Shown: positions 1 to 64,000 of the stretch, piece after piece
Position numbering within the stretch: position 1 is the stretch's first letter
Layout of the letters: every line of letters starts with the position of its first letter
Origin: Candidatus Saccharimonadales bacterium
Lineage (GTDB): Bacteria; Patescibacteriota; Saccharimonadia; Saccharimonadales; EFPC-124
NCBI GenBank assembly: GCA_035280845.1
Contig: DATEFB010000002.1
Location: 61,183-125,182, forward strand
Reading direction: 5' to 3'
DNA: 64,000 nucleotides
Translations under genes and position numbers: made by a program
The notes under the pieces: generated by a model
The model's input: only the letters and a program-made list of their open reading frames with translations
Told to the model about the DNA's origin: nothing
Databases searched by the model: none

Positions 1-1093
1 TGCATTCATCTTCGCTCATACCAACAGAGGCAACTTCGGGGTTAATAAAGATACAGCGTGGAATGGCACGGTAGTCGGCGGCAACCTTTTGCTTGTGCCA
101 CATGTTGTGGGCGGCTAAGCGGCTTTGGTAAATAGCGGTATGCGTAAACTGGTACGGCCCGGCGACGTCTCCTGCTGCATAAATGTGCTTGGCTGAGGTT
201 TGCATATGCTCGTTTACGGTAACCGCCTTTGGTGTGTAGTCGACGCCGGCGTTTTCGAGGCCGATGTCTACATTTGCCAGCTTGCCGGTGGCAATCAGGA
301 TCTCATCGACTTTCACCGACTTCATTTCGCGTCCCTGCTGGTAATAGACGCGCTTGGCCAGGCCTTCTTTGGCAACCCGCATGACTTTGGTGTTCATGAG
401 TACGGCAACGCCGCGTTTTTCTTCGAATATCTGGCGGGCGAGCTCACCGACTTCCTGGTCTTCTTTCATGAGTAAGCGTGGGGTAATGTCGGCCAGGTAT
501 ATTTTTGTGCCGAAGGTACTGAACAATTCGGTAAATTCGCAACCAATAGCACCGGCCCCAACCACGAACATCGATTTTGGCGGGCGGGTCAGGTCGACGA
601 CTTCGCGGGCAGTCACGTAGCCAGCTTGCTCCAGGCCCTCGATGGGCGGAATGAATGTGTGCGACCCTGTTGCAATGAGGAAATGTTCTGAGCTAAAGTG
701 GCGGCGGTTGACGGTAATTTCGTGGGGCGAAATAAAGTGCGCTTCGCCAGAAATAACCGTAATGCCCTCGGCCTCGAACATCTTTTTGCCCTGGTAGGTG
801 CCTGTCCGGTGCACTGCTAAGTCTTTCCAGGCTTTGATTGATGGGTAGTTATAACCGAGCGTCGCGCCACGAATGCCAAACTGCTGGCCGTGGCGCGCTT
901 CGTCGTAAATGCCTGCGGCGTGCAGCAGGGCCTTGGTCGGAATGCAGCCCCAGTTCGGGCATTCGCCGCCCATGGTGTCGTTCTCGACAACGGCCACGCG
1001 CTTGCCCAGGTTGGTGCTAATGTGCGCGGCAACACTGCCGCCACCGCCACTGCCGAGCACAATCAAATCGTAGTCATATTTTTGTCGAGCCAT
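1..1093 (-). CDS. Class I pyridine nucleotide-disulfide oxidoreductase (dihydrolipoyl dehydrogenase / glutathione reductase-like); the 3' end runs off the window
   Basis: Absent from the ORF track because there is no in-window stop. My minus-strand translation from the ATG at 1093 gives MARQKYDYDLIVLGSGGGGSVAAH (GxGxxG FAD fold), followed by GGECPNWGCIPTKA (CxxxxC redox-active disulfide). Confidence 0.8.
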   Translation of the reverse strand, partial: MARQKYDYDLIVLGSGGGGSVAAHISTNLGKRVAVVENDTMGGECPNWGCIPTKALLHAAGIYDEARHGQQFGIRGATLGYNYPSIKAWKDLAVHRTGTYQGKKMFEAEGITVISGEAHFISPHEITVNRRHFSSEHFLIATGSHTFIPPIEGLEQAGYVTAREVVDLTRPPKSMFVVGAGAIGCEFTELFSTFGTKIYLADITPRLLMKEDQEVGELARQIFEEKRGVAVLMNTKVMRVAKEGLAKRVYYQQGREMKSVKVDEILIATGKLANVDIGLENAGVDYTPKAVTVNEHMQTSAKHIYAAGDVAGPYQFTHTAIYQSRLAAHNMWHKQKVAADYRAIPRCIFINPEVASVGMSEDEC

Positions 1094-1106
1094 AACCAAT
1101 ATCCTT

Positions 1107-1391
1107 CTAAGCCATTATACGATGATGCAAATACATGTATGCAGCATCGGGGTTATAAATTTTAAAGTGTTCGTGGGTGTGAGTGCGGATATCGAGCGAG
1201 GTAATCTCGTGTTTGCTGTTGAGCCAAGGCGCTATGTCCTGGCAGATCTTAGCCGCGGTCAGTTCAGCCTCTCCGACAGGGGTGCGTACCGACAGGCATG
1301 AAGCGAATATACTGGCGTAGAGCTTGCGTTCATCGTAGGGTTCGGAATGGCCAGGTGATCGTTTCACAATATTTGTCGGCTGTTTAACCAA
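1107..1391 (-). CDS. ATP-cone domain-like small protein
   Basis: 94-aa ORF. The N-terminus IVKRSPGHSEPYDERKLYASI resembles the ATP-cone pattern (V.KRDG..E.F...K). It overlaps the upstream gene by 8 nt. Confidence 0.45.
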   Translation of the reverse strand: MVKQPTNIVKRSPGHSEPYDERKLYASIFASCLSVRTPVGEAELTAAKICQDIAPWLNSKHEITSLDIRTHTHEHFKIYNPDAAYMYLHHRIMA

Positions 1392-2088
1392 AGTTTATAA
1401 CTCCGTTGGCGATCAGGATTAAAATCCAGCCCAGCGCTATTAACAGGAGGCCCATGCCCAGGCGCATTGCGCCCTTGCTTTCTTCTTTCCATTTTTGCAC
1501 CGAACTGATCTTGGCACCGCCGGCAACCATTGCCAGGATGATGATAAGCGGTGCAACGAATATGAGGTTGTACAGCACCATCAGGCCAAAGGCGGTCATG
1601 TCGAAGTTAATGCGCAGCACGGTGATAATCGCCAGGTATGGCGCACCAGTACACGGCAGTTCCACTGCAGCCACAAAGGCACCCAGCAGCATAACGCCCA
1701 CGACAGTGGTTTTGCTGGTCGACATTTCCTGGATCTTCATGGCGAAGTAGTGCGGAATCTGCAGGCTGAAGCCCTTGCCGTACCAGAAGTAGTCTTTAAT
1801 CTCGAGCATACCGGCCAGGATTACCAGGATACCAACGGCGATCGACAGGTATTCAGCGATCAGGATCGGGATTTCGGACAGGAAGTAGATGAGCCCAAGT
1901 CCGGCAATCAGGTACGTGAAGAAGATCGCGCCAATATACGCACTGCCAAGCAGTAGCAGGCGCCCGATTGATTTGCCGCCGCCCAGCACCACCGACACCA
2001 TCAAGATCAGCACACCAATGGCACAGGGGTTAATCGAGTCAATCGCGGCCGAGGTGACCACCAAACCCAGAGTAGGTAAGTCTAACAT
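1384..2088 (-). CDS. CcdA/DsbD-family thiol-disulfide transfer membrane protein
   Basis: 234-aa polytopic membrane ORF with Cys motifs inside TM helices (SINPCAIG and ELPCTGAPY), typical of the DsbD transmembrane family. Confidence 0.7.
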   Translation of the reverse strand: MLDLPTLGLVVTSAAIDSINPCAIGVLILMVSVVLGGGKSIGRLLLLGSAYIGAIFFTYLIAGLGLIYFLSEIPILIAEYLSIAVGILVILAGMLEIKDYFWYGKGFSLQIPHYFAMKIQEMSTSKTTVVGVMLLGAFVAAVELPCTGAPYLAIITVLRINFDMTAFGLMVLYNLIFVAPLIIILAMVAGGAKISSVQKWKEESKGAMRLGMGLLLIALGWILILIANGVINFG

Positions 2089-2987
2089 TATTGGACCTCC
2101 GTATTTTCACAGATTTTGCGGCCATCGCCAGTCACGCCAAACTTGTCGCACTTGTCTTTGTCGCGCACACCGTACTGCTTGCACAATTTGTCGGTGCGGT
2201 CTTTAAGCGGAGCGAATTCCATAACGATGCAGTCGCCTGGAGGCGTGTCGCTGGCGTGCGATATAGAGTAGTCGGCGGGGTTGTCGAGTTTGGTCTGTTT
2301 GTAAGTCTTGTTGGCACGGTCAAACTTATATACGAATGTTTGGACCTCGGCTTTTTGGTCGCCACAGTATTCGCCGCTGATAAACTTAGCGACTTTACCC
2401 TTCGCATCAGTTTTAATGTAGGGCTGGATTTGTTCTGGAGCCTGGGCGCCAGAGCCGTCACCGTCTTCCTCGCCTGCGCCGTTTTCGTATAGTTGGTCGT
2501 TGTCGTTCAGGGGCACAATGAGGGTGTCATTGGTAACTTGCCCGCCGATGACATTCATAAACTTGCCAAGGCTGGCGTCCTGGGCGGTAATGGGTACGCC
2601 TTCGAGGTGGATGCGCTTGTCGTTGTGTTCGTGCAGGGTGGCGGTGCCGATTTTGTTGCTTAAGAAGCCGGTCGGGTCACGCATTTCGAGCTCGTTACCA
2701 CAGGCCCAAATCTCGGTGTCAGCGTGCCAATGCACAGGGCCGCCCACATACGAGTTCAGGTTCAGGTAGATTGTGCCGCCCGTAATAATGGCAGTCGTGC
2801 TCAGAACCGTAATAAGAATGCCCAAAAACAGCGGCAGTTTAAGTTTCGGTTTCTTTTTTACGAACAGTACCGATAACGCCACCAGCACAATAAGTGCCAC
2901 TGTTGCTATAAGGACAGTGTTCGTCGATAACGAATTAACCGTCATCTCGAGGTCGTCTGATGCGAAGTATGAGAGTGTCATGCTCAC
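2088..2987 (-). CDS. Membrane-anchored hypothetical protein with a Cys-rich C-terminus
   Basis: 299-aa ORF overlapping the downstream CcdA-like gene by 1 nt. It has one N-terminal TM helix, an HWHAD...LHEHND His-rich segment, and C-terminal cysteines (CKQYG..KCDKFG..KICE). Confidence 0.6.
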   Translation of the reverse strand: MSMTLSYFASDDLEMTVNSLSTNTVLIATVALIVLVALSVLFVKKKPKLKLPLFLGILITVLSTTAIITGGTIYLNLNSYVGGPVHWHADTEIWACGNELEMRDPTGFLSNKIGTATLHEHNDKRIHLEGVPITAQDASLGKFMNVIGGQVTNDTLIVPLNDNDQLYENGAGEEDGDGSGAQAPEQIQPYIKTDAKGKVAKFISGEYCGDQKAEVQTFVYKFDRANKTYKQTKLDNPADYSISHASDTPPGDCIVMEFAPLKDRTDKLCKQYGVRDKDKCDKFGVTGDGRKICENTEVQ

Positions 2988-3061
2988 GTTTTTAGTCCTA
3001 ATTGATTTGTGTTTTTTAATCGCTTACGCTTACTATAGGATATAGCAGATTTAGGCACCAT

Positions 3062-5776
3062 ATGTCAAAAACCAACACCATATATACTCAAACAAATCAG
3101 GCCATAGCGGCCGCTTTTGGCGTCAAGCCAGAGGTAGGACTCAGCGACACCGAAGTTAAAAAAAGATTAGCCCAATATGGGCCAAACCAGCTGCCCAGCG
3201 GTAAAAAGGTATCGCCGTTGGCGCTGTTTTTATCGCAGTTTAAGGATGTGCTGATTATTGTACTGATCGTCGCAGCCACTGTGTCGCTTGGCGTCAGCTT
3301 TTTAGAGCATGAGGGCTCGCCAACAGAGGCGCTCCTTATCTATGCAATTGTCGTCGCCATTGCCGTGGTCGGCTTTTTAAACGAATACAAAGCCGAAAAG
3401 ACTGTCGAGGCGCTCAAGAAATTAATGTCCAGCAGTACCCGGGTGCGGCGCGGCGGCAAAATTATAGAGGTTCCCAGCACCGAGATAGTCCCGGGCGACA
3501 TTGTTATTCTGGACGAAGGTAAGAAAATCCCCGCCGACATCCGCCTGACGGCTGCCAACCGCCTAAAGGTGAACGAGGCCAGCCTGACCGGCGAATCGCT
3601 GCCCGTGACAAAACAGACCTTTGTATTAAAGGGCGAGCTCGCCCTCGGCGACCAGACCAACATGCTATTTAGCGGCACAATTGTTACCACCGGTACGGCC
3701 GAGGGTGTTGTTGTTGCTACGGGCGCTGGCACCGAGATTGGCAACATCGCCAAGATGGTCAGCGAAGTCGAAGAAGAAGAGACGCCAATGCAGCGCAAGC
3801 TCGATGACTTAGGCAAAAAGCTCGGGCTGATTATTCTGGGGATCTGCGCCATCGTTTTTGTGATTATTCTGTTCCTCGACCATGAACTTGACCAAGTAGA
3901 TATGACCCAGAAGGTGTTGCTGGCATTTACTGCCGCTGTGGCGTTGGCAGTGGCCGCTATACCCGAAGGTTTGGCATTTGTGGTACGTATTAGCTTGGCG
4001 TTGGGCGCGCGTCGCATGGCGGCTAAGAATGCCCTTGTACGCAAGCTTTCGGCTGTAGAGTCGCTCGGTTCGACCGACGTCGTGTGCTCAGACAAAACAG
4101 GCACCTTAACCAAGGGCGAAATGACTGTCCGCAAATTGTTTGTGGGCGGCGCACTCTACGAATTAACAGGTTCAGGGTACGAAACCGTCGGCGAGGTGAC
4201 GCTTAAGGGGAAGGCCGTCAACATTAATGATGACCTGAAGCGCCTGGCGCAGATCGGCGTGCTTTGCAATAACGCCACGCTTAGTAATGGTCAGGTGTTG
4301 GGCGACCCAACAGAGGGTTGCCTGATTGTTTCGGCGGCTAAAATCGGCCAGGAACGTGATGGTGTGGACGAACAGTACCCGCGCCTCGACGAGATCCCAT
4401 TCAACTCTGACCGCAAAATGATGACTACCTTGCACAAAGCTGGCCCTGAGTTTTTGGTAGCTGCCAAAGGTGCACCCGACGTGCTGCTTGACCACTGTAG
4501 CCAGGTGCTTATCGATGGCAAAACGATTCCGCTCGATGCCAAGCTCAAAGAAGTTATTGCGCAGCAGAATGTGGAGCTTGCTGGCCAGGCACTCCGGGTG
4601 CTGGGTTTTGCATTTAAGGTATTCAAAACCAAGCCGACCGAAGAAGCCATGGAGCAAGACCTGGTGTTTGTTGGCTTACAGGGCATGATGGACCCGCCGC
4701 GCCTCGAGGTAAAAGAGGTGATCCAACGCGTCACCACCGAAGCTGGTATGCGCGTCATTATGATTACTGGCGATAACATCGAGACCGCTAAAGCTGTTGC
4801 CCGCGAGATTGGCATTACTGGCGAGGCGATTACCGGCCAGGAGCTCGAAGCCATGAGCGACGAAGAGCTTATTGAGCGCGCGGAAAAGATCAACATTTAT
4901 GCCCGAGTGAACCCTGAGCACAAGATCAGGATTGTGCAGGCGCTCAAACACCACGGCCACCAGGTTGCCATGACTGGCGACGGTGTAAACGACGCTCCGG
5001 CCATTAAAGCCGCCGACATTGGCATTGCCATGGGCATTACAGGCACAGACGCTGCCAAAGAGGCAAGCGACATGATTCTGCTCGACGACAAGTTCACCAC
5101 CATTATTAAGGCGGTCGAAGAGGGCCGTGGCATCTTCGATAACGTCCGTAAGTTCGTGAACTTTTTGCTGAGCTGTAACATTGCCGAAGTTATTACTGTG
5201 CTGTTTGGTATTCTGTTGCACGGTAACCTGGTGCTGACGGCCGCACAGTTATTGTTCATTAACATTGTCACCGACGGCTTGCCCGCAATCGCCCTGGGGT
5301 CAGACCCGGCCAGCAAAGATGTCATGAAGTTTAAGCCGCACCATTACCAACAGGCAATTATTAACAAGCGTGTGTGGTTCGAGATCTTTATTTACGGCTT
5401 CATTATGAGCGTCGCCCTGCTTGCCCACTACGCCTTCGTGAAAGAGACGTCGGGTCTGGTTATGGCGTCATCTGTTATGTTCATGGGCATGGTGGTGTAC
5501 GAATTCGCCCGCCTGATCGACATTCGCAGTGACTACAAGATGAAATTCTGGAGCAACAAGCTGCTTATGGGCAGCCTGGTGGTTTCGTTGCTTATTCAGG
5601 TCTCCATCTTGTACGTACCGTTCCTAGCCAATACGTTTAACGTCACGCCAATCAGTGGCATAGATTGGCTGATCATTGCTGGCGCATCTCTTGTGTTGTT
5701 TGCTATTATGAAAATGTTAAACCCGTTGCTCGACCGTATAGGCCCGGAATACGCCGGCCCCGAACCGAGCAAGTAG
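3062..5776 (+). CDS. Cation-transporting P-type ATPase, type II (Ca2+-ATPase-like)
   Basis: 904 aa with the CSDKTGTLT phosphorylation site, MITGDN and TGDGVNDAPA hinge motifs, a PEGL motif in TM4, and about 10 TM segments. Confidence 0.95.
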   Translation: MSKTNTIYTQTNQAIAAAFGVKPEVGLSDTEVKKRLAQYGPNQLPSGKKVSPLALFLSQFKDVLIIVLIVAATVSLGVSFLEHEGSPTEALLIYAIVVAIAVVGFLNEYKAEKTVEALKKLMSSSTRVRRGGKIIEVPSTEIVPGDIVILDEGKKIPADIRLTAANRLKVNEASLTGESLPVTKQTFVLKGELALGDQTNMLFSGTIVTTGTAEGVVVATGAGTEIGNIAKMVSEVEEEETPMQRKLDDLGKKLGLIILGICAIVFVIILFLDHELDQVDMTQKVLLAFTAAVALAVAAIPEGLAFVVRISLALGARRMAAKNALVRKLSAVESLGSTDVVCSDKTGTLTKGEMTVRKLFVGGALYELTGSGYETVGEVTLKGKAVNINDDLKRLAQIGVLCNNATLSNGQVLGDPTEGCLIVSAAKIGQERDGVDEQYPRLDEIPFNSDRKMMTTLHKAGPEFLVAAKGAPDVLLDHCSQVLIDGKTIPLDAKLKEVIAQQNVELAGQALRVLGFAFKVFKTKPTEEAMEQDLVFVGLQGMMDPPRLEVKEVIQRVTTEAGMRVIMITGDNIETAKAVAREIGITGEAITGQELEAMSDEELIERAEKINIYARVNPEHKIRIVQALKHHGHQVAMTGDGVNDAPAIKAADIGIAMGITGTDAAKEASDMILLDDKFTTIIKAVEEGRGIFDNVRKFVNFLLSCNIAEVITVLFGILLHGNLVLTAAQLLFINIVTDGLPAIALGSDPASKDVMKFKPHHYQQAIINKRVWFEIFIYGFIMSVALLAHYAFVKETSGLVMASSVMFMGMVVYEFARLIDIRSDYKMKFWSNKLLMGSLVVSLLIQVSILYVPFLANTFNVTPISGIDWLIIAGASLVLFAIMKMLNPLLDRIGPEYAGPEPSK

Positions 5777-5798
5777 TAACACAAAAAGAAAGGATGCC

Positions 5799-5903
5799 AT
5801 GGCTGCAACAAAGAAAGCTAAAGGTGGCGATGACGCCGCCGACGTGCTAAAGAAGATGAAGCAAAAACAGGCCGAAAACCCTGACAGTTGTCCATTCTGT
5901 TAA
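5799..5903 (+). CDS. Possible 34-aa small protein (MAATKKAKGGDDAADVLKKMKQKQAENPDSCPFC)
   Basis: Found by hand and too short for the ORF track. It has an AAAGGA Shine-Dalgarno sequence 5-6 nt upstream, lies 22 nt after the ATPase stop, and is followed by the shared terminator. Confidence 0.25.
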   Translation: MAATKKAKGGDDAADVLKKMKQKQAENPDSCPFC

Positions 5904-5935
5904 TTGGACCGAGAAGCAAAAAAACAACCAAGCCT

Positions 5936-5970
5936 AAAAATAACCACCGATCTCTCGGTGGTTATTTTTT
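5936..5970. terminator. Bidirectional rho-independent terminator
   Basis: AAAAATAACCACCGA-TCTC-TCGGTGGTTATTTTTT: a perfect stem flanked by an A-run and a T-run, placed between convergent genes. Confidence 0.85.
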
Positions 5971-5983
5971 GTAGGAGTGCTAC

Positions 5984-6511
5984 CTATTTGTTAGCGTTGT
6001 CCTTGATGGCCTGAACGACCTTACCGTCATCTTTAATGTTCTCCCAGAACAGAACCTGGTCGCGGTTTACGAGCATGGTGTCTTCTGGACCGTGCAACTC
6101 ACTACCCAACTTGGCTAAGCTAACCTGAGGACTGTTGTTCTGCTGGTTCTGTTGTGCTGGCTGAACAGTCTGCTGGACCTGCAGGTAGTAAATATCAGAC
6201 AACTTTACGTATTTGTCGTCGACGTTGCTGATCTTACCAAAGTACACCTGTCCGTTTGTCAGGAAGAGCGCCTGGTACTGATTACCCTTTACGAAGCCGC
6301 TTGCGCCGCCAGCCATTTGCTTCCAACCCCAGAAGGCCAGGAAGGCAACGACTAAGATGGCGACAACAACAAGTGCTGCCATGATCATTTTTTTGTTGTT
6401 GCTGTTATCGAGGCTCATGTTACCACCACCATTCCCAGCAAAACGAGGCGCTGCGGTAGTGCCGCCGTTGTTTGCAGGTGCGTTATTTGTTTGACCGCCT
6501 TTGAACTCCAT
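5984..6511 (-). CDS. Hypothetical membrane-anchored protein
   Basis: 175-aa ORF with a Gly/Asn-rich N-terminus, one TM helix (MIMAALVVVAILVVAFLAFWGW) and a Gln-rich linker. Confidence 0.65.
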   Translation of the reverse strand: MEFKGGQTNNAPANNGGTTAAPRFAGNGGGNMSLDNSNNKKMIMAALVVVAILVVAFLAFWGWKQMAGGASGFVKGNQYQALFLTNGQVYFGKISNVDDKYVKLSDIYYLQVQQTVQPAQQNQQNNSPQVSLAKLGSELHGPEDTMLVNRDQVLFWENIKDDGKVVQAIKDNANK

Positions 6512-6639
6512 AGTAAGTTTCTACTCCCCATATACAACTTATGCTAAATTCTAGTCTATCGAACTCTGCAGTATGCCGCAACCCTTATGCGCCCCTGTTC
6601 AGACTTATTATTATTTGGTACAATAACAAACCGAAACAT

Positions 6640-6716
6640 GGCAGCGTAGCTCAGTCGGTTAGAGCGTGGGACTCATAAGCCCAAGGTCACTGGTTCAATT
6701 CCAGTCGCTGCTACCA
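6640..6716 (+). tRNA. tRNA-Met (anticodon CAU), elongator type, with encoded CCA
   Basis: Hand-folded cloverleaf: acceptor GGCAGCG/CGCTGCT, D arm GCTC-AGTCGGTTA-GAGC, anticodon loop CTCATAA, T arm ACTGG-TTCAATT-CCAGT, then ACCA. The C11:G24 pair and the paired 1:72 position argue against an initiator. A lysidine-modified tRNA-Ile2 cannot be excluded. Confidence 0.9.
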
Positions 6717-6721
6717 AGAAA

Positions 6722-6750
6722 AGGCGATCACTTCGGTGGTCGCCTTTTCT
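6722..6750. terminator. Hairpin terminator after the tRNA, shared with the convergent flavodoxin gene
   Basis: AGGCGATCAC-TTCG-GTGGTCGCCT followed by TTTTCTT, with an A-run on the other side. Confidence 0.7.
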
Positions 6751-6762
6751 TGGTAAGATGCC

Positions 6763-7242
6763 CTAGCTATAGTGTTGGGCCACATCCTTCGCCCAAAACT
6801 CAGCCCTTTTAAGCTCGCCCTGTTTGAGGGGGCCGGTTTTGTCTTGGACAATAAAACCTTCTGGAGGCACCACCAACGTACCATGTTTGCTTTGTAGCAA
6901 TTTGGCGATCGGATTGGCTGCAAAGCCTATGAATCGCATGAGCTTGCGTAGCCAGAAACCGTGGTTAGCAGGCTCGAAACGTGTATCGAAGGCGGCTACA
7001 CGAATACCACCCAAGACGTTGGTGGGTAAGTTGGCTAAATAGTGCTGCAGGGCAACAGTGGGCCTTCCGGCCTGGGTGGGCGAGCCTACTATGATGAGGT
7101 CTGACGTAATGATATCGGTGATGTGCGTATCTTTCAGTGGCAGGACATCCACCTGGTATATAGACGGCATAGCCTTGGCCATGGCCTGTGCTACCTTTTC
7201 GGTGTTGCCATAGGTGGAGTCGTAAAGAATGAGTGCTTTCAT
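6763..7242 (-). CDS. Flavodoxin-family protein
   Basis: 159 aa. The N-terminus MKALILYDSTYGNTEKVAQAMA is the flavodoxin FMN phosphate-binding loop. Confidence 0.85.
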   Translation of the reverse strand: MKALILYDSTYGNTEKVAQAMAKAMPSIYQVDVLPLKDTHITDIITSDLIIVGSPTQAGRPTVALQHYLANLPTNVLGGIRVAAFDTRFEPANHGFWLRKLMRFIGFAANPIAKLLQSKHGTLVVPPEGFIVQDKTGPLKQGELKRAEFWAKDVAQHYS

Positions 7243-7302
7243 GATAAGTCCTTTGGAGAGCTACCTCGCGGTGGGTGGCGAGGTAGCTCTGATGTTGTGC
7301 AT

Positions 7303-7671
7303 TTATGCATGGTCGTGTGTAGCATGAGTCGTTGACCTCATGTGACTGAGAACAGAGATGACCCAGAAGACAACAGTGCTCAACGCTAACATGGTGATGA
7401 ATTCCGAGCTGGCAGTCAGCAGTCCGGCCAAAGTTAGCCCAGTCATTATGACACCTAGCAGGCTGGCTATGGCCGACCAGAGCGTGTCGTGCGATTCATC
7501 CATGATGAACCCAAAGACGAATTCGACGACTGATAGCACACTAATCCCCAGTAATACCCAGCGGACATCGGTGATAAGAGGGATTTCAAAGCCGTTGAAG
7601 TGCGCTTGCGCCAGTCCGACCGTTCCTGCTGCCGCAAGAGTTGTGACTCCATCCTTCCAAGTGATACGCAT
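7303..7671 (-). CDS. Hypothetical 4-TM membrane protein
   Basis: 122-aa hydrophobic ORF with no recognisable motif. Confidence 0.55.
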   Translation of the reverse strand: MRITWKDGVTTLAAAGTVGLAQAHFNGFEIPLITDVRWVLLGISVLSVVEFVFGFIMDESHDTLWSAIASLLGVIMTGLTLAGLLTASSEFITMLALSTVVFWVISVLSHMRSTTHATHDHA

Positions 7672-7767
7672 AACTCTTTCCTCCTTACTGTTTTCACTAT
7701 ACTTTTTACTGGCAAGTAGTGCATTGATCTGGGTCGGCGGTTGTTTGTGATGAGGCGCAAGGTCGGG

Positions 7768-8274
7768 TCACTTAGCTGGCGTATCGTGCAGGCGGCGCTG
7801 CTCGATGTAGGTGCACAGTCGGCTAGCCTGCTCGGGCGGGACTCTGCCCACGATAAAATCACCTAGTTGGGTCTGCAGGATAACGCCAGTGCCTGTGCTG
7901 CTTGCGACGCAACTAATGCCGTGAACTAGGTCGTAGGTAAGTTCGCGCGACTGTACTGACTGCAGGCGATGTTCGATAATCATGATCCGTTGGTTGGTGG
8001 CTGCTAGCAATGTGTGGTTGCCATCATGATGGCCACGAATAAGGGCCTTGATGTGTTCGTTGGCATGCAGTGCGAGCGCAAGATAACGGCCTTCTGGCTG
8101 CATCTGTGCAAAACTTTTTAGGCCGGCGGCACGCAGCCTATTTATGGCGCGTTGTCTTTGCTGTCGGGGGCTCGTCTGCGAATAATGTCTGACCGCCGTA
8201 ATCGGAGCCAGCGCCTCGAACCCCGCACGCCCGTAGGTTATAAATGGCAAATGTGATGAGCGTAGCATAATCAC
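7768..8274 (-). CDS. Hypothetical protein (possibly a bacterial PH-like fold)
   Basis: 168-aa ORF. The function is not recognisable from the sequence. Confidence 0.5.
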   Translation of the reverse strand: MIMLRSSHLPFITYGRAGFEALAPITAVRHYSQTSPRQQRQRAINRLRAAGLKSFAQMQPEGRYLALALHANEHIKALIRGHHDGNHTLLAATNQRIMIIEHRLQSVQSRELTYDLVHGISCVASSTGTGVILQTQLGDFIVGRVPPEQASRLCTYIEQRRLHDTPAK

Positions 8275-8340
8275 CTCCTACCTACAGCTTAAATAAGTGT
8301 GGGTAGCGACGCAGTGATTTGTGTCACGTGAGTGCCGTGA

Positions 8341-8988
8341 CTATGTGTCGAGGCCGAGTTTTTGCTCGAGTTTTGTTATGTCCGGAACGTGGATACCCTG
8401 ATGGCCCAGGCTCACCAGCCCCTCGCTTTTTATTTTACCCATCTCGCGGCTGACTGTTTCCCGCGTGAGGCCTGACCTGGCAGCAATATCGACTTCGCTT
8501 ATGGTGAGCGTGTAGCTGTTGGCCGCACCTTGCTTACCGAAGCGCCGGCATTCTACGAGGAGTTCGTACATAAGGCGGCTTTTTGCAGTGCCGGCCATAA
8601 GTTGGACCATGCGCCCCAAAAGGCCATCAACACCCATATAAAGTCTGCGCAGCAGGTCGAGCGTTACATCGGGATTCGCCTCTAGGAAGGCTAGTGCTTG
8701 CTTTGGGGGTATGGCGTGCACGGTAGTTTTCGATTCGGTCCTAAAAAGATAACGATTGGGGGTGTGGGTGAGTACCGCCGCCATAGGGAAGAATGCTGGC
8801 GGTTTGTAAATATTCACTGCGATCTCATCGCCGCGATAAGACACGTCGTATTGCCTGACCTTTCCTTCGGTGACGTAGAGAATATAGTCTGGTTCCTGGT
8901 TTGCGAAAATAAGGATTTGCCCCTTATCGTATGAGCGTTTGGGGAATGTGGAGAAATATTCGTGTATTTTATCGCTAACATGTGACAT
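8341..8988 (-). CDS. Crp/Fnr-family transcriptional regulator
   Basis: 215 aa with an N-terminal cNMP-binding-like beta-roll and a C-terminal HTH (SGLTRETVSREMGKIKSEGLV). Confidence 0.85.
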   Translation of the reverse strand: MSHVSDKIHEYFSTFPKRSYDKGQILIFANQEPDYILYVTEGKVRQYDVSYRGDEIAVNIYKPPAFFPMAAVLTHTPNRYLFRTESKTTVHAIPPKQALAFLEANPDVTLDLLRRLYMGVDGLLGRMVQLMAGTAKSRLMYELLVECRRFGKQGAANSYTLTISEVDIAARSGLTRETVSREMGKIKSEGLVSLGHQGIHVPDITKLEQKLGLDT

Positions 8989-9067
8989 GGGCTCATTTCT
9001 GACTATAGGCTGTTATGCGCGAGGGGACAATACCTGATATGTCCGCTCGTCCAGGCAGCCTTGTTCG

Positions 9068-10120
9068 CTATCGGGTCACGCTTTTTACAAACGAGACGGT
9101 GGCATCCAGCGCCTTCTTCCCGTCTTCCGTATCCAGATTGAACTGGTACTCGTGGGGTAGCGACGGTTGGTGCGAATCTTCGTAAAACAGCCTCGTCACC
9201 TTAACGCCCAACGACTCCAGCTTATCTGCCAGCGGCATGGACTGCACTTTTGTAAGCGGGTCGCCATTGCCGCCGGTTATGTAGGTGGCCGGAAACGCCT
9301 TGGTAACATGGTAATACGCCGACATCTGCGAAAGGGTGGCCGCGGCAGTAAAGTCACGTGTCCCAAGGTACGCCCAAACGCTGACGTCATCGCCCCAACC
9401 GACTATTTTAGGCAGGGTAGGGTCTGGGTGAATGAGCTCTTCCATCTTATAAATGCCGCAGTTGAGCACGACGCCCTTTAATTGCGCCGGGGTGAGTTTT
9501 GGTGCAATGCCCACGCCACTGGCGTAACCGGGGTTGGTAATAAGCGCGGCCATCTGGCTGGAGAGTTGCGAGCCGGCAGAATCGCCCGCCAGCACAATCT
9601 TGCTGGTATCTGCATGAAGCCTGTCGGCGTTGGCCTGAACGTACGTGTACGCGTCGTTTAACTGGTGAACTGCCGTAGGATACGTTTTTTCAGGCCCGAG
9701 CGAGTAGCCAACCGAGATCACTACGAACCCTTCTGCCGCAAGCAGCTTGTAGTAGGTGGCGTAATTGTTTTTGCTGCCAGAGATCCAGGCGCCGCCGTGC
9801 GTCCAGATAACAACTGGTAGTTTTGCGGTTGTGTCCTTTGCAGTGGCTGGGAAGTAAACGTCTAGAAACGCGTCGGGGTCATTGCTGCGGTATTGTTGGT
9901 TGGTTATGGCATCCACCGCCACAGCAGGCTGATGCTTCTGAAGGGCTGTCGTTGCCTTGGTGGCATCCTGCCCAAAGACGTACCGGATGACCATCGCTCC
10001 TGGCCATGGGCTCAATTTAAAGGCGAGCAGCGTAATGATAATGATGCCCGCCACAGCGCCACTGGACCACAGGAATAGTTTTTTACGGTAGAAAGGCTGG
10101 TGTTTTGTTTGTTTTTTCAA
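9068..10120 (-). CDS. Alpha/beta hydrolase (esterase/lipase, HGG class) with an N-terminal membrane anchor
   Basis: 350 aa with the HGGAW oxyanion motif, the GDSAG nucleophile elbow and an N-terminal TM helix. Confidence 0.9.
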   Translation of the reverse strand: MKKQTKHQPFYRKKLFLWSSGAVAGIIIITLLAFKLSPWPGAMVIRYVFGQDATKATTALQKHQPAVAVDAITNQQYRSNDPDAFLDVYFPATAKDTTAKLPVVIWTHGGAWISGSKNNYATYYKLLAAEGFVVISVGYSLGPEKTYPTAVHQLNDAYTYVQANADRLHADTSKIVLAGDSAGSQLSSQMAALITNPGYASGVGIAPKLTPAQLKGVVLNCGIYKMEELIHPDPTLPKIVGWGDDVSVWAYLGTRDFTAAATLSQMSAYYHVTKAFPATYITGGNGDPLTKVQSMPLADKLESLGVKVTRLFYEDSHQPSLPHEYQFNLDTEDGKKALDATVSFVKSVTR

Positions 10121-10186
10121 GGAAATTCTCCTAAGTTCTTATGCTTATAATACAACAAACAAGTACCCTGTAGACGTATGATGTAG

Positions 10187-10215
10187 TTGACTTAATAATT
10201 ATAATATGTTAAAAT
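10187..10215 (+). promoter_or_regulatory. Sigma70-type promoter of high-GC island 1
   Basis: TTGACT, a 17-nt spacer, then TAAAAT, located 31 nt upstream of the ATG at 10247. It shares TTGACTTAATA with the island 2 promoter. Confidence 0.6.
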
Positions 10216-10246
10216 ATGAAAATCGTCACGACAACGAGGAGTTGCC

Positions 10247-10666
10247 ATGCCGCGTCCCACCTTCCAGGGTGTGCGTCTGATCGTCGGCAACGAGCACGAG
10301 CGTGTTCTGCGCCAGGCTCTGCCGGAAGCCCTTCGGGGCGACTTCGATTCGGGCCGCCGCCGCTACAACGGCAACATGCCCGCCATCATGGGCGACCCGC
10401 TCAACCTGGAGCTGGGCCTCTCGTGGGGCGTCCAGTACGGCCAGGGAACCATCACGGTCTGGGCCATCGACCCCAACATGAACCTGACCTACGAGCAGGT
10501 CCGTGAGTTCGAGGACCGCCACCACATCCGTGAGCACCCCCAGATCATGTTCGCCCCCCTCGCCCAGGAAGGCGACGAGCGGACGCGCGGCATCATGCAG
10601 CGCAACCACGTCACCTACCAGCACTGGGACGCTGGCCTCATCGGCCCCGGCTCCCCCAACCCGTGA
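10247..10666 (+). CDS. Hypothetical protein, high-GC island 1 (139 aa)
   Basis: This is the only frame in which nearly all third codon positions are G/C. It has a GAGGAG Shine-Dalgarno sequence, an ATG start and a TGA stop. I recognise no motif. Confidence 0.75.
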   Translation: MPRPTFQGVRLIVGNEHERVLRQALPEALRGDFDSGRRRYNGNMPAIMGDPLNLELGLSWGVQYGQGTITVWAIDPNMNLTYEQVREFEDRHHIREHPQIMFAPLAQEGDERTRGIMQRNHVTYQHWDAGLIGPGSPNP

Positions 10667-10670
10667 CGGT

Positions 10671-10703
10671 CAGGGGCGGACGAGTTCTCTCGTCTCGCCC
10701 CTG
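10671..10703 (+). terminator. GC-rich hairpin without a U tract, directly after island 1
   Basis: CAGGGGCGGACGAG-TTCTC-TCGTCTCGCCCCTG (one bulge), starting 5 nt after the stop. Confidence 0.5.
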
Positions 10704-10715
10704 CCCATCCATGTT

Positions 10716-10737
10716 CGGCCTAACAGGCCGTTTTTTG
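10716..10737 (+). terminator. Canonical rho-independent terminator
   Basis: CGGCC-TAACA-GGCCG followed by TTTTTTG. Confidence 0.75.
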
Positions 10738-10775
10738 TTGGTTCGCGCGGGGGTATCTTGCCTTATAATAGGTCT

Positions 10776-11081
10776 ATGCCGCAAAAGCGTAAGCAACATC
10801 TTGCTTTTCAATCTGAACTATTCGTGGTCTTTGGCTTGCTTTTAGCTGTATGGGGCGGCGGGGCCGTGTTTTACCATGTCGTTGAAGGTCTTAGTTACGT
10901 TGACGCAATTTATTTTACCGCCTGCACCCTTACTACTGTCGGCTACGGTGACATAACGCCAAAAACAGATGCCGGTAAGCTGTTTACCGCAGTCTACGCC
11001 TTTGTGGGCATTGGCTTTTTCTTAGGATTTGCCGCTGCTTTGTTCCAGTCTATTTCAGGTCGGCTACGTCGCAATAATTGA
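10776..11081 (+). CDS. Two-TM (KcsA-like) potassium channel
   Basis: 101 aa with the TLTTVGYGD selectivity filter between two TM helices. I trimmed the start from the track ORF (10503) to the ATG at 10776, which lies 6 nt after a TATAAT box (10764-10769). This suggests a leaderless mRNA. Confidence 0.85.
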   Translation: MPQKRKQHLAFQSELFVVFGLLLAVWGGGAVFYHVVEGLSYVDAIYFTACTLTTVGYGDITPKTDAGKLFTAVYAFVGIGFFLGFAAALFQSISGRLRRNN

Positions 11082-11113
11082 CATTTTGACGCAATTAAAG
11101 TATAATATGCGTC

Positions 11114-11386
11114 ATGATCCAATCTTTGAAGGAATTACTCACTACTTGGAATTCTGAACACGGTGAGCGCGCTAAATTGCAGCACGCATACCTGGTTATT
11201 GTTGCCCTTGGCATTGTCGCCGCTGGTCTTGTTGGCCTGATCGACGACTACGCCGGCCAGCTTCTGGTGAACGTCAGCCTTATTGCTCTTGGCGTATTCG
11301 TAGCCAATATCGTTGTCTGGGCTTTGCTCTACAGTGTCGTGGTTACCAAGCTGCCCTCGCGCAAAAACGGCAACGGCCGCAAATAA
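11114..11386 (+). CDS. Hypothetical 2-TM membrane protein
   Basis: 90-aa ORF with two hydrophobic helices. Confidence 0.55.
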   Translation: MIQSLKELLTTWNSEHGERAKLQHAYLVIVALGIVAAGLVGLIDDYAGQLLVNVSLIALGVFVANIVVWALLYSVVVTKLPSRKNGNGRK

Positions 11387-11476
11387 TCTACCCACCCCAG
11401 TAGAAAATATCCCGTAAACAAGCGGGATATTTTAGTGCTACTTGACAATGCATAGTACCTTGTATAACATACTAGC

Positions 11477-11824
11477 ATGACAGCACAGACACCAAAAGAG
11501 TACGCCGATCAGGTGAGCACGCAAATGCGCAAAGGTTTTTTGGTGTACTGCGTGCTGATGATTTGCAGTAAAGGAGAAATGTACAGCTCGGATATCATCC
11601 AGGAGCTGCGCGACACGTCGTTTGTGGTCGTAGAAGGTACTATGTACCCGCTGCTAAACCGCCTACAAAAAGATGGCCTGCTTCTGCACGACTGGAAAGA
11701 GTCACCCAGTGGGCCGCCACGCAAATATTACCGCATTAGTCCAGGCGGCCATGACGTTTTGCATGAGTTAAAGCACATGACCCAACAGTTTCAAATAGTA
11801 ATGACCAACCTAGAGAAAGAGTAG
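11477..11824 (+). CDS. PadR-family transcriptional regulator
   Basis: 115 aa. EGTMYPLLNRLQKDGLL...PPRKYYRISPGG is the PadR winged-helix signature. Confidence 0.85.
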   Translation: MTAQTPKEYADQVSTQMRKGFLVYCVLMICSKGEMYSSDIIQELRDTSFVVVEGTMYPLLNRLQKDGLLLHDWKESPSGPPRKYYRISPGGHDVLHELKHMTQQFQIVMTNLEKE

Positions 11825-11825
11825 T

Positions 11826-12887
11826 ATGAACAAAATCACCCAAATACACTTGGCAAAAGTACCCTATGCCATCGAACCTGGCGCCGAGCAAGAACTCAGC
11901 GCCTATCTGCAAGCCGTCCGCTCTAAAGTAGACGCCGATACTGCGAGCGAAGTTATGGTAGATATTGAGCTGCGCATTACCGAGCTGCTTGCAAGCCGCG
12001 GCATTAAGAAGGGCGACGTCATCACCACCCCTGATGTCCAGGCAGTCAAAGAGCAACTGGGTGCGCCCGAGCAATTTGCCGATACTCAGCCAGAAGCTGT
12101 GCCAGTCACCCCAACCAGCAAGAGGCGCTGGGGCCTGCCGGGCGCGCTCGCACTCGTTGGGCTGCTTGTGGTGGGATTTGTCTTTTGGGCAAACACGTTG
12201 CCGTTAAATTCCGAACCGCAGAGGCAGGCCTACCAGCAGTCAATCCAAAAGCTTCAAGTGAACGTAGATAGCGGTCATGTAGAAATTAAGGCTGGTGCCA
12301 CCGACGAGATTATTATTGAGCGCACCCTCATGTGGACTGGCGCAAAACCAACGCTCAGCGAAACATGGAATGGCAGTACGTTGTCGGTAAAAGCTGATTG
12401 CCCTAATGAGGGTGGCTGGCTTCTCTTTCGGCGTTCGTGCGCGGTGGACTACGTGATCCATGTTCCCCGGGCGATCACCGCCGAAATATATACAGAGTCA
12501 GGGGGCGTGGATGTCACCGAAATTGATGGCGATGTTACCGTCAGGACCGAAGCCGGGAATCTCCAATTCGAGAAGTTAAAAGGCGCGCTTGTGGCTGAAT
12601 CGAAAGCTGGCACCATTGATGCCCGCGCCCTCCAGTCGGCAAAGGTTGACGCTACGTCGCACGCTGGCAACATTGACCTGCGGTTTGATGCCGCGCCAAA
12701 AGCCGTAACCGCTAAAACGCAAGCTGGTAACGCAAGCATTGGCGTGCCCAAGGGTGCTGCATACACCGTGAAGGCAGACACGCAGGCTGGCAACCGTGAA
12801 GTAGGCGTTGAACAGAATTCTGCCGCTATCCAGACAATATCTGTTGAAAGCAGTGCTGGTAACGTGTCAGTGCAGTACATAAACTAG
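11826..12887 (+). CDS. PadR-associated membrane protein with a C-terminal beta-helical repeat domain (DUF4097-like)
   Basis: 353 aa, starting 2 nt after the padR stop. It has a central TM helix and repeated xAGNIDL/TxAGNxxx units (TEAGNLQF, SKAGTIDA, SHAGNIDL, TQAGNASI, TQAGNREV, SSAGNVSV). Confidence 0.7.
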   Translation: MNKITQIHLAKVPYAIEPGAEQELSAYLQAVRSKVDADTASEVMVDIELRITELLASRGIKKGDVITTPDVQAVKEQLGAPEQFADTQPEAVPVTPTSKRRWGLPGALALVGLLVVGFVFWANTLPLNSEPQRQAYQQSIQKLQVNVDSGHVEIKAGATDEIIIERTLMWTGAKPTLSETWNGSTLSVKADCPNEGGWLLFRRSCAVDYVIHVPRAITAEIYTESGGVDVTEIDGDVTVRTEAGNLQFEKLKGALVAESKAGTIDARALQSAKVDATSHAGNIDLRFDAAPKAVTAKTQAGNASIGVPKGAAYTVKADTQAGNREVGVEQNSAAIQTISVESSAGNVSVQYIN

Positions 12888-12906
12888 AAAAAACAAATAC
12901 TATTTA

Positions 12907-12935
12907 TTGACTTAATATGCTTAATATTATATAAT
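12907..12935 (+). promoter_or_regulatory. Sigma70-type promoter of high-GC island 2
   Basis: TTGACT, a 17-nt spacer, then TATAAT, located 33 nt upstream of the GTG at 12969. Confidence 0.6.
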
Positions 12936-12968
12936 TATACAGTTCGTAGAACCCTTTTGGGAGGAACT

Positions 12969-13418
12969 GTGCGTACATTGCTCGACCGCCTCCTGAAGAG
13001 GCGAAGCGTGAGATCGTTCGTAGCAGGTGCCGCTCTGACGCCGATCAGCTTTGGAATCTTCCTGGCTCTGATCCACGGCGCGGGCCTGGCCATCTTCACT
13101 GCCAGCCTGGTACGTGGGGTCGTGATGACCCCCGTCACGTTCGTCGCCAGCAGGCGGTTCACGTGGCGCGGCCAGAACTTCATTGGCGTGTGGTGGCAGC
13201 TGCTGATTCACGTGGTCAGCCGGCCGGTGACGTTCGGGATTCACCAGGGCATCATGCTGGTCAGCCTGAGCTTCCACGTCCACTACGCCTGGAGCTACCT
13301 GATCGCCGTGAGCCTCACCGGCCTCTTCAACTTCTACTGGGGCGAGAAAGTCACTTTCTCGCCACGCTGGGCTCAGCGAAGGGCTGCCAGACTTCAACTG
13401 TCGGTCCGTCCAGCCTGA
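12969..13418 (+). CDS. GtrA-like 4-TM membrane protein, high-GC island 2
   Basis: GC3-saturated frame. The GTG start lies 4 nt after a GGGAGGA Shine-Dalgarno sequence; the track start (TTG at 12957) falls inside that Shine-Dalgarno sequence. It has four TM helices, and the two motifs SRRFTW and NFYWGEKVTF match the paired GtrA motif N(R/K)xWxF. Confidence 0.7.
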   Translation: MRTLLDRLLKRRSVRSFVAGAALTPISFGIFLALIHGAGLAIFTASLVRGVVMTPVTFVASRRFTWRGQNFIGVWWQLLIHVVSRPVTFGIHQGIMLVSLSFHVHYAWSYLIAVSLTGLFNFYWGEKVTFSPRWAQRRAARLQLSVRPA

Positions 13419-13440
13419 ACCAGCCTGAGTTCTGCGGGTG

Positions 13441-13463
13441 CCCGGGGTCCTAGTGGCCCCGGG
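13441..13463 (+). terminator. GC-rich hairpin without a U tract after island 2
   Basis: CCCGGGG-TCCTAGTGG-CCCCGGG. Confidence 0.45.
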
Positions 13464-13479
13464 ATTTCCCTTGTAATCT

Positions 13480-13499
13480 ACAGACTGCGGTCTGTTTTT
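13480..13499 (+). terminator. Canonical rho-independent terminator
   Basis: ACAGAC-TGCG-GTCTGT followed by TTTTGTGTTT. Confidence 0.75.
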
Positions 13500-13599
13500 G
13501 TGTTTAAAGCACAGCTATTTTGACCTATCTTTGATGCACGCCAGCTTGGCTTTTTTGTTCCATAAGAAAAGGCACGGCGTGGTCTGCTATGCTAGCGGT

Positions 13600-14097
13600 A
13601 TGAATCTGCATGAACCAAAGGTTCCTTTTAAAATAAAAATCATACTCGGCACTGCATTGGTGATGGTAGCTGGCATTGGTACTGGGGTGGGGTTTGGGTG
13701 GTATTCCGCGCAGCGCAGCGTTGAGCTGCCAGGGCATGTTCTGGGCGGCGCGACCTTTGACGTGCACCTGCCAAAAGAACTACCCCCAGGCTATGCGTTT
13801 GTACCAAAATCAACCGCATTAGATGAGGGCGTACTTGCATATGTTGCCACAAAAGGACGAGCGCAAATTATTTTTAGTGAACAACTTCGCCCTGCGGACA
13901 AGAAAATTGAAGATTTTCATACCGAAAACATGTCCAACCGCACAACCCTTACAAATGTGCCGCATCGGTCGGTAATAGGTGACAGCGTAACGGGTGGTCA
14001 TATCCTGAGTATCGTAACCGACACGACATGGCTGATCGTTAGCACGACCGCCGTGGATGCCGATTCAATACTACGGTTTATTGCTCAAAAGTTATAA
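13600..14097 (+). CDS. Hypothetical membrane-anchored protein
   Basis: I trimmed the track ORF to the ATG at 13600 (MNLHEPKVPFKIKIILGTALVMVAGIG...). It has one TM helix and an extracytoplasmic domain, and it ends 3 nt from the stop of the convergent giant gene. Confidence 0.6.
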   Translation: MNLHEPKVPFKIKIILGTALVMVAGIGTGVGFGWYSAQRSVELPGHVLGGATFDVHLPKELPPGYAFVPKSTALDEGVLAYVATKGRAQIIFSEQLRPADKKIEDFHTENMSNRTTLTNVPHRSVIGDSVTGGHILSIVTDTTWLIVSTTAVDADSILRFIAQKL

Positions 14098-14100
14098 CTG

Positions 14101-17100
14101 CTAACGAGCCTGTACTTGGATGATTCCGAAGCGGGGGTCCGCGACAGCGTCACCATTTAAGCCGACTACGCGCAGGTATACGTCGCCCTTGGCACCGGCC
14201 GCAATGTTCGACCAGCTGCTCACCTTTAGGCCGGTTGTACTGACGTTGTGACCAAGGCCGGTGTTACCGCTGTCTAGGTAGTTCCATGTTGCCTGGTCTG
14301 TGGAGTACTGTATGCGCACTTCGGCGCTCGCTGAGCCGGCGGTTGAAATTGATACTTGGAAGCGAATCTGCTGCGCATCTGTCAAATCATATTGCATGCG
14401 GGATGATGCAACAGGGACATCGGTTGGTGTAAAGATTTCGGTTAATGCGGCCGGCATGTTGGTCCATTGGGCCGAGGCACCATTACCATTACCACCATAA
14501 ATGGATAGGCTGGCATTGAACCCGAGGCAGTTCTTCCAGGCACCGTTCTCGTAACAGCGGAATTTGTTGCTGTTGCTGTTGTAGTACATACCACCTGTGG
14601 CACCCGTTGGGTCACCAGAGGTGTTTTTGGTGTCGAGTACAAGCAAGGCGCCCGTCGCATCGGCGGTGGGGTTGCCGATGTAGACGTACGAGTTTGTGGT
14701 ATCAGCCACCAGAATCGGTGTGCCGGCGGCGTTTACGACGCTAAAGGCACCGGTCGTGTTGTTTGAGGTGGTGACGGTGAGAACATTATTTACCGAGGCG
14801 CCGCCATTAAAGACAGCATTGCCGCTCACGTTCACGGTACCAGCGATAATGGTGTTCCCGGCTGTTAATTGGCCACCGCTACCGCCTTCGGCAAGCGTCT
14901 CGCCACCCAGGCCCACTAGGTCGAGTGATGCACCAACTTTGACACGGGTACCACTTGTGTAATACACGGTGTTGCGCTCGTCGGTGGCATCGTTACCGCC
15001 AATGTAGTATACATAGCCGTTTACATTCAGCGAACCGCCACCGCCGCGGAGTGCTGGTAGATAGCTAGTATCGACAGTCCATGTCCCGACTGACCCATCG
15101 GCGTTTAGTGGTGCGTAACGAGTTTCGTCGGTGTAGCCAGAGCCGCTGTTGGTGTTGCCACCAAGGACGTATATGTAGCCGTTCATAACGAAGGTGCGGC
15201 CCAATGCTCGGTATGCAAAGCCCGGAGCGGTGTTAGTAACAGCGGTTGCTAGGCTGCCATCGGCGTTAAACCTGCCGTAGTATAGAGTGTTTTGGCCGGC
15301 GCCTGTATTGGTTGCCTTGCCGCCAATCACGTAGAAGTATCCGTTGGCAATCGCCCACGCAAAGCTGGCGCGGTTACCCGGAATCCAATCGCTTTGCGTG
15401 GTAAAGGTGCCTAGTGTACCATCGGCGTTAATTTTGGCACGACTAACGTCATTGCTGTGTGCAACCACTGCCGCTGTGCTGTCTAAGCCGCCCGCAATGT
15501 ACAGATAGCCGTTGTGGGCAAACATAGCACCATCTCGCAGGTCGTCTGGAAGTTGCGTCGATATAGTTGTCCATGAGCTCACTACACCATCATTGCCTGG
15601 TTTACCAACATAAATGTCGTCGGATGTAGCCGCACTCGATGTGCCACCAGCCACATAAATGTAGCCGTTGTACGTGGCGGCCATAGCATCACAGCTTGTA
15701 GCTGGCATGGTAGCCGATGTACTGGCCCAGGCGCCTGTTGTGCCATCTGCGTTTAGGCGAGTATGTTGTACGGAGTTTGTGTTTGCATTGGTGATGCTGC
15801 AGCCAGTGATTACATACATATAGCCGTTCAGGTAAATGGTCGAGTTGTGCGCACCACTACGAGCGGTGATAGTGTCGCTCTCGGTTGCAAATTCGTCGAC
15901 ATGACCGGTATTGCTGCCCAAGAGTGAGGTAAAGCCTTTTGCGCTGAAGTCGCCTAATACCGATACGCCGTCGCGCAACATTGTATTACCGCTCACGTTT
16001 AATGTACCCATGATGTTGGTGTTGCCGGCTGTGAGGGCGCCACCACTTCCGCCCTCGGCTGCGTTGCCATTGGTTAGGCCAACTAGGTCAAGCCCGCCAC
16101 CAATCCGCACGCGTGAACCGGTGTTGTACCATGCTGTGTTTGTAGCTGCGCTGCCGCTATAGCCTCCTACTGCGTATATATGGCTGTTGTAGGTAAGAGC
16201 GTTAAAGTTGGATCGGTTGGCTGGCAAGGTTGTGGTGTCAGTCTGCCAGGCACCCAGGGTGCCATCGGCATTTAACTTGGCATAGTACACGGTGTTTGTA
16301 GCAGTGCTGTCGTTTTCGCCGCCAATGGCGTACAGGTAGCCATTCATAACGCCTGCGCCCAACCACGCTTTAACGGCGGGCAGAGGGCTGGTGGTAGTGC
16401 CCGGGTTGGTGACTGAACCGTCGGCATTTATTTTGCCATAGTACACATTGGTATCGTACGGCGGACCGGCGACGCCGCCGATAGCGTAGAAGTAGCCATT
16501 AGCGATCACTATGCCGGCAGAGCGATGCGTACTGCCGCTGAACCAGTTACAACCACAGTTGCCTTCGCCAATCGAGCCGTCGGCATTTATCTTGTGGTAG
16601 TAGATGCTTGGGTTGTTCATGTTCGTTTCGTACATGTAGCCGTTGTATGCAGTAATAGTAGTTTCGTCGTTGTCGTTCATAAGGATATTGGCAGTCTTCC
16701 ATTCAGTGATGGTGCCATCGACGTTTGGTTTGGCGTAGTACAGGTAGGCATTATCTGGGTCGCCAAAACCACCACCACCGTGTACGTAAATGTAACCGTT
16801 AAAGCTGGTGACTGTACCAGGCATACAAGTGGCGTTTGGAATAGTGGCAGTGGTGCCCCACGATCCAATACTGCCATCGGCGTTCAGTTTGGCATAGTAC
16901 GACGTCGTAGTGCGGGTGTCGGTGCTATCGCAGCCACCAAGGTTGTATATGTACCCGTTGACAATAGTTTGCCCCGAGCCGTACCGTGCGCTCGGCAGCG
17001 TGTCTGCGTCGGCAGTGAATGCTCCAACATGACCAGTATTGTTGCCGAGCAGATCTATTAGCGAATCGACGGTATTAACATTCATGAGGTCACCATTAGT

Positions 17101-20100
17101 GCTGTTAAGGACGCGGAAGGCTGTAGTGCTGTCGGTGCTGCTTTTGGCGATAATGCTGGCCGCCGAGTTGTTGGTAGAGAGGGTTAGGTTGCCTGTGCCG
17201 GCTTGGATGGTTGTTGCGCTGGTTGTATTGGTCGAGCCGATAGTCAAAGCCTGTGCAGCTGCGCCCGTTGCGATGTTTACGGTACGGGCCTGGGCGCCCG
17301 AGCCAATGTTGATTGCGCCTGTGCCAGAGTTCAGGCTAATGGCCGTGTTTGTGCCGTTGCCCACGGTTACGGCGCTGGCGTTGGTGGTGCCTAGGAAGAC
17401 GGTGCCGGTTGCTACGCTGGCCGTACCAACATCTACCAATACGTTGCCCGACGTACCTGACGTAGCGTTACCACTGGTGATAACCACGCCGCCAGTGTTA
17501 CCGCTGGTCGTTGAATCACCGCTGCGGACGTTGGCTGTGCCCGATGTGCTGGTTGCGCCGCTGACGTTACCACTTGCCAGCGTTGCGAAGTTCGAGTTAG
17601 TGCTTGCTGCAGTCTGGCTGTTGCTCGAGAATACACCGCCAGCAGTTATGATGACACCGGTCGATTGTACGCGGAACATAAAGTTGCCTACGCTGTCGAC
17701 GCCCTCGTAAAAGTTAGCGTTCCAGGTCGGAGAAAAGCCCTTTACCTGTATCCCAACGCGGCTGTCGTTGGTCGGCGTCACTTGCAGCTGGCCAGTAATG
17801 TTGTCTGCTGCTGTTTGGCTGTAGGCACCAATCGCTACTTTGCGTGCGCTGGCATCGACACGGAAGATTGGCGAGGTCGCTGCGTTTTGGATTTCGAAGG
17901 CCAGGTTGCCGTCGGTGCGGTTTTTGAATGTTGTGGCGCCTTCGTCGGCAATGTTCAGGACATCTGCGGCAGTGGCGGTGCCGTCAGTCACACGGAAGAG
18001 TGGTTCGGCCACAGTTGAGCTGACATGCAGCTTGGCAGCGGGCGCGTTTGTGCCAACGCCTACGCGGCTGGTACTTCCCTGTACGAACAGTGCGTTTACG
18101 TCGGCATCGCCCTCAACCCTAAAGTCGGTGGCCTCGGAGTTTTCGTTGAAGACAATCTGACCGCCAACCGAGCCGTCGATTAAGTGGCGGGTCGTGCCGT
18201 TTGCGCTCTCGCGGAACTGCCAGATTTTAATTGCCTGGGTGATTTCGTTACCGTTCTCCATGACTAACTTAACGCGCTGGGTGCCGGTCAGGTCGCCATT
18301 ATCAAACACGCTGAAGAATAGCTTCGCGCCAGCTGCGTCAAAGTCGAGGTCGCCACCGCTGGTGCGAAAGCGGTATTGCTTGGTCGCGGTGTCGGCGTCG
18401 CGGACGTTAAGGTTGCCATTCACCGTGAGGGCATTGTCAGGAGCGGCAGTGTTAACACCAATGCGGTTGTTGGTGGTGTCGGCCAGGAAGACGGTGCTGG
18501 TGCCGGCAGCGTTTAGGATGCGGAAGGCGGCGGTGCTGTTAGTGCTGTTTTGGAATAATGCCTGCCCGGTGGTGTTTACCTGTGCCAGTAAGGTTGACCC
18601 GTTGCCCACTTTAAGTGGTTGGTCTGGGAAGAGGTTGCCGATCGAGACGAAGTTGTCGTTGATTTTTAGGCCGTTTGTTCCCACGGTCTCAATGCGGAAG
18701 TAATCGTTGGTACTGTCCCATTGCAGGAAGCCGTTTTGGCCACCGGCGGTAGAGTCACCAAGAATCAGGCGTGGGTTGCCGCCGTTGTTATAGACAGCTG
18801 CATCTCCGCCCAAGACTTCGAACTTCGAGAAGCTGGCCGTGCCACCAATGCCTACGCGACCGTTTGTGCTGTCGGCGTTAAGAAGGGTTGATGTGCCGGC
18901 TTGATCCAATATGCGGAAGGCGTTTATGCTGTCGGTGCTGTTCTGGAAGGTCGCTGCGCCTATGGTCGAGAAGGTAGCGATTGATGTGCCGTTTGTCTCG
19001 AGCTCTAGTGCAAAGGCATCATTGGTGCCCAGGACGGCTGTTGCGCCAAAGCTATTGCCGCCCTGCACGAATGCCGCACCGGAGCCTGTGCTAAAGCCAC
19101 AGTTTGCGGCATTGCGCATACATACCGTGCCCGATTCGTCACCGAAGGTTATGACATTGGCGGCAGTCGGGTCCGTGATGGCGAAGGATGTCTCGAAACC
19201 ATCGGCGGTAGTGCCTTCGAAGACAAGTGGCGTGCCACCCTGTATGACACCCATAAAGCTAATCAGATCCGCCGCGGCGTTGCCGAGTGTAACATTGCCA
19301 TTTGCGGCCAGTGCCTCGGTAATAGACAGGCCGCCGCCATTAGTGGTGGTGAGTCCACTGCGCCCAATTGTAATGGCGCTGGCATTTGTGGTGCCTACGC
19401 TCAGCGCGCCGTTTGTGCCGCTGCCAGTCTTAGAGCCAGAATCAATGGTGACGTTGCCGCTTGACGAGTTGGTGCCAACGCCATTACCCGTAACAAGGTA
19501 GAGTGTACCAGTCGTTCCACCGGTGCCGCCAGCAATCGAACCGGTGTTTATGAGTACGTCGCCCGAGCTGCCACTGCCGCCGGTCACGTTGCCACTTCGG
19601 AGGGTGAAGCTGTTTGTGTTTCCGCCGGTTGTCTTGTCATTTGTCTGGACGGTTGCGTTCGAGTTTGAGCCGTTCCACGTAAAGCCTACGATGCCATTTT
19701 CGTCTGGGCTAAAGACGGCCAGGCTTGGCTGATGCACGCCAGGGCGGGCATCAAAGATAGACAGTCCGCGCGCAGTGTTTTGGGCCGATGCCTCAAGGCC
19801 AAGCGCCATGATTTGACCGAAGCTGCCTGGATCCATGTTCTGGATGCTGAACTTGGCGGCAACGTTTGCGCCAACTGGCGTAGCGTACGAGTCTAGGTCG
19901 CCAGTCCCGCTTATGCGGATCGCACCCTGCACTTGCAGCCCGGCGTTACTGATGACTGGTGTGTTGTTCGCGCCCAGGTTGATGCCCACCCGTGAGTTTG
20001 TGGAGTCAACGGTGAACAGGTTGCCACCGGCAGCCGTCTTAACATTGAACGCGGCTGTAGAGTTGGCGCTGTTCTGGAAGAGTGCTGCGCCACCTGCTGG

Positions 20101-23100
20101 CGAAATGCGGAAGACATCGACTGCGTCGTCTTGAATAGCGAAGCGGCCGTTTGTGCTGCACGAGGTGTCACATTCCAGATTAATCAGGAAGTTTGAATCT
20201 GTTGCAGTGTCTGCCATGGTAATTGCAATGTCGCGGGCGTCGGTTGCGGCGATGGTGTTGCCGCCGTTATAGGCACCTTGCAGTGTGACTGCGCCGCTGG
20301 TGGTAATACAATCTTTCCAGGCGCCGTTTTCGTAGCAGCGGAACTTGGCGGCCGTTGCGTTGTAGTACATGGATCCGTCGGTGCCGCTTGGGTCACCTGC
20401 GTTCAGCTTGGTATCGAGGATCAGCAGGTGGCCGTCGTTGTCTGAATCGTACCCAATCTGCACCGAAGTGTCGTCTGCAAACAGTGACGATGTGCCGCCG
20501 GTTGTGTTGACCTTGAAGTAGCCAAACGAACCTTGCAGGTTCAGGTCGAGGCGGCCGTTCTGGCCGTCGATCTGCATAATGTCGGTCGCGCCGTTCTTGA
20601 ATGTGAATCCAAAGACGCTGTTAAAGTCGAGGTTCAAACCGCCAGCGGTCAGCAGCAAATCACCTGCGCTGGTAATGTCACCGCCGTTCACAGCAATGTC
20701 GCCAGCAGTAACAATGTTACCTGTTGCGCCAGTCACGTCAAAGTTGGTGAAATCAAGGTTGGCTGTGGTGCCGGCAATGGTGTTGTCGGCGACGCTCAGC
20801 GCAGTTACGATTTCGGCGTCAGTCAAATCAACAGCGGTCTGGATGGTGCCTGCTGCCGAGCTGATCTGTAAGGCGGTTGTTACCGCGGTGTCTACGTCGG
20901 CGTTGTCGAGCACTAACAGCTGGTCGGTTAGGCCGCTACCACCAATATTCTGGATTAACTGACCGCGCTGCGTGCCGCCTGTAGTGTTGTTGGTAACGCC
21001 AATGTAGTTCAGGGTCAGGGCGTTGGTGCCAGTGACCGTGTTGGTGAGCTCCAGATTCTCGGTGTCTGCCAGGTTCATATCGACGTCAGTATTGAACGTC
21101 GCCACACCGTTAAATACCGCTGTGGTTGCGAACGTCGTGGCGTCCTGTATGTCCAGGATGTCAGCGCCGTTAATAACGATGTCGTTACCGGCACCCGAAC
21201 TTGCAATCGTCATTGCACCAGTGCCAGTTATATTGCCGATATTTACCAGGTTGCCCGTGTTGTCTACGCGGTCCACACTGTTAGTCTGCAATGTGCCGCC
21301 GCTGGAGTTGATGTTTCCAGTTGCTGTTGCGGTACCGGTGGTGCTCGTGCCGGTTGCGCTGACAGCAAAGTATGTTGTGCCGCCAGCGTTGTTCTGGACT
21401 TCGAGCAAGTTAGCTCCCAGGGCGCTTGAGGCATCGCGAATGGTGAGGGCACCGCGAGTTGCGTCCAGGGTTAACTCTGGGTTTGTGGAGTTGTTGTAGG
21501 CGCTTTGAAGGGTGACTCCAGCGCCCGCACAGTTTCCGCTGCTGGTACAAACGGTATATGTGCCAGCAGTTAAAGCAGGAAGGTTAAGGGTTGTGTTAGC
21601 AGTCGGCGTTGTAAAGCCGAGGGTAGTAGTGAACGATCCGGAGGTGCCAGCCAATGTGCTGGTGCTGGCGCCCTGCAGGCTCCAGTTGCCAGAGACTGCG
21701 TTAATGGTCACGCCGCCGCCACCTTTTATGGTAGTGACGCTGGATGCACCGGTATTGCCAACAGTAACAGTTTGAGCCTGGTTGCCACCACTGGTGTCGC
21801 CGATGGTTATTGTGCGGGCAATGTTACTGCCGCGGCCGATGTTGATTGTCGTGGTGTTCTGGTCGCCCAGCGCTACTAGCCCTGCCCCGCCGGTCTGGAG
21901 AGCCAATGTGCTGGTGCCCGCGGCCGAGACCGTAAGGTTGCCGCTGCTTGTTGACCAGGTAGAGCCACCGCCCGCAGTAAGGGTAAGTGATCCGTTGCTT
22001 GTTACTGAACCGGTGCCATTCGATGCGAGCGAGAACGTACCGGTGCTTTGGTTCAAGTTACCGGTAACAGTGGTGTTCTCGTTCAGGGCGATTGCCGTTG
22101 CCGTGCCACCCAATGTCAGTGTGCCCGCAGCGGCTGTGTCGAGCAATGGCGCCAGGAACGAGGTGTTTGCCCGGCCCGTGCCGCTAATTCGGAAGTTGGC
22201 TGTGGTCTGGTCGATGCTGTTCTGGTTCTGGATGTAGTTGGCGCTGCCGCTAGTCGGGGCGAAACCACAGGCCGTGCTGCTTTGGATACACACCGTGCCA
22301 GCCTCGTCAGCAAAGGTTACGGTGCGGTTTGCGCCCAAGGCAGCGGTCTGCAGAAGTACGGTGTTGCTGCTGGCGTCCGACAGGGTAATGGTTCCGGCTT
22401 GAGTGGTTGTGCCGAGGTTGAGCGCTCCACCTTGAACATCCACATCACCCCCAGTTACAATATCGCCAGTTTGGGCGACCTGGAAGGCGCCAACGGTTAA
22501 GAACCCACCCGTGACATCCAGGCTGCCGGCAACGGTTGTGTCCTGGTTTAGGTTGATGGCGGTCGCATTGGTCGTGCCAATGTTGAGTGTGCCAGCGCTG
22601 GCAGTATCCAGAAGTGGAGTTTGCAAGGCGGTTGTGGCGGCGAGTGTGCCAGTGACGGTTACGATGCTGCCAGACTCACTTAGTAACGAGTCGCCGATAG
22701 CGTTGCTGCCAGTGAATTTAGCAATCCGGCCAGTGGTGCCACCAGCAGTAGTAACACCACCGCCAACACCCGCACAGTTACCTACTGTCGTACAAATGTC
22801 ATACGTGCCAGCTGCAGCGGTCAGTAAGCGGTAGGTGACGTTGGCTGTTGGCGTCTGGAAGGCTAGCGATGTTGTACTGCCGGCGTTGGTGGCAGTTATG
22901 GTGCTGGCGGCTGCACCCTGCAGGGTGAAGTTTTGGGTTGTAATGCCCACCGTCAGCGCACCAGTCGGCGAGATGGTATTGGCTGTTAGCGTGCCCGTAA
23001 CCGTTGCGCCACCATTTAAGTTAGCGGCCCCGGCGACGGCCAACGTTCCCGTAAGGCTTGCAGTACTGCTAATAGTTTGGCCGTTCACCGTGCCAGTTAC

Positions 23101-26100
23101 AGTCATGTTGCCGGCAGGTGTTACAGCAAGGCGGCTGGTGCCGTTCAGTTGAATGTCTATCAGGTTGCCAGTTGCTGCCACGTTTGTATTGTTAACGGTC
23201 AGCATAGCAGCACTTGCCTGGCTACTGCTTAAGGTCAGCTGGCCAAAGGTTGGTGCGGCGGTTGTGTTGATGTTCTGGATAGTGTTAATAACCCCAACGC
23301 TGGCGCTGAAGTTGGTGCTGTTAAATTGGGCGATACCTTTCTGGCTCGTACTGGCGTCGTCAATAGTAACAGTGGTGCCCACGCCTGTTGCGTTGGCGAG
23401 GGTCAATGCGCCGGTCAATCCATTCAGACTGTCGACTGCGCCAACGCCACCACCACCGCCACCACTGGTGACACAGGTTGCGCAGGTAATGTTACCTGCC
23501 GCGTCAATCGCAAGCGGGCCGCTCGCACTCACCGCGACTGTGCCTGTTGCGTTTGGCAGGGTGATCGTTTTGTTGCTGCCGCTTGGCGTGGCAAATACCA
23601 GGCTGTTGGTGATGCCGCCATCGGTTTCGCTAATAGTTGTGTCAGCGCCTTGCAGGGTCAGGTCCTGGCTGGTCGAGCCGATTGTCATGGCTGCGGCAGG
23701 AGTAATGGTGTTAACGGCCAAAGTGCCGCCAACGGTGATTGTGCTGCCGCTTTCGGTGATGATCGAATCAACAATAGTGCCACTGCCGCTGAACTTAGCG
23801 ATTGCGCCCGTAGTTCCGCCAGGAGTCGTAACGCCACCGCCCACACCAGAACAGTTGCCAACAGTGGTACATATGTCGTACGTGCCCGCGGCAGCGGTCA
23901 GTAAGCGGTAAGTGACATTGGCTGTTGGCGTCTGGAAGCTCACGGTTGTTGTATTCGCGCCGCTTGTTGCCGTAATAGTGCTGCTTGCGCTGCCCTGCAC
24001 CAGGAAGCTTTGCGTTGTTGCGCCAACAGTTAATGCACCGCTTGGCGTAATGGTATTGGCGGTTAATGTGCCAGTAACAGTTGCACCACCGTTTAGGCTG
24101 GCAAGCCCGGCTACCGCCAGCGTGCCAGTCAGGTTTGCGGCGCTACTAACGGTTTGGCCGTTCACCGTGCCAGTCAGGGTCATGTTGCCAGCAGGAGTGA
24201 CTGCTAGGCGGCTCGTACCATTCAGCTGAACGTCTAACAGGTTACCGGTCGCGCCAGCGTTGGTGTTGTTGACCAACAGCATGCCGTTGCTGGCCTGGCT
24301 GCTGGTGAGCGTTAGGCGGCCAAAGGTTGGGGCGCTGGCAACGGCAATATCCTGAATGGTGTTGATGGTGCCGCTCGCTGCCGAGAAGTTGGTGCTGTTG
24401 AACTGGGCAATACCTTTTTGGCTGGTGCTGGCGTCCTGGATGGTTATGGTGCTACCTACGCCGCTGGCGTTGGCAATGCTGAGTGCGCCTGTTAACCCGT
24501 TCAGGCTCGTCACACCAGATCCGGTCAAGGCACAGGTAGGACAGGCGATGTTGCCAGCTGCATCCAGGGTGATTGGACCGCTGGCGCTCACGGCAATTGT
24601 GCCGGTGGCGTTTGGCACAGTGATGGTTTTATTGCTGCCACTTGGTGTCGCGAATGTCAGGTTGTTGGTGATGCCGCCGTTCGTTGCCGTGAGGCTGGTT
24701 GTCGCGCCTTGCAGAAGCAGGTTCTGGCCAGTTGCGCCAATGGTCAGTGCGCCAGTTGGAGTAATGGTGTTTACAGCCAACACGCCGCCAACGCTTACTG
24801 TAGTGCCGTTGTCGGATATGATTGAGTCAACAATTGTGTTTGCTGCGCTGAACTTAGCCAACTGGTTGGTTGTGCCACCAGGAGAAGTGACGCCGCCGCC
24901 AACACCTGCACAGTTGCCTACAGATGTACAAATGTCGTACGCGCCAGCCGCAGCCGTGAGCAAACGGTAGGTGACGTTGGCTGTTGGGCTTTGGAAGCTC
25001 AGGCTGGTGGTACTTGCGCCGTTGGTGGCGCTAAAGGTGCTACTGGCGTTGCCCTGCAGGCTGAGACTTTGACCAGTTGCCCCAACGGTCATGGCGCCAG
25101 TCGGTGTAATAGTGTTGGCAGTCAGGGTGCCAGTAACCGTTGCACCACCGTTTAAGTTGGCAGCGCCCGCAACAGCAAGCGTGCCAGTCAGGTTTGCGGC
25201 GCTGCTAATAGTCTGGCCGTTCAATGTACCGGTTAATGTCATGTTGCCGGCGGGAGTAACGGCTAAACGGCTTGTGCTATTCAATTGCAGGTCAATCAGG
25301 TTACCAGTACCGCTGATGTTTGTGTTGTTCACTAAAAGCATTGGGCTGGTAGCCTGGCTGCTGGTCAGGGTGAGTGCGCCAAATGTGGGAGTCGCGGTGA
25401 CGTTAATGTTTTGGATGGTGTTAATGCTGCCGCTCGCTGCCGAGAAGTTTGTGCTGTTAAACTGGGCAATGCCTTTTTGGGCGGTGCTTGCATCCTGGAT
25501 GGTGATGGTACTGCCCACGCCCGTAGCGTTGGCGATACTCAGCGCACCAGTTAATCCGTTCAGGCTAGTAACTGCCGACCCCGAAGTTAAACAAGTGGCA
25601 CAGGTCAGGTTGCCTGCGGCGTCAAGGGCGAGTGGGCCGCTTGCGCTCACGGCAATTGTGCCGGTAGCGTTTGGTACGGTGATTGTCTTGTTGCCGCCGC
25701 TTGGGGTTGCGAAGGTGAGTGTATTTGTTACTCCGCCACTTGTTGCGGTCAGGCTTGTGCTGGCTCCCTGTAGGGTCAGGTTTTGTGCAATTGCGCCGAT
25801 TGTCAGTGGGCCGCTTGGCGTAATGGTGTTAACGGCTAACGCGCCAGCAATGCTGACGGTCGCGCCGTTGTCGCTGATGATCGAGTTGCCAATAGTGTTG
25901 CTGCCAGTGAATTTAGCCAGCTGGTTAGTAGTGCCGCCAGGAGTCGATACGCTGCCGCCCACGCCCACACAGTTGCCGGCGGTGGTGCAGATGTCGTATG
26001 TGCCAGCGGCAGCAGTGAGCAAGCGGTAGTTTACGTTGGCAGTTGGCGTCTGGAAGCTGACGGTAGTCGTGCTGCCGGCGTTTGTTGCCGTTAACGTGGT

Positions 26101-28008
26101 GCTGCCGTTACCCTGCAGGGTCAGGCTTTGGGCTGCGGTGCCAACAGTTAATGCTCCGCCAGGAGTAATGTTGAGCGCACCGGTGCTGGTTACGTCGCCA
26201 CCATTCACAGCTACGTCACCCGAGGCAGTAATGTTCGTTGCGACAGCCAGTGACCCGGTAAAGCTTGCGGCCGAGCTGATGGTTTGGCCATTAATTGTGC
26301 CGCTAACAGTCATGTTTCCGGCAGGAGTCAGTGCCAGGCGGCTCGCACCGTTTAGCTGAATGTCTACAAGGTTGCCAGTTGCTCCGCCGTTGGTATTATT
26401 CACCAAAAGCATTGGGTTGGTGGCTTGGCTGCTGGTTACGGTCAGACGGCCAAAGGTTGGCGTGCTGGTGACGGCAATATCCTGAATTGTGTTGATGATG
26501 CCGCTGGCCGCAGTAAAGTTAGTAGCGTTAAACTGTGCGATACCTTTTTGGGCAGTGCTGGCGTCGTTCAGGGTGATTGTTGTGCCAGAGCCTGTAGCGT
26601 TGGCGACGTTTAATGCGCCGGTTAACCCGTTGACGCTCAAGACGCTGGCACCACCAGGGCAGGCCTGGAATGCCGGGGCGCCACCAGTAGACATGAAACA
26701 AAGCCCTGAGCCACCAGCTGTAACCGCGGTGAGGGCGCCGCTGCCCTGGCCAATAACTACACCGTTGGCGGCGAGTGCTGTGGCGCCCGTGCCACCGTTG
26801 CCAACCGTTAGCGCTGTGCTAAGCGCAAGGCTGCCGGTCACGCTTAAGTCGCCATTTACAGTAACTGTTGCGCCAGTTTCGGAAAGAAGCGAGTCCTCGA
26901 TTGTCTGAACGCCGGTAAATTTGGCGATCCGGCCGGTTGTGCCACCAGAGCTCTGCACGGTACCAGTACCTGCGCCGGTGTTGCTGATGGTTATGTTGCC
27001 ATTGCCATCGTTTACAACGTTAATCCCTGCGCCGCCAGCCGCGCTTACCACGCCGCTGTTTTGCAGCTCGCCAGCGGGGGTGATGGTCAGGCCGCTCCCA
27101 ACAGTAACGTCGCCGGTGCGGCCGCCAAACGAGGTGACACCAGAGTTGGTGATTGTTGTGCCGTCTACAGCAATGCCGGGGCCGCCGACAAACGTCACGT
27201 TGCCGGTCTGGCCCTGCACAGTCAGGACGCCGTTGTTAGTAATCTGGCCGTTCGCACCGCTTAAGCCCTGGCCCAGGGTGATTGTGCCGCTGAAGCCACC
27301 AATGTTCTGTACGACGCTGCTGGTGTCGCTGATCGGCACGAACTTGCTGCCGTTAAAGTACGACATCTGGTTTGTGCCTTGGTCATAGTAGATCTGGCCA
27401 CGCGCTGCGTTACTCGGCTGGGCGGATGGCGAAATAATGAATGCGCTGTTGGCACGCAGTGGGCCGTTGACTAGCAGGCTGCGGGTGCCAAGTAATGAGA
27501 CATCGCCTTCGGTGCCAAGGTCGTCCAGCGGGATCTGAACCGTGTTAAAGCGGCTCGATGTCAGCACCTGGCCCTCGTCCTTCTTGCCTAAGAAGTTCAT
27601 GGCGACGGCACTTATACCGCCAACGATCAACAGCGCAACAGCAGCAATGCCGCCGTACTTGGCGATTTTTTTCCAGTTGAAGTTGCGCTTAGGACCCCGT
27701 GGGGCAAGTGGTTTTACCACTGGCGGGGTGACTGGTGCCTGGGTGAACCCAGGCTGCGTAGCAGAAGATGATTGCAATGGTTGGACTGGTGTCGGTGCTG
27801 CAGCAATTATTGGTTGGGCTGGCGTGGGTGCTGACAGAGGTGTCGGCGCGCTGACGGGCTGATTGCTGACAGGAAGAGGCTGCGCCACCGCAAGGTTGGG
27901 CACAGATGTTGGAATCACTTGGCCAAAGCTTACGGACGCAGACTGCTGCGCTGTATCGCTAGAACCAGAGTTTCCAGGTACTCGAACGTCCTGAAATTTA
28001 TCGTCCAT
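14101..28008 (-). CDS. Giant (4,635-aa) signal-anchored surface protein; putative adhesin or fibre
   Basis: A single uninterrupted 13,908-nt ORF. It has a Pro/Ala/Gln-rich N-terminal ~115 aa and one TM helix (KYGGIAAVALLIVGGISAVAMNFL, nt ~27590-27680). The remaining ~4,500 aa are rich in Thr/Gly/Asn/Ala/Ser/Val and include four ~357-aa repeats, two Kelch-type propellers, and a C-terminal ~130-aa domain. Confidence 0.95.
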   Translation of the reverse strand: MDDKFQDVRVPGNSGSSDTAQQSASVSFGQVIPTSVPNLAVAQPLPVSNQPVSAPTPLSAPTPAQPIIAAAPTPVQPLQSSSATQPGFTQAPVTPPVVKPLAPRGPKRNFNWKKIAKYGGIAAVALLIVGGISAVAMNFLGKKDEGQVLTSSRFNTVQIPLDDLGTEGDVSLLGTRSLLVNGPLRANSAFIISPSAQPSNAARGQIYYDQGTNQMSYFNGSKFVPISDTSSVVQNIGGFSGTITLGQGLSGANGQITNNGVLTVQGQTGNVTFVGGPGIAVDGTTITNSGVTSFGGRTGDVTVGSGLTITPAGELQNSGVVSAAGGAGINVVNDGNGNITISNTGAGTGTVQSSGGTTGRIAKFTGVQTIEDSLLSETGATVTVNGDLSVTGSLALSTALTVGNGGTGATALAANGVVIGQGSGALTAVTAGGSGLCFMSTGGAPAFQACPGGASVLSVNGLTGALNVANATGSGTTITLNDASTAQKGIAQFNATNFTAASGIINTIQDIAVTSTPTFGRLTVTSSQATNPMLLVNNTNGGATGNLVDIQLNGASRLALTPAGNMTVSGTINGQTISSAASFTGSLAVATNITASGDVAVNGGDVTSTGALNITPGGALTVGTAAQSLTLQGNGSTTLTATNAGSTTTVSFQTPTANVNYRLLTAAAGTYDICTTAGNCVGVGGSVSTPGGTTNQLAKFTGSNTIGNSIISDNGATVSIAGALAVNTITPSGPLTIGAIAQNLTLQGASTSLTATSGGVTNTLTFATPSGGNKTITVPNATGTIAVSASGPLALDAAGNLTCATCLTSGSAVTSLNGLTGALSIANATGVGSTITIQDASTAQKGIAQFNSTNFSAASGSINTIQNINVTATPTFGALTLTSSQATSPMLLVNNTNISGTGNLIDLQLNSTSRLAVTPAGNMTLTGTLNGQTISSAANLTGTLAVAGAANLNGGATVTGTLTANTITPTGAMTVGATGQSLSLQGNASSTFSATNGASTTSLSFQSPTANVTYRLLTAAAGAYDICTSVGNCAGVGGGVTSPGGTTNQLAKFSAANTIVDSIISDNGTTVSVGGVLAVNTITPTGALTIGATGQNLLLQGATTSLTATNGGITNNLTFATPSGSNKTITVPNATGTIAVSASGPITLDAAGNIACPTCALTGSGVTSLNGLTGALSIANASGVGSTITIQDASTSQKGIAQFNSTNFSAASGTINTIQDIAVASAPTFGRLTLTSSQASNGMLLVNNTNAGATGNLLDVQLNGTSRLAVTPAGNMTLTGTVNGQTVSSAANLTGTLAVAGLASLNGGATVTGTLTANTITPSGALTVGATTQSFLVQGSASSTITATSGANTTTVSFQTPTANVTYRLLTAAAGTYDICTTVGNCSGVGGGVTTPGGTTGAIAKFSGSGTIVDSIITESGSTITVGGTLAVNTITPAAAMTIGSTSQDLTLQGADTTISETDGGITNSLVFATPSGSNKTITLPNATGTVAVSASGPLAIDAAGNITCATCVTSGGGGGGVGAVDSLNGLTGALTLANATGVGTTVTIDDASTSQKGIAQFNSTNFSASVGVINTIQNINTTAAPTFGQLTLSSSQASAAMLTVNNTNVAATGNLIDIQLNGTSRLAVTPAGNMTVTGTVNGQTISSTASLTGTLAVAGAANLNGGATVTGTLTANTISPTGALTVGITTQNFTLQGAAASTITATNAGSTTSLAFQTPTANVTYRLLTAAAGTYDICTTVGNCAGVGGGVTTAGGTTGRIAKFTGSNAIGDSLLSESGSIVTVTGTLAATTALQTPLLDTASAGTLNIGTTNATAINLNQDTTVAGSLDVTGGFLTVGAFQVAQTGDIVTGGDVDVQGGALNLGTTTQAGTITLSDASSNTVLLQTAALGANRTVTFADEAGTVCIQSSTACGFAPTSGSANYIQNQNSIDQTTANFRISGTGRANTSFLAPLLDTAAAGTLTLGGTATAIALNENTTVTGNLNQSTGTFSLASNGTGSVTSNGSLTLTAGGGSTWSTSSGNLTVSAAGTSTLALQTGGAGLVALGDQNTTTINIGRGSNIARTITIGDTSGGNQAQTVTVGNTGASSVTTIKGGGGVTINAVSGNWSLQGASTSTLAGTSGSFTTTLGFTTPTANTTLNLPALTAGTYTVCTSSGNCAGAGVTLQSAYNNSTNPELTLDATRGALTIRDASSALGANLLEVQNNAGGTTYFAVSATGTSTTGTATATGNINSSGGTLQTNSVDRVDNTGNLVNIGNITGTGAMTIASSGAGNDIVINGADILDIQDATTFATTAVFNGVATFNTDVDMNLADTENLELTNTVTGTNALTLNYIGVTNNTTGGTQRGQLIQNIGGSGLTDQLLVLDNADVDTAVTTALQISSAAGTIQTAVDLTDAEIVTALSVADNTIAGTTANLDFTNFDVTGATGNIVTAGDIAVNGGDITSAGDLLLTAGGLNLDFNSVFGFTFKNGATDIMQIDGQNGRLDLNLQGSFGYFKVNTTGGTSSLFADDTSVQIGYDSDNDGHLLILDTKLNAGDPSGTDGSMYYNATAAKFRCYENGAWKDCITTSGAVTLQGAYNGGNTIAATDARDIAITMADTATDSNFLINLECDTSCSTNGRFAIQDDAVDVFRISPAGGAALFQNSANSTAAFNVKTAAGGNLFTVDSTNSRVGINLGANNTPVISNAGLQVQGAIRISGTGDLDSYATPVGANVAAKFSIQNMDPGSFGQIMALGLEASAQNTARGLSIFDARPGVHQPSLAVFSPDENGIVGFTWNGSNSNATVQTNDKTTGGNTNSFTLRSGNVTGGSGSSGDVLINTGSIAGGTGGTTGTLYLVTGNGVGTNSSSGNVTIDSGSKTGSGTNGALSVGTTNASAITIGRSGLTTTNGGGLSITEALAANGNVTLGNAAADLISFMGVIQGGTPLVFEGTTADGFETSFAITDPTAANVITFGDESGTVCMRNAANCGFSTGSGAAFVQGGNSFGATAVLGTNDAFALELETNGTSIATFSTIGAATFQNSTDSINAFRILDQAGTSTLLNADSTNGRVGIGGTASFSKFEVLGGDAAVYNNGGNPRLILGDSTAGGQNGFLQWDSTNDYFRIETVGTNGLKINDNFVSIGNLFPDQPLKVGNGSTLLAQVNTTGQALFQNSTNSTAAFRILNAAGTSTVFLADTTNNRIGVNTAAPDNALTVNGNLNVRDADTATKQYRFRTSGGDLDFDAAGAKLFFSVFDNGDLTGTQRVKLVMENGNEITQAIKIWQFRESANGTTRHLIDGSVGGQIVFNENSEATDFRVEGDADVNALFVQGSTSRVGVGTNAPAAKLHVSSTVAEPLFRVTDGTATAADVLNIADEGATTFKNRTDGNLAFEIQNAATSPIFRVDASARKVAIGAYSQTAADNITGQLQVTPTNDSRVGIQVKGFSPTWNANFYEGVDSVGNFMFRVQSTGVIITAGGVFSSNSQTAASTNSNFATLASGNVSGATSTSGTANVRSGDSTTSGNTGGVVITSGNATSGTSGNVLVDVGTASVATGTVFLGTTNASAVTVGNGTNTAISLNSGTGAINIGSGAQARTVNIATGAAAQALTIGSTNTTSATTIQAGTGNLTLSTNNSAASIIAKSSTDSTTAFRVLNSTNGDLMNVNTVDSLIDLLGNNTGHVGAFTADADTLPSARYGSGQTIVNGYIYNLGGCDSTDTRTTTSYYAKLNADGSIGSWGTTATIPNATCMPGTVTSFNGYIYVHGGGGFGDPDNAYLYYAKPNVDGTITEWKTANILMNDNDETTITAYNGYMYETNMNNPSIYYHKINADGSIGEGNCGCNWFSGSTHRSAGIVIANGYFYAIGGVAGPPYDTNVYYGKINADGSVTNPGTTTSPLPAVKAWLGAGVMNGYLYAIGGENDSTATNTVYYAKLNADGTLGAWQTDTTTLPANRSNFNALTYNSHIYAVGGYSGSAATNTAWYNTGSRVRIGGGLDLVGLTNGNAAEGGSGGALTAGNTNIMGTLNVSGNTMLRDGVSVLGDFSAKGFTSLLGSNTGHVDEFATESDTITARSGAHNSTIYLNGYMYVITGCSITNANTNSVQHTRLNADGTTGAWASTSATMPATSCDAMAATYNGYIYVAGGTSSAATSDDIYVGKPGNDGVVSSWTTISTQLPDDLRDGAMFAHNGYLYIAGGLDSTAAVVAHSNDVSRAKINADGTLGTFTTQSDWIPGNRASFAWAIANGYFYVIGGKATNTGAGQNTLYYGRFNADGSLATAVTNTAPGFAYRALGRTFVMNGYIYVLGGNTNSGSGYTDETRYAPLNADGSVGTWTVDTSYLPALRGGGGSLNVNGYVYYIGGNDATDERNTVYYTSGTRVKVGASLDLVGLGGETLAEGGSGGQLTAGNTIIAGTVNVSGNAVFNGGASVNNVLTVTTSNNTTGAFSVVNAAGTPILVADTTNSYVYIGNPTADATGALLVLDTKNTSGDPTGATGGMYYNSNSNKFRCYENGAWKNCLGFNASLSIYGGNGNGASAQWTNMPAALTEIFTPTDVPVASSRMQYDLTDAQQIRFQVSISTAGSASAEVRIQYSTDQATWNYLDSGNTGLGHNVSTTGLKVSSWSNIAAGAKGDVYLRVVGLNGDAVADPRFGIIQVQAR
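14950..17020 (-). repeat. Duplicated ~340-aa module in the giant gene: a Kelch-type beta-propeller plus a G(A/G)SLDLVGL...AEGGSGG..TAGNT linker
   Basis: There are two sets of about six blades, each with NGY(I/M/F/L)Y..GG....YYAK(L/I)NADG(S/T). The sets lie at about nt 16120-17020 and 14950-15880. Each is followed by LDLVGL..AEGGSGG(A/Q)LTAGNT..G(T)(L/V)NVSGN. Confidence 0.8.
22650..26640 (-). repeat. Four tandem coding repeats of ~1.06-1.08 kb (353-359 aa) inside the giant gene
   Basis: The units begin at the S(L/V)NGLTGAL codons at nt 26637, 25566, 24507 and 23430, giving spacings of 1071, 1059 and 1077 nt. The fourth unit diverges after ~250 aa. The repeats are also visible as periodic antisense ORFs in the track (22835, 23912, ~24990, 26036). 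Confidence 0.9.
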
Positions 28009-28066
28009 TCACCACCGTTTTTTATTTTCTCAGCTCCTCACAAGCTAAGAATAACTCCACCCCTAC

Positions 28067-28095
28067 ATTCTATAGTGGTTAAGCTTTACTGACAA
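28067..28095 (-). promoter_or_regulatory. Candidate promoter of the giant gene
   Basis: The minus strand reads TTGTCA, a 17-nt spacer, then TAGAAT, about 58 nt upstream of the ATG at 28008. Confidence 0.45.
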
Positions 28096-28182
28096 GCATA
28101 TAGCAGTAAATTCTACTACATTTTTTATTTTTGGTGGTGGGTGTTGGTGTCTAGACTTTCGTGATCATCCCCAATCGCGGAT

Positions 28183-28455
28183 TTATGTTTCATCGGGCAG
28201 GTAAATAAACAGCATTACGGCGTTATTCGAGGCCCGCATAATGCCGTGGGTAACCGGGAACCGCAGTGCCTGGTGGCCGGTATCCACAACAATATCGCCT
28301 TCAGTCAAAAGTGAAAAAAAGTTGGCATGGTCAGCCAGCACATCGAACGGCCCAACCTTATTAGCAGCAGACACAGACATAGCCGGTCCGTCGTAGTAGG
28401 TCTGGGCCGGGGAGATGACTTTAACGTGCAGCCGCGGGTTGCCTTTGAGTTTCAT
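28183..28455 (-). CDS. atpC: F-type ATP synthase epsilon subunit (beta-sandwich domain only)
   Basis: 90 aa. It is last in the b-delta-alpha-gamma-beta-epsilon gene order and shows the pattern L.V.V.SP....Y.G.....S....G.F.VL..H. The C-terminal helical hairpin is absent. Confidence 0.75.
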   Translation of the reverse strand: MKLKGNPRLHVKVISPAQTYYDGPAMSVSAANKVGPFDVLADHANFFSLLTEGDIVVDTGHQALRFPVTHGIMRASNNAVMLFIYLPDET

Positions 28456-28456
28456 G

Positions 28457-29761
28457 CTAGATCAGGATCTCCTCGATGCCAGCTAAGGTTTCGTCACGGG
28501 TGAAATATTCGCCTTTGGTACCAGTCAGCTCTTCGGTAACAAAGAACGACTGCGAGAAGAACTGGATGATTTTTTTAGCCCGCTCGTAGTCACGGCGTTC
28601 TTCCAGGCTAAGCTCGGCCTGGCCAATAATTGCGATGATGTTGCGGAGCGACTCGTATTTTTGCATGATCTCCTGCACCTGAGTTGCAAGTACGTAGTGG
28701 CGGTCGCCAACAATATCGGGCGAGAGCAGCGAAGACACCGTGCGCACCATGTCGACGGCGGGCCGGATGCCCATTTCTGCAACCGAGCGCGAAAGTACAA
28801 CGGTGCTGTCGAGCTGTTGCGCAATTTCTTGCACGGCCGGGTCACTTAAGTCGTCTGCCGGAATGTAGATTGCCTGAACAGAGGTGATTGAACCATTTTG
28901 GTTACTCGTTAAGCGGTCTTGCAGGCGCCGCAGGTCACTGAATAATGTGGCCTGGTAGCCACCTTCGCTCGGCATAATGCCCATGGTGGTACTGAGTTCG
29001 TTGGCTGCCTGTATGTAGCGGTAAATGTTGTCGATGAAAACCAGCACATCCTTTTTTTCGGCATCGCGCAAATATTCGGCAATGGTCGCAGCCGAATAGC
29101 CAACAAGCGCACGCATTGCCGGGGTTTCCTGCATCTGGCCCATCATCATGACGGTTTTATTGAGGATCCCGCGCTCTTGCAAAGTGTTGTACAGTTCGTG
29201 GCCTTCGCGCACGCGTTCACCAATGCCTACAAACATGGCCAGGCGGGATTCATCTTTGGCGACGTTATGGATAAGCTCCATAGTCAGCACAGTCTTGCCC
29301 ACGCCCGCACCGCCGATAATGCCGATCTTGCGTCCTTTTACAAACGGCGTAAAGAAGTCGATTGCCTTAATGCCTGTCTCGAGCAGCTCTGACTTACCGC
29401 CCAAGACTTCTGTTGAACCGCCTTTTTTGTAGATGCTTCGCTGGGTTGCGGCTGGTAGCGGGTCGCCGCCGTCGATTGGCTGACCAAATGCGTTGAGTGC
29501 CCGCCCGAGCACCGCCGAACTTTCTGGCATGGTCAGTGTGCTGTGCGCCGCCACGACTGGTGCGCCGCGCCGGACTTCATGGCTGCCGCCCAGGTTTATG
29601 CAGCGGGCGGTGTATGGGTCGGGGTAGGTAGCGACTTCAAGCAATACGGTGTGATTGTCCTCGAGCAAAAGCAGGTCTTTTGGCGCCGGACGCTCGCCAG
29701 TAATATGCACGTCGCACACCAGGCCGCGGATCGATTTTATTTGGCCAATGACATCGCTCAT
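28457..29761 (-). CDS. atpD: F-type ATP synthase beta subunit
   Basis: 434 aa with Walker A GGAGVGKTV, and the motifs VLVFIDNIYRY and PADDLSDPA. Confidence 0.95.
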   Translation of the reverse strand: MSDVIGQIKSIRGLVCDVHITGERPAPKDLLLLEDNHTVLLEVATYPDPYTARCINLGGSHEVRRGAPVVAAHSTLTMPESSAVLGRALNAFGQPIDGGDPLPAATQRSIYKKGGSTEVLGGKSELLETGIKAIDFFTPFVKGRKIGIIGGAGVGKTVLTMELIHNVAKDESRLAMFVGIGERVREGHELYNTLQERGILNKTVMMMGQMQETPAMRALVGYSAATIAEYLRDAEKKDVLVFIDNIYRYIQAANELSTTMGIMPSEGGYQATLFSDLRRLQDRLTSNQNGSITSVQAIYIPADDLSDPAVQEIAQQLDSTVVLSRSVAEMGIRPAVDMVRTVSSLLSPDIVGDRHYVLATQVQEIMQKYESLRNIIAIIGQAELSLEERRDYERAKKIIQFFSQSFFVTEELTGTKGEYFTRDETLAGIEEILI

Positions 29762-30615
29762 CTTCGTGACTCCAGTACTTTGGCGGCTTTTATGATTTCC
29801 TTCAGGCGCTCGTCGCCCTCGGCCCGCTTCACCCGGTGATATTGGCGTTTGTAGTCGGTAACCAGGTCGCCAGCCCGTTTTTTGGCCCGGCTCATGGCAT
29901 TAAACCGGGCGGCATACCCGGCCAGTTTTGACTCCATGATGATCTGGATGAAAGCGACTCCCATCATGACTGACTCCATATAATCGGCAATTTCGGCAAC
30001 GCTTGGTTCAAAAATATAATCGGCACTGCTGATTTTTTCACCGTCGTCCTCGCCAACGCCTTCGCCTAATTCGCGCACCGCCGACACAAGGTCGATACGG
30101 ACGACTTTCTGGGTCCGCAGTGATTCGTAGGTCTGGTAAAACACTGAAATGTGGTCGTATTTGTACAGCTCTTTAATGATATCGCCGACGCTGACGTTCA
30201 TGTCGCTTGGCGGGAAGGTGAACGTTTGCGCAACACCGGCGCCACGCTGCTGCAACAACTGTGCGCCCCTGGTGCCAACGGCAATAATATCGGTTTTTTC
30301 CGGGGTGCTGAAGCTGGCAAGCATGCTATCGATAATCTGCTCGGTAATTTCGGTGCCCAACTTGCCTTCGCCCGTGACCGCCACGACCACGCTTTTGCCT
30401 TTATGCTCGCGGTTGTCGCGTTTTAGGCGCTCTTTTGGGTTAATGCGGAGCGAACGGTAAATCGGCCACAACTCACCAAAGAATTCTTTACTGGCCACAA
30501 CACGGTCGCGGATGTGGGAAATGTGGATGCTGGCGATGCCTTCGAATGCCTGGGTCAGGTCTTCGATGGTGTTGATCTGGGCCAACTCTTTTTGAAGGGC
30601 TAAGGCACGGCTCAT
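29758..30615 (-). CDS. atpG: F-type ATP synthase gamma subunit
   Basis: 285 aa. It overlaps alpha and beta by 4 nt each, and its N- and C-terminal helices (IKAAKVLESRR tail, ARFNAMSRAKKRA) are gamma-like. Confidence 0.85.
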   Translation of the reverse strand: MSRALALQKELAQINTIEDLTQAFEGIASIHISHIRDRVVASKEFFGELWPIYRSLRINPKERLKRDNREHKGKSVVVAVTGEGKLGTEITEQIIDSMLASFSTPEKTDIIAVGTRGAQLLQQRGAGVAQTFTFPPSDMNVSVGDIIKELYKYDHISVFYQTYESLRTQKVVRIDLVSAVRELGEGVGEDDGEKISSADYIFEPSVAEIADYMESVMMGVAFIQIIMESKLAGYAARFNAMSRAKKRAGDLVTDYKRQYHRVKRAEGDERLKEIIKAAKVLESRR

Positions 30616-32039
30616 TTCTTAGCCTCCATGGCAGACATGGCCAGTAGCTGCTGCACTGCCGGATCAACTTGCTCGTCGGTGGTGATCGCCAGGGCAGCCT
30701 CTTTTGCCTTCATTTTCAGCAGGCCTACATTCAGCTGGTGCTGGCCTGCGGTAGCAAGCACGGTCTCCATGACTAGCTCTTGTTCGGTCACGGTAAAAAG
30801 TTCGGCTGGAGTTTGGCGCATGGCGTCGATTATCTGCTCACCAAGCAAAATCGCCGCCTTTGATTCGGCTGCAAGATCTGATCCAAAGTGGGCGAATTCT
30901 GCAGCCTGGCGATAGTCGGCCAATCGTTTAAAGAGCGCGCCCGAGATCTTTTTTTGGCGTGGTGTTTGGGCGCGGCCGCCCACGCGCGACACGCTCAGTC
31001 CGGCGTTAACAGCGGGCCGGATGTTGCGCCTGAAGTTTTCCAGGTCAAAGATAATCTGCCCATCGGTAATCGACATAATACTTGTTGGCAGGAAGGCGGT
31101 AATGTCGTCGCCTGGCGTAATAATAACCGGCAGTGCAGTGAGCGTCTTGCCGTTGCTTGCCAGGCGGCCAGCGCGTTCGAGCAGGCTGGAGTGGGCAAAA
31201 AACATATCGCCAGGGTAGCTGTCTCGGCCAGGATTGCCGCCCGAGAGCAGCGCGACTTCGCGGTAGACTTTGGCGTGCGCCGAAAGGTCGTCGTAAATAA
31301 TCACTACATCGCGGCCCACAGATTGCCACAGATATTCCGAGATCGCGCAGCCAATGTATGGCGCCAAATATGATTGTGCCAACGAGTCAAAAATATTGGC
31401 CACAATCACAATGCTGTTATTGATTGCGCCACTTTCGTTGAGAGCGTTCAGAAGCTGGTCAATCTCGACGCGGCGTTTGCCAATAAGCACGTACACAACA
31501 ATGCGGTCAGAGTTTGTTTGGTTAATGCCAAGTTGCATGAGGAATGTTGTTTTGCCTGATTTCGTGTCGCCCAGCACGGCAATGCGCTGGCCAAGCACGA
31601 CGGGGAATAATTGGTCTACAACAGTGACGCCGGTGGGCAGGCGGTCCGAGAGTAGTTGTCGTTCCATCATGCCGGGCGCCTGTTTGTACACCGGCCAATT
31701 GTCGGTATGGGTAATGGGCCCTTTGCCATCGAGCGGTTGGCAGAGGGGAGTCACAACACGGCCAACCAACCCCTCGCCGACAGGGGTTGTAAAGACGTTA
31801 TCGTACAAGACCGCCAAGCTGCCAAGCGGCGTCGTCTCTGATTCCAAGTTGAGTACAAGCACGATTTCTTCGCCAACCTCGCTTACGATGCCGCGTTCGC
31901 CGGACTCAAACAGAACGAGGGCGTTAATTGCCACGCCATCCAGGCCTTTTACACTTACTAAAAAGCGGTCAGAGCCCACGACTTCGCCGGTGGAGCCACC
32001 CTTGCCAACCAACTGTTGGAACAGGCTGTTATCGAACAC
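30612..32039 (-). CDS. atpA: F-type ATP synthase alpha subunit
   Basis: 475 aa with Walker A GDTKSGKTT, and the motifs VIIYDDLSAHA and PGDMFFAHSSLLERA. Confidence 0.95.
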   Translation of the reverse strand: MFDNSLFQQLVGKGGSTGEVVGSDRFLVSVKGLDGVAINALVLFESGERGIVSEVGEEIVLVLNLESETTPLGSLAVLYDNVFTTPVGEGLVGRVVTPLCQPLDGKGPITHTDNWPVYKQAPGMMERQLLSDRLPTGVTVVDQLFPVVLGQRIAVLGDTKSGKTTFLMQLGINQTNSDRIVVYVLIGKRRVEIDQLLNALNESGAINNSIVIVANIFDSLAQSYLAPYIGCAISEYLWQSVGRDVVIIYDDLSAHAKVYREVALLSGGNPGRDSYPGDMFFAHSSLLERAGRLASNGKTLTALPVIITPGDDITAFLPTSIMSITDGQIIFDLENFRRNIRPAVNAGLSVSRVGGRAQTPRQKKISGALFKRLADYRQAAEFAHFGSDLAAESKAAILLGEQIIDAMRQTPAELFTVTEQELVMETVLATAGQHQLNVGLLKMKAKEAALAITTDEQVDPAVQQLLAMSAMEAKK

Positions 32040-32508
32040 TGGCCAGCTCCATCAGCCGGGATTTGTTGGCGAGCAGCCGGTCACGGAAGGAGTAGTCGTA
32101 AAAATGAGAACCTGCCTGTAGCATAAGGCCGCCGCCAATATCGGTCCGAATGGCGAATGTTAGCAAACTATGCGGGTGCACTTGTGTGCGGAACCACACT
32201 GTCAGCTGGCGCCGCAACGTGCGCCCTGCGCTGCCTGCAAGCGTCAGGTGCATGACTGGAGCCTTTTTAAGCACCTGGCTCAGTTCTTTGCTGAGTGCGT
32301 CAAGAGTAGGCCCATCAGTGGCTGAAACAGCACTGCCTTTTAAAAGGCCAAGCAGTGCATCGGAGGCATCTGGTGGTTCGATTTTAGACTTGGCGGTTTT
32401 TGCCCGCACGCCCGCATCGCGGAGTTTGCCCCGGTATGCCTGTAGCTCGGCAACAAGGCTGCTAAGCTGGTCGGGCGACGTAACGTCAACGGGTAGATGC
32501 ACACTCAT
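32029..32508 (-). CDS. atpH: F-type ATP synthase delta (OSCP) subunit
   Basis: 159 aa. Called from its position between b and alpha and from the C-terminal pattern IGGGLMLQAGSHFYDYSFRDRL. Confidence 0.7.
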   Translation of the reverse strand: MSVHLPVDVTSPDQLSSLVAELQAYRGKLRDAGVRAKTAKSKIEPPDASDALLGLLKGSAVSATDGPTLDALSKELSQVLKKAPVMHLTLAGSAGRTLRRQLTVWFRTQVHPHSLLTFAIRTDIGGGLMLQAGSHFYDYSFRDRLLANKSRLMELASVR

Positions 32509-33107
32509 GTCACAATATCTTTCTTGATCTGTTCTTTATTGGCCTCGAGTGTTTGCAGAATGTAGTCCGTTTGCGCGCCAAGGTCGACCTGGTTGCCCAG
32601 GGATTCAGCAATATAGCTGGTTACAACGTCGTTAATGCGTTCGTTAAAGTGGGCAAGGCGCTTATCTTGCTCTTCGGCGACCAGGCGGTCGACATGTTCA
32701 ATAAGTTCCAGGCGGCGGTGGTCGAGCTCGGCCTGGATTTTGCTAAACTGCTCAATCGTTTGGTCTCGAAGTGCACCAAGACTGACCTGGTATTTCTCGA
32801 ATTCAGCAATAAGGTCGGTGCTTAACCGGTCGTTAATATCTGCCGCAACTTGGTCGACGCTGTTATTGAGTGATTTTTGCAGTCGTTGGGCGGCATCCTG
32901 GGCAGCAGATTGTAACTGGGCTTTGGCGGCCTTTTGTATTTCTTCGAGGTCAACATCAGAGAAGACCTTTGTTCCCTCAAGGTGGATTTCGTAAATTTTC
33001 GGCGCTGGTTTTTGCCGCGCCTTTCGGTCCTGGAAAGAGGCCCAGGTCAGGGCTGCCAAGTTAACAAGCACCAGTAGTGCTACGAGGCTAAGCTGCAATC
33101 CGTCCAC
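32505..33107 (-). CDS. atpF: F-type ATP synthase b subunit (peripheral stalk)
   Basis: 200 aa with one N-terminal TM helix and a long charged coiled coil. The GTG start is preceded by an AAGGTGGGG Shine-Dalgarno sequence. Confidence 0.7.
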   Translation of the reverse strand: MDGLQLSLVALLVLVNLAALTWASFQDRKARQKPAPKIYEIHLEGTKVFSDVDLEEIQKAAKAQLQSAAQDAAQRLQKSLNNSVDQVAADINDRLSTDLIAEFEKYQVSLGALRDQTIEQFSKIQAELDHRRLELIEHVDRLVAEEQDKRLAHFNERINDVVTSYIAESLGNQVDLGAQTDYILQTLEANKEQIKKDIVT

Positions 33108-33119
33108 GAATACCCCACC

Positions 33120-33923
33120 TTACGTTGATAAGATTAAATATATCGTAATAAGCGCTAGCAGTAAAATGGCGATAGTGATTGCGCCAATCTGGAGCAGGCT
33201 TTTACGTACCGAAACTTCAGAGAGCGGGTTGCGCCCAATCGAAATAATACTGGATTTGACAGAGGCGTATAGCAATACGGCGATACTAAGGAACGACAAA
33301 AGCATAATAATGGCGGCAATCATCACCCGGACTGGTGAAACTTCTTTGCCAACCACGCCGTTGGCAAAGTCCTGCAAAAACGACGGCAAAAACGATGATT
33401 TGTCAGAGGCTGCGGCGTAAAACGTAACGTTCACCTGCACAGGAATCAGCCCGACTTTAACGGTATGCTCTTGTCCGTCGGCATCTTTAACAGTGTGGCT
33501 GGTTGTTTCAACGGAATTTAGATCAGCCTGGGCCGAACCGACCACAATATTACTCAGAGTCGCCTTCATGCCCGCGCCTTCAATGGGCGAGGCGGTAATC
33601 TTGTCGCCAGTTTTTACTTCGCCATTAATGTCACTGACAAGTGTTGTGGTGACGCCGCTGGTAACGATTTGCACGGTTTGGCCGCCATCGGTCAGGGTAA
33701 TGAGGGGGTTCTCACCAATAACGCCAACGAGCTGGTCAACACGGTCCTGGTTGGCAAGCTCAACGTTGTTCGGGCTGCTTTCTTTGAGGCTCATGAGCGC
33801 GCCTGGCTTCAGGTTTGTCTCGGACGTCTCGAAACCCTGGGCGATTGCTGAGGCCGTGACTGCGTTTGTGCCGCCACTAAAAATCGTGAACACTAACAGG
33901 GCGCACACGCTTGCGCATGCCAA
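33120..33923 (-). CDS. Exported protein with a C-terminal two-helix hairpin resembling an ATP synthase c subunit; first gene of the atp operon
   Basis: 267 aa, ending 12 nt before atpF. It has a signal-like N-terminus (ACASVCALLVFTIFSGGTNAVTASA) and a ~170-aa soluble domain. The C-terminus then reads VMIAAIIMLLSFLSIAVLLYA-SVKSSIISIGRNPLSEVSVRKS-LLQIGAITIAILLLALITIYLIL. Compare the c-subunit helix-loop(ARQPE)-helix. The start codon is uncertain (TTG at 33923). Confidence 0.6.
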   Translation of the reverse strand: MACASVCALLVFTIFSGGTNAVTASAIAQGFETSETNLKPGALMSLKESSPNNVELANQDRVDQLVGVIGENPLITLTDGGQTVQIVTSGVTTTLVSDINGEVKTGDKITASPIEGAGMKATLSNIVVGSAQADLNSVETTSHTVKDADGQEHTVKVGLIPVQVNVTFYAAASDKSSFLPSFLQDFANGVVGKEVSPVRVMIAAIIMLLSFLSIAVLLYASVKSSIISIGRNPLSEVSVRKSLLQIGAITIAILLLALITIYLILST

Positions 33924-34038
33924 CCGGCGGATGGTATGTCTGTGACGGTCGGACGTATCTGCCCCCTGAAGTTAATGCTTATGATTATAGCGTAATTATA
34001 CGGAGCACGATATGTGGTGTTGTGAGATTTTCAGCACG

Positions 34039-35571
34039 TCAGGGCGCAATTGCAATGTCGTCGCCCAGGTGTTTTTTGAGCCTCGCGGCAATCCCGCCGG
34101 GTTGGCGCTGTAGGATCTCCGAGAGTTTTGCTAGGCCAGCGCCATCCTTATGATGCTTAAGTAATAGTTCATCGTCGGTTTTCTTCCAGGGTTTAAATGC
34201 GTTTGGGTAGGTCTCGCGCATTTTCGCTATCTTTTGAGCCCAGTCCGACGCTGCCTTTTCTTTTTTGGGCTGAGCAGCTTCTTTTTTGGCGCGTTCTGCA
34301 GCTTTTTCTTCCAGGTGCTGCAGACGTTCGTGGTCTTTTTTGGATCGCGCCTGCAATAGTTCATTGATTTCGAGCGCGTCGCGGCTGACCTGCAGTGCCA
34401 TGCGGTTAATGCCAATCAGGCTTAGCGCGTCGAGTCGTTTGACGCGGCTGAGCGCTACGTACCCCATGCCCTCTACGAATGCTTTCCGAAGGTCAATGCG
34501 CGCGGCATCGAGCGTCATACCCTGGCTTTTGTGCACGGTAATTGCCCAAGCTAAACGGAGCGGCAGCTGGGTGAGGCTGGCACGCTTTTTATCGCCGTCG
34601 CGGAGTTCCCAGACTTCGGGCGTCACAACAACGGTGCGGCCATTGCGCAGCTCGACAACTGGGTAGCGCGTGCCTTCATCGAAATCTTTCACAATGCCCA
34701 AGCTGCCGTTTACATAGCGTTTGTCCTGGCTGTTTTTTATGCACATGACAAGGGCGCCTTTTTTTAGCACCAACTCTTCGGGTGCCAGGCACGAGCGTTT
34801 CAGTGTTGCGACATAGTTTTCTTTGCCGGTGGTTTGCATGGTGTATACGCAGGCATCGGCGTCGAGTTTTTGCAGTGCCTGCTCGTTAATGCGGTCAACG
34901 TCAATGTTTACGGTATGTAATTCCGTAACTTCCTGGCCACCCGACAAATCAGCGCCGATGCGCTCAAGCAGTGCTTCAGCATGGCGGCGACGGACGTCAC
35001 CCCCACGGATTGCGGTCAGAATCTCCAGGAAGTTGTCATCGTTTTGGCGGTGCTGTTCACTCAAATAACAAATGACAGGGTCGAGGCGCTCCCAGCTGTT
35101 GCTGTGCACAACAAACCCGCCTTCACGGCTGTCGCTGCGGTTTACAGGCGGGAGCTGAAAAAAGTCACCGCACAAAATAACCTGGATGCCGCCAAAAGGT
35201 TTGTCGTTGCGGCGGAGCTTGCGGGCGACTTCCTCTACCATATCGAGGCGGTAGTCGTGTAGCATTGAAATTTCGTCGATAATAAGGACGTCGGTTTTTT
35301 CGATGATATCGCGCCGACCCTTTGGCAGGTCTTTCCAAAAATGGTCGGGCAGCTCGTCGTGGATGCCAATGCCACTCCAGGCATGGATGGTGCTGCCACC
35401 TAGGTGGCTTGCAGCCAGGCCGGTCGTTGCCGTTACTGCGACAACTTTGCCATCATCTTTGGCGCATTTAATAAACTCATTTAAAACATAAGTTTTGCCT
35501 GCTCCGGCCTGGCCGGTCAGTAAAACGCTATGCCCCTCCAGCATAATCTCTAAAGCTAATGCTTGCTTCAC
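34039..35571 (-). CDS. PIF1/RecD-family ATP-dependent DNA helicase with a C-terminal HTH-like tail
   Basis: 510 aa with Walker A GQAGAGKTY, Walker B IIDEISML, and the motifs ITVHKSQG and YVALSRV. Confidence 0.9.
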   Translation of the reverse strand: MKQALALEIMLEGHSVLLTGQAGAGKTYVLNEFIKCAKDDGKVVAVTATTGLAASHLGGSTIHAWSGIGIHDELPDHFWKDLPKGRRDIIEKTDVLIIDEISMLHDYRLDMVEEVARKLRRNDKPFGGIQVILCGDFFQLPPVNRSDSREGGFVVHSNSWERLDPVICYLSEQHRQNDDNFLEILTAIRGGDVRRRHAEALLERIGADLSGGQEVTELHTVNIDVDRINEQALQKLDADACVYTMQTTGKENYVATLKRSCLAPEELVLKKGALVMCIKNSQDKRYVNGSLGIVKDFDEGTRYPVVELRNGRTVVVTPEVWELRDGDKKRASLTQLPLRLAWAITVHKSQGMTLDAARIDLRKAFVEGMGYVALSRVKRLDALSLIGINRMALQVSRDALEINELLQARSKKDHERLQHLEEKAAERAKKEAAQPKKEKAASDWAQKIAKMRETYPNAFKPWKKTDDELLLKHHKDGAGLAKLSEILQRQPGGIAARLKKHLGDDIAIAP

Positions 35572-35622
35572 AGGCGAAAGTATATCATGCGTTCACTGGC
35601 GAGCGAACGCTAAAACACAAAT

Positions 35623-35745
35623 CTACAACCCTTTAATAATGACCTGGTTGCGGTTGGGTTTTGGCAAGACGACAGCAGAAGCCGGCCGGCCGGTTTTGGC
35701 AGGTGCTTTTGGCTTTGTGACGAATCCGCGAAACAGGTCTTTCAT
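35623..35745 (-). CDS. Possible 40-aa basic small protein (MKDLFRGFVTKPKAPAKTGRPASAVVLPKPNRNQVIIKGL)
   Basis: Hand-found ORF between the 3-TM gene and the helicase. It has no clear Shine-Dalgarno sequence, but TATACT/TATAAG boxes lie immediately upstream. Confidence 0.2.
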   Translation of the reverse strand: MKDLFRGFVTKPKAPAKTGRPASAVVLPKPNRNQVIIKGL

Positions 35746-35750
35746 ACTAC

Positions 35751-36206
35751 TTATAGTATAGCAAATAATGCTAACGTTCCTAGTCCGGTTAGTACGATTG
35801 AAAGCACGCAGTACCGCCAGCGCTGTGTGTTCAGGGCGGAGTTGACGTGGATCGCGTCTTTTGTGTCGGAAATAAGCTGCAGGACAAGAGTGTCTTGGTC
35901 GTAGCCAAGGTATTCAGGGTGTTCGTCCAGGTCGATGCTGGCGCCACTGTAGGCCCGCGGCCAGATTGCCATAATGTTCAGCAGCAGCGACAGGATATAC
36001 GGCAATATAACCAACGTAATCTGCACCCAGCTGTGCGGTTGTAGTGCCGCTTGGCCCAGAAAAAGCAGCAGTGCCACGTTGGTTGCCAGCATGGCCAGGG
36101 CTTTTGTATCAATGCTGTCGCTGTTATCGAACGTCAGCATTAATTGGTTCTGCTGGGTGTTCAGCAGAGGCTCAAGGTTATTCAGATCGTTTTTTACTTC
36201 GGCCAT
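35751..36206 (-). CDS. Hypothetical 3-TM membrane protein (weak resemblance to Pycsar/SLATT-type TM effector domains)
   Basis: 151 aa. A DxxDTKA motif (DSIDTKALAMLATNVALLLFLG) precedes the first TM helix, and two further TM helices follow. Confidence 0.55.
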   Translation of the reverse strand: MAEVKNDLNNLEPLLNTQQNQLMLTFDNSDSIDTKALAMLATNVALLLFLGQAALQPHSWVQITLVILPYILSLLLNIMAIWPRAYSGASIDLDEHPEYLGYDQDTLVLQLISDTKDAIHVNSALNTQRWRYCVLSIVLTGLGTLALFAIL

Positions 36207-36227
36207 TACAGCGTGAGTATAACAAAT

Positions 36228-36767
36228 TTAGGCGCCAGGTTTTATGTTACGCAGGACTTGCTGGGCCGTTTCTTGCGGCGTCAGGTGGGTTGTATTAATG
36301 GTGATGCTTTTTTCACCAGGAAGCGGGCTGTCAAAATCGTAGCCGTCGAGCATTGGCTGCAAAATTGCGGGGTCAGTGATTTTTGCAGTGCCTACGCGTG
36401 ATGCGTCGATTGTTCGCTCAAGCAGCACCCGTTTTTTAGCTCGCAGGTGAATAAGGTGCAGTTCAACGGTGTGGGTTTGGGCCGCCTCTTGCATTGTTTG
36501 CAAAAACGCAACATCAGCCTGCGAACTGACCGTGAACGTAAAAGGAAAGATCACATCCTGCCGACTGTAACGCATAGCCGCATTTAAAATCTGAAGCTGC
36601 AAGCTATACGAAAGGGTCACGAGCTCGGCGTCATTGCTAATGACCGGGCTGATGAGCTCGACCACTTTATGGTTATCGAAGACGTGCGTATTGCCAGCTT
36701 TCGCCAGCTCGCGCGCCACGGTGAGTTTGCCGACTGCGGGAGGTCCGTATAAAACAATGCATTTCAT
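36228..36767 (-). CDS. P-loop NTPase / small-molecule kinase-like protein
   Basis: I trimmed the 430-aa track ORF to the ATG at 36767, giving MKCIVLYGPPAVGKLTVARELA (Walker A). The upstream 250 codons are Ser/Ala/Arg-rich and antisense to the next gene. Confidence 0.65.
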   Translation of the reverse strand: MKCIVLYGPPAVGKLTVARELAKAGNTHVFDNHKVVELISPVISNDAELVTLSYSLQLQILNAAMRYSRQDVIFPFTFTVSSQADVAFLQTMQEAAQTHTVELHLIHLRAKKRVLLERTIDASRVGTAKITDPAILQPMLDGYDFDSPLPGEKSITINTTHLTPQETAQQVLRNIKPGA

Positions 36768-36799
36768 CGTTTCAATAATAGCATGTGCGGTATGCGGTA

Positions 36800-36828
36800 T
36801 TGTCAATTTACCTCTGTTATGGTATAGT
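36800..36828 (+). promoter_or_regulatory. Candidate promoter with a very short leader
   Basis: TTGTCA, a 17-nt spacer, then TATAGT, ending 12 nt before the ATG at 36841. No Shine-Dalgarno sequence is present. Confidence 0.5.
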
Positions 36829-36840
36829 GCAGGCGACTTT

Positions 36841-38307
36841 ATGGAACGCCCAGCCCCATTTGTTGCGCCACCTGAGCGCGTTGCCGACCTTGAGCCCGCT
36901 AAACAAAAACAGCGTTGGAATTTTTTTGAAATGTTCAAAAAACGCGATGAACCAGCTTCGCTCGAGAGCACACCGACAGCCGAAGCCGCGCTAGGGCAAC
37001 GGCAAGACAAACGCCCGGATGTTTCGTACATCCACCCAGAGCACCGCGAATTTGCGGCAACGGTCATGTCTCTGCTGCGGGGCGAGAGCAAGCGACAGGA
37101 AGCCGCCGAGACGTCATTTTCGGGCGAGGCCGTGCTGGCTGCAGAGCGAGTGACCCGGCCGCATGCCGGTGAAGCGGTTGCCGCCCCCGAATTCATACCG
37201 CCAGTCCAAGTGGAGCAAATCCCTTTTGTTGAGCGTGCCAAAGAAATGGGCAGGGGAGTGCTGCGGATGATTTCGCGTACCCGCGATGAAGTAACACAGG
37301 CCGACGGTGCAGAACCTAGCGTGAACCCAACCGACCTGGAACCACTTGCCGTGGCCGATGCCGATGTGCGTGCTGCAATGGAAGAACTAGTTGCGCCGAT
37401 TGAGGCGTTGCAAGCGCCAATGCAGTCAGCGCCAGGCGACTCTATTGAGGCTGCCGTGCTTTCTGGTGGTGACCGCGACCCTTCTATTTTGTTTGAGCCA
37501 AAAACGCCACTGGCGCGCACACTGCAGGTCGCCGCAGCGGTTGCCAGCGTGACCGCCCGCGAGGTGCTTCACGCTAAAGAGCGGGCATTAAGCCGCACCG
37601 GCATGGCCCGCAAAATGGGGTTGTTTGCGTTGGGTGCAGCAACCGTTGGCGGGTTTGTATATACCTGGAATCGCATGCGTGACATTAAAAAAGAGCAGCG
37701 CGAAATGCGGCGTGACCACAAACGGTTCGAAGCCGAGGTGCGCGAAGCGCAGGCCAAAGAAGAGCGTCGTTTGCACGAGCTGGAAGAAACGAACGTGCAG
37801 CGCTTAAGCCAGCCCGAACGGCAACAGTATGTTGAACAAGTGAGCGAGTTTGCCCACAAGCAGGCCTCCGAGATCCGGACGGCTGCCCGCACCCGCGAGA
37901 TTTTGTACCAGCCAACGAACGAGGCTCCTGTTGAAGCGCCCCTCCGCCAAACTCGCCCTGTTGTTTTATATGAACAGCCAGCAGCTGCGGGCGCGCCCGA
38001 AACTGTAGCTGTTGCTGCGCCTGAACGCCCGGTTATTGGGTCGGAGAAGAGCAGCATTGTGGAGCGGCTTTCCGGCGTTGTTGGCGGCGTAAAGGGTGCA
38101 TTTGGTGGTGGCATTGGCGGCGCGGGCACGATTGTTGGAGCCACGACGCAAGCGCATGATCCTGATGCGACTCAGTACACCAAACACCCGCAAGCAGCGC
38201 AGGCACCTACGCCAAAACGGCAGTCGTCGCAGGCATGGTTATGGGGCTTTATGCTTGGCGTTTCGGTCGTGGTATTTATCGTGTTGTGGGGGCTCCGCAT
38301 TTTGTAA
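36841..38307 (+). CDS. Hypothetical membrane protein with a charged coiled-coil segment
   Basis: I trimmed the start to the ATG at 36841 (MERPAPFVAPPE...). The N-terminal half is rich in acidic residues and Ala. It has a TM helix (MGLFALGAATVGGFVYTW), a KEQREMRRDHKRFEAEVREAQAKEERRLHELEE coil, and a C-terminal TM helix. Confidence 0.6.
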   Translation: MERPAPFVAPPERVADLEPAKQKQRWNFFEMFKKRDEPASLESTPTAEAALGQRQDKRPDVSYIHPEHREFAATVMSLLRGESKRQEAAETSFSGEAVLAAERVTRPHAGEAVAAPEFIPPVQVEQIPFVERAKEMGRGVLRMISRTRDEVTQADGAEPSVNPTDLEPLAVADADVRAAMEELVAPIEALQAPMQSAPGDSIEAAVLSGGDRDPSILFEPKTPLARTLQVAAAVASVTAREVLHAKERALSRTGMARKMGLFALGAATVGGFVYTWNRMRDIKKEQREMRRDHKRFEAEVREAQAKEERRLHELEETNVQRLSQPERQQYVEQVSEFAHKQASEIRTAARTREILYQPTNEAPVEAPLRQTRPVVLYEQPAAAGAPETVAVAAPERPVIGSEKSSIVERLSGVVGGVKGAFGGGIGGAGTIVGATTQAHDPDATQYTKHPQAAQAPTPKRQSSQAWLWGFMLGVSVVVFIVLWGLRIL

Positions 38308-38356
38308 AACGCCGTTTCGTGTGGCATACTAAATGACGTACATTACCAATTAACCC

Positions 38357-38493
38357 AATATACAGAGTGCAGCGAGGGACCTAGCCCGTCGACCTGCCGG
38401 CAACCTGCGAAAGCAAGGTGCTCCATCTAGCCCGTCCATGCGGGAAAGATATGACGTTCATACCTTTCGCCCATGGGACAGAAAGGTTTTTTT
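38357..38493 (+). promoter_or_regulatory. SAM-I-clan riboswitch (aptamer ~38357-38452) plus a terminator/Shine-Dalgarno-sequestering hairpin (38462-38493)
   Basis: Core elements are CAGAG-UGCAG-CGAGGGAC..CUAGCCC..CUGC-CGGCAACC, followed by UGC-GAAA-GCA, AGGUGCUCC, a CCCG-UCCAUG-CGGG stem-loop and AAAGAUAU. The hairpin ACCTTTC-N12-GAAAGGT plus T6 then abuts the metK ATG. Confidence 0.7.
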
Positions 38494-39624
38494 ATGTCCC
38501 AATACTTTACATCAGAGTCAGTCTGCGCCGGTCACCCCGACAAAGTCTGTGACCAAATTAGCGACGCCATTGTTGATGCGTTGTTCGCACAGGATCCGCA
38601 TAGCCGCGCCGGTGTCGAAACGGCAGTAACTGCCAACCGTGTCGTGCTTATGGGCGAGGTAAACACAAAAGCCAAGGTTGACTTCGAGGCAATTGCCCGC
38701 GCAGAAGTAAAGCGCCTCGGGTATGATTTGCGCGAGCTTGAATTCCATCATGAAGATATTAAAGTCGATGTGTTGATCCGTCAGCAATCAGCAGAGATTG
38801 CCCAGGGCGTCGATGACTCGGGCGAGGGTGAAGGTGCTGGCGACCAAGGCATGATGTTTGGCTATGCCAGCAACGAAACGCCAAACTTTATGCCACTGCC
38901 AATCGAGTTGGCCCACCGCCTGACGTGCCGGTATGACGAGCTCCGCGAAGACGGTACCCTGCCATTCTTACGGCCAGACGGCAAAGCGCAAATTACCGTT
39001 GAGTACAAAGACGGCAAACCAGCAGGCATACACCACGTTGTATCGGCAGTGCCACACGACGAAACCGTTGGGCTTGAAGACGTGCAAAAAGCGTTGTACG
39101 AACACGCGATCCAACCAATTTTAGCCGAATATAATTTGAGCATTGACCCATCGAAGCAATTTGTATTAAACGGTACTGGCGTGTGGCACTTTTCGGGTCC
39201 AGCCGCCGACGCCGGCCTGACCGGACGCAAGATCATTGTCGATACGTACGGCGGATACGCCCGTGTTGGCGGCGGTGCGTTCAGCGGCAAAGACTGCTCT
39301 AAGGTTGACCGTTCTGGCGCGTACGCCGCCCGCTATTTGGCTAAAAACATCGTGGCTGCCGGCCTGGCGGACAAGGCTGAAGTGTCGCTGGCGTACTTCA
39401 TTGGCGCCCACCGCCCGGTCATGCAAGAAGTAGAGACGTTTGGCACAGCAAAAGCCAGCCCAGAAGAAATTAAAACGTTCATGGATTCGCTGCTCGACAC
39501 CTCGGTTCACGGTATTATTGAAGGTTTGGATTTGCGCCGCCCAATCTACAAGCAAACAGCTGCGTATGGGCACTTTGGCCGCACCAACGTGCCATGGGAA
39601 GCTGTTAAAGCAGCGGGTAAATAA
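38494..39624 (+). CDS. metK: S-adenosylmethionine synthetase
   Basis: I trimmed the start to the ATG at 38494 (MSQYFTSESVCAGHPDKVCDQISD). It also has GAGDQGMMFGYA and GGGAFSGKD. Confidence 0.95.
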   Translation: MSQYFTSESVCAGHPDKVCDQISDAIVDALFAQDPHSRAGVETAVTANRVVLMGEVNTKAKVDFEAIARAEVKRLGYDLRELEFHHEDIKVDVLIRQQSAEIAQGVDDSGEGEGAGDQGMMFGYASNETPNFMPLPIELAHRLTCRYDELREDGTLPFLRPDGKAQITVEYKDGKPAGIHHVVSAVPHDETVGLEDVQKALYEHAIQPILAEYNLSIDPSKQFVLNGTGVWHFSGPAADAGLTGRKIIVDTYGGYARVGGGAFSGKDCSKVDRSGAYAARYLAKNIVAAGLADKAEVSLAYFIGAHRPVMQEVETFGTAKASPEEIKTFMDSLLDTSVHGIIEGLDLRRPIYKQTAAYGHFGRTNVPWEAVKAAGK

Positions 39625-40153
39625 CGCCATTTTCCAGCTTTGGCTGGTCGTATAATTCGAGTGGTTTTTTACCGGCTGTAACAACACGCAGCATCCGGCC
39701 AACGCCAACGTGGCAGACGATCAAAATAGTTTTATGCTGTTTGTCTTGCAGGAGCTGGCGCAAGCCGTGCTCGACACGGTGGTTAAAATGCGGCAGTTTT
39801 TCGACACCCACAATATGTTCGACGGCCGGAAAATTACCATTAAGCCGTGGGTTCTGGGCATAGCTTGTGCCCTCGAGTTTGCCTAAATCACGTTCCGAAA
39901 ACTCGGGGATCGTAACAATGTCGGCTGTAGGGTAGCCGGTTTCTTCGGCAATAATCTTTGCAGTGTGCTGGGCGCGCTCCAGCGGCGAGGCGACAATAAG
40001 GTCGATTGCAAGGCCACGCGCATGGCGGCCGGCAGCACGGGCTTGTTCTTTGCCTAGTTCGCTGAGAGGTGTTTCGTGCGTACCACTCACAATTTTGTGG
40101 GCGTTATCTTTTGATTGCCCGTGTCGGACCATGTACATACGCTGCATAAGCAT
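39605..40153 (-). CDS. Histidine phosphatase family protein (phosphoglycerate mutase-like)
   Basis: It has the RHGQS catalytic motif (MYMVRHGQSKDN) and SPLERAQHTA. The start is ambiguous among four ATGs between 40153 and 40132, all right after a TATAAT box. The 3' end overlaps metK by 20 nt. Confidence 0.8.
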   Translation of the reverse strand: MLMQRMYMVRHGQSKDNAHKIVSGTHETPLSELGKEQARAAGRHARGLAIDLIVASPLERAQHTAKIIAEETGYPTADIVTIPEFSERDLGKLEGTSYAQNPRLNGNFPAVEHIVGVEKLPHFNHRVEHGLRQLLQDKQHKTILIVCHVGVGRMLRVVTAGKKPLELYDQPKLENGVIYPLL

Positions 40154-40168
40154 TATTATAGTTCATAC

Positions 40169-40654
40169 ATGGACATCATTAGCTATTACACGAATGCAGA
40201 TGGTGAAGAAGTAAAAAAGAGCGATTCGTTTAAGGTGTTAATGCTGGTCGGCGGCAAGCTCTTATTGATTCATAACGAGCTGACGCCCGATAGGCTGACA
40301 ATGCCAGGCGGTCGGGCGCATGTTGGTGAAACGCTGCAGCAAACGCTGGAGCGTGAATTTTTTGAAGAGACAGGTGTGCCCGCTGCATTGCATGTTGGCG
40401 CGCTGGTCTACGAGCAGCGGCATGTATTCCGTTCGCCCGTTACTGAAGTTCTTTGTGACATGACAAACCACTATTACACCTGCGCCCCTGCTGATTATGC
40501 AGCGGTGCGAGGCCTGCATTTTTACGATTTGGACGTTGCCGAAAGCACTGTTTCATACATTCACGAAAAAGGCGCTGTTCGTGCGCTGCGCGACAGCCTG
40601 GGCATGGGGCATATTGGCGATCATGCATCTACGCCAATTCCAGTTGGATTGTAG
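40169..40654 (+). CDS. NUDIX hydrolase
   Basis: I trimmed the start to the ATG at 40169. The Nudix box is GGRAHVGETLQQTLEREFFEETGV. Confidence 0.8.
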   Translation: MDIISYYTNADGEEVKKSDSFKVLMLVGGKLLLIHNELTPDRLTMPGGRAHVGETLQQTLEREFFEETGVPAALHVGALVYEQRHVFRSPVTEVLCDMTNHYYTCAPADYAAVRGLHFYDLDVAESTVSYIHEKGAVRALRDSLGMGHIGDHASTPIPVGL

Positions 40655-40716
40655 TTATTCGGGTCGCTGAAATGTGCATGGTGCTTCCGCCCTAGCGTGG
40701 TATATACTCTCGCACA

Positions 40717-42171
40717 ATGCCTACGCGTAACATTGCTTGGCCCTCTGGTAAAGTGCATCGTACGACACTTATTGCCATGTTTTGTGGCAGTTTGCTTTGC
40801 GGTTTGGGGCTTGTGCAGGCTGGCTGGAATATGCATGGAGTCGTTTGGGCGGTTGTTTCGTGCGCGCTATTAATTGGGTGCTATGGCCGAGTGTGCGTGG
40901 TGGCCGTGCCGGCTGCTGTGCTTGCGGGTGTGGTGTTTGGAGTATGGCGGGGTACTGACATGCAGGTTGGGCTGGCGGTATATGCGAATTACATTGACCA
41001 AAAAGTTACGATTACCGGCACGGTGATTGACGATGCTGGATATGGTGACAAAGGCCAGCGTGATATGCGTCTGCGCGACGTGCAATTTGATGGCCGTAGC
41101 CCGCCTGGCGTTGTGCGCGTTACAAGCCACACCATGAGCCAGCCGCGACGTGGTGATGTTGTGCAGGCAACCGGTAAACTGCGCGAAGGCTTTGGCAATT
41201 ACCAGGGAGCAATCTATTTTGGTGAGCTGCGTATTGTGTCGGTCAACCAGAATCCCGCCGAGGCGCTCCGAAGGCAATTTGCGGCGGGCGTGTATTCGGT
41301 TATGCCCGATTTGCAGGCCAGCCTTGGTTTGGGCGTATTAATGGGCATAAAGACGCAGCTGTCTGACGAGCTTGATAGCCAGCTAAAGACACTCGCCCTG
41401 ACGCATATTGTTGTAGCCAGTGGATACAACCTTACTGTGCTCATGCGTTTGGCGCGGCGCCTCTTCGAAAAGCGCTCTAAGTTCCAGACCCTGGTGGTGG
41501 GCAGTTCGCTCATGTCGGCATTCGTCGTGGTGACGGGATTCAGCCCAAGTATGACGCGTGCCGCGTTAGTGAGCGGGCTTAGTTTGCTTGCATGGTATTT
41601 TGGGCGGCGTGTGCATCCGGTTGTATTGCTGCTTTTCGTTGCGGCGCTGACTGCGGGCATTAATCCGCTCTACGTGTGGGGTGATCTTGGATGGTGGTTG
41701 TCGTTTCTGGCGTTTGCCGGTGTTTTATTGGTGGCGCCGCTTTTAGAACACCGGCTTTTTGGCGAGAAGCGTCCAAAACTCGTTGGCCAGCTTGTGATCG
41801 AAACGTCAGCCGCGCAGATCACCACTCTGCCATTGACGTTGGCTATTTTTGGCAACTTGTCTATTCTGGGGCTGCCCGCAAATGTGCTCATAGTGCCGCT
41901 TATCCCGCTGGCTATGCTATTCACGCTGGTTGGAGGCGTGGCGGCGGCAATTATCGGGCCGCTGGGTGCGTATGTCGCGGTTCCGGCCGTGTGGTTGCTG
42001 ACATATATTACGAGCCTGATTGCTGGGCTTTCGGCAATACCGTGGGCGGCAACGACCCTCAAAATCGAAGCCTGGATGATGCTGGTGTTATATGGAATCC
42101 TGGCCGGCGTTTGCATACTGATATGGCGCAAAACCAGGCATGATTTTATGGGGCGAAGTGTGATAGAATAA
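40717..42171 (+). CDS. comEC: ComEC/Rec2-family DNA internalisation channel (no metallo-beta-lactamase domain)
   Basis: 484 aa with an N-terminal OB-like (DUF4131-type) region (VTITGTVIDD...RVTS) and a polytopic competence domain (LTHIVVASGYNLTVL). Confidence 0.8.
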   Translation: MPTRNIAWPSGKVHRTTLIAMFCGSLLCGLGLVQAGWNMHGVVWAVVSCALLIGCYGRVCVVAVPAAVLAGVVFGVWRGTDMQVGLAVYANYIDQKVTITGTVIDDAGYGDKGQRDMRLRDVQFDGRSPPGVVRVTSHTMSQPRRGDVVQATGKLREGFGNYQGAIYFGELRIVSVNQNPAEALRRQFAAGVYSVMPDLQASLGLGVLMGIKTQLSDELDSQLKTLALTHIVVASGYNLTVLMRLARRLFEKRSKFQTLVVGSSLMSAFVVVTGFSPSMTRAALVSGLSLLAWYFGRRVHPVVLLLFVAALTAGINPLYVWGDLGWWLSFLAFAGVLLVAPLLEHRLFGEKRPKLVGQLVIETSAAQITTLPLTLAIFGNLSILGLPANVLIVPLIPLAMLFTLVGGVAAAIIGPLGAYVAVPAVWLLTYITSLIAGLSAIPWAATTLKIEAWMMLVLYGILAGVCILIWRKTRHDFMGRSVIE

Positions 42172-42207
42172 GGAAAATAATCATCTGTCAAATACGAGGA
42201 TACAGCG

Positions 42208-42930
42208 ATGTCAGGACACTCTAAATGGTCGACCATTAAGCGTCAAAAAGAAATCACCGATGCCAAAAAAGGCGCGGTATTCACCAAACTTGCAAACGCA
42301 ATTACGGTTGCGGCGAAAAGCGGTGGCGATCCAACAACAAACTTTAGCTTGCGGTTGGTGCTCGACCAAGCTCGCGCGGCTAACATGCCAAACACCAACA
42401 TTCAGCGGGCTATCGACCGCGGCACCGGTAAGCTTGGTGGCGACGCAATCGAAGAGGTCATGTACGAAGGGTACGGCCCTGGTGGCACGGCAGTCATTAT
42501 TGAGTGCGCTACGGACAATAAAAACCGCACGTACCCGGACGTCCGCCTGGCGTTCAGTAAGAACGGTGGCAACATGGCCGAGCCTGGTTCGGTTGCATTC
42601 CAATTTACGCGCAAGGGTGTCATACGGGCGGCGTTTACCGGAGACGCCGACGAGGCCATGCTTGCCGCAATTGACGCAGGCGCAGAAGATGCCGAGACCG
42701 AAGACGGCGAAATGCTTATTTATACCGAAGCCAAGCAATTTACTGCTGTGCGCGACGCCTTGGGCGCAGCTGGCCTGACTGTGAAAGAAGCCGAGCTCAG
42801 TTTCGTGCCAAACAATACAGTAGAGGTTACCGACGCCGAAACTGCACGCAAAATCATGAACCTTATGGACGCGCTCGACAACCTCGACGACGTCACCAAC
42901 ACGTACTCTAACTTCGATATTAAAGAGTAA
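42208..42930 (+). CDS. YebC/PmpR-family transcriptional regulator
   Basis: The N-terminus MSGHSKWSTIKRQK is diagnostic; 240 aa. Confidence 0.9.
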   Translation: MSGHSKWSTIKRQKEITDAKKGAVFTKLANAITVAAKSGGDPTTNFSLRLVLDQARAANMPNTNIQRAIDRGTGKLGGDAIEEVMYEGYGPGGTAVIIECATDNKNRTYPDVRLAFSKNGGNMAEPGSVAFQFTRKGVIRAAFTGDADEAMLAAIDAGAEDAETEDGEMLIYTEAKQFTAVRDALGAAGLTVKEAELSFVPNNTVEVTDAETARKIMNLMDALDNLDDVTNTYSNFDIKE

Positions 42931-43403
42931 TGCGCATACTGGGCATCGACCCTGGCACAGGCATTATGGGGTTTGGTGTCATTGATTCCGGCACGCAGCC
43001 AAAGCTGGTTGACGCGGGTGTTATCCGTACAAAAGTGCATCAGCCCGAACCGGAACGCTTGCTGATTATTTACGATTCGTTGCAGGAAATAGTCACTGCC
43101 AACAAACCCGAGGCGGTGTCGGTGGAAAAGCTTTTTTTTGCTCGCAACGTAACAACCGCCATGAGCGTCTCGCAGGCACGTGGCGTCGTATTATTGGTAG
43201 CTCAGCAGCACAAACTACCAATCTTTGAGTACACGCCAATGCAAATCAAGCAATCACTCACCGGGTACGGCAAGGCTGACAAAAAGCAGATGCAGGAGAT
43301 GGTCAGGATTTTACTGAAGCTAAAAGACGTTCCAAAGCCCGATGACTGTGCCGATGCGCTGGCCGCAGCGCTTACGTACGCCGCCCACGCATCGCTTGGT
43401 TGA
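42930..43403 (+). CDS. ruvC: Holliday junction resolvase RuvC
   Basis: MRILGIDPGT..., 157 aa, with the ATG overlapping the yebC stop. Confidence 0.9.
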   Translation: MRILGIDPGTGIMGFGVIDSGTQPKLVDAGVIRTKVHQPEPERLLIIYDSLQEIVTANKPEAVSVEKLFFARNVTTAMSVSQARGVVLLVAQQHKLPIFEYTPMQIKQSLTGYGKADKKQMQEMVRILLKLKDVPKPDDCADALAAALTYAAHASLG

Positions 43404-43465
43404 TACGTTTTTTATAAAGTGCTCTGTTTGACCAATCGTCAAAATATAGCTGCTATACTGGTACT

Positions 43466-44044
43466 ATGATCGCGCATGTGAGTGGAGAGGTAGTTGAAAA
43501 AACTGCGAACGCGTTAATTATTGACGTCGGCGGTTTGGGGTACGAAGTGCAGGTTGCTGCGCATGATTTTGAGGCGGCGGCACTAGGCCAGGCTATCAAA
43601 TTGTATACTCACGACCATCTGCGGGAGAACGCGCACGAGCTTTTTGGCTTTTCGCACTTAACCGCTAAACGTTTATTTGAGCTGCTTATTTCGGTATCGG
43701 GCGTGGGCCCTAAAATGGCGCTGGCAATTTTATCTTTGGGCAACATAGAATCAACCCGCAGCGCTATTGCCATGGGCGACAGCAGTTTTGTGCAGCGGGC
43801 CAGCGGCGTTGGCAAACGGATTGCCGAACGCATAACAGTGGACTTACGCGACAAGGTGGGCGCGCCTGGTACTGCGGCCACGTCCGACGCACCAATGACC
43901 GGCTTGCCCGGCGACGACGCCTTGGACGCACTGTTGGCACTGGGCTATACCATGCAGCAGGCCAATGAGGCACTGGCACAGGTGGATACCAAGCTGGACG
44001 TTCAGGCGCGCATTAAACTAGCCTTGCGGGTGATCGGCGGTTAG
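43466..44044 (+). CDS. ruvA: Holliday junction branch migration protein RuvA
   Basis: 192 aa with an OB N-terminus (MIAHVSGEV), HhH motifs (LISVSGVGPKMALAIL; ASGVGKRIAERI) and a C-terminal domain III. Confidence 0.9.
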   Translation: MIAHVSGEVVEKTANALIIDVGGLGYEVQVAAHDFEAAALGQAIKLYTHDHLRENAHELFGFSHLTAKRLFELLISVSGVGPKMALAILSLGNIESTRSAIAMGDSSFVQRASGVGKRIAERITVDLRDKVGAPGTAATSDAPMTGLPGDDALDALLALGYTMQQANEALAQVDTKLDVQARIKLALRVIGG

Positions 44045-44129
44045 CATGAAGTTATTCGGCGAAAGAGCTTTGATGAGGCCGACATACCTAACCTGATATT
44101 TCCATAGCTTTGAAAATCTCGGGTTGGGC

Positions 44130-44159
44130 CCGGTGCCCGTCTCTTCTGACGGGCACCGG
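44130..44159 (-). terminator. 12-bp GC-rich hairpin after island 3
   Basis: The minus strand reads CCGGTGCCCGTC-AGAAGA-GACGGGCACCGG, starting 7 nt after the stop. Only a weak, distant TTTT follows. Confidence 0.5.
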
Positions 44160-44165
44160 AAGGCC

Positions 44166-44621
44166 TCAGGAGGCTGCGAGTTCGCGGACATCCCAGGCGT
44201 AGTACCCCAACGTGTTGTCGCTGTAGAAGTCCTTGCCGGACTCGACCACAGTGCGCGGGTCCACCGACCAGAAGCCAATCTCGGGCTTGGGGCGGTGGGT
44301 CAGCGACCATCCGAGGAGGTAGATCCACGCGATGGGCATGAAGGGGTTGGGAACGAGCGCCAGGAGCAACGCCGCGAAGCTGAAGCTGCTGGTGTCGGTG
44401 AGCATGCGCCCCACCACCCACAGGGTACGGCCGTTGTGGTCGACTTGAGTGATGGCGTACATGTTGTGGAGATCGGGCGTGAACTCAGCCCAGGTGATCG
44501 GCTCGTGGCCGAACCCGGGACTGGTGCGCACGGGCTGCCACGCCAGGCTCTTGGTGCTGCGCCGACCCAGAAGCTGGCGCACCTTGCTTGAGATCTGCCG
44601 TTCGGCCTTGGTTTTTGACAC
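44166..44621 (-). CDS. Hypothetical membrane-associated protein, high-GC island 3 (151 aa)
   Basis: GC3-saturated minus-strand frame with a GTG start after an AGAGGTGA Shine-Dalgarno sequence. It has a hydrophobic stretch (FSFAALLLALVPNPFMPIAWIYLLGW) and no motif I recognise. Confidence 0.7.
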   Translation of the reverse strand: MSKTKAERQISSKVRQLLGRRSTKSLAWQPVRTSPGFGHEPITWAEFTPDLHNMYAITQVDHNGRTLWVVGRMLTDTSSFSFAALLLALVPNPFMPIAWIYLLGWSLTHRPKPEIGFWSVDPRTVVESGKDFYSDNTLGYYAWDVRELAAS

Positions 44622-44659
44622 GGAAGGTCACCTCTTTCTGGGACACGAACAGTATACTT

Positions 44660-44688
44660 ATTATACATAAAATGCTTGTATTTGTCAA
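44660..44688 (-). promoter_or_regulatory. Consensus sigma70 promoter of island 3
   Basis: The minus strand reads TTGACA, a 17-nt spacer, then TATAAT, 38 nt upstream of the GTG at 44621. Confidence 0.65.
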
Positions 44689-44804
44689 TAATGCCTTTCT
44701 TGACGGTCTAAACAGCCAGTTTCTTATAAATGCAATTAAAATTAAGATAGGTGGCCCACACATTTCACCCTTCATCAACTTGATGGTACGATAGTATAAG
44801 CATT

Positions 44805-45827
44805 ATGATTGAACGAATTGTCGACACCCAGCTGGACGAAGACGAACAGGCCGACGAACAGCAGCTGGAAAATACTTTGCGTCCGCGCGATTTCGCCAGC
44901 TACATTGGCCAGGCGCGGTTAAAAACAAACCTCAAACTCGCCATCGACGCCGCCCACAAACGCGGCGAACCCATTGATCACGTCCTTTTATACGGCCCGC
45001 CAGGGCTTGGCAAGACCACTATGGCTACCGTTATTGCGAACGAAATGGGTGCCAACATTCGCGTTACCAGCGGTCCGGCAATCGAGCGCGCTGGCGACCT
45101 GGCGAGCCTGCTCACCAACCTGGGCGAGGGCGACATTTTATTCATCGACGAAATCCACCGCCTTAACCATACCGTTGAGGAGGTGCTGTATAGCGCAATG
45201 GAGGACTATAAACTCGATATTATGCTTGGCAAAGGGCCGAGTGCGCGCAGCCTGCGGCTTGACCTGCCTAAATTCACGCTCATCGGCGCAACAACCCGCA
45301 CGGGTAACTTGGCTGCCCCGCTTCGTGACCGCTTCGGCATGATGCACCGCCTCGAATTTTATACCCACAATGAAATGGCGCAAATCATCCGGCGGTCGGC
45401 CGATATTCTGGGTGTGAGCATCGACGCGGCAGCTGCGGCCGAGCTTGCCAAGCGTGCGCGCCTGACGCCTCGCATTGCCAACCGGCTACTAAAGCGAGTC
45501 CGTGATTATGCCGATGTGAACGGCGATGGCATTATTGATATCGCAATTGCCCACAAAGCTATGCATTTGCTTGAGGTTGATGAGCTTGGGCTTGATCCGG
45601 CCGACCGTCATTTGCTGACAAAAATCATCGAGAACTTTTCGGGCGGTCCCGTAGGCGTCGAGACACTCGCAGCCATCACCGGCGATGAGCGCACCACGAT
45701 CGAGGATTTCTACGAACCATACCTCATGCAGATCGGCCTGCTCGAACGCACTCCCCGCGGCCGCAAGGCTACAATAAAAGCATACGGTCATTTGGGTCGG
45801 CCGTACACTCAACCTGAACCGCTGTAA
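44805..45827 (+). CDS. ruvB: Holliday junction DNA helicase RuvB
   Basis: 340 aa with Walker [10 protein letters not shown] and [16 protein letters not shown] box ends 7 nt before the ATG, suggesting a leaderless mRNA. Confidence 0.95.
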
Positions 45828-45879
45828 TTAGCCCATAGCCGCACCTGCTATAATCAGTACATAAATAGGAGTTCCATCA

Positions 45880-46593
45880 GTGGATCCCAATGCTCAACAT
45901 GTCCCTCAGCAGCCACAACAGCCACACCCCGTTCGGGTGGGGGCGGCTCGTGGCATTCATCCGACCCAACCGCCAGCGCTCATTACACCAGAGGTAGAGA
46001 AGCGGCATAAGGCTTCACAGGCTTCATTTCCGCACTTATCGCTTTCGGCAGGCGAGTACGTTATTGAGGAAGTGCGAAGGCATCCAATCGGCCTGCTTTC
46101 TATTTGGGTAATCGTTGGTTTTTTGGTGTTGTGCGCTGTTGCGATTGCGCCATTTTACGGTGCTAACATTCCATTCATTGCCCAGGTATTTATGACGACG
46201 CCTGAGCAATTGCCATCGGCCGCCCTCCTGTCGATACCGACCTTCATACTCGCGATCCTGTTTGGGCTGGGTGGCGTGGTTGCGACCATAATTTATAACG
46301 GTAACAAGTTTTATATCACGAACGAAAGCATTGTGCAGTATATCCAAACGGGCTTGTTCACGACAAAACAGCAGGTGGTGAACCTGATCAATGTCGAGGA
46401 TGCCAGTAGCGAAAAGGTGAATATTATTGAGCATCTCCTTAACTACGGCACGCTCCGGCTTTCGACACAGGGTGAGGAAACAATCTACCATTTTCGTTTT
46501 GTTGCCGATCCTCAACGGGTTGTGCATGCAATTAACGACGCGTCGGAACGCGCCGTTAAGATTTTGCAGGGCTATCCTGCATCTGAGTACTAG
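45880..46593 (+). CDS. Membrane protein with a bacterial PH (YdbT/DUF304-like) domain
   Basis: 237 aa with a GTG start. GEYVIEEVRRHPIGLL is followed by 2 TM helices and a PH-like C-terminus. Confidence 0.6.
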   Translation: MDPNAQHVPQQPQQPHPVRVGAARGIHPTQPPALITPEVEKRHKASQASFPHLSLSAGEYVIEEVRRHPIGLLSIWVIVGFLVLCAVAIAPFYGANIPFIAQVFMTTPEQLPSAALLSIPTFILAILFGLGGVVATIIYNGNKFYITNESIVQYIQTGLFTTKQQVVNLINVEDASSEKVNIIEHLLNYGTLRLSTQGEETIYHFRFVADPQRVVHAINDASERAVKILQGYPASEY

Positions 46594-46596
46594 CCG

Positions 46597-46989
46597 TTAT
46601 TTATTGCGGCTGTCTTTAACGAAGTCGGCTTCGTTCTCGAGGTCTGCAGTAAGGGTGTAGCTTTTACACTTGCCGTCGGTGCAGTCTTTTGGCTCATAGC
46701 GGTAGTTGCTGCCATATTCGCCCACGATTTTGCCCGATGGGTCTTTAAGGCTTTCCGGGTTTACGCCTTTTAGCTGGTCGGCGGCAAGGCGCTCTGGGTA
46801 GCCCTGGTTAGCTGCAAAGTATACATCTTCGAGGTTGTAATAGATCTCGTTCATGGCTGTTTTGCGTGCGCTGTCACGATGGGCAACCTCGAGGTCTCGC
46901 TTCTGGACATAAAAAATAGTCGCAGCTGCCAGTAAAAAGACGACAGCGATAATGAGTTCGAGTACGGTAAATCCGCGTTGCTTCTGCAT
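46597..46989 (-). CDS. Type IV pilin-like protein (prepilin N-terminal methylation motif), orphan
   Basis: The N-terminus MQKQRGFTVLELIIAVVFLLAAATIF has the G/F cleavage site with E at +5. The protein is 130 aa with a C-terminal Cys pair (CTDGKC). Confidence 0.85.
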   Translation of the reverse strand: MQKQRGFTVLELIIAVVFLLAAATIFYVQKRDLEVAHRDSARKTAMNEIYYNLEDVYFAANQGYPERLAADQLKGVNPESLKDPSGKIVGEYGSNYRYEPKDCTDGKCKSYTLTADLENEADFVKDSRNK

Positions 46990-47070
46990 AAAATCTTCCT
47001 GTTTAATACCTCTATTCTACTATATAGCATATGCGAAATTTTTAACGTGACATACATACCATAAGCGTAT

Positions 47071-47703
47071 ATGATGCTTTTTGTGCAAGAAATTATTCAG
47101 GCCACCGTTTTGCTGGCCTTGTTAAGTGCTGCAACGGCAAAACAGCTATATGATTTACGCAAAGGGGGGAGGGCAGCTCCACTTAGTTTTGCTATCTGGA
47201 CAACAGTGAACATTGTGTCTGTGTCGGCGCAAGTGGCCACACAGCCGACGCCCATTGCTTTGTTGCTGCCGGTGGGGCAGTTGGTGTCGATGGGTTTGAT
47301 TTTAGGGTTTGCGCTGCGGAGCTCGCACAGGTCGGCACAGGTTAGCGCGTCACAACGAGCTGCTGTGCTACTGTGTCTGGCCGGACTAAGTGCCTGGATT
47401 ATTCTGAGAGACCCTATGTATGCCATTGCTGGAAATGTTGTCGCGAATATCGCTGGGGTACTGCCAACCTGGGAGCAGGCCTGGAGGCACCCTCGCACAA
47501 TCAGTCTGGGGTATTGGCTGATCGAGGGCGGTACCGTTTTAGTAGGACTGCTCGTTGTGGTGCTGCATGCGCCGGGTCACCTGGCTTCACTTGTGCCGCA
47601 GCTTACGGGCGCCTTCATTTGCTGGAGTATTTTAGGTGTCAGATGGATGCGCCTCAGGCCAATACGACCAATGGCAGATGTTGCGACAGATTTGCAAACG
47701 TAA
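47071..47703 (+). CDS. Hypothetical polytopic membrane protein
   Basis: 210 aa with about 6 TM helices and no recognised motif. Confidence 0.6.
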   Translation: MMLFVQEIIQATVLLALLSAATAKQLYDLRKGGRAAPLSFAIWTTVNIVSVSAQVATQPTPIALLLPVGQLVSMGLILGFALRSSHRSAQVSASQRAAVLLCLAGLSAWIILRDPMYAIAGNVVANIAGVLPTWEQAWRHPRTISLGYWLIEGGTVLVGLLVVVLHAPGHLASLVPQLTGAFICWSILGVRWMRLRPIRPMADVATDLQT

Positions 47704-47719
47704 TGGTTTGCTGTACAAT
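47692..47719 (+). promoter_or_regulatory. Candidate promoter of island 4
   Basis: TTGCAA, a 16-nt spacer, then TACAAT. It overlaps the last codons of the upstream gene. Confidence 0.45.
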
Positions 47720-47760
47720 ACTGCCCGCAAGGAATCCGTTCCAAACAGGTGGAGGCATGC

Positions 47761-48234
47761 GTGGAGATTTCCATCCCCGACGGTCAGATCATTCCTAACG
47801 ACAGGTCTGTGATCGTGCGGGATGACCCGGCGCAGATCGCGTATCTGCTCCAGCTCACCGACATCTATGGCCATCTGGCCGACGGTACGCGCTACGAGTC
47901 GGACACGATCGACATCCGGCTCACGCTCGATGGCGAACTTGTGGAGTGCAGTGTGGTTCTGATCAGGGAGCCGCGACCGACGCTGGTGGTCACGTTGCCG
48001 CTCACCGGCGACACCACCCAGTACCTGCTACTGCGCGACGACAGTCCGCCGGACCAGCGCAAGTGGTCGTTTGCCACCCGACTCCTCGTCCTGCCCACGG
48101 ACAACCCGGAGCACTGGGGCGAAGACGACGCTGGCTTCGAACAGCGCGATGGCCGCATCCTGCTCTTCGCAGGGCTCGCCAACATCAACCGCTGGTTCCG
48201 GCCGGGCCCGGTGGAGGCGCTCCCGGGGGTCTGA
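47761..48234 (+). CDS. Hypothetical protein, high-GC island 4 (~157 aa)
   Basis: GC3-saturated frame. I prefer the GTG at 47761, which lies 6 nt after a GGAGG sequence. The track start (GTG at 47749) overlaps that GGAGG. The stop is TGA, and I recognise no motif. Confidence 0.7.
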   Translation: MEISIPDGQIIPNDRSVIVRDDPAQIAYLLQLTDIYGHLADGTRYESDTIDIRLTLDGELVECSVVLIREPRPTLVVTLPLTGDTTQYLLLRDDSPPDQRKWSFATRLLVLPTDNPEHWGEDDAGFEQRDGRILLFAGLANINRWFRPGPVEALPGV

Positions 48235-48245
48235 CCGTGATTCCT

Positions 48246-48283
48246 GGTGGGGTGGATGGTGCTACAATGCCATCCACCCCACC
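48246..48283 (+). terminator. 14-bp perfect GC-rich hairpin without a U tract after island 4
   Basis: GGTGGGGTGGATGG-TGCTACAATG-CCATCCACCCCACC, followed by an A-run rather than a T-run. The loop contains TGCTACAAT. Confidence 0.45.
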
Positions 48284-48375
48284 CGCATAAAAAAATGGGC
48301 TCGCATATCCGGCCAACCTGTACTACAATCCCCATGCGCTATATACTGGTATAAGAGAAAGAGAGGGTATAAACT

Positions 48376-49437
48376 ATGGCTGAATCATCCAAGAAGAAGA
48401 CTGACGCTCCTAAGACCGACGACGACACACAGGCTAAAGGCAAAGTGAACGAAGGTAAGCTAAAGGCACTTGGCCTGGCAATGGAGCAGATCGAAAAACA
48501 GTTCGGCACGGGCGCAATTATGCGTCTTGGCGAACAGAAACGCGCTGACGTTGAATTTATTTCATCTGGTGCGCTTAGCATTGACTTGGCGTTGGGCGGT
48601 GGGTTTCCAAAAGGCCGCATTATCGAAATTTATGGCCCGGAAAGCTCGGGTAAGACAACATTGACTTTGCACGCTATCGCCGAAGTCCAAAAGGCAGGTG
48701 GGACAGCTGCGTTCATTGACGCAGAGCATGCCTTGGACCCGGCATATGCCCGCCGGTTAGGTGTGGACACCGACAATTTGCTTATTAGCCAGCCAGACAA
48801 CGGTGAACAGGCCTTAGAGATTGTGGACACACTTGTTCACAGTAATGCCGTCGACCTGATTGTGGTTGACTCGGTTGCTGCGTTAACACCACAAGCCGAA
48901 ATTGAAGGCGATATGGGCGACAGCCACATGGGTCTGCAGGCTCGTCTTATGAGCCAGGCGCTTCGCAAACTAACAGGGGTTATTAGCAAGAGCAAGGCAA
49001 CAGTCATGTTTATTAACCAGATTCGCATGAAGATCGGTGTTATGTTCGGCAACCCCGAAACAACTACCGGTGGTAATGCGCTGAAGTTTTATGCAAGTGT
49101 TCGGCTCGACATCCGTCGTACTGGCCAAATTAAGGTTGGCGAGGAAGTTATTGGTAACCGAACCAAGGTTAAAGTGGTTAAAAATAAGATTGCGCCACCA
49201 TTCCGTCAGGCTGAATTCGACATTATGTACAACGAGGGCATTAGCCGCACCGGAGACGTGCTTGATTTGGCGGTGATTCACGGCGTTGTCGATAAATCGG
49301 GTGCGTGGTTCTCGTACAAAGATGGTAAGGTCGGCCAAGGCCGCGAAGCATCCAAGCTGTTCCTTAAAGAGAATCCAAAGATTACCGAAGAAATTGACAA
49401 GGCCGTTCGCGCCAAAGTGGCCGCTGACCAGCTTTAG
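48376..49437 (+). CDS. recA: Recombinase RecA
   Basis: 353 aa with Walker [10 protein letters not shown] and the motifs FIDAEHALD and VVDSVAAL. Confidence 0.97.
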
Positions 49438-49440
49438 GGT

Positions 49441-50016
49441 ATGAAGCGCGCGGTTATTCTGCACGGCAAGGATGGCCACGGACACGCCCATTGGTTTCCG
49501 TGGTTGAAATCCCGGCTCGAAGCCAAGGGCTACGAGGTATGGGTGCCAGATCTGCCGCGCGCCGAAGAGCCAGACGCTGAGCGGTGGACAGACTTTCTGT
49601 TTGCTGCCCGGGATTGGGATTTTAATGACAACTTGGTCATTGGTCATTCGGCAGGTGCTGTCGAGATCTTGCAACTTGCCATGGCTTTGCCTGAAGGTGT
49701 CCGGCTTCGTGCTGGCATTCTGTGTGGGGCATTCAGCCAGGCGCTACCCAACGACCCCGAGTGGCATGATCTAAAAAGAATGTTTGAACCGGCGCTTGCC
49801 GTTGAAGGCACCCGTCATAAGGCCGGGTCATTGGTGTTTGTCCATGCCCAGAACGACCCGTGGTGCCCACTGGAGCAGGCTGAAGAGATGGCTTCCCGGT
49901 TTGGTGGGGAGCTTGTTGTGCTCCCTGAGGGCCAGCACTTCTCGACAGCCCTTGATCCGCGTTTTAAAGAGTTTCCCGAGTTGCTCACGATTCTCGAAGA
50001 GCGGTCGCTCATATGA
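49441..50016 (+). CDS. Serine hydrolase of the YdeN/RBBP9-like alpha/beta family
   Basis: 191 aa with ILHG..G.....HWFPWLK near the N-terminus and the nucleophile motif GHSAG. Confidence 0.6.
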   Translation: MKRAVILHGKDGHGHAHWFPWLKSRLEAKGYEVWVPDLPRAEEPDAERWTDFLFAARDWDFNDNLVIGHSAGAVEILQLAMALPEGVRLRAGILCGAFSQALPNDPEWHDLKRMFEPALAVEGTRHKAGSLVFVHAQNDPWCPLEQAEEMASRFGGELVVLPEGQHFSTALDPRFKEFPELLTILEERSLI

Positions 50017-50621
50017 AGATTACAGCCATCAGGGCACAAGTAAAGAACCCGAACCGTGTCTCGATTTATATCGATGAAAAATACGCCTTGTCGCTCAATT
50101 ACAACCAGTTGCTTGACCAGAAACTGCATGCAGGTCTCGAGATCACCGAGGCGCAGCTCCACGAGTTGAAGCGCACAAGCGATTTTGGAAAAGCCTATGA
50201 GCGAGCCATGATGTATGCGTTATTGCGGCCGCGCTCTGTCCGCGAAATGCAGGACTATTGCCGCCGAAAAAAATGGGAGCCCGAAGACTGCCAGGTTATT
50301 ATCGACAAGCTCATTGCCAAACGGTATGTAAATGATCAGGTGTTTGCCAAATCGTGGGTCGAAAACAGAGCGCTCAACAAAAGTACGAGTCGCCGTAAAC
50401 TTATGCTTGAGCTAAAGCAAAAAGGGATCGCGGACGATATTATTCAAGAGGTTATTTTGGGCAGTACATACAACGAGTCAACTGCCCTGAGTGAGTTGGT
50501 TGCCAAGAAGCGTCGGTTGACGCGGTACAAAGGTGATGACCAGAAGCTTATGCAGTATTTGGCTCGTCAGGGTTTTGGGTTCGACGACATCAAACAGGCT
50601 CTTGCTCAGGCACAGGATTAA
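50013..50621 (+). CDS. recX: RecA regulator RecX
   Basis: 202 aa of repeated three-helix units. It lies in the recA neighbourhood and overlaps the preceding gene by 4 nt. Confidence 0.75.
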   Translation: MKITAIRAQVKNPNRVSIYIDEKYALSLNYNQLLDQKLHAGLEITEAQLHELKRTSDFGKAYERAMMYALLRPRSVREMQDYCRRKKWEPEDCQVIIDKLIAKRYVNDQVFAKSWVENRALNKSTSRRKLMLELKQKGIADDIIQEVILGSTYNESTALSELVAKKRRLTRYKGDDQKLMQYLARQGFGFDDIKQALAQAQD

Positions 50622-51208
50622 GCTTTGTCGCGGGCGGTGTCTGTGTGTGCGTGAGTGGCCTCTGGTTGGGTGCGGTGCGTGCTAAATGGGTTTTCGACAA
50701 TCTTTTTAGGCGTCACAACTGGCTCAGTTGCTGACCTGACGACGATTTTTTGATCGTTGATTTCTATAATTTGTGTGCGTCCAATCAATACATGTGCCGT
50801 GCCCCATGATTTCCACATACTGGGCTGTACCTCGAGCTGGGTAATATAAAAAGACCGCAGGTCGGTTGTGTAGTTTGTGACTTTGCCAATCTTGTGCCCG
50901 TTTTCTTCTATAACTAACTTGCCCTCAAGGCTAAAGTTGAAGCCGATGACTTGTTGGAGGCGCACAAGATCTTGAGGAGACATGAGTACATCTGCGCTAT
51001 CGACAATAAAGCCAAGGCTGCCGGATTCACGAATGTCATCAATATGCAAAATGGCGGGGTTAATACCGACACGTGGCCCTTGGCAGTAGAAGGCTACCAC
51101 TGTTAGCTGACGGGGATCAATAAGAGGCTGCACGGTTTGGGCGATTTCGGATCCGGTTTGCAGGCTCATAATAGGCACAGCAGCAAGACGTTCTTTTAGA
51201 ACAAGCAT
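50618..51208 (-). CDS. PRC-barrel-like domain protein
   Basis: 196 aa with two PRC-like halves (VPIMSLQTGSEIAQ...; GHKIGKVTNYTTD...). Confidence 0.45.
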   Translation of the reverse strand: MLVLKERLAAVPIMSLQTGSEIAQTVQPLIDPRQLTVVAFYCQGPRVGINPAILHIDDIRESGSLGFIVDSADVLMSPQDLVRLQQVIGFNFSLEGKLVIEENGHKIGKVTNYTTDLRSFYITQLEVQPSMWKSWGTAHVLIGRTQIIEINDQKIVVRSATEPVVTPKKIVENPFSTHRTQPEATHAHTDTARDKA

Positions 51209-51283
51209 AGTTCTATTATAAACGACCTGGCTGTGGAAAAAATGGTACTTTACATCCTAGCGAGCTGCTTGCATACTCCGGCC

Positions 51284-52729
51284 ATGAAAAAACGATATAT
51301 TTTGTTGGCAATACTTATTGCGTGTAGCTGGGCGCCCGCCGTACATGCAGAAGAGCCGGCGACGCAATCGATTGTTATCGCTGCGGTGCAAACTGGTCAA
51401 GAAGGCGCAGTCGGGAATGATTATGCAGTTATCTACAATAACGGTACTCAGGCGGCCGATGTAACTGGGTGGCGATTGCAATACCGTGCCGCTGGATCGA
51501 CAGGCAATACAGGGTGGACGACAAAGCGGACAATCGCCTGTGTGGATCAGCAACCAGGCTGCACAGTAGTGTTGCCGGTCGGTGCCAGTTTGGTTTTTGG
51601 CACGTACAGTCCTGCTGGTGTTGTGGTACAACCTATGGCGAGTGGCTTTAGCGATACCGGTGGACAGATGCGGCTTGTGCGTCCGCTTAGCGGTTCGCAG
51701 GTTGCAGTCCTTGATATGGTCGGATACGGAACGGCAGCAGAGTCAGAAGGTGGCGCGCCGGCCGCTGTGCCGCCTGCCGGGAGAGCTATACTGCGCGATA
51801 GCGCCGATGGTTTTTTGGCGGACACAAATAACAATAGCTATGATTTTAGCGTCGGATGTTATGACCCTGCAGTTGTGGGCATGCCGGTGCTGGTTTCGTG
51901 CGATCCTGCTGTACCTGAAGAGGATGAGGAAGAGCCGCAATTGCCGCAGCCCGTGACGCCAGTCGACCCACCCGCGACACCTGATCCAATTCCTGTTACA
52001 TATGCCCGCATCATTGTGACCGAACTTTTGCCGGATCCTGAAAGTCCGGCCACTGATAGCGCTGATGAGTACATAGAGATTCATAACCCCGGAGCCGCGC
52101 CGGTTGATCTAGCGGGTTATACTCTACAAGCTGGTACGGATTTTAAAGATAGCTACACATTTGGGTCAATGCTTGTGGCGCCTGGTGGATACGCAGCTAT
52201 ATACTCTGCCATAACTCATCTGGGATTGACGAATGGTGGCAGTGCCGTGCAGCTGCTTGACCCAACCGGAGCGCCAATCGATGCCGTGGCATCATACGGC
52301 CAGGCAAAAAGCGGCAAGGCGTGGGCCAAGCAGGACAGCGGCGTTTGGGCGTGGACTAGCCCAACTCCCGGCTCGCAGAATGTATTTACGGCAACGCAAT
52401 CACCGGCAGTACTTGCAGCTACCGCAGCGGTTAAGAAGGCGGCAGCGGCAGCTGCAACAAAGAAAGCAGCAGCCAAGCCAAAGGCCGTCAAAGCAGCCGC
52501 CACTCCTACCGCCAAGAGCAACACAAAAGCGCAGACCGTATCAAATCAAACACCACAGGAGCAGGCCGGTAGCCAAGTTCCTTATCTTATTCTGGGTGTG
52601 GTAGGCCTTGGTGTCGTGGCATATGCCGCGTATGAATACCGCCAAGATATCGCTCGGTTCGGACGAAAACTAAAGGCAACGGCGAGTCGCAGGCGGTCCG
52701 CCGCCGAACCTACTCTGCAAACGGATTAA
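51284..52729 (+). CDS. Secreted protein with two lamin-tail domains, an Ala/Lys-rich tract and a C-terminal TM anchor
   Basis: I trimmed the start to the ATG at 51284 (signal peptide MKKRYILLAILIACSWAPAVHA). The two LTD signatures are IVIAAVQTG..DYAVIYNNG..ADVTGWRLQY and IIVTELLPDP...DEYIEIHNPGAAPVDLAGYTLQ. The tract AAVKKAAAAAATKKAAAKPKAVKAAATPTAK (nt ~52424-52535) is followed by a TM helix. Confidence 0.8.
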   Translation: MKKRYILLAILIACSWAPAVHAEEPATQSIVIAAVQTGQEGAVGNDYAVIYNNGTQAADVTGWRLQYRAAGSTGNTGWTTKRTIACVDQQPGCTVVLPVGASLVFGTYSPAGVVVQPMASGFSDTGGQMRLVRPLSGSQVAVLDMVGYGTAAESEGGAPAAVPPAGRAILRDSADGFLADTNNNSYDFSVGCYDPAVVGMPVLVSCDPAVPEEDEEEPQLPQPVTPVDPPATPDPIPVTYARIIVTELLPDPESPATDSADEYIEIHNPGAAPVDLAGYTLQAGTDFKDSYTFGSMLVAPGGYAAIYSAITHLGLTNGGSAVQLLDPTGAPIDAVASYGQAKSGKAWAKQDSGVWAWTSPTPGSQNVFTATQSPAVLAATAAVKKAAAAAATKKAAAKPKAVKAAATPTAKSNTKAQTVSNQTPQEQAGSQVPYLILGVVGLGVVAYAAYEYRQDIARFGRKLKATASRRRSAAEPTLQTD

Positions 52730-53030
52730 TACGCCCGGCAGGAAAGTTGGCTTCAGGGACTGCGGTGTCTGTGCTCTTTTGCAGGGCCTTGATTTTCTCT
52801 ATAGTATCGCGAGCGTTCTTGTTAAACTTACTGCCAATTGTCGACTGCAAGCGTTCGCTTCGATACGCGTCATCAGTTGGGGCTGCAAGTGTTTGGTTGA
52901 CCGAATAAATAACGGCCGCTACGCCACCAAATAGTAATATCGTCACAATAAAGTAATGATGCTTTGCTACAGGTTTTAGCTTACGCAGCTGGCTTTTGAC
53001 TTTGGGCGGGACCTTTATACCGAATGCCAT
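52710..53030 (-). CDS. Small membrane-anchored pilus-operon protein (possibly PilP-like)
   Basis: 106 aa and the last gene of the pilus operon. It has one TM helix and a C-terminal GRINPF motif. Confidence 0.5.
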   Translation of the reverse strand: MAFGIKVPPKVKSQLRKLKPVAKHHYFIVTILLFGGVAAVIYSVNQTLAAPTDDAYRSERLQSTIGSKFNKNARDTIEKIKALQKSTDTAVPEANFPAGRINPFAE

Positions 53031-53034
53031 AATA

Positions 53035-53580
53035 TTAACTCTTTAAGAAGACCTCTAAACTTAATGATGGCGTAGCAACTGCCTTGGGATCCTTATCGGG
53101 TGCAAGTGTTAGGCTTGTGACCTGGATTTTAGTAAGGTTCTGTTCTATGTCGCGCAAGAAGAGCATGAAGGTAGTGTAGGGGATTGGTCCCTTCAGGCTC
53201 ACGTTAAAGGCCACTTTTTTTGCCCCAGATGCAGCAGGTGTATTAGTAGAGGTGAAGTCGATAGTATTTACCCGTATGCCGTACCGCGCCGCATAGTCCG
53301 AGACATCTTTTATGACCTGGTCTTGGTAGCGGTATTGGTCGGTCGAAACGGCGATCTGCTTTGCTCGCTCTACTATGTCCTGGTCATCGGCCAGTTGTTT
53401 TTGCAGTGTCTTTAGTTGTTGTAGCTCTGCCGTACTGACTTCAGAATCAATCTTGGCGTGGTCGGTGTCGCGGACGCTGTTTGCAAGAAGGCCTTGGACC
53501 CACCAGGCACCTGCCGAGAAACCGCCCATAAGTACTACAATTAACCCTAGTAAAATGTAGCGGAGTTTTGTTGCAGTCAT
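53035..53580 (-). CDS. pilO: PilO-like type IV pilus assembly protein
   Basis: 181 aa. Called from its N-terminal TM helix plus coiled coil and its position after pilN. Confidence 0.6.
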   Translation of the reverse strand: MTATKLRYILLGLIVVLMGGFSAGAWWVQGLLANSVRDTDHAKIDSEVSTAELQQLKTLQKQLADDQDIVERAKQIAVSTDQYRYQDQVIKDVSDYAARYGIRVNTIDFTSTNTPAASGAKKVAFNVSLKGPIPYTTFMLFLRDIEQNLTKIQVTSLTLAPDKDPKAVATPSLSLEVFLKS

Positions 53581-53582
53581 GA

Positions 53583-54167
53583 CTATTTTGCCCCCTGGGT
53601 GGCTGGCGTTTTTTGCGCCTTAATGCTTACGGCAAAGGGATACTTCTTAATAATGTCAGTGGTCTGGGGGGTGATTTCGGCCTGACTGACGTTCACAATG
53701 TTCACTTTCTCGAACACCGGCGAGGCGTCAAGGCTGTTTTTAAGTGCGACTGCTGCATCATACGATTGCGCCCGTCCACTAATGTCGATTGGTGCGTCGG
53801 CTTTGCCTGTCGTCGAGAGTGTCAGGTTATTTAAGATGACTCCCCCCGGTACGGCCGCTGCAATATCGAGGATGAGTTTACTGAAGCTTGAATTGCTCGA
53901 GAGAATAGTGCGAGCCGCCGTCAGGTCTTTAGCAAAACTCTCGGCCGCCGCTTTGGTCTTGGCATAGGGCTGGGCAGAGGCTTCGCTCTCGAGTTTCAGG
54001 TTCTCGGCAAACTTGCGGTCGTTCATGTCAGCCAAGAAGCCTACCGTAAACACACCTCCAAGCAAGATAGCAGTGAATAGAATGAGCATGCAGTAGCGAT
54101 ACAGCACGACATTTGTACGTGCCGCGCGGATTTGACGCTTCATCTCTGGCGCGAGAAGGTTGATCAT
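53583..54167 (-). CDS. pilN: PilN-like type IV pilus assembly protein
   Basis: 194 aa with the N-terminus MINLLAPE, one TM helix, and a 4-nt overlap with pilM. Confidence 0.7.
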   Translation of the reverse strand: MINLLAPEMKRQIRAARTNVVLYRYCMLILFTAILLGGVFTVGFLADMNDRKFAENLKLESEASAQPYAKTKAAAESFAKDLTAARTILSSNSSFSKLILDIAAAVPGGVILNNLTLSTTGKADAPIDISGRAQSYDAAVALKNSLDASPVFEKVNIVNVSQAEITPQTTDIIKKYPFAVSIKAQKTPATQGAK

Positions 54168-55225
54168 GCCCAGATCTCCTTGGGGTCAATGATGGCGAGA
54201 CCAGCCGCAGTAATGTAGCGGGGCTTAAATTGGTGGCTGGGTGGCGTCAAGTGGCCGAAGCTTAGCGAATGCCAGGGGTTGGCGACTCGGGCTGGCATAA
54301 GCATGGCGTCAGTCAGGAATTCGCCGAGGCCAGGTAAGTTTGAGCCTCCGCCGACAATAATGATCTGTTCAATCTTGGTTTTTGCTCCAAGACGCTCAGA
54401 GTAATACCGCAGAATTTTGCGTGTTTCAACCGCAACCTCATTTAAAACAGGCTCAAGTACGGCGCGCATTTTTGATTGTCGTGGCCCGGGGTTGAGCCCG
54501 CTGTGCACTTTTAGTTGGTGTGCCTCTTCGTAACTAACTTTTAACTTTTCGGCAATCTTGTATGTGAACGTGTGGCCACCAACTGAGGCGCTGCCAGTCA
54601 CACGGACCACTTGGTCAAAAAGGGCAATGTCGCTGGTTGCCGCACCAACATCGATAATAATAGTCGGCAGGTGCCCTTCTTCGGTGTTGCGAATAAGTCG
54701 GGCGGCAGCGCTAATGCCTGGCTCCACCAAGACTGGTTGCAAGCCAGCCGATTGGCAAGCGTCATGGATAGAGTCAACGATGCGCTTCGGAACAGCCGAA
54801 AAAAGTACCGTCAGGTTTTCTTTGGTGCGTTCAATGATCTGGTAGTCAGTGTATAGGTCGGCGGCGGCAATGGGGATGTACTGCTCGGACTCAAGCTGTA
54901 GTGCTTCATCAAGGTTGGCCTCGGCGTCCAGAGGCAGCTGAATGGTGCGGCTGTACGTGCGCGATGTCGGCACACTAATTGCAACATGCGTACTTGGCAG
55001 ATGGCCGTTAATCTTGGTGTCGAGCAGCTGTCTCATGCCTGCGCCCAAATAATCATCACCTTTTGTAATGCTGGTTTGCATTTTTTGCGGATCAAGATCG
55101 ATCGCGCCATATCCAAGCACGGACATTCTGTGGGGATTTATGGCCATCATTTTAATACCGGTCGTACTCACGTCGACACCGATTAAAGGTTTGTCCCGGT
55201 AGAATAATTTAGTTTTAGTGCCCAT
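54164..55225 (-). CDS. pilM: Type IV pilus assembly protein PilM (actin-like ATPase fold)
   Basis: 353 aa with the motifs IGVDVSTTGIKMMAI, IIDVGAATSDIAL and IIIVGGGSNLPGL. Confidence 0.85.
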   Translation of the reverse strand: MGTKTKLFYRDKPLIGVDVSTTGIKMMAINPHRMSVLGYGAIDLDPQKMQTSITKGDDYLGAGMRQLLDTKINGHLPSTHVAISVPTSRTYSRTIQLPLDAEANLDEALQLESEQYIPIAAADLYTDYQIIERTKENLTVLFSAVPKRIVDSIHDACQSAGLQPVLVEPGISAAARLIRNTEEGHLPTIIIDVGAATSDIALFDQVVRVTGSASVGGHTFTYKIAEKLKVSYEEAHQLKVHSGLNPGPRQSKMRAVLEPVLNEVAVETRKILRYYSERLGAKTKIEQIIIVGGGSNLPGLGEFLTDAMLMPARVANPWHSLSFGHLTPPSHQFKPRYITAAGLAIIDPKEIWA

Positions 55226-55250
55226 CTCTATAATTCTTATGGTTAGTATA

Positions 55251-56819
55251 TCATGGGCCGGTCAGGACTTCGCGCCATGACAATACGTTATACGTGCTTG
55301 TAACTGGCCAACTTGGTGGTGGGTTGTACAACAAATTGTAATCATATTGGGTGGTGTTGTTGAGGATGCCCGAAATGTAGCCGTTTGTGGCACTAAATGC
55401 CGCATCGCCGCACGACCCGCCCATAAACCAGGTCCATGTCCATGATTGCCGTGTTGCCACCGAGCCATAGAAGGTAAATGTCTGGTTGCCATTTACCCAC
55501 CCACGCGTGCAGGTGTTGACGCTGCGGTAACGGCTAGGGTAATTAACAGGTCCGGATTGCGCAATCATGGCGGCATTAACCTCGAAGTTAAATGCACCCG
55601 AAGCCGGAGGCGCGTACGGTGAGATTGTGACCGAGTTTTCGGCCACCAGGCCAATAGCGTCACTTCCGTCTTTGGCTGTATATAAAAGGTCGTCAATAAT
55701 CGTTACTTCAGTGTTTTGCGATGAGCTTGCAAGTCGTCCGGCTGCAATCGTGACGCGCCCATGGAACGTCGGATTACTGCGAACCCATACATTATCCTCG
55801 ACAAAAATGACGCCCGATGCGGGAATGGCGATATTATTGGCCACCGATACCCGGGTCAAGGCGCTGGTGTATGGAGTATTGCGGTCGTTCTCGCCGTTAA
55901 CCTGCCAGAGGTTGTAGGTGCCGGTCGGGTTGAGCTCAATCATGTACCCACGGTTCGTGGTAAATGACCCCGAAGAGCTGCGCTGTGGCAGATAAGCATC
56001 GGTGCGGTCATTGGGCGTTTGAGAGCAGGCGTTCGATTGCGCCGCGATTGACGCCGTTGATGCATCAGACAGGAAGGCAACCTTCTTCATGGTGCACAGG
56101 CTGCTGCTTACAACATTAAAATCGATGGACGTTACAGGGTAGCGCCAGTCGGACTTGTTTCGTGTGTTGCAATTAACCGGGCTGGTAATGCTGGCGTGGC
56201 ACCAGACTCCTGGCTTGCTACTGCCGTCACCGCCCAGGTTGCTTGGCGGGACGTACGTGGCGTTTGTGCTGGTAACATCGCTGTTGCTGGCACCGTCCAT
56301 GCGGACCCCCTGGTTGGAGTGAATCGGTCCGTTCGCGCTTTCGGTATTACCAAACCAAAGCGCCGTGTCGGACACAACAGCGTAGCTTGCAAATGACGGT
56401 GCGCCGATCTGCGCATCGATAGTCCGCTTAATATTCGTGTTTGCCACTTGGCCGATGGCGCGTATCTTAACAACTGTGGAGCCTCCGCCCTGAGGTTTTA
56501 TCCAAAGGGTGTATGTGCCTTGGGTTTTGGCATTGTCATCGATGTAGTTATGGACATACGGGCCATAACCAAGCTGCGGATCCTGTGTGGCGGGCGTACT
56601 TTGGCCATCTTTATAATCGGTAGGGTTGTGGCTGAGGTGCCAGAGATAATAGTTAATCCCCGCCTCGGCGATATTAAATGCTTTCTGGCTTTGAATGTTC
56701 GAATTAGTAAGTGTAATGTTATTGCCGACCAGCTGCACTACCGCCATAAAGATAATAGAAATCATCACCAAAAAGCCAAGGACACTGGGAAGTATGAAGC
56801 CTGTTTGTTTTTGGATCAT
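55251..56819 (-). CDS. Large (522-aa) PilX-like / pilus-associated protein with a hydrophobic N-terminal helix
   Basis: The N-terminus is MIQKQTGFILPSVLGFLVMISIIFMAVVQL, followed by a ~490-aa domain containing several Cys residues. Confidence 0.6.
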   Translation of the reverse strand: MIQKQTGFILPSVLGFLVMISIIFMAVVQLVGNNITLTNSNIQSQKAFNIAEAGINYYLWHLSHNPTDYKDGQSTPATQDPQLGYGPYVHNYIDDNAKTQGTYTLWIKPQGGGSTVVKIRAIGQVANTNIKRTIDAQIGAPSFASYAVVSDTALWFGNTESANGPIHSNQGVRMDGASNSDVTSTNATYVPPSNLGGDGSSKPGVWCHASITSPVNCNTRNKSDWRYPVTSIDFNVVSSSLCTMKKVAFLSDASTASIAAQSNACSQTPNDRTDAYLPQRSSSGSFTTNRGYMIELNPTGTYNLWQVNGENDRNTPYTSALTRVSVANNIAIPASGVIFVEDNVWVRSNPTFHGRVTIAAGRLASSSQNTEVTIIDDLLYTAKDGSDAIGLVAENSVTISPYAPPASGAFNFEVNAAMIAQSGPVNYPSRYRSVNTCTRGWVNGNQTFTFYGSVATRQSWTWTWFMGGSCGDAAFSATNGYISGILNNTTQYDYNLLYNPPPSWPVTSTYNVLSWREVLTGP

Positions 56820-57409
56820 AGGTTAGTCTTTCTGTTTCGCATGCTTACTTGAATGGTGATGGTATCATTGCCCGATTGGCTTGGCAGGGTAATCGGTACC
56901 GCCAGGTTGACCCTGGCGCCTTTTATGGTGTGCAGATCACTGATGGGCATGGCAAGGGTGTTGCCGGCAGCATCAAGGTATTCGAACGTATTAACCCCGG
57001 CCGCAGAGTAAAAGTTTTCGATAATAGTCACAGTGCGCTGCTGTGCCGTTAGTAGCGTTCCAGTTGGCGGGTTAGCCGTCATGGGCGTAATATCTGCCAG
57101 CAGTTTGGTGCCCGCAGCATTTTTGTAGTAATGGATTAGCGAGACGTAGGTATCGTTAGGCGCAAAGTAGGCATATACCGTAACTTCTGTGTTCGTGGCT
57201 TGGGTAATATCTGTGGCGCCACGCAGTACCTTGGCCAAACGCTGCGATTGCATAGAGAGCTGGCTGAACATCAGACCTTCCTGTTCCAGAACAAAGAATT
57301 GCCTGAGCGTGGTGTTAAAAAAGGGATACGCCACCACGATCAGGATGCCTATGATTGATAAGCCAATAACAAACTCGGCCAGCGAAAAGCCTTGGTTACG
57401 GCGTGACAT
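56816..57409 (-). CDS. Minor pilin (prepilin-type N-terminus)
   Basis: The N-terminus is MSRRNQGFSLAEFVIGLSIIGILIVVAYPFF; 197 aa. Confidence 0.8.
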   Translation of the reverse strand: MSRRNQGFSLAEFVIGLSIIGILIVVAYPFFNTTLRQFFVLEQEGLMFSQLSMQSQRLAKVLRGATDITQATNTEVTVYAYFAPNDTYVSLIHYYKNAAGTKLLADITPMTANPPTGTLLTAQQRTVTIIENFYSAAGVNTFEYLDAAGNTLAMPISDLHTIKGARVNLAVPITLPSQSGNDTITIQVSMRNRKTNL

Positions 57410-58961
57410 TTATACCTCCTAGTAGCGGACTGGCTGGTAGCGTCAAGGTGTGCCCGCCGCTTACAATTTGCAGCTGGGTGGGGCCATTGCTGGCGGCGCT
57501 TAGGTTCACTGTGCAGTTAATCTCGTCGCCGCCTCCGGTGCCGGTGCATGATGCCGTGTACGTAGATGCACCTTGAAGGAGCCGTACGGTTGACGCACAG
57601 CTGGCCGGGTTGCCGCTACAAGGCAGGTTGTCGCCGGTGAGCGTAAACTCGAAGGCGCTTAATCCACCCGCGACACTGGCTGCGTCTGGCGTAATTTTAA
57701 AGACACGTGGGAACGCGGAAACTGTCGTGAGCATTAACCGTACTTTCTGGTAATAATTAACGCCGCCAAAAGCGTACGTGGTTGCTGGCGGTGAAGCCGA
57801 AGAATAGGTGGGCACGCTTATTGGTTGCAGCGAGTTGGTACCCGCATATGGCACCGCAGCCGCCAAATAGTACGTTGTGCCCCCGACGGTGCAGCTTGTT
57901 GCGCCAGTATCGCCGCAGAAAAAGTAATCACCTGGGGCGAGTCCAGTCACGCCAACTTGGCCTGTGGCGTCGGTTGTTGGACGAGCATCGGTAGGTGACA
58001 TATTGTCGTAGTAGTAACTTGTGTTGCTTGCGCTGGTGTAGCGTTTGTAGCCACCTTTTATATACACGCGGGCATTGGCGAGTGGAGCGCCGCTAGTGTT
58101 GGTTGTTTCGACCAACAAGCTGTCGTTGCCCTGTGGCTTAATGGTGAGCGTGACCGATGATGATTGCTGGGTGATAATCTGCTGGCTGGCATATGTTGGC
58201 TGCAGCGATCCCGAAGGGGCAATGGTGCTCAAGGTTGAAGAACCGGCCTTGGACGCCGTGACAATGTAGCTGTAGCCCGTGGTATCGGGCGGGAGTCCAT
58301 AAAAGATTGCTACGCCGTTGCCGTCACTACTGTCGGATACATTAATATTTGGTGTGATGGTGGTGTTGGCAACCTGCACGGTGGCGCCAGATACGGGGGT
58401 GCCAGTTTGGTCGACTACGGTTACAAATAGCGCGCCGGTTGTGCTGGCAGTTTCGGCCACACGGGCAGATACCTGTGTGTCCACCTCTGCCAAAAGCCGG
58501 GTCGCAGGCGCTGATACGGACACGTGGATAATTTTATAATCGGCGGCGTTGGTGTCTACGGCGGGCGCCGTGGCTGGTGCGGGCTGGTTGCGGCAGTATT
58601 GGGCTTTTAACGCGGGCGTAGGGTATGATGCACAGCCGTCGAAGGCGTCATCTACGTAATTGATGCTGGTTTTAATGGTGTACGTAACGCCGTTGTACAC
58701 CTTGGTGGTGGTGTTCGGGAGTGGACTTGCCACCACGATACTGCCGCCAACAACAGCAAGGTTGTCGTATGGCAGGGATTTAAGATACTCCATTTGGTTG
58801 GTTGCAAGTGTGGATGCAATAGCTTTGCGCTTGGTTACCGCGGCACTGTTGGCGAGTGTCGTAAACAGGCTGAGGATGCTTATCGATACCACAGTTAACA
58901 CGGTCATTGCAATGACCAGCTCTACAAGAGTATACCCTGCCGATTTGCTGTGGGTGCCCAC
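57396..58961 (-). CDS. Large (521-aa) pilin-like protein with Ig-like/carboxypeptidase-regulatory-like repeats
   Basis: The N-terminus is SKSAGYTLVELVIAMTVLTVVSISIL, followed by repeated beta-rich segments (VTVVDQTGTPVSGATVQV; ARVYIKGG). Confidence 0.75.
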   Translation of the reverse strand: MGTHSKSAGYTLVELVIAMTVLTVVSISILSLFTTLANSAAVTKRKAIASTLATNQMEYLKSLPYDNLAVVGGSIVVASPLPNTTTKVYNGVTYTIKTSINYVDDAFDGCASYPTPALKAQYCRNQPAPATAPAVDTNAADYKIIHVSVSAPATRLLAEVDTQVSARVAETASTTGALFVTVVDQTGTPVSGATVQVANTTITPNINVSDSSDGNGVAIFYGLPPDTTGYSYIVTASKAGSSTLSTIAPSGSLQPTYASQQIITQQSSSVTLTIKPQGNDSLLVETTNTSGAPLANARVYIKGGYKRYTSASNTSYYYDNMSPTDARPTTDATGQVGVTGLAPGDYFFCGDTGATSCTVGGTTYYLAAAVPYAGTNSLQPISVPTYSSASPPATTYAFGGVNYYQKVRLMLTTVSAFPRVFKITPDAASVAGGLSAFEFTLTGDNLPCSGNPASCASTVRLLQGASTYTASCTGTGGGDEINCTVNLSAASNGPTQLQIVSGGHTLTLPASPLLGGINVTP

Positions 58962-59036
58962 GGTACTTTCGTTGCTTATTTTAATACACTTAGCATAAGC
59001 GTTTCAGCTCAGATAATCAATGCCACTACCCCTAAT

Positions 59037-59066
59037 AAAACAGCTCCCGGTAAGGGAGCTGTTTTT
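59037..59066. terminator. Hairpin terminator/attenuator just downstream of the major pilin gene
   Basis: AAAACAGCTCCC-GGTAA-GGGAGCTGTTTT lies between the pilin stop (59088) and the next gene's start (58961). Confidence 0.75.
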
Positions 59067-59087
59067 GGTGTGCTACTGGTTTGACGG

Positions 59088-59561
59088 CTAGTTCAAACTA
59101 TCTTTTGTTTGCAGTGAGTCACCGTCTTCTTTGCGCCAGGTAAGTTTAAACTTGGAACAAGGAGCGGTTGTACAAGCTGTTGTGCCGTCAGACGCAAAGG
59201 CTTGGTAGCCGTATGCGCTGTAGGCGCCTGCTGCTGGTTGTGCGTTAGCGAACGAGTTGGTCGTGCCGCTTGCTGCCCCTGGGGCGATGATCGCTTGTGC
59301 GTCAATACCTTTCAGGTTGGTCTTTACCCAAGTGGCGTCAGCAATCTGACCCGTAAAGACTGGGTAGCCGCCGTTGTCGTTGTAGTAGACTTCCAGCTGA
59401 GTAGCTACTGAGTTGATATCTGTTTGTCGCTCTGTGTCACGAGCACGGCGCTGTACACCGCTGAAGGTGTTCAACACCAAAGCGGCCAGGATGCCGATGA
59501 CCACGATGACGATCAAAAGCTCGACGATCGTGAAACCTTTTTGTGAATATTTTTTGAGCAT
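59088..59561 (-). CDS. Type IV major pilin candidate
   Basis: I trimmed the start to the ATG at 59561, which follows an AAAGGGGGG Shine-Dalgarno sequence. This gives MLKKYSQKGFTIVELLIVIVVIGILAALVLNTF; 158 aa with a C-terminal Cys pair. Confidence 0.85.
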   Translation of the reverse strand: MLKKYSQKGFTIVELLIVIVVIGILAALVLNTFSGVQRRARDTERQTDINSVATQLEVYYNDNGGYPVFTGQIADATWVKTNLKGIDAQAIIAPGAASGTTNSFANAQPAAGAYSAYGYQAFASDGTTACTTAPCSKFKLTWRKEDGDSLQTKDSLN

Positions 59562-59681
59562 TGAATGCCCCCCTTTTAATTGATTTCTAGCCGCGTAAGT
59601 AGTACACCGCGTCTTGAGCTTAAGTATAGCCATAAGAATTTTCGCGTCAACACTATGCTGTGGAAAAACCATCATTCCAGG

Positions 59682-60896
59682 CTATTGGACACCAGTGGCC
59701 AAGCTCGAGATCGGTCCCATTACACTGGCGGCAATCAAGCCAACCATACTACCCATGACCACGATCATCACCGGTTCAATAATCGAACTGATGCTACCAA
59801 TAAGGGTATCGACTTCTTCTTCATAAAACTCGGCCACCTTAATAAGAATAGTGTCGGTCTGGCCCGTTTCTTCGCCTACCGCCAGCATTTGGGTGACGAT
59901 TTGTGGGAACAGTTTGTTCTCGGAAAGGATGGTCGAGAGTTGCTTGCCATTTTTTACGCCGTCTGCCGCTTTGTTGAGTGCTTCTTTATAGACGACGTTG
60001 CCCACAGCGCCACCGCTTACATTAAGGGCTTCAATGACACTCACGCCCGCACCAAGCAGCGAAGCGAATGTCCGCGAGAATCGCGCCACCGCCAGCTTGC
60101 TCATAATTGTGCCAACGCCGGGTAATTTAAGAAGGATCTGGCTGAACTTGCGTTTGCCCGCAGGTGTTTTGACCCATCGTTTAAACAGCCATACGCCACC
60201 CACGCCCACAGCGATTAAGACATACCATTGGTTGATCATAAAGTCACTAATGCTGAGCATGGCTTGCGTGATTGCGGGCATTTCGGCATCGGGGCCGCCA
60301 AGGTCTTTGACGATCTTACCAATTTGCGGAATAACAAAAATCATTAAGCCCACGAACGCCAGAACAGTGATGCACATTAAGACAATCGGGTAAGTCATTG
60401 CGCCTTTGACTTTTTTGCGGATGGAATCGCTTTTTTCTTGTTGTAGTGCCAGGCGCTTTAAGATGTCGTCCAAAATACCACCAGCCTCACCGGCCCGCAC
60501 CATGTTCACATAAATTTCGCTAAAGACTTCCGGGTGTTTGCCAAAGGCGTCGCCCAGAGCCATGCCGCCTTGTACGTCTTTGTTGACGGTAGCGAGCACC
60601 TCGCTAAAATGCTTGCTTTCGGATTGCTGTTGCATGGTAGTGAGCGCCCGGAGCAGTGGCACGCCAGCACTTACCATTGTGCTCAGCTGCCGGGTAAAAA
60701 CTACCAAATCTTTGGACTTAACCTTTGGCTTGAACAGGCTGAAGCCACCCTTTTTTGGATTCTCTTCTTTAAGCCCTATGGGTCGAAGGCCTTGTTTTTC
60801 GAGTGCTTTCGACGCAGCACCGCGGCTTGTTGCTTCAACGATGCCGGTCATACGCTTGTTCTGCGCGTTCATTGCGGAGTAGCTGAATTTTGCCAT
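59682..60896 (-). CDS. pilC: Type IV pilus platform protein PilC (GspF family)
   Basis: 404 aa with two T2SS-F repeats and 3 TM helices. Confidence 0.9.
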   Translation of the reverse strand: MAKFSYSAMNAQNKRMTGIVEATSRGAASKALEKQGLRPIGLKEENPKKGGFSLFKPKVKSKDLVVFTRQLSTMVSAGVPLLRALTTMQQQSESKHFSEVLATVNKDVQGGMALGDAFGKHPEVFSEIYVNMVRAGEAGGILDDILKRLALQQEKSDSIRKKVKGAMTYPIVLMCITVLAFVGLMIFVIPQIGKIVKDLGGPDAEMPAITQAMLSISDFMINQWYVLIAVGVGGVWLFKRWVKTPAGKRKFSQILLKLPGVGTIMSKLAVARFSRTFASLLGAGVSVIEALNVSGGAVGNVVYKEALNKAADGVKNGKQLSTILSENKLFPQIVTQMLAVGEETGQTDTILIKVAEFYEEEVDTLIGSISSIIEPVMIVVMGSMVGLIAASVMGPISSLATGVQ

Positions 60897-60900
60897 GGTG

Positions 60901-62691
60901 TTATTCGCGGGTTACGCGCAAAATCTCCTCGATGCTGGTTTGGCCACGAAGCGCCTTAATAAGGCCGTCGGTCTGCATGGTCACCATGCCGTCCGCAACC
61001 GCCTGATCCTGAATGGTGTTGCTTGTGCCGTTGGCAGTAATGAGTTTTTGCACTTCAACGGTGTTGGCGAGCACCTCGTAAATACCCATCCGACCTTTGT
61101 AGCCGGTGTGGCCACAATTGTCGCAACCTTCTGCGTTTGGCCGCCATAGCTGTGCAAGAGTGCCGCCTTTAATGGCGCTGTCGCCGCCAATATCTTCGCC
61201 AACCTTGCCTTTAATGGCGTCGGCTTCAAGTTCGCCCAGGCGATCCATGCTTTCTTTGGCGCCCAATTTAAACATGTCGAGGATAGTTTTAACTTCAATA
61301 TCTTCGGGCTTGTACTGCTGTTTGCATTTTGGACACAGCCGGCGCACCAGGCGCTGACCCACAACTGCGCGGACAGTGCTGGCAATAAGGAAGGGCTCAA
61401 TACCCATGTCGAGCAAACGCGGCAGACAGGTTGCGGCATTGTTGGTGTGCAATGTGCTAAACACCAGGTGCCCGGTTAGGGCTGCTTGCACGGCCAGGTC
61501 GGCGGTTTCGCCGTCGCGGATCTCTCCTACCATAATAATGTTTGGGTCTTGGCGGAGCAGGGCGCGGAGGCCGGCAACAAACGTCATGCCCGCCTTGGGG
61601 TTCACCTGGGTTTGGTTGGTCCCCACAATACGGTATTCCACAGGGTCTTCAACGGTCGAGATGTTCACCTGGGGCGAGTTGAGCAGGCTTAAAATACTGT
61701 ACAAGCTGGTCGATTTTCCAGATCCGGTTGGGCCAGTCACCAGGATCATGCCGTGCGGTTGTTTTATTGATTCGTTAATTGAGTTGAGGCTGTAGCCCCA
61801 GTAGCCAAGCTGCTCAAGTGTGAGTGCTTTGTTGGATTCGTCGAGCACACGCATAACCACTTTTTCGCCGTCGCTGATTGGTAGGGTGCTGACGCGCATG
61901 GCATATAGTTTACCGCCAACCGACACCTTAAAACGACCATCTTGCGGTACGCGGCGTTCATCGATCTTTAGGTTACTCAGGATTTTAATACGGCTGACAA
62001 GAGCGGCCAGTACGTTGCGCGGTAGTTTGTTTGCCTCGCGCAAAACGCCATCAATACGGTAGCGGACTTGCACGTAATCTTCGCGTGGTTCAATGTGCAC
62101 GTCCGACGCACCGGCGCGAATGGCGTACTCCAGAAGTAGGTTTACCGTTTGGGCGATTGGAGAGTCTTCGGCGACATCTTCTTCGCTGACGGCTTCTTCT
62201 TTTTCTTCCTCTTTTTGGACTTCGACGTCGATGACTTTGCCAAGCTCGGTACTAATGCCTTCGCGGTATTGGTCGAGTGCGCCTAGAATGTTGTCTTTGG
62301 TGGCAATGAATAGCTCAAAGTTGGCGCCAATGTATTTTTGCAGGAAGTCCACAGCCTGGACGTCGTCCGGGTCTTCCATGGCGACCTGTTTCTTGCCGTC
62401 CTGGTCGAATCCAAAAATGACGGCGTTGTACTGGCGGGCGACGCGTTCGGGCAGCAGGCTAACGGTTTTTTTAGAGATTGTTTTTGGGTCGAGCTCTATA
62501 AAAGGAATGCCGATTTCGCGGGCATACAGCTGGATCAGGTCTTTTTCGGTGATGATCTCTTGTTTTAAAACCAGGTCCTGTAGGGGTTTGCCGGTGCGCT
62601 TTTCTTCGGTGCGCATTTTATCAAGCTCAGCAGTTTTTAACTTGCCAGCCTTCTGTAACAGCTTCTCCAAAGTCGCATCGGATATGCGCAT
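60901..62691 (-). CDS. pilB: Type IV pilus extension ATPase PilB (GspE family)
   Basis: 596 aa with Walker A GPTGSGKST, an N-terminal GspE-N domain, and the tetracysteine motif CPKC...CDNCGHTGYKGR. Confidence 0.95.
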   Translation of the reverse strand: MRISDATLEKLLQKAGKLKTAELDKMRTEEKRTGKPLQDLVLKQEIITEKDLIQLYAREIGIPFIELDPKTISKKTVSLLPERVARQYNAVIFGFDQDGKKQVAMEDPDDVQAVDFLQKYIGANFELFIATKDNILGALDQYREGISTELGKVIDVEVQKEEEKEEAVSEEDVAEDSPIAQTVNLLLEYAIRAGASDVHIEPREDYVQVRYRIDGVLREANKLPRNVLAALVSRIKILSNLKIDERRVPQDGRFKVSVGGKLYAMRVSTLPISDGEKVVMRVLDESNKALTLEQLGYWGYSLNSINESIKQPHGMILVTGPTGSGKSTSLYSILSLLNSPQVNISTVEDPVEYRIVGTNQTQVNPKAGMTFVAGLRALLRQDPNIIMVGEIRDGETADLAVQAALTGHLVFSTLHTNNAATCLPRLLDMGIEPFLIASTVRAVVGQRLVRRLCPKCKQQYKPEDIEVKTILDMFKLGAKESMDRLGELEADAIKGKVGEDIGGDSAIKGGTLAQLWRPNAEGCDNCGHTGYKGRMGIYEVLANTVEVQKLITANGTSNTIQDQAVADGMVTMQTDGLIKALRGQTSIEEILRVTRE

Positions 62692-62766
62692 AATTAATAA
62701 CTATTGTAACGAATAACGCTTATGATTGCTATCCACCCGGGCTAATCGGGTATAATACACGGCAGC

Positions 62767-63252
62767 ATGCAACTGACATTCATCTGCAATACCGTCGAAG
62801 ACACGAAAGCTCTTGCCAGCAAACTTGGCGAGGTTGTTCGGGGCGGCGAAGTCCTGGCCTTCCACAGCGACCTCGGTGGCGGTAAAACGACCTTCGTCAA
62901 AGGCCTGGCAGCGGGCATGGGCGTGACGGGTGTGGTGCAAAGCCCGACGTTTACTCTGAGCCAGATCCACAAGGGCACCACGCTCGAACTGCACCATTAT
63001 GACTTCTATCGTTTAAGCGATGCTGGCGTCATGGGCGCTGAACTTTCTGAATCGCTCGATCAAGAGGGTACGGTCGTGGCGGTCGAATGGGGCGAGATTG
63101 TGCATGACATTCTGCCTTCGAACGCAGTATCGGTGACCATTAAGAATAACCCCAACGACGAAAGCCGTACTATTATTCTCGAGATTCCCGAAACATTCCA
63201 TTATATTTCCTACGCGTTGCAAAAATACCAACAAAATGAGGCAAAGGCGTGA
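62767..63252 (+). CDS. tsaE: tRNA t6A37 biosynthesis ATPase TsaE
   Basis: 161 aa with the P-loop SDLGGGKTTFVKG and HHYDFYRL. A TATAAT box ends 10 nt before the ATG. Confidence 0.85.
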   Translation: MQLTFICNTVEDTKALASKLGEVVRGGEVLAFHSDLGGGKTTFVKGLAAGMGVTGVVQSPTFTLSQIHKGTTLELHHYDFYRLSDAGVMGAELSESLDQEGTVVAVEWGEIVHDILPSNAVSVTIKNNPNDESRTIILEIPETFHYISYALQKYQQNEAKA

Positions 63253-63641
63253 TTTTAGTATTGCGGACCGAGACAAAAGGCGCATACGTAGGGTTGTTCA
63301 ATGGCAACGCCGAGGTAAGTAAGTACGAGTGGCTCGCCGACCGGCAACTCGCCAAGGACCTTTTGCGTGTTATACGCGACGAGCTTAAAAAAGCGTCAAT
63401 CAGCTGGAACGACCTAACGGGCGTCGTGGTCTTTAAGGGCCCGGGTTCATTTACTGGCCTCCGCATTGGCATAACAGTTGCCAATACATTGGCGTATAGC
63501 TTGGATATTCCTGTTGTTGGCACGAATGGTGATGATGAGTGGCTAGCCCTTGGCCTGGATCGCCTCGAAAAAAAGGAGAACGACCGGATCGTCCTTCCAT
63601 TTTATGGTGCCGAAGCGCACATTACTGCGCCGCGGAAATAG
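63249..63641 (+). CDS. tsaB: TsaB-like protein (short, N-terminal domain only)
   Basis: 130 aa with the motif GPGSFTGLRIGITVAN and a 4-nt overlap with tsaE. Confidence 0.75.
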   Translation: MILVLRTETKGAYVGLFNGNAEVSKYEWLADRQLAKDLLRVIRDELKKASISWNDLTGVVVFKGPGSFTGLRIGITVANTLAYSLDIPVVGTNGDDEWLALGLDRLEKKENDRIVLPFYGAEAHITAPRK

Positions 63642-63978
63642 ACGGCCAGCGTATTGTAATAACAACGCAATCGGTCACGGCTTTCCAGTTGTGGTCCGTG
63701 CCCGGCCCCCAGGCAACGTAATCGCCTGGAGTCGCCAGCGTGACTTCCTGGTCGCGAAAAACATACGTGCATGTGCCCGAAACTAAAACGCCAACTGCTG
63801 TGCGGGTTTCACCCGTGACCCAGGTAGCCCTGGTCTCGCCTGCTTTGTGTACGCCCCACTTAATTTCGACATCAGATGTTTTAACGATTCCGGCGCTGTC
63901 TGGCAAGAAAGATCCTACAAACCAGCCGCGCGTAGGTACGCTGTCGAGGCCGGCATTACCTGTTTTGATTGTGCTCAT
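63622..63978 (-). CDS. Cupin-domain protein
   Basis: 118-aa beta-rich ORF with a cupin-like pattern (GETR...G.....PG....G..H). Confidence 0.55.
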   Translation of the reverse strand: MSTIKTGNAGLDSVPTRGWFVGSFLPDSAGIVKTSDVEIKWGVHKAGETRATWVTGETRTAVGVLVSGTCTYVFRDQEVTLATPGDYVAWGPGTDHNWKAVTDCVVITIRWPSISAAQ

Positions 63979-64000
63979 GTTTTTTAGTGTAGCAAAAAAT

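Follow-up and report, generated by a model that had tools for sequence, protein, structure and literature searches.

A short gene of strikingly high GC content, located in a 64-kb stretch of DNA from a Candidatus Saccharimonadales bacterium (64 000 nucleotides of a 212-kb contig, hereafter the window), raises two questions. Did the episymbiont take the gene from its host, and what might a GtrA-like membrane protein do when no partner glycosyltransferase is encoded next to it? An earlier note on this DNA had read the gene as an imported, host-derived flippase-like protein. The window itself is of saccharibacterial origin: its RecA, RuvB, ATP synthase beta and GspE proteins are exactly those of HKX72503.1, HKX72498.1, HKX72479.1 and HKX72517.1, respectively, all Candidatus Saccharimonadales MAG entries, and the rest of its content fits a saccharibacterium (type IV pilus genes, ComEC, F-type ATP synthase, RuvABC, RecA and TsaB/E).

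The segment 12907–13499 of the forward strand is a single, complete and compact transcription unit that comprises a promoter, a 149-aa ORF that begins with GTG and is preceded by GGGAGGA, and two hairpins (Table 1). The ORF is present as the earlier note had described it, with three bases between GGGAGGA and the GTG. The corresponding NCBI entry, HKX72475.1 (‘GtrA family protein’), uses a later start that gives 136 aa; because the Shine–Dalgarno sequence and GTG at 12959–12971 are conserved in the orthologue on the related contig L004, we consider the 149-aa start to be the better one. In the second, terminator-like structure, the hairpin proper occupies 13480–13495 and a T-run comes next. An antisense ORF (12927–13397) was considered as a real gene and rejected; it is not full-length in L004, and the sense frame has a dN/dS of ∼0.27. 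Rfam returned no match at E ≤ 1 within the transcription unit, and we therefore assign no RNA element to it.

Table 1. Features of the gtrA transcription unit; positions are those of the window.
Feature	Position	Strand	Basis
Sigma-70-like promoter, TTGACT–17-nt spacer–TATAAT	12907–12935	+	11 of 12 consensus positions; −10 and 5′UTR kept in the L004 orthologue
Shine–Dalgarno sequence GGGAGGA	12959–12965	+	Read from the sequence; GGGAGGA followed by GTG also in the L004 orthologue
CDS, 149-aa GtrA-family membrane protein with four TM helices	12969–13418	+	PF04138, AlphaFold, PfDPMS match, dN/dS
Motif 1 (SRRFTW), cytoplasmic end of TM2 as predicted	13149–13166	+	Sequence; conserved in relatives; aligns with WTFK of PfDPMS
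Motif 2 (NFYWGEKVTF), end of TM4	13329–13358	+	Sequence; conserved residues in relatives
Extra C-terminal Arg-rich helix, residues 132–146, PRWAQRRAARLQLSV	13362–13406	+	AlphaFold model; closest relatives only
GC-rich hairpin straight after the stop codon, inside the GC-rich stretch	13441–13463	+	Folding and GC profile
Intrinsic-terminator-like hairpin ACAGAC-TGCG-GTCTGT, then TTTTTGTGTTT	13480–13505	+	95-nt region folds, z = −2.3

The assignment of the product to the GtrA family is correct, but was already public through the NCBI annotation. The Pfam model GtrA_DPMS_TM (PF04138) matches over positions 4–117 of its 117 with E = 2.1e-11 and 44.5 bits, well above the cut-off of 26.1, so that the family membership suggested by the earlier note withstood the HMM check. 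The four-TM architecture proposed there is likewise borne out by an AlphaFold model built with 37 relatives (mean pLDDT 93.3), in which helices span residues 2–37, 42–65, 74–101 and 106–129, in agreement with the hydropathy profile. With its four TM helices and 149 aa, the protein lies within the range of the family (∼120–150 aa, three to four TM helices). The model contains a fifth helix, residues 132–146 (block pLDDT 86–93), which the alignment places in the relatives P0001, P0013 and P0003 and which is missing from more distant ones.

The fold is equivalent to that of a solved GtrA-like domain. A Foldseek search of the PDB gave as its top three matches entries 9EP0, 5MLZ and 5MM1 of the Pyrococcus furiosus dolichyl-phosphate mannose synthase, PfDPMS (probability 1.00, TMq 0.55–0.57 over ∼120 columns), and all other PDB matches had E ≥ 2. 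Similarly, a profile built from the protein together with nine relatives found a single family among solved structures, the C-terminal TM domain of the same enzyme (E = 2.2e-8, residues 11–131). PfDPMS (PDB 5MLZ, 5MM0, 5MM1, 9EP0) is thus the only solved structure that matches the window protein, at an identity of 15%; its TM domain is fused to a GT2 catalytic domain, whereas the window protein carries no such fusion. GtrA proteins lack the polar-pocket residues that are proposed to mediate flipping in type-III DPMS (PMC12992685).

Both of the paired motifs singled out by the earlier note, SRRFTW and NFYWGEKVTF, are encoded in the ORF (Table 1). Across 10 relatives, T65 and W66 of the motif 1 region are invariant and R62 and R67 nearly so, and in the alignment with PfDPMS this motif falls on the WTFK segment; in the motif 2 region F130 is invariant, and N121, K127 and G118 are nearly invariant. 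Three polar residues located inside helices, R49, Q93 (TM3) and N121 (TM4), are nearly invariant in the same set. The protein has 17 K/R residues vs. two D/E, clustered at the N-terminus, in the TM2–TM3 loop and at the C-terminus. Under the positive-inside rule, this distribution of basic residues would fit an N-in/C-in topology and suggests that both termini and both motif loops face the cytoplasm.

The high-GC island is real, and its boundaries are sharp. In 80-nt windows, GC is 0.55–0.68 across ∼12940–13499, compared with 0.21–0.30 in the promoter region and ∼0.41–0.47 downstream. The GC3 of the gene is 0.807, vs. a mean of 0.595 for 50 genes of the window. When the same amino acid sequence was encoded with the codon usage of the window, the expected GC3 was 0.614 ± 0.039; the value of 0.811 scored for the gene in this test, an excess of five standard deviations, was reached in none of 5000 simulations. 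The protein contains 15 Arg and two Lys, the window mean of R/(R + K) being 0.47. There are further high-GC ORFs in the vicinity and on related contigs.

An alien codon usage was examined as the source of this anomaly and rejected, as the synonymous-codon likelihood of the gene under window usage is ordinary (z = −0.6). The Arg codons are mixed (AGA 2, AGG 3, CGA 2, CGC 3, CGG 2, CGT 3), with AGA, AGG, CGA and CGT accounting for 10 of the 15; such a mixture is presumably unlike that of typical actinobacterial genes. What is anomalous is a shift towards codons that end in G or C; the codon dialect itself is not foreign.

The earlier note had also held that the promoter closely resembles that of another high-GC island in the window, island 1. 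The resemblance comes down to a shared 11-mer, TTGACTTAATA, which occurs twice vs. 0.58 times expected and had at least two matches in 11 of 100 shuffles; it is not significant. The −10 hexamers of the two promoters differ, and the 11-mer is not conserved in the orthologous promoter of L004, which reads TTGACAATAGA. We therefore rejected a promoter cassette common to the two islands. What is alignable between the window and L004 is the region from the −10 box through the 5′UTR and the Shine–Dalgarno sequence to the GTG.

Could the composition of the gene reflect recent import? A recent transfer from a high-GC (actinobacterial) host, with the foreign island placed under a native-looking promoter, would account for a GC3 of 0.81 where 0.61 is expected, for the Arg:Lys ratio of 15:2, and for the abrupt change in GC where the ORF starts and again past the first hairpin; the other high-GC ORFs would fit too. 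The context of the gene in its relatives argues strongly against such a transfer. In contigs L004 and L005 the gene order is that of the window, namely a variable high-GC ORF, a K+ channel gene, a gene for a 90-aa membrane protein, the GtrA gene and a downstream homologue. The identities to the window proteins are 52–57% for GtrA, 65% for the K+ channel and 87% for the 90-aa protein; the downstream gene resembles the 165-aa gene of the window at 36% over a 42-aa local alignment. The relatives at 97% (P0001), 57%, 46% and 45% identity are all metagenomic, and those with readable DNA or a gene table are syntenic; in L008 (46%) and P0001 the GtrA gene is still paired with a small KGG-like gene of opposite orientation. 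Atypical composition is therefore accompanied by occupancy of the same site in L004 and L005, and also in L008 and the P0001 contig, which is not the pattern of a genomic island that relatives lack.

The extent of divergence leads to the same view. In a Nei–Gojobori comparison of the window with L004, the GtrA gene has a dS of 1.36 and a dN of 0.36. The dS of the flanking gene for the 90-aa protein is 1.30, and that of the K+ channel gene is saturated (dN 0.30). The dS of the GtrA gene matches that of the gene for the 90-aa protein; the gene has therefore diverged in step with its neighbours, and the dN/dS of ∼0.27 indicates purifying selection on the GtrA gene. The L004 orthologue is itself GC3-rich, so the bias predates the split of the two lineages. 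As far as synteny and dS reach, the gene is placed among vertically inherited Patescibacteria sequences, the outcome that the earlier note had set against its own proposal.

Nor did the searches reveal a donor. An exhaustive phmmer search of 1.84 billion representative proteins gave only 11 matches at E ≤ 1e-3; the best three have identities of 57%, 45% and 46%, the next four 26–33%, and the best seven of the 11 all come from JGI/Logan metagenomic assemblies. A word-indexed search of 5.8 billion proteins gave only the 97% twin (P0001), and a profile search added nothing except distant GtrA proteins. Phage records and plasmid records held no relative at E ≤ 1e-3; viral contigs likewise held none, and PHROGs gave no match. 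No relative was found in GTDB representative genomes (scans based on the GtrA alignment and the flanking 90-aa protein, with two short peptide patterns; a weak negative), nor in JGI metagenome contigs (two pattern-limited scans, likewise a weak negative). None of the searches of proteins, GTDB, phage and plasmid records found an actinobacterial relative, and no named-genome match emerged (for GTDB, with the two peptide patterns). The subfamily is very small and divergent, and so far appears to be confined to Saccharimonadales-like contigs. Relatives at 26–28% identity recur in two other contexts on gene-dense metagenomic contigs, beside PolA and beside a tRNA U5-methyltransferase gene. One contig holding a distant relative is an NCBI assembly contig of 479 kb.

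Signs of mobility are also lacking around the gene. No integrase or transposase flanks it, the repeats are only short and at chance level, and the nearest tRNA gene is 6 kb away; the Pfam-assigned neighbours are a PadR protein, a DUF4097 protein and a hypothetical membrane protein. To these points are added the mixed Arg codons, in which CGC and CGG do not dominate. The reading as a recent import is largely refuted already, and we regard it as extremely unlikely; ‘imported’ does not agree with a syntenic orthologue that shares its 5′UTR and has the dS of its neighbour, nor ‘host-derived’ with the lack of any actinobacterial, phage or plasmid relative in the searches. Instead, the gene appears to have been inherited ancestrally rather than taken recently from a host.

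An older transfer is a different matter. An ancestor of the Saccharimonadales clade might have acquired the gene from an unsampled high-GC donor, after which it would have descended vertically with incomplete amelioration and retained a translocator role. The tiny and patchy family of 11 relatives is compatible with this, as is the Arg-rich composition. Furthermore, GC3 exceeds that of the flanking genes in every relative examined (0.70 vs. ∼0.51 in L004, 0.62 vs. ∼0.50 in L006 and ∼0.68–0.69 vs. ∼0.60 in L008 and L009), with an excess that decreases from +0.22 in the window through +0.19 in L004 and +0.12 in L006 to ∼+0.08 in L009 and L008. However, the GC3 of the gene in L008 and L009 lies within the range of its neighbours, and no donor lineage was found in the searches. 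With a dS of ∼1.3 between the window and L004, synonymous sites are near saturation, and a passive relic of the donor should have faded; the bias must therefore be either maintained or very old. We regard ancient acquisition as possible but unlikely.

A variant of this idea combines origin and function. The genes may form a Saccharimonadales-specific GtrA subfamily that derives anciently from a high-GC, possibly actinobacterial, host and whose GC- and Arg-rich character is actively maintained, the protein serving to glycosylate the surface of the episymbiont. If this were true, lipid-linked sugars, perhaps on polyprenyl carriers derived from the host, would be used by the cell to glycosylate its own surface, with the giant adhesin-like neighbour among the possible targets, and host attachment or mimicry could be shaped in this way. 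The earlier note had drawn attention to the giant surface-protein gene because the GtrA gene lies upstream of its locus. The proximity is as described, but the link is one of position only: the two genes are convergent, and a separate gene and a terminator lie between them. We judge this combined proposal to be very unlikely.

Our preferred explanation, which we consider probable, is that the gene is a resident, monocistronic Saccharimonadales gene whose product, a divergent GtrA-family protein restricted to this lineage, resembles the stand-alone GtcA and would help to translocate a polyprenyl-phosphate sugar in trans. As part of this same explanation, the elevated GC3 would be an old, maintained feature of the gene and not evidence of recent import. 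The cause of the GC3 excess and of the 15:2 bias of Arg over Lys is left unexplained by the resident-gene account.

How could such a protein act alone? Among the ORFs of the 64-kb window that were scanned or had precomputed matches, none has a Pfam GT2 or GT-C domain, in keeping with the statement of the earlier note that no glycosyltransferase is adjacent. A phage-type cluster, in which gtrA is directly followed by GT2 and GT-C genes beside an integrase, was not found among the window ORFs scanned. A conserved glycosyltransferase neighbour was also sought among the relatives and rejected: only L006 and L007 have one, an 860-aa GT2 protein whose gene is divergently transcribed, and the related P0006 contig is without it. 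The ‘orphan’ status of the gene is real, but ordinary in this family. In Listeria monocytogenes, GtcA supports the glycosylation of WTA as well as that of LTA, with a different GT-C enzyme for each; in B. subtilis, gtcA belongs to the ywcC operon, and its partner genes csbB and yfhO make up a separate one (PMC7389260). Since GtcA works with unlinked partners, the lack of an adjacent partner here is not anomalous. Such partners do exist in the group: a saccharibacterium from soil has genes for a GT87 polyprenol-P-mannose transferase and for three dolichol-phosphate mannosyltransferases (PMC6031116).

GtcA of L. monocytogenes (Lmo2549) and B. subtilis (YwcD) offers the best functional analogy for an orphan GtrA protein. 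It is a stand-alone family member that is encoded apart from GT2 and GT-C genes, serves several glycosylation pathways in trans (PMC7389260), and operates in a Gram-positive-type envelope, as would the window protein. The window protein differs in its extra C-terminal Arg-rich helix and in belonging to a very small, divergent subfamily. In GtcA, R95 (TM3) and N132 (TM4) are essential (PMC7389260).

By this analogy, the most likely role of the window protein would be that of a polyprenyl-phosphate-sugar translocator or adaptor with partners in trans. We propose that the protein sits N-in/C-in in the cytoplasmic membrane, like GtcA and GtrA, and that a GT2 enzyme would load a sugar onto polyprenyl phosphate on the cytoplasmic side. 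The GtrA protein would then help to move the lipid-linked sugar from the cytoplasmic to the outer face, with R49, Q93 and N121 lining the headgroup path as candidate headgroup contacts, and a GT-C enzyme outside would hand the sugar to a wall polymer or a surface protein. The genes for both partners, GT2 and GT-C, would lie in other parts of the genome. For none of the GtrA proteins considered here has flippase activity been demonstrated directly, and the function of Rv3789 is in dispute (PMC7389260).

That dispute bears on an alternative in which the protein is no translocator but a membrane scaffold by which a GT-C enzyme is recruited or stabilised, as proposed for Rv3789 of Mycobacterium tuberculosis, with the Arg-rich C-terminal helix as the dock. 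Rv3789 is a small protein of the same family that functions in cell-wall arabinosylation, and the evidence on it conflicts between a flippase and an anchor for AftA (PMC7389260); this conflict lends the scaffold some credence, as does the restriction of helix 132–146 to the closest relatives. On the other hand, the nearly invariant intramembrane residues R49, Q93 and N121 fit a substrate path more naturally, and the 64-kb window holds no partner glycosyltransferase against which a scaffold could be set. We therefore think a pure scaffold quite unlikely, and continue to prefer a translocator or adaptor. Rv3789 is actinobacterial, and thus from the phylum of the presumed host or donor. It has ∼121 aa, and its gene is next to genes for cell-wall arabinan, whereas no glycan gene lies near the window gene. 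P0007, one of the 11 phmmer matches and encoded in a metagenomic contig, is close to Rv3789 in length (119 aa).

The phage GtrA proteins of Shigella flexneri SfV and SfX, encoded in gtrA-gtrB-gtrV clusters, belong to the same Pfam family. In both SfV GtrA and the window protein, the TM helices are laid out as two hairpins, and TM2 and TM4 are each followed by a short basic/aromatic motif. Their sequences are only marginally alike: BLASTP is not significant, and hhalign gives 18% identity over 111 columns at E = 0.0014 and a probability of 17%, in agreement with the low identity reported across the GtrA family (PMC12992685). SfV GtrA has 120 aa vs. 149 aa for the window protein. Their genetic settings are also different, SfV gtrA being in an operon with a GT2 gene (gtrB) and a GT-C gene (gtrV) beside an integrase, whereas the window gene forms a transcription unit of its own and has no mobile elements around it.

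Taken alone, the GtrA gene is of little importance, since it had been annotated correctly and its family is large and already known. The small, divergent subfamily to which it belongs marks a putative route of surface glycosylation in these episymbionts. The gene further illustrates how a pronounced bias in composition can survive while a gene and its neighbours diverge together until synonymous sites are saturated; a GC island in a Patescibacteria genome should therefore not be taken as a recent host-to-symbiont transfer unless synteny and homology have been checked.

In the related contigs L004 and L005, in L008 (GtrA 46% identical) and in the metagenomic contig P0001, a small minus-strand gene encoding a basic KGG-like protein of 51–57 aa lies between the GtrA gene and a downstream membrane-protein gene. 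The P0001 contig, with a 97% identical GtrA, is one of the four that have it; the corresponding interval of the window, 13419–13599, lacks it. The GtrA C-terminus also differs, ending LSVRPA in the window and LSAAQPEPA in P0001. The absence of the KGG-like gene, together with this different C-terminus, points to a recent 3'-end deletion.

Differences also extend to the other side of the GtrA unit. Positions 11477–12887 of the window carry a pair of genes, PadR and DUF4097, under a separate promoter (TTGACA/TAACAT). In L004 the pair is absent and the GtrA promoter comes straight after the terminator of the 90-aa gene. The difference is an insertion or deletion of two genes directly 5' of the GtrA unit. 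NCBI annotates GtrA (HKX72475.1) from a start later than 12969, giving 136 aa. Because GGGAGGA and the GTG start are conserved between the window and L004, their comparison supports the 149-aa form, whose extra N-terminal segment is basic and is modelled as helical.

Coordinates of the features compared
Feature	Location	Strand	Remarks
KGG-like gene region	L004 2467-2640	minus	
KGG-like gene region	L005 710-883	minus	
KGG-like gene region	L008 1248-1403	minus	
KGG-like gene region	P0001 contig	minus	
860-aa protein with GT2 domain	L006 7186-9768	minus	divergent from distant GtrA relative
4635-aa repetitive protein gene	window 14101-28008	minus	convergent to GtrA unit
Island 1 ORF	window 10247-10666		HKX72470.1, hypothetical; GC3 0.89
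Locus compared for island 1	L011 6378-8370		
Locus compared for island 1	L004 1-1048		
Lipoprotein-like ORF	L006 10474-10947		GC3 0.86
Lipoprotein-like ORF	L009 4487-4972		GC3 0.74
PE-PPE domain (PF08237) protein	L009 14004-15221		
PE-PPE domain (PF08237) protein	L010 14962-16179		

The sole candidate for a linked partner among the GtrA relatives seen was the 860-aa protein of L006, in which the GT2 domain is confined to residues 139–206 (25.9 bits); a related contig does not share this adjacency to the GtrA relative. The 4635-aa protein has a high content of Thr, Ser, Gly and Ala and carries Kelch-type repeats close to the C-terminus; we found no functional link to GtrA.

The ORF of high-GC island 1 is an ORFan: among 5.8 billion proteins it has just one relative (62% identity). 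That relative lies at a different locus, on another Patescibacteria-like contig, adjoining a gene for a secreted Amidase_2 protein; the two genes are GC-rich, at 0.575 compared with about 0.46 for those flanking them. The equivalent slot of L004 is filled by an unrelated ORF of 119 aa with high GC, together with a gene of low GC (0.37) that by inspection resembles a Panacea/SocA-type antitoxin. With its contents differing between the window and L004, and the island 1 relative residing elsewhere, the slot 5' of the K+ channel gene has the look of a site with variable cargo.

Two ORFs of very high GC3 with lipoprotein-signal-like N-termini, as read from their sequences, were seen in L006 and L009, contigs of about 50–54% GC; one of them comes immediately 3' of the distant GtrA relative. 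Secreted or envelope proteins encoded by high-GC3 genes seem to be a recurring feature of these genomes. PE-PPE protein genes occur in L009 and L010, gene-dense contigs that also bear distant GtrA relatives. The PE-PPE domain is typical of Mycobacteriales, and its presence here may stem from an exchange of genes with actinobacterial hosts.

Follow-up and report, generated by a model that had tools for sequence, protein, structure and literature searches.

Introduction

The Saccharibacteria that have been cultivated grow attached to host bacteria, and their recognition of these hosts is largely unexplained. Here we analyze a giant gene with tandem repeats in a 64,000-nucleotide stretch (hereinafter, the window) of a Saccharimonadales (TM7, Patescibacteria) metagenome contig. 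Among the closest analogs are the alpha C/Rib proteins of group B Streptococcus, SasG/Aap of Staphylococcus, and Bap, which likewise contain tandem in-frame repeats in a surface protein, with the repeat region acting as a stalk and with lineage-variable repeat number that changes via unequal recombination. These proteins have near-identical DNA repeats that differ from strain to strain or change in the course of infection, whereas the units described here are 26–29% diverged and saturated at synonymous sites; they are also far larger (~353 aa) and matched no Pfam repeat family. Unlike in these Gram-positive proteins, the predicted anchor is an N-terminal hydrophobic helix, and inspection by eye revealed no sortase motif.

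A second group of analogs includes the giant RTX or type 1-secreted adhesins LapA, SiiE, and MpIBP, multi-thousand-residue proteins in which, as is likely to be the case here, a beta-rich extender array projects distal ligand-binding domains. In contrast to these adhesins, the protein in the window belongs to a Patescibacterium and is predicted to be anchored by an N-terminal membrane helix, and no BIg or cadherin-type extenders, RTX repeats or other Pfam domains related to type 1 secretion were detected in it. In yeast Epa1 (PMC7199969), surface display of the binding domain is governed by the copy number of the repeats that separate this domain from the anchor, an arrangement similar to the one proposed here; Epa1 differs in being a eukaryotic protein with short Ser/Thr-rich repeats, a GPI/cell-wall anchor and strain-variable repeat number. 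Closest with respect to the organism and the presumed lifestyle are the proteins of Absconditicoccaceae (PMC13059738) and the adhesins of Southlakia (PMC10633639), which are very large, carry transmembrane or signal sequences and have been proposed to mediate host recognition and attachment. Very large proteins of Patescibacteria are preferentially targeted to the surface (PMC13059738), and a Saccharibacterium depends on several surface adhesins for its epibiotic growth (PMC10633639). These proteins contain FN3, VCBS, dockerin and calcium-stabilized adhesin repeats (PMC13059738, PMC10633639), none of which is matched by the unit described here.

A giant gene downstream of the F-ATPase operon

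The giant gene is the first gene after atpC, directly downstream of the F-ATPase operon (atpD-atpC), and, according to the list of open reading frames and their translations, encompasses all four repeat units (Table 1). An exact-protein look-up returned the identical protein from contig k141_683110 (ENA ERZ27257114), also downstream of F-ATPase genes. The encoded protein consists of a Pro-rich N-terminal tail, a hydrophobic helix, a conserved neck, 3.75 tandem units of ~353 aa, additional beta-rich modules, a pair of Kelch propellers and, last, a C-terminal domain subject to exchange within the family. The helix is the sole hydrophobic segment in the entire 4,635 aa (19-aa Kyte-Doolittle windows above 1.6 start only at aa 114–124), from which we infer that it anchors the protein in the membrane and that the remainder is extracellular, that is, located on the cell surface.

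Table 1 Location of the giant gene, its component modules and recombination genes in the window.
Feature	Position	Strand	Residues (aa)	Remarks
Giant gene	14101..28008	-	4,635 aa	single ORF; Thr/Gly/Ala/Ser/Asn-rich modular protein, predicted to be located on the surface
Hydrophobic segment IAAVALLIVGGISAVAMNF	27583..27669	-	114-142	predicted N-terminal membrane anchor
Pre-array piece	26638..26946	-		GGTTGRIAKF-type module (aa 355), as in the second half of the unit; Cys pair C437/C450 just before unit 1
Repeat unit 1	25567..26637	-	458-814 (357 aa)	HMM 605 bits; ortholog of P0014 unit 1
Repeat unit 2	24508..25566	-	815-1167 (353 aa)	HMM 628 bits; groups with P0014 units 2 and 3
Repeat unit 3	23431..24507	-	1168-1526 (359 aa)	HMM 625 bits; ends in GGGGGGVGAVD linker; ortholog of P0014 unit 4
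Repeat unit 4, conserved part	22621..23430	-	1527-1796	ortholog of P0014 unit 6
Unit 4, diverged tail	22369..22620	-	1797-1880	no longer alignable to units 1-3 (alignment A1)
Solitary NTITP...TYTVCTSSGNC module	21499..21822	-	2063-2170	single copy of the internal sub-module of the unit, outside the array
Two Kelch-type beta-propeller regions	14995..16964	-	~3681-4338	candidate distal ligand-binding heads
C-terminal domain	14101..14780	-	~225 aa	preceded by the GGMYYNSNSNKFRCYENGAWKNC motif
ruvC	42930..43403
ruvA	43466..44044
ruvB	44805..45827
recA	48376..49437

The Kelch propellers are the only domains of the giant protein recognized by Pfam, and they are located far from the predicted anchor: PF24681 (75.7 bits, cutoff 50) and PF01344 (37.2 bits, cutoff 20.1) match above the gathering thresholds at aa ~3930–4230, in the distal part rather than in the repeat array. 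At the DNA level, these regions comprise nine blade repeats spaced by ~160 nt (repeat family D7). Comparison with P0014, the positional ortholog discussed below, and with other family members showed that the Kelch regions are absent from P0014; the C-terminal domain, which is 65–77% identical to those of P0072, P0136, and P0105, is not common to P0014 either. The C-terminal modules are exchanged among the members of the family by module shuffling. Sequences related to the unit also occur outside the array. The pre-array piece is a weak HMM match to unit positions 127–301 (34 bits for its counterpart in P0014), and the solitary module, which repeat family D9 includes as a fifth copy, matches unit positions 126–229 (41.6 bits).

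Anatomy and divergence of the repeat units

The S[LV]NGLTGAL motif occurs at aa 458, 815, 1168, and 1527, that is, at nt 26637, 25566, 24507, and 23430 of the minus strand, which are exactly the unit starts given in the original prediction; the spacings of 1071, 1059, and 1077 nt, all multiples of 3, were reproduced as well. A profile built from the unit alignment (A1) yields four matches in the protein, with scores of 549–628 bits. The four units had been thought to align end to end; this holds for units 1–3, which are complete, whereas unit 4 retains a conserved part of ~270 aa (to ~nt 22621) and then diverges. The array is therefore composed of three complete units and ~0.75 of a unit. The diverged tail of unit 4 (aa 1797–1880) is 64–98% identical, in sliding windows, to the matching region of unit 6 of P0014. 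Of the two cysteine pairs previously assigned to each unit, the one in YDICTxxGNC is indeed present in 4/4 units (Cys 674/680, 1027/1033, 1380/1386, and 1739/1745), whereas the C(A/P)TC pair is limited to units 1–3 (803/806, 1156/1159, and 1509/1512) and missing in unit 4. Each unit is in turn composed of smaller modules, among them an ~80-aa NTITP...C..C module that is internally duplicated (E 9e-16). In composition, apart from the cysteine pairs, the units are rich in Thr, Gly, Ala, Ser, and Asn, and they are all-beta in predicted models.

Units 1–3 share 72–77% protein and 71–74% DNA identity with one another, and ~61–68% protein and 66–69% DNA identity with unit 4. On a common measure, the observed DNA identities of 63.5–73% compare with 53.4 ± 0.7% for codon-shuffled units and no more than 56% for other 1,059-nt segments of the giant gene, so that the similarity among the units is far beyond chance, and the absence of significant DNA identity that would have undermined the original prediction did not materialize. 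A repeat search recovered four-copy families of 300-nt blocks with the same spacings and 69–76% identity; Tandem Repeats Finder, with the longest period set at 500, reported nothing relevant to the array because the unit exceeds this limit.

Beyond this similarity, the units differ at 26–29% of the DNA positions, and the longest identical DNA tract between any of them is 17–26 nt. The dN values are 0.15–0.24 and the dS values 1.1–1.8, for a dN/dS of ~0.1–0.19; synonymous sites are saturated, with third-position identity between units of 43–51%. Conserved residues are encoded by identical codons in 50% of the cases, compared to 40% expected from codon usage alone, without a local peak, and no segment in the units displays the raised synonymous identity that is the mark of recent gene conversion. 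The units are, accordingly, old paralogs under purifying selection. As a side observation, a passive spacer need not be so strongly conserved as these units are, with their low dN/dS and many invariant residues.

A protein family at a conserved locus

An exhaustive profile search (E ≤1e-3) identified 558 representative proteins matching the unit, with the named sources of these clusters being nearly all Saccharimonadales. Near-full units number one in 46 of these proteins, two in 9, three in 3, four in 1, five in 1 and six in 2. Altogether, roughly 285 copies of the unit were identified. A word-indexed homolog search with a single unit yielded only 13 fragments and did not recover the window protein, as its candidate list filled up with low-complexity words.

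In at least 15 related loci (L001, L002, L004–L006, L009, L010, L013, L018–L020, L029, L030, L032, and L034), atpD is directly upstream of a homolog. At this syntenic position, the first gene after atpD-atpC, the homologs in related Saccharimonadales contain 1, 2, 3, 4, 5, or 6 units: one in L006 and L004, three in L002 and L030, four in the window, five in L001 and L032, and six in L029, which encodes P0014. The number of units does not correlate with AtpD identity. The comparison of repeat number among relatives that the original prediction called for thus reveals a range of 1 to 6 units. The window protein shares with the giant proteins at the atp-adjacent locus in the relatives both the unit and the position; these two features, the ~353-aa unit and the location downstream of the atp operon, define here a protein family that had not been annotated before.

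Domain searches and predicted structure of the unit

Within aa 458–1880, a Pfam search with the whole protein produced no family at E ≤1 except for DUF2922 at chance level, and no family recurred in Pfam searches with 31 separate units. NCBIfam and PHROGs searches with the whole protein gave 0 hits and 0 families, respectively. Among the known adhesin extender and repeat domains represented in Pfam or NCBIfam (BIg, cadherin-like, FN3, Rib, G5, RTX, and others), none significantly matched within the units. The sole match in a PDB profile search, DevS (E 0.009), is at chance level and was rejected.

Confidence was low for both AlphaFold2 models of the unit, one generated from 18 aligned units (pLDDT 57, pTM 0.30) and the other from 31 (pLDDT 62, pTM 0.34); the models contain isolated beta-hairpins only, with no pocket-forming globular fold. 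Foldseek searches with both models returned no hit below E 0.13. The top matches, all non-significant, were to the phage tail fibers T4 gp34, lambda gpJ, and HylP, with E 0.13–0.5 and TM ~0.13 for the T4 gp34 and HylP chains; we do not take their tail-fiber character as evidence. A tblastn search against 50,697 phage records gave one weak match (E 5e-3 over 39 aa), which spans the DAST.QKGIAQF motif and belongs to a protein in a viral tail-gene region. A resemblance of the ASTxQKGI motif of the unit to the phage tail-fiber repeat PF03406 was considered, but none of the Pfam scans, with either the whole protein or the units, bore it out.

Proposed role of the array

The repeats probably constitute the extender (stalk) array of a giant modular cell-surface fiber or adhesin of Saccharimonadales, in which the number of units is changed by rare unequal recombination. 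With the N-terminus anchored in the membrane and the rest of the protein extracellular, the array would set the reach of the distal binding modules away from the cell, presumably in the direction of a host; the epibiotic lifestyle of the organism in the window is assumed by analogy with cultivated relatives. The unit number would change on rare occasions, when the best-conserved blocks of the unit either recombine unequally in register or misalign during replication, and such changes would then become fixed in lineages, without frequent switching within populations. The family, with its atp-adjacent locus, a stalk of 1–6 units and shuffled distal domains, appears to be a reasonable candidate for a host-attachment determinant.

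The strong conservation of the units implies that they may have a binding role of their own. It is conceivable, if rather doubtful, that the array is multivalent, with each ~353-aa unit binding a ligand, such as a glycan, so that the copy number tunes avidity rather than reach. The strong purifying selection, the residues and motifs that are invariant across distant homologs (QKGIAxFN, Y-x-C-x3-G-N-C, and GGTT..AKF) and the maintenance of the units as separate orthologous copies would all fit such a role. However, the searches of Pfam, NCBIfam, PHROGs, and PDB matched no known binding domain, and the isolated hairpins of the models form no pocket; recognizable domains of a binding type, the Kelch propellers, are found at the distal end instead, and a single unit suffices in many homologs.

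A further, unlikely reading is that the ~353-aa unit is a new intertwined, possibly trimeric, beta-fiber module, and that the family represents chromosomal, membrane-anchored, tail-fiber-like host-recognition fibers of epibiotic Saccharimonadales, with stalk length (1–6 units) and distal heads swapped among lineages in the manner of phage tail-fiber modules. Phage tail fibers (T4 gp34, lambda gpJ, and HylP with its triple-stranded beta-helix) are, like this protein, beta-rich, rich in Thr, Gly, Ser, and Asn, and modular, with swappable distal modules; in contrast, the giant gene is chromosomal, adjoins the atp operon and encodes a predicted membrane anchor, and no significant sequence or structure match links the two. 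Were this reading to hold, stalk length and distal heads (Kelch propellers or alternative C-terminal domains) would determine to which host bacteria the cells can attach.

History of the array and tempo of unit-number change

The positional ortholog of the window protein, P0014, is encoded at the syntenic locus, contains six units and is collinear with the window protein over aa 1–3600. A different origin of the window gene, by fusion of the two tandem paralogs present in L029, was rejected: the collinearity over this entire range is with paralog B, whereas paralog A is matched only through the shared units.

In the unit tree, window unit 1 groups with P0014 unit 1 (bootstrap 100), window unit 2 with P0014 units 2 and 3 (76), window unit 3 with P0014 unit 4 and P0015 unit 2 (88), and window unit 4 with P0014 unit 6 (100); window unit 3 and P0014 unit 4 are 88% identical at the amino acid level. 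P0014 unit 5 and P0015 unit 5 form a clade (98) without a counterpart in the window, and units 3 and 4 of P0015 group together (100). The tree topology shows that position-by-position orthology of the units has been kept between the window and the genome encoding P0014. The topology also shows at least three separate events, namely, one duplication each in P0014 and P0015 and one loss in the window lineage. The linker and the first ~30 codons of window unit 4 resemble P0014 unit 5, and the remainder resembles P0014 unit 6, so that unit 4 looks like a hybrid of the kind that an in-register unequal crossover would leave; the signal spans ~90 nt (of the 60 nt with which the comparison begins, 46 agree with unit 5 of the ortholog and 32 with unit 6, mostly in the linker) and is suggestive, not decisive.

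Our verdict is that the unit number in the array probably evolves by rare unequal recombination and that the array is unlikely to be a rapid length-variation cassette. The original prediction, that gain or loss of units by RecA/RuvABC recombination alters fiber length often enough for cells or close strains to differ, is, in our assessment, improbable, although part of it survives. The repeats follow one another in frame and in register, at spacings divisible by 3, as a tandem array in a gene for a surface protein (a location deduced from the N-terminal hydrophobic helix); the unit number does vary among related species, with the duplications and the loss seen in the tree; and the possible crossover footprint at unit 4 points in the same direction. 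The variation between cells is what finds no support. Exchange by RecA depends on a perfectly identical tract of about 25 bp or longer and drops steeply with divergence, and given the differences among the units, exchange events here should be rare; the contention that the repeats are similar enough for homologous recombination is not supported in view of this divergence, the saturated dS and the lack of gene-conversion tracts. Repeat proteins known to vary rapidly are encoded by near-identical DNA repeats; long perfect homology of that kind was not found in this array, with its 71–74% DNA identity among units 1–3. The one-to-one orthology of the units is kept with a genome in which atpD is only 83% identical in DNA to that of the window, which implies that the array has been stable for a long time. 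The recA and ruvABC genes are all present in the window as had been noted; however, these are universal housekeeping genes that lend no specific support to recombination in the array. Regarding close strains, the exact-protein look-up returned no contig carrying the window protein besides the source contig, the only other contig with an identical AtpD is a 4.3-kb JGI contig that ends before the giant gene, and a scan of JGI metagenomes for close relatives of the giant protein detected nothing above 66% identity. The repeats are real but ancient paralogs, and to interpret them as a hotspot of recombination or as a device for phase variation would be a mistake.

Judging by its name, k141_..., the contig comes from a short-read de Bruijn assembly, for which repeats are a classic source of error, but it is hardly credible that misassembly of a short-read metagenome produced the four copies or set their number. 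No exact match between units exceeds 26 nt, so that the units would remain distinct in a k-mer graph; the reading frame is unbroken over 13.9 kb; and the same architecture is found at the same locus in independent assemblies of related genomes.

Organization of the repeat array

The entire repeat region lies within a single uninterrupted open reading frame, and the positions of the S[LV]NGLTGAL motif in its translation (spacings of 1071, 1059 and 1077 nt) coincide exactly with the unit starts and spacings of the original prediction. A repeat search of the DNA recovered families of 300-nt blocks, each in four copies with 69–76% identity and the same spacings as the motif; Tandem Repeats Finder did not report the array because the period exceeds the limit of this tool. 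Units 1–3 are complete, with 72–77% of the residues and 71–74% of the nucleotides identical in pairwise comparisons; unit 4 aligns well over about 270 residues and is divergent beyond. Measured as matches over the longer length, unit similarity is 63.5–73%. Codon-shuffled units reach 53.4 ± 0.7% on this measure, and other segments of the giant gene no more than 56%; therefore, the four-unit repeat is real. Of the two Cys pairs previously described as conserved in each unit, DICT..GNC is indeed present in all four, whereas C(A/P)TC is found in units 1–3 only. Each unit is itself composite, with the segment LTANTITPTGA...SFQSP present twice (60% identity over 47 aa, E 9e-16), and fragments of the unit are found before and after the array as well.

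Features of the giant gene and other genes discussed here (window coordinates unless indicated)
Feature	Nucleotides (strand)	Protein
Giant ORF	14101–28008 (-)	4,635 aa
Unit 1, motif start	26637 (-)	aa 458; unit of 357 aa
Unit 2, motif start	25566 (-)	aa 815; unit of 353 aa
Unit 3, motif start	24507 (-)	aa 1168; unit of 359 aa
Unit 4, motif start	23430 (-)	aa 1527
Unit piece GGTTGRIAKF, before unit 1		aa 355
Unit piece, after the array		aa 2063–2170
Hydrophobic segment		aa 114–142
GQIYYDQGTNQMSYFNGSKFV motif		aa ~205–225
G(S/G)MYYN....KFRCYENGAWK(D/N)C, first	20299–20370	aa 2547
G(S/G)MYYN....KFRCYENGAWK(D/N)C, second	14518–14589	aa 4474
Kelch repeats (Pfam)		aa ~3930–4230
Two Kelch propeller regions and last ~225 aa	14101–16964	aa ~3681–4635
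Antisense ORFs, overall span	16525–27388 (+)	
Antisense ORF, example	25091–26029 (+)	312 aa
Antisense ORF, example	23153–23911 (+)	252 aa
Pif1/RecD-type helicase	34039–35544 (-)	
PycTM-like ORF	35751–36206 (-)	151 aa
P-loop kinase-like ORF	36228–36767 (-)	179 aa
comEC, yebC-ruvC-ruvA, ruvB, recA	40717–42171, 42208–45827, 48376–49437 (+)	
Tandem paralog at L029 (locus coordinates)	1414–9813	2,799 aa; four units
Phage-database match L040 (BK063671.1 coordinates)	38538–40844	768 aa

Many long ORFs run antisense to the giant gene; they most likely arise from its biased composition, poor in stops, and do not represent genes.

Relatives and unit number

An identical protein is encoded in ENA assembly ERZ27257114 (contig k141_683110, 213 kb), directly downstream of atpA-atpG-atpD-atpC. 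No conspecific sequence covering the giant gene was found by exact look-ups of the giant protein and AtpD or by a metagenome scan. At E ≤ 1e-3, an exhaustive profile search with the unit retrieved 558 representative proteins, the great majority of which, nearly all, measure 1,000–4,900 aa. Among the best 150 of these, 46 contain one near-complete unit, 9 contain two and 3 contain three, with four and five units in one protein each and six units in two; many other family proteins carry shortened units without profile positions 64–147. The named homologs all come from Candidatus Saccharimonadales/Saccharibacteria genomes, except for a few otherwise-labelled bins; four family-bearing contigs (L023, L025, L014 and L012), binned as Gammaproteobacteria, 'Candidatus Acidoferrum' or Parcubacteria according to the record titles, are probably mis-binned Saccharimonadales contigs.

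The homolog has atpD just upstream in at least 15 of the fetched loci, so that these homologs are positional counterparts of the giant gene. The copy number differs among relatives, from 1 to 6 units at the atp-linked loci, and shows no correspondence with AtpD-based relatedness.

Unit number and AtpD identity to the window at atp-linked loci
Locus	AtpD identity	Units
L006	88%	1
L004	82%	1
L005	84%	at least 2 (contig end)
L030	82%	3
L002	75%	3
Window	reference	4
L001	79%	5
L032	77%	5
L029 (P0014)	94%	6

Locus L029, which encodes the ortholog P0014, is syntenic with the window on either side of the giant gene. P0014 is collinear with the window protein across aa 1–3600 (56–87% identity); it has no Kelch region, and its C-terminus is different. 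The nearest counterparts of the Kelch and C-terminal modules of the window protein are in other family members, which share these modules (identity up to 77%, to P0072). This distribution indicates that distal modules have been exchanged within the family. L029 also contains a tandem paralogous giant gene between atpC and the ortholog; at the corresponding place in the window, the intergenic gap is only 174 nt. Therefore, the locus gains or loses whole genes too.

Age and history of the units

Between units, dN is 0.15–0.24 and dS 1.1–1.8 (dN/dS about 0.1–0.19), and third codon positions are 43–51% identical. Conserved residues are encoded by identical codons in 50% of the cases, against the 40% expected from the codon usage of the gene; no window along the unit stands out for raised codon identity (maximum 62%), and the longest perfect DNA match for any unit pair is 17–26 nt. 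None of these measures gives a sign of recent duplication or gene conversion; dN/dS, the saturated synonymous sites and the short exact matches together show that the units are old duplicates retained by purifying selection. An assembly artefact behind the array is unlikely: no k-mer common to the units exceeds 26 nt, and the architecture recurs in independent assemblies.

In a neighbour-joining tree of 32 units (200 bootstraps), window units pair by position with those of P0014: u1 with u1 and u4 with u6 (100 each), and u3 with u4, along with P0015 u2 (88). Window u2 joins P0014 u2 and u3 (76), which join each other (68–71), indicating that a unit was duplicated in the lineage of P0014. The partner of P0014 u5 is P0015 u5 (98), with no window counterpart, which indicates that one unit was lost in the window's lineage. 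P0015 u3 and u4 pair together (100), a further lineage-specific duplication. At the unit 3/4 junction of the window, the linker GGGGGGVGAVD and about 30 codons at the beginning of unit 4 are similar to P0014 unit 5, and from there on the similarity is to unit 6; of the first 60 nt compared, 46 positions match unit 5 versus 32 for unit 6. The signal is short, and its pattern is the one that an in-register crossover within the unit's most conserved block would be expected to leave.

The proposal that gain or loss of units varies fibre length holds between lineages. Its other part, that unit similarity suffices for homologous recombination to occur readily and make cells differ, is not supported; the divergence, the saturated synonymous sites, the lack of long identical tracts and the long-retained positional orthology all speak against it.

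Domain content and possible function

The N-terminus of the giant protein is rich in Pro, and only one segment along its whole length is strongly hydrophobic; the composition is 15% Thr, 14% Gly, 12% Ala, 9% Ser and 9% Asn. Kelch repeats are the only Pfam recognition (PF24681, 75.7 bits; cutoff 50), and nine Kelch blades, forming two groups, were detected in the DNA repeat families. A motif with its own Cys pair, G(S/G)MYYN....KFRCYENGAWK(D/N)C, occurs twice, and the related GQIYYDQGTNQMSYFNGSKFV lies near the N-terminus; both types are found at similar positions in many family members. Searches of Pfam, NCBIfam, PHROGs and the PDB sequence set gave no match to the repeat units. AlphaFold2 models of unit 2 from 18 (mean pLDDT 57, pTM 0.30) and 31 aligned units (62, 0.34) contained isolated beta-hairpins only, and Foldseek searches of the PDB with these two low-confidence models gave no significant match (best E 0.35 and 0.13, TM about 0.13).

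On the best-supported reading, the repeats are the extender array of a modular fibre or adhesin that is anchored in the membrane and exposed at the surface, and unit number would change by rare unequal recombination followed by fixation in lineages. As context, very large proteins of Patescibacteria are preferentially surface-targeted (PMC13059738), and several surface adhesins are needed for epibiotic growth of a Saccharibacterium (PMC10633639). The protein might instead be a trimeric fibre for host recognition, encoded by the cell, similar to a tail fibre and built of exchangeable modules; this appears rather improbable. Chains of trimeric phage fibres top the non-significant Foldseek list, a hint at most. 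A giant repeat-bearing surface protein with a lineage-variable repeat number, as in the extender array reading, is a well-known kind of object; in the family libraries and literature searched, neither the ~353-aa unit nor the atp-linked Saccharimonadales family appears to have been described.

The only phage-database match of the unit (aa 20–58, DAST.QKGIAQF motif, 54% over 39 aa, E 5e-3) is a hypothetical protein. Its gene stands two genes downstream of that for an annotated tail protein, and the virus is one with an assigned Methanomicrobiales host.

Other genes in the window

One ORF shows a weak match to PycTM (Pycsar effector-type; Pfam PF18967; PADLOC PDLC02364, E 5.8e-6) and is flanked by P-loop kinase-like and helicase genes; no cyclase was seen with it, and it was therefore rejected as part of a canonical Pycsar pair. 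The recA, ruvA, ruvB and ruvC genes invoked in the original prediction are present and are housekeeping genes; with comEC and yebC, they all fall within 9 kb, at a distance of about 13–21 kb from the giant gene and with no specific link to the repeats, a grouping consistent with the natural competence reported for Saccharibacteria (PMC10633639).
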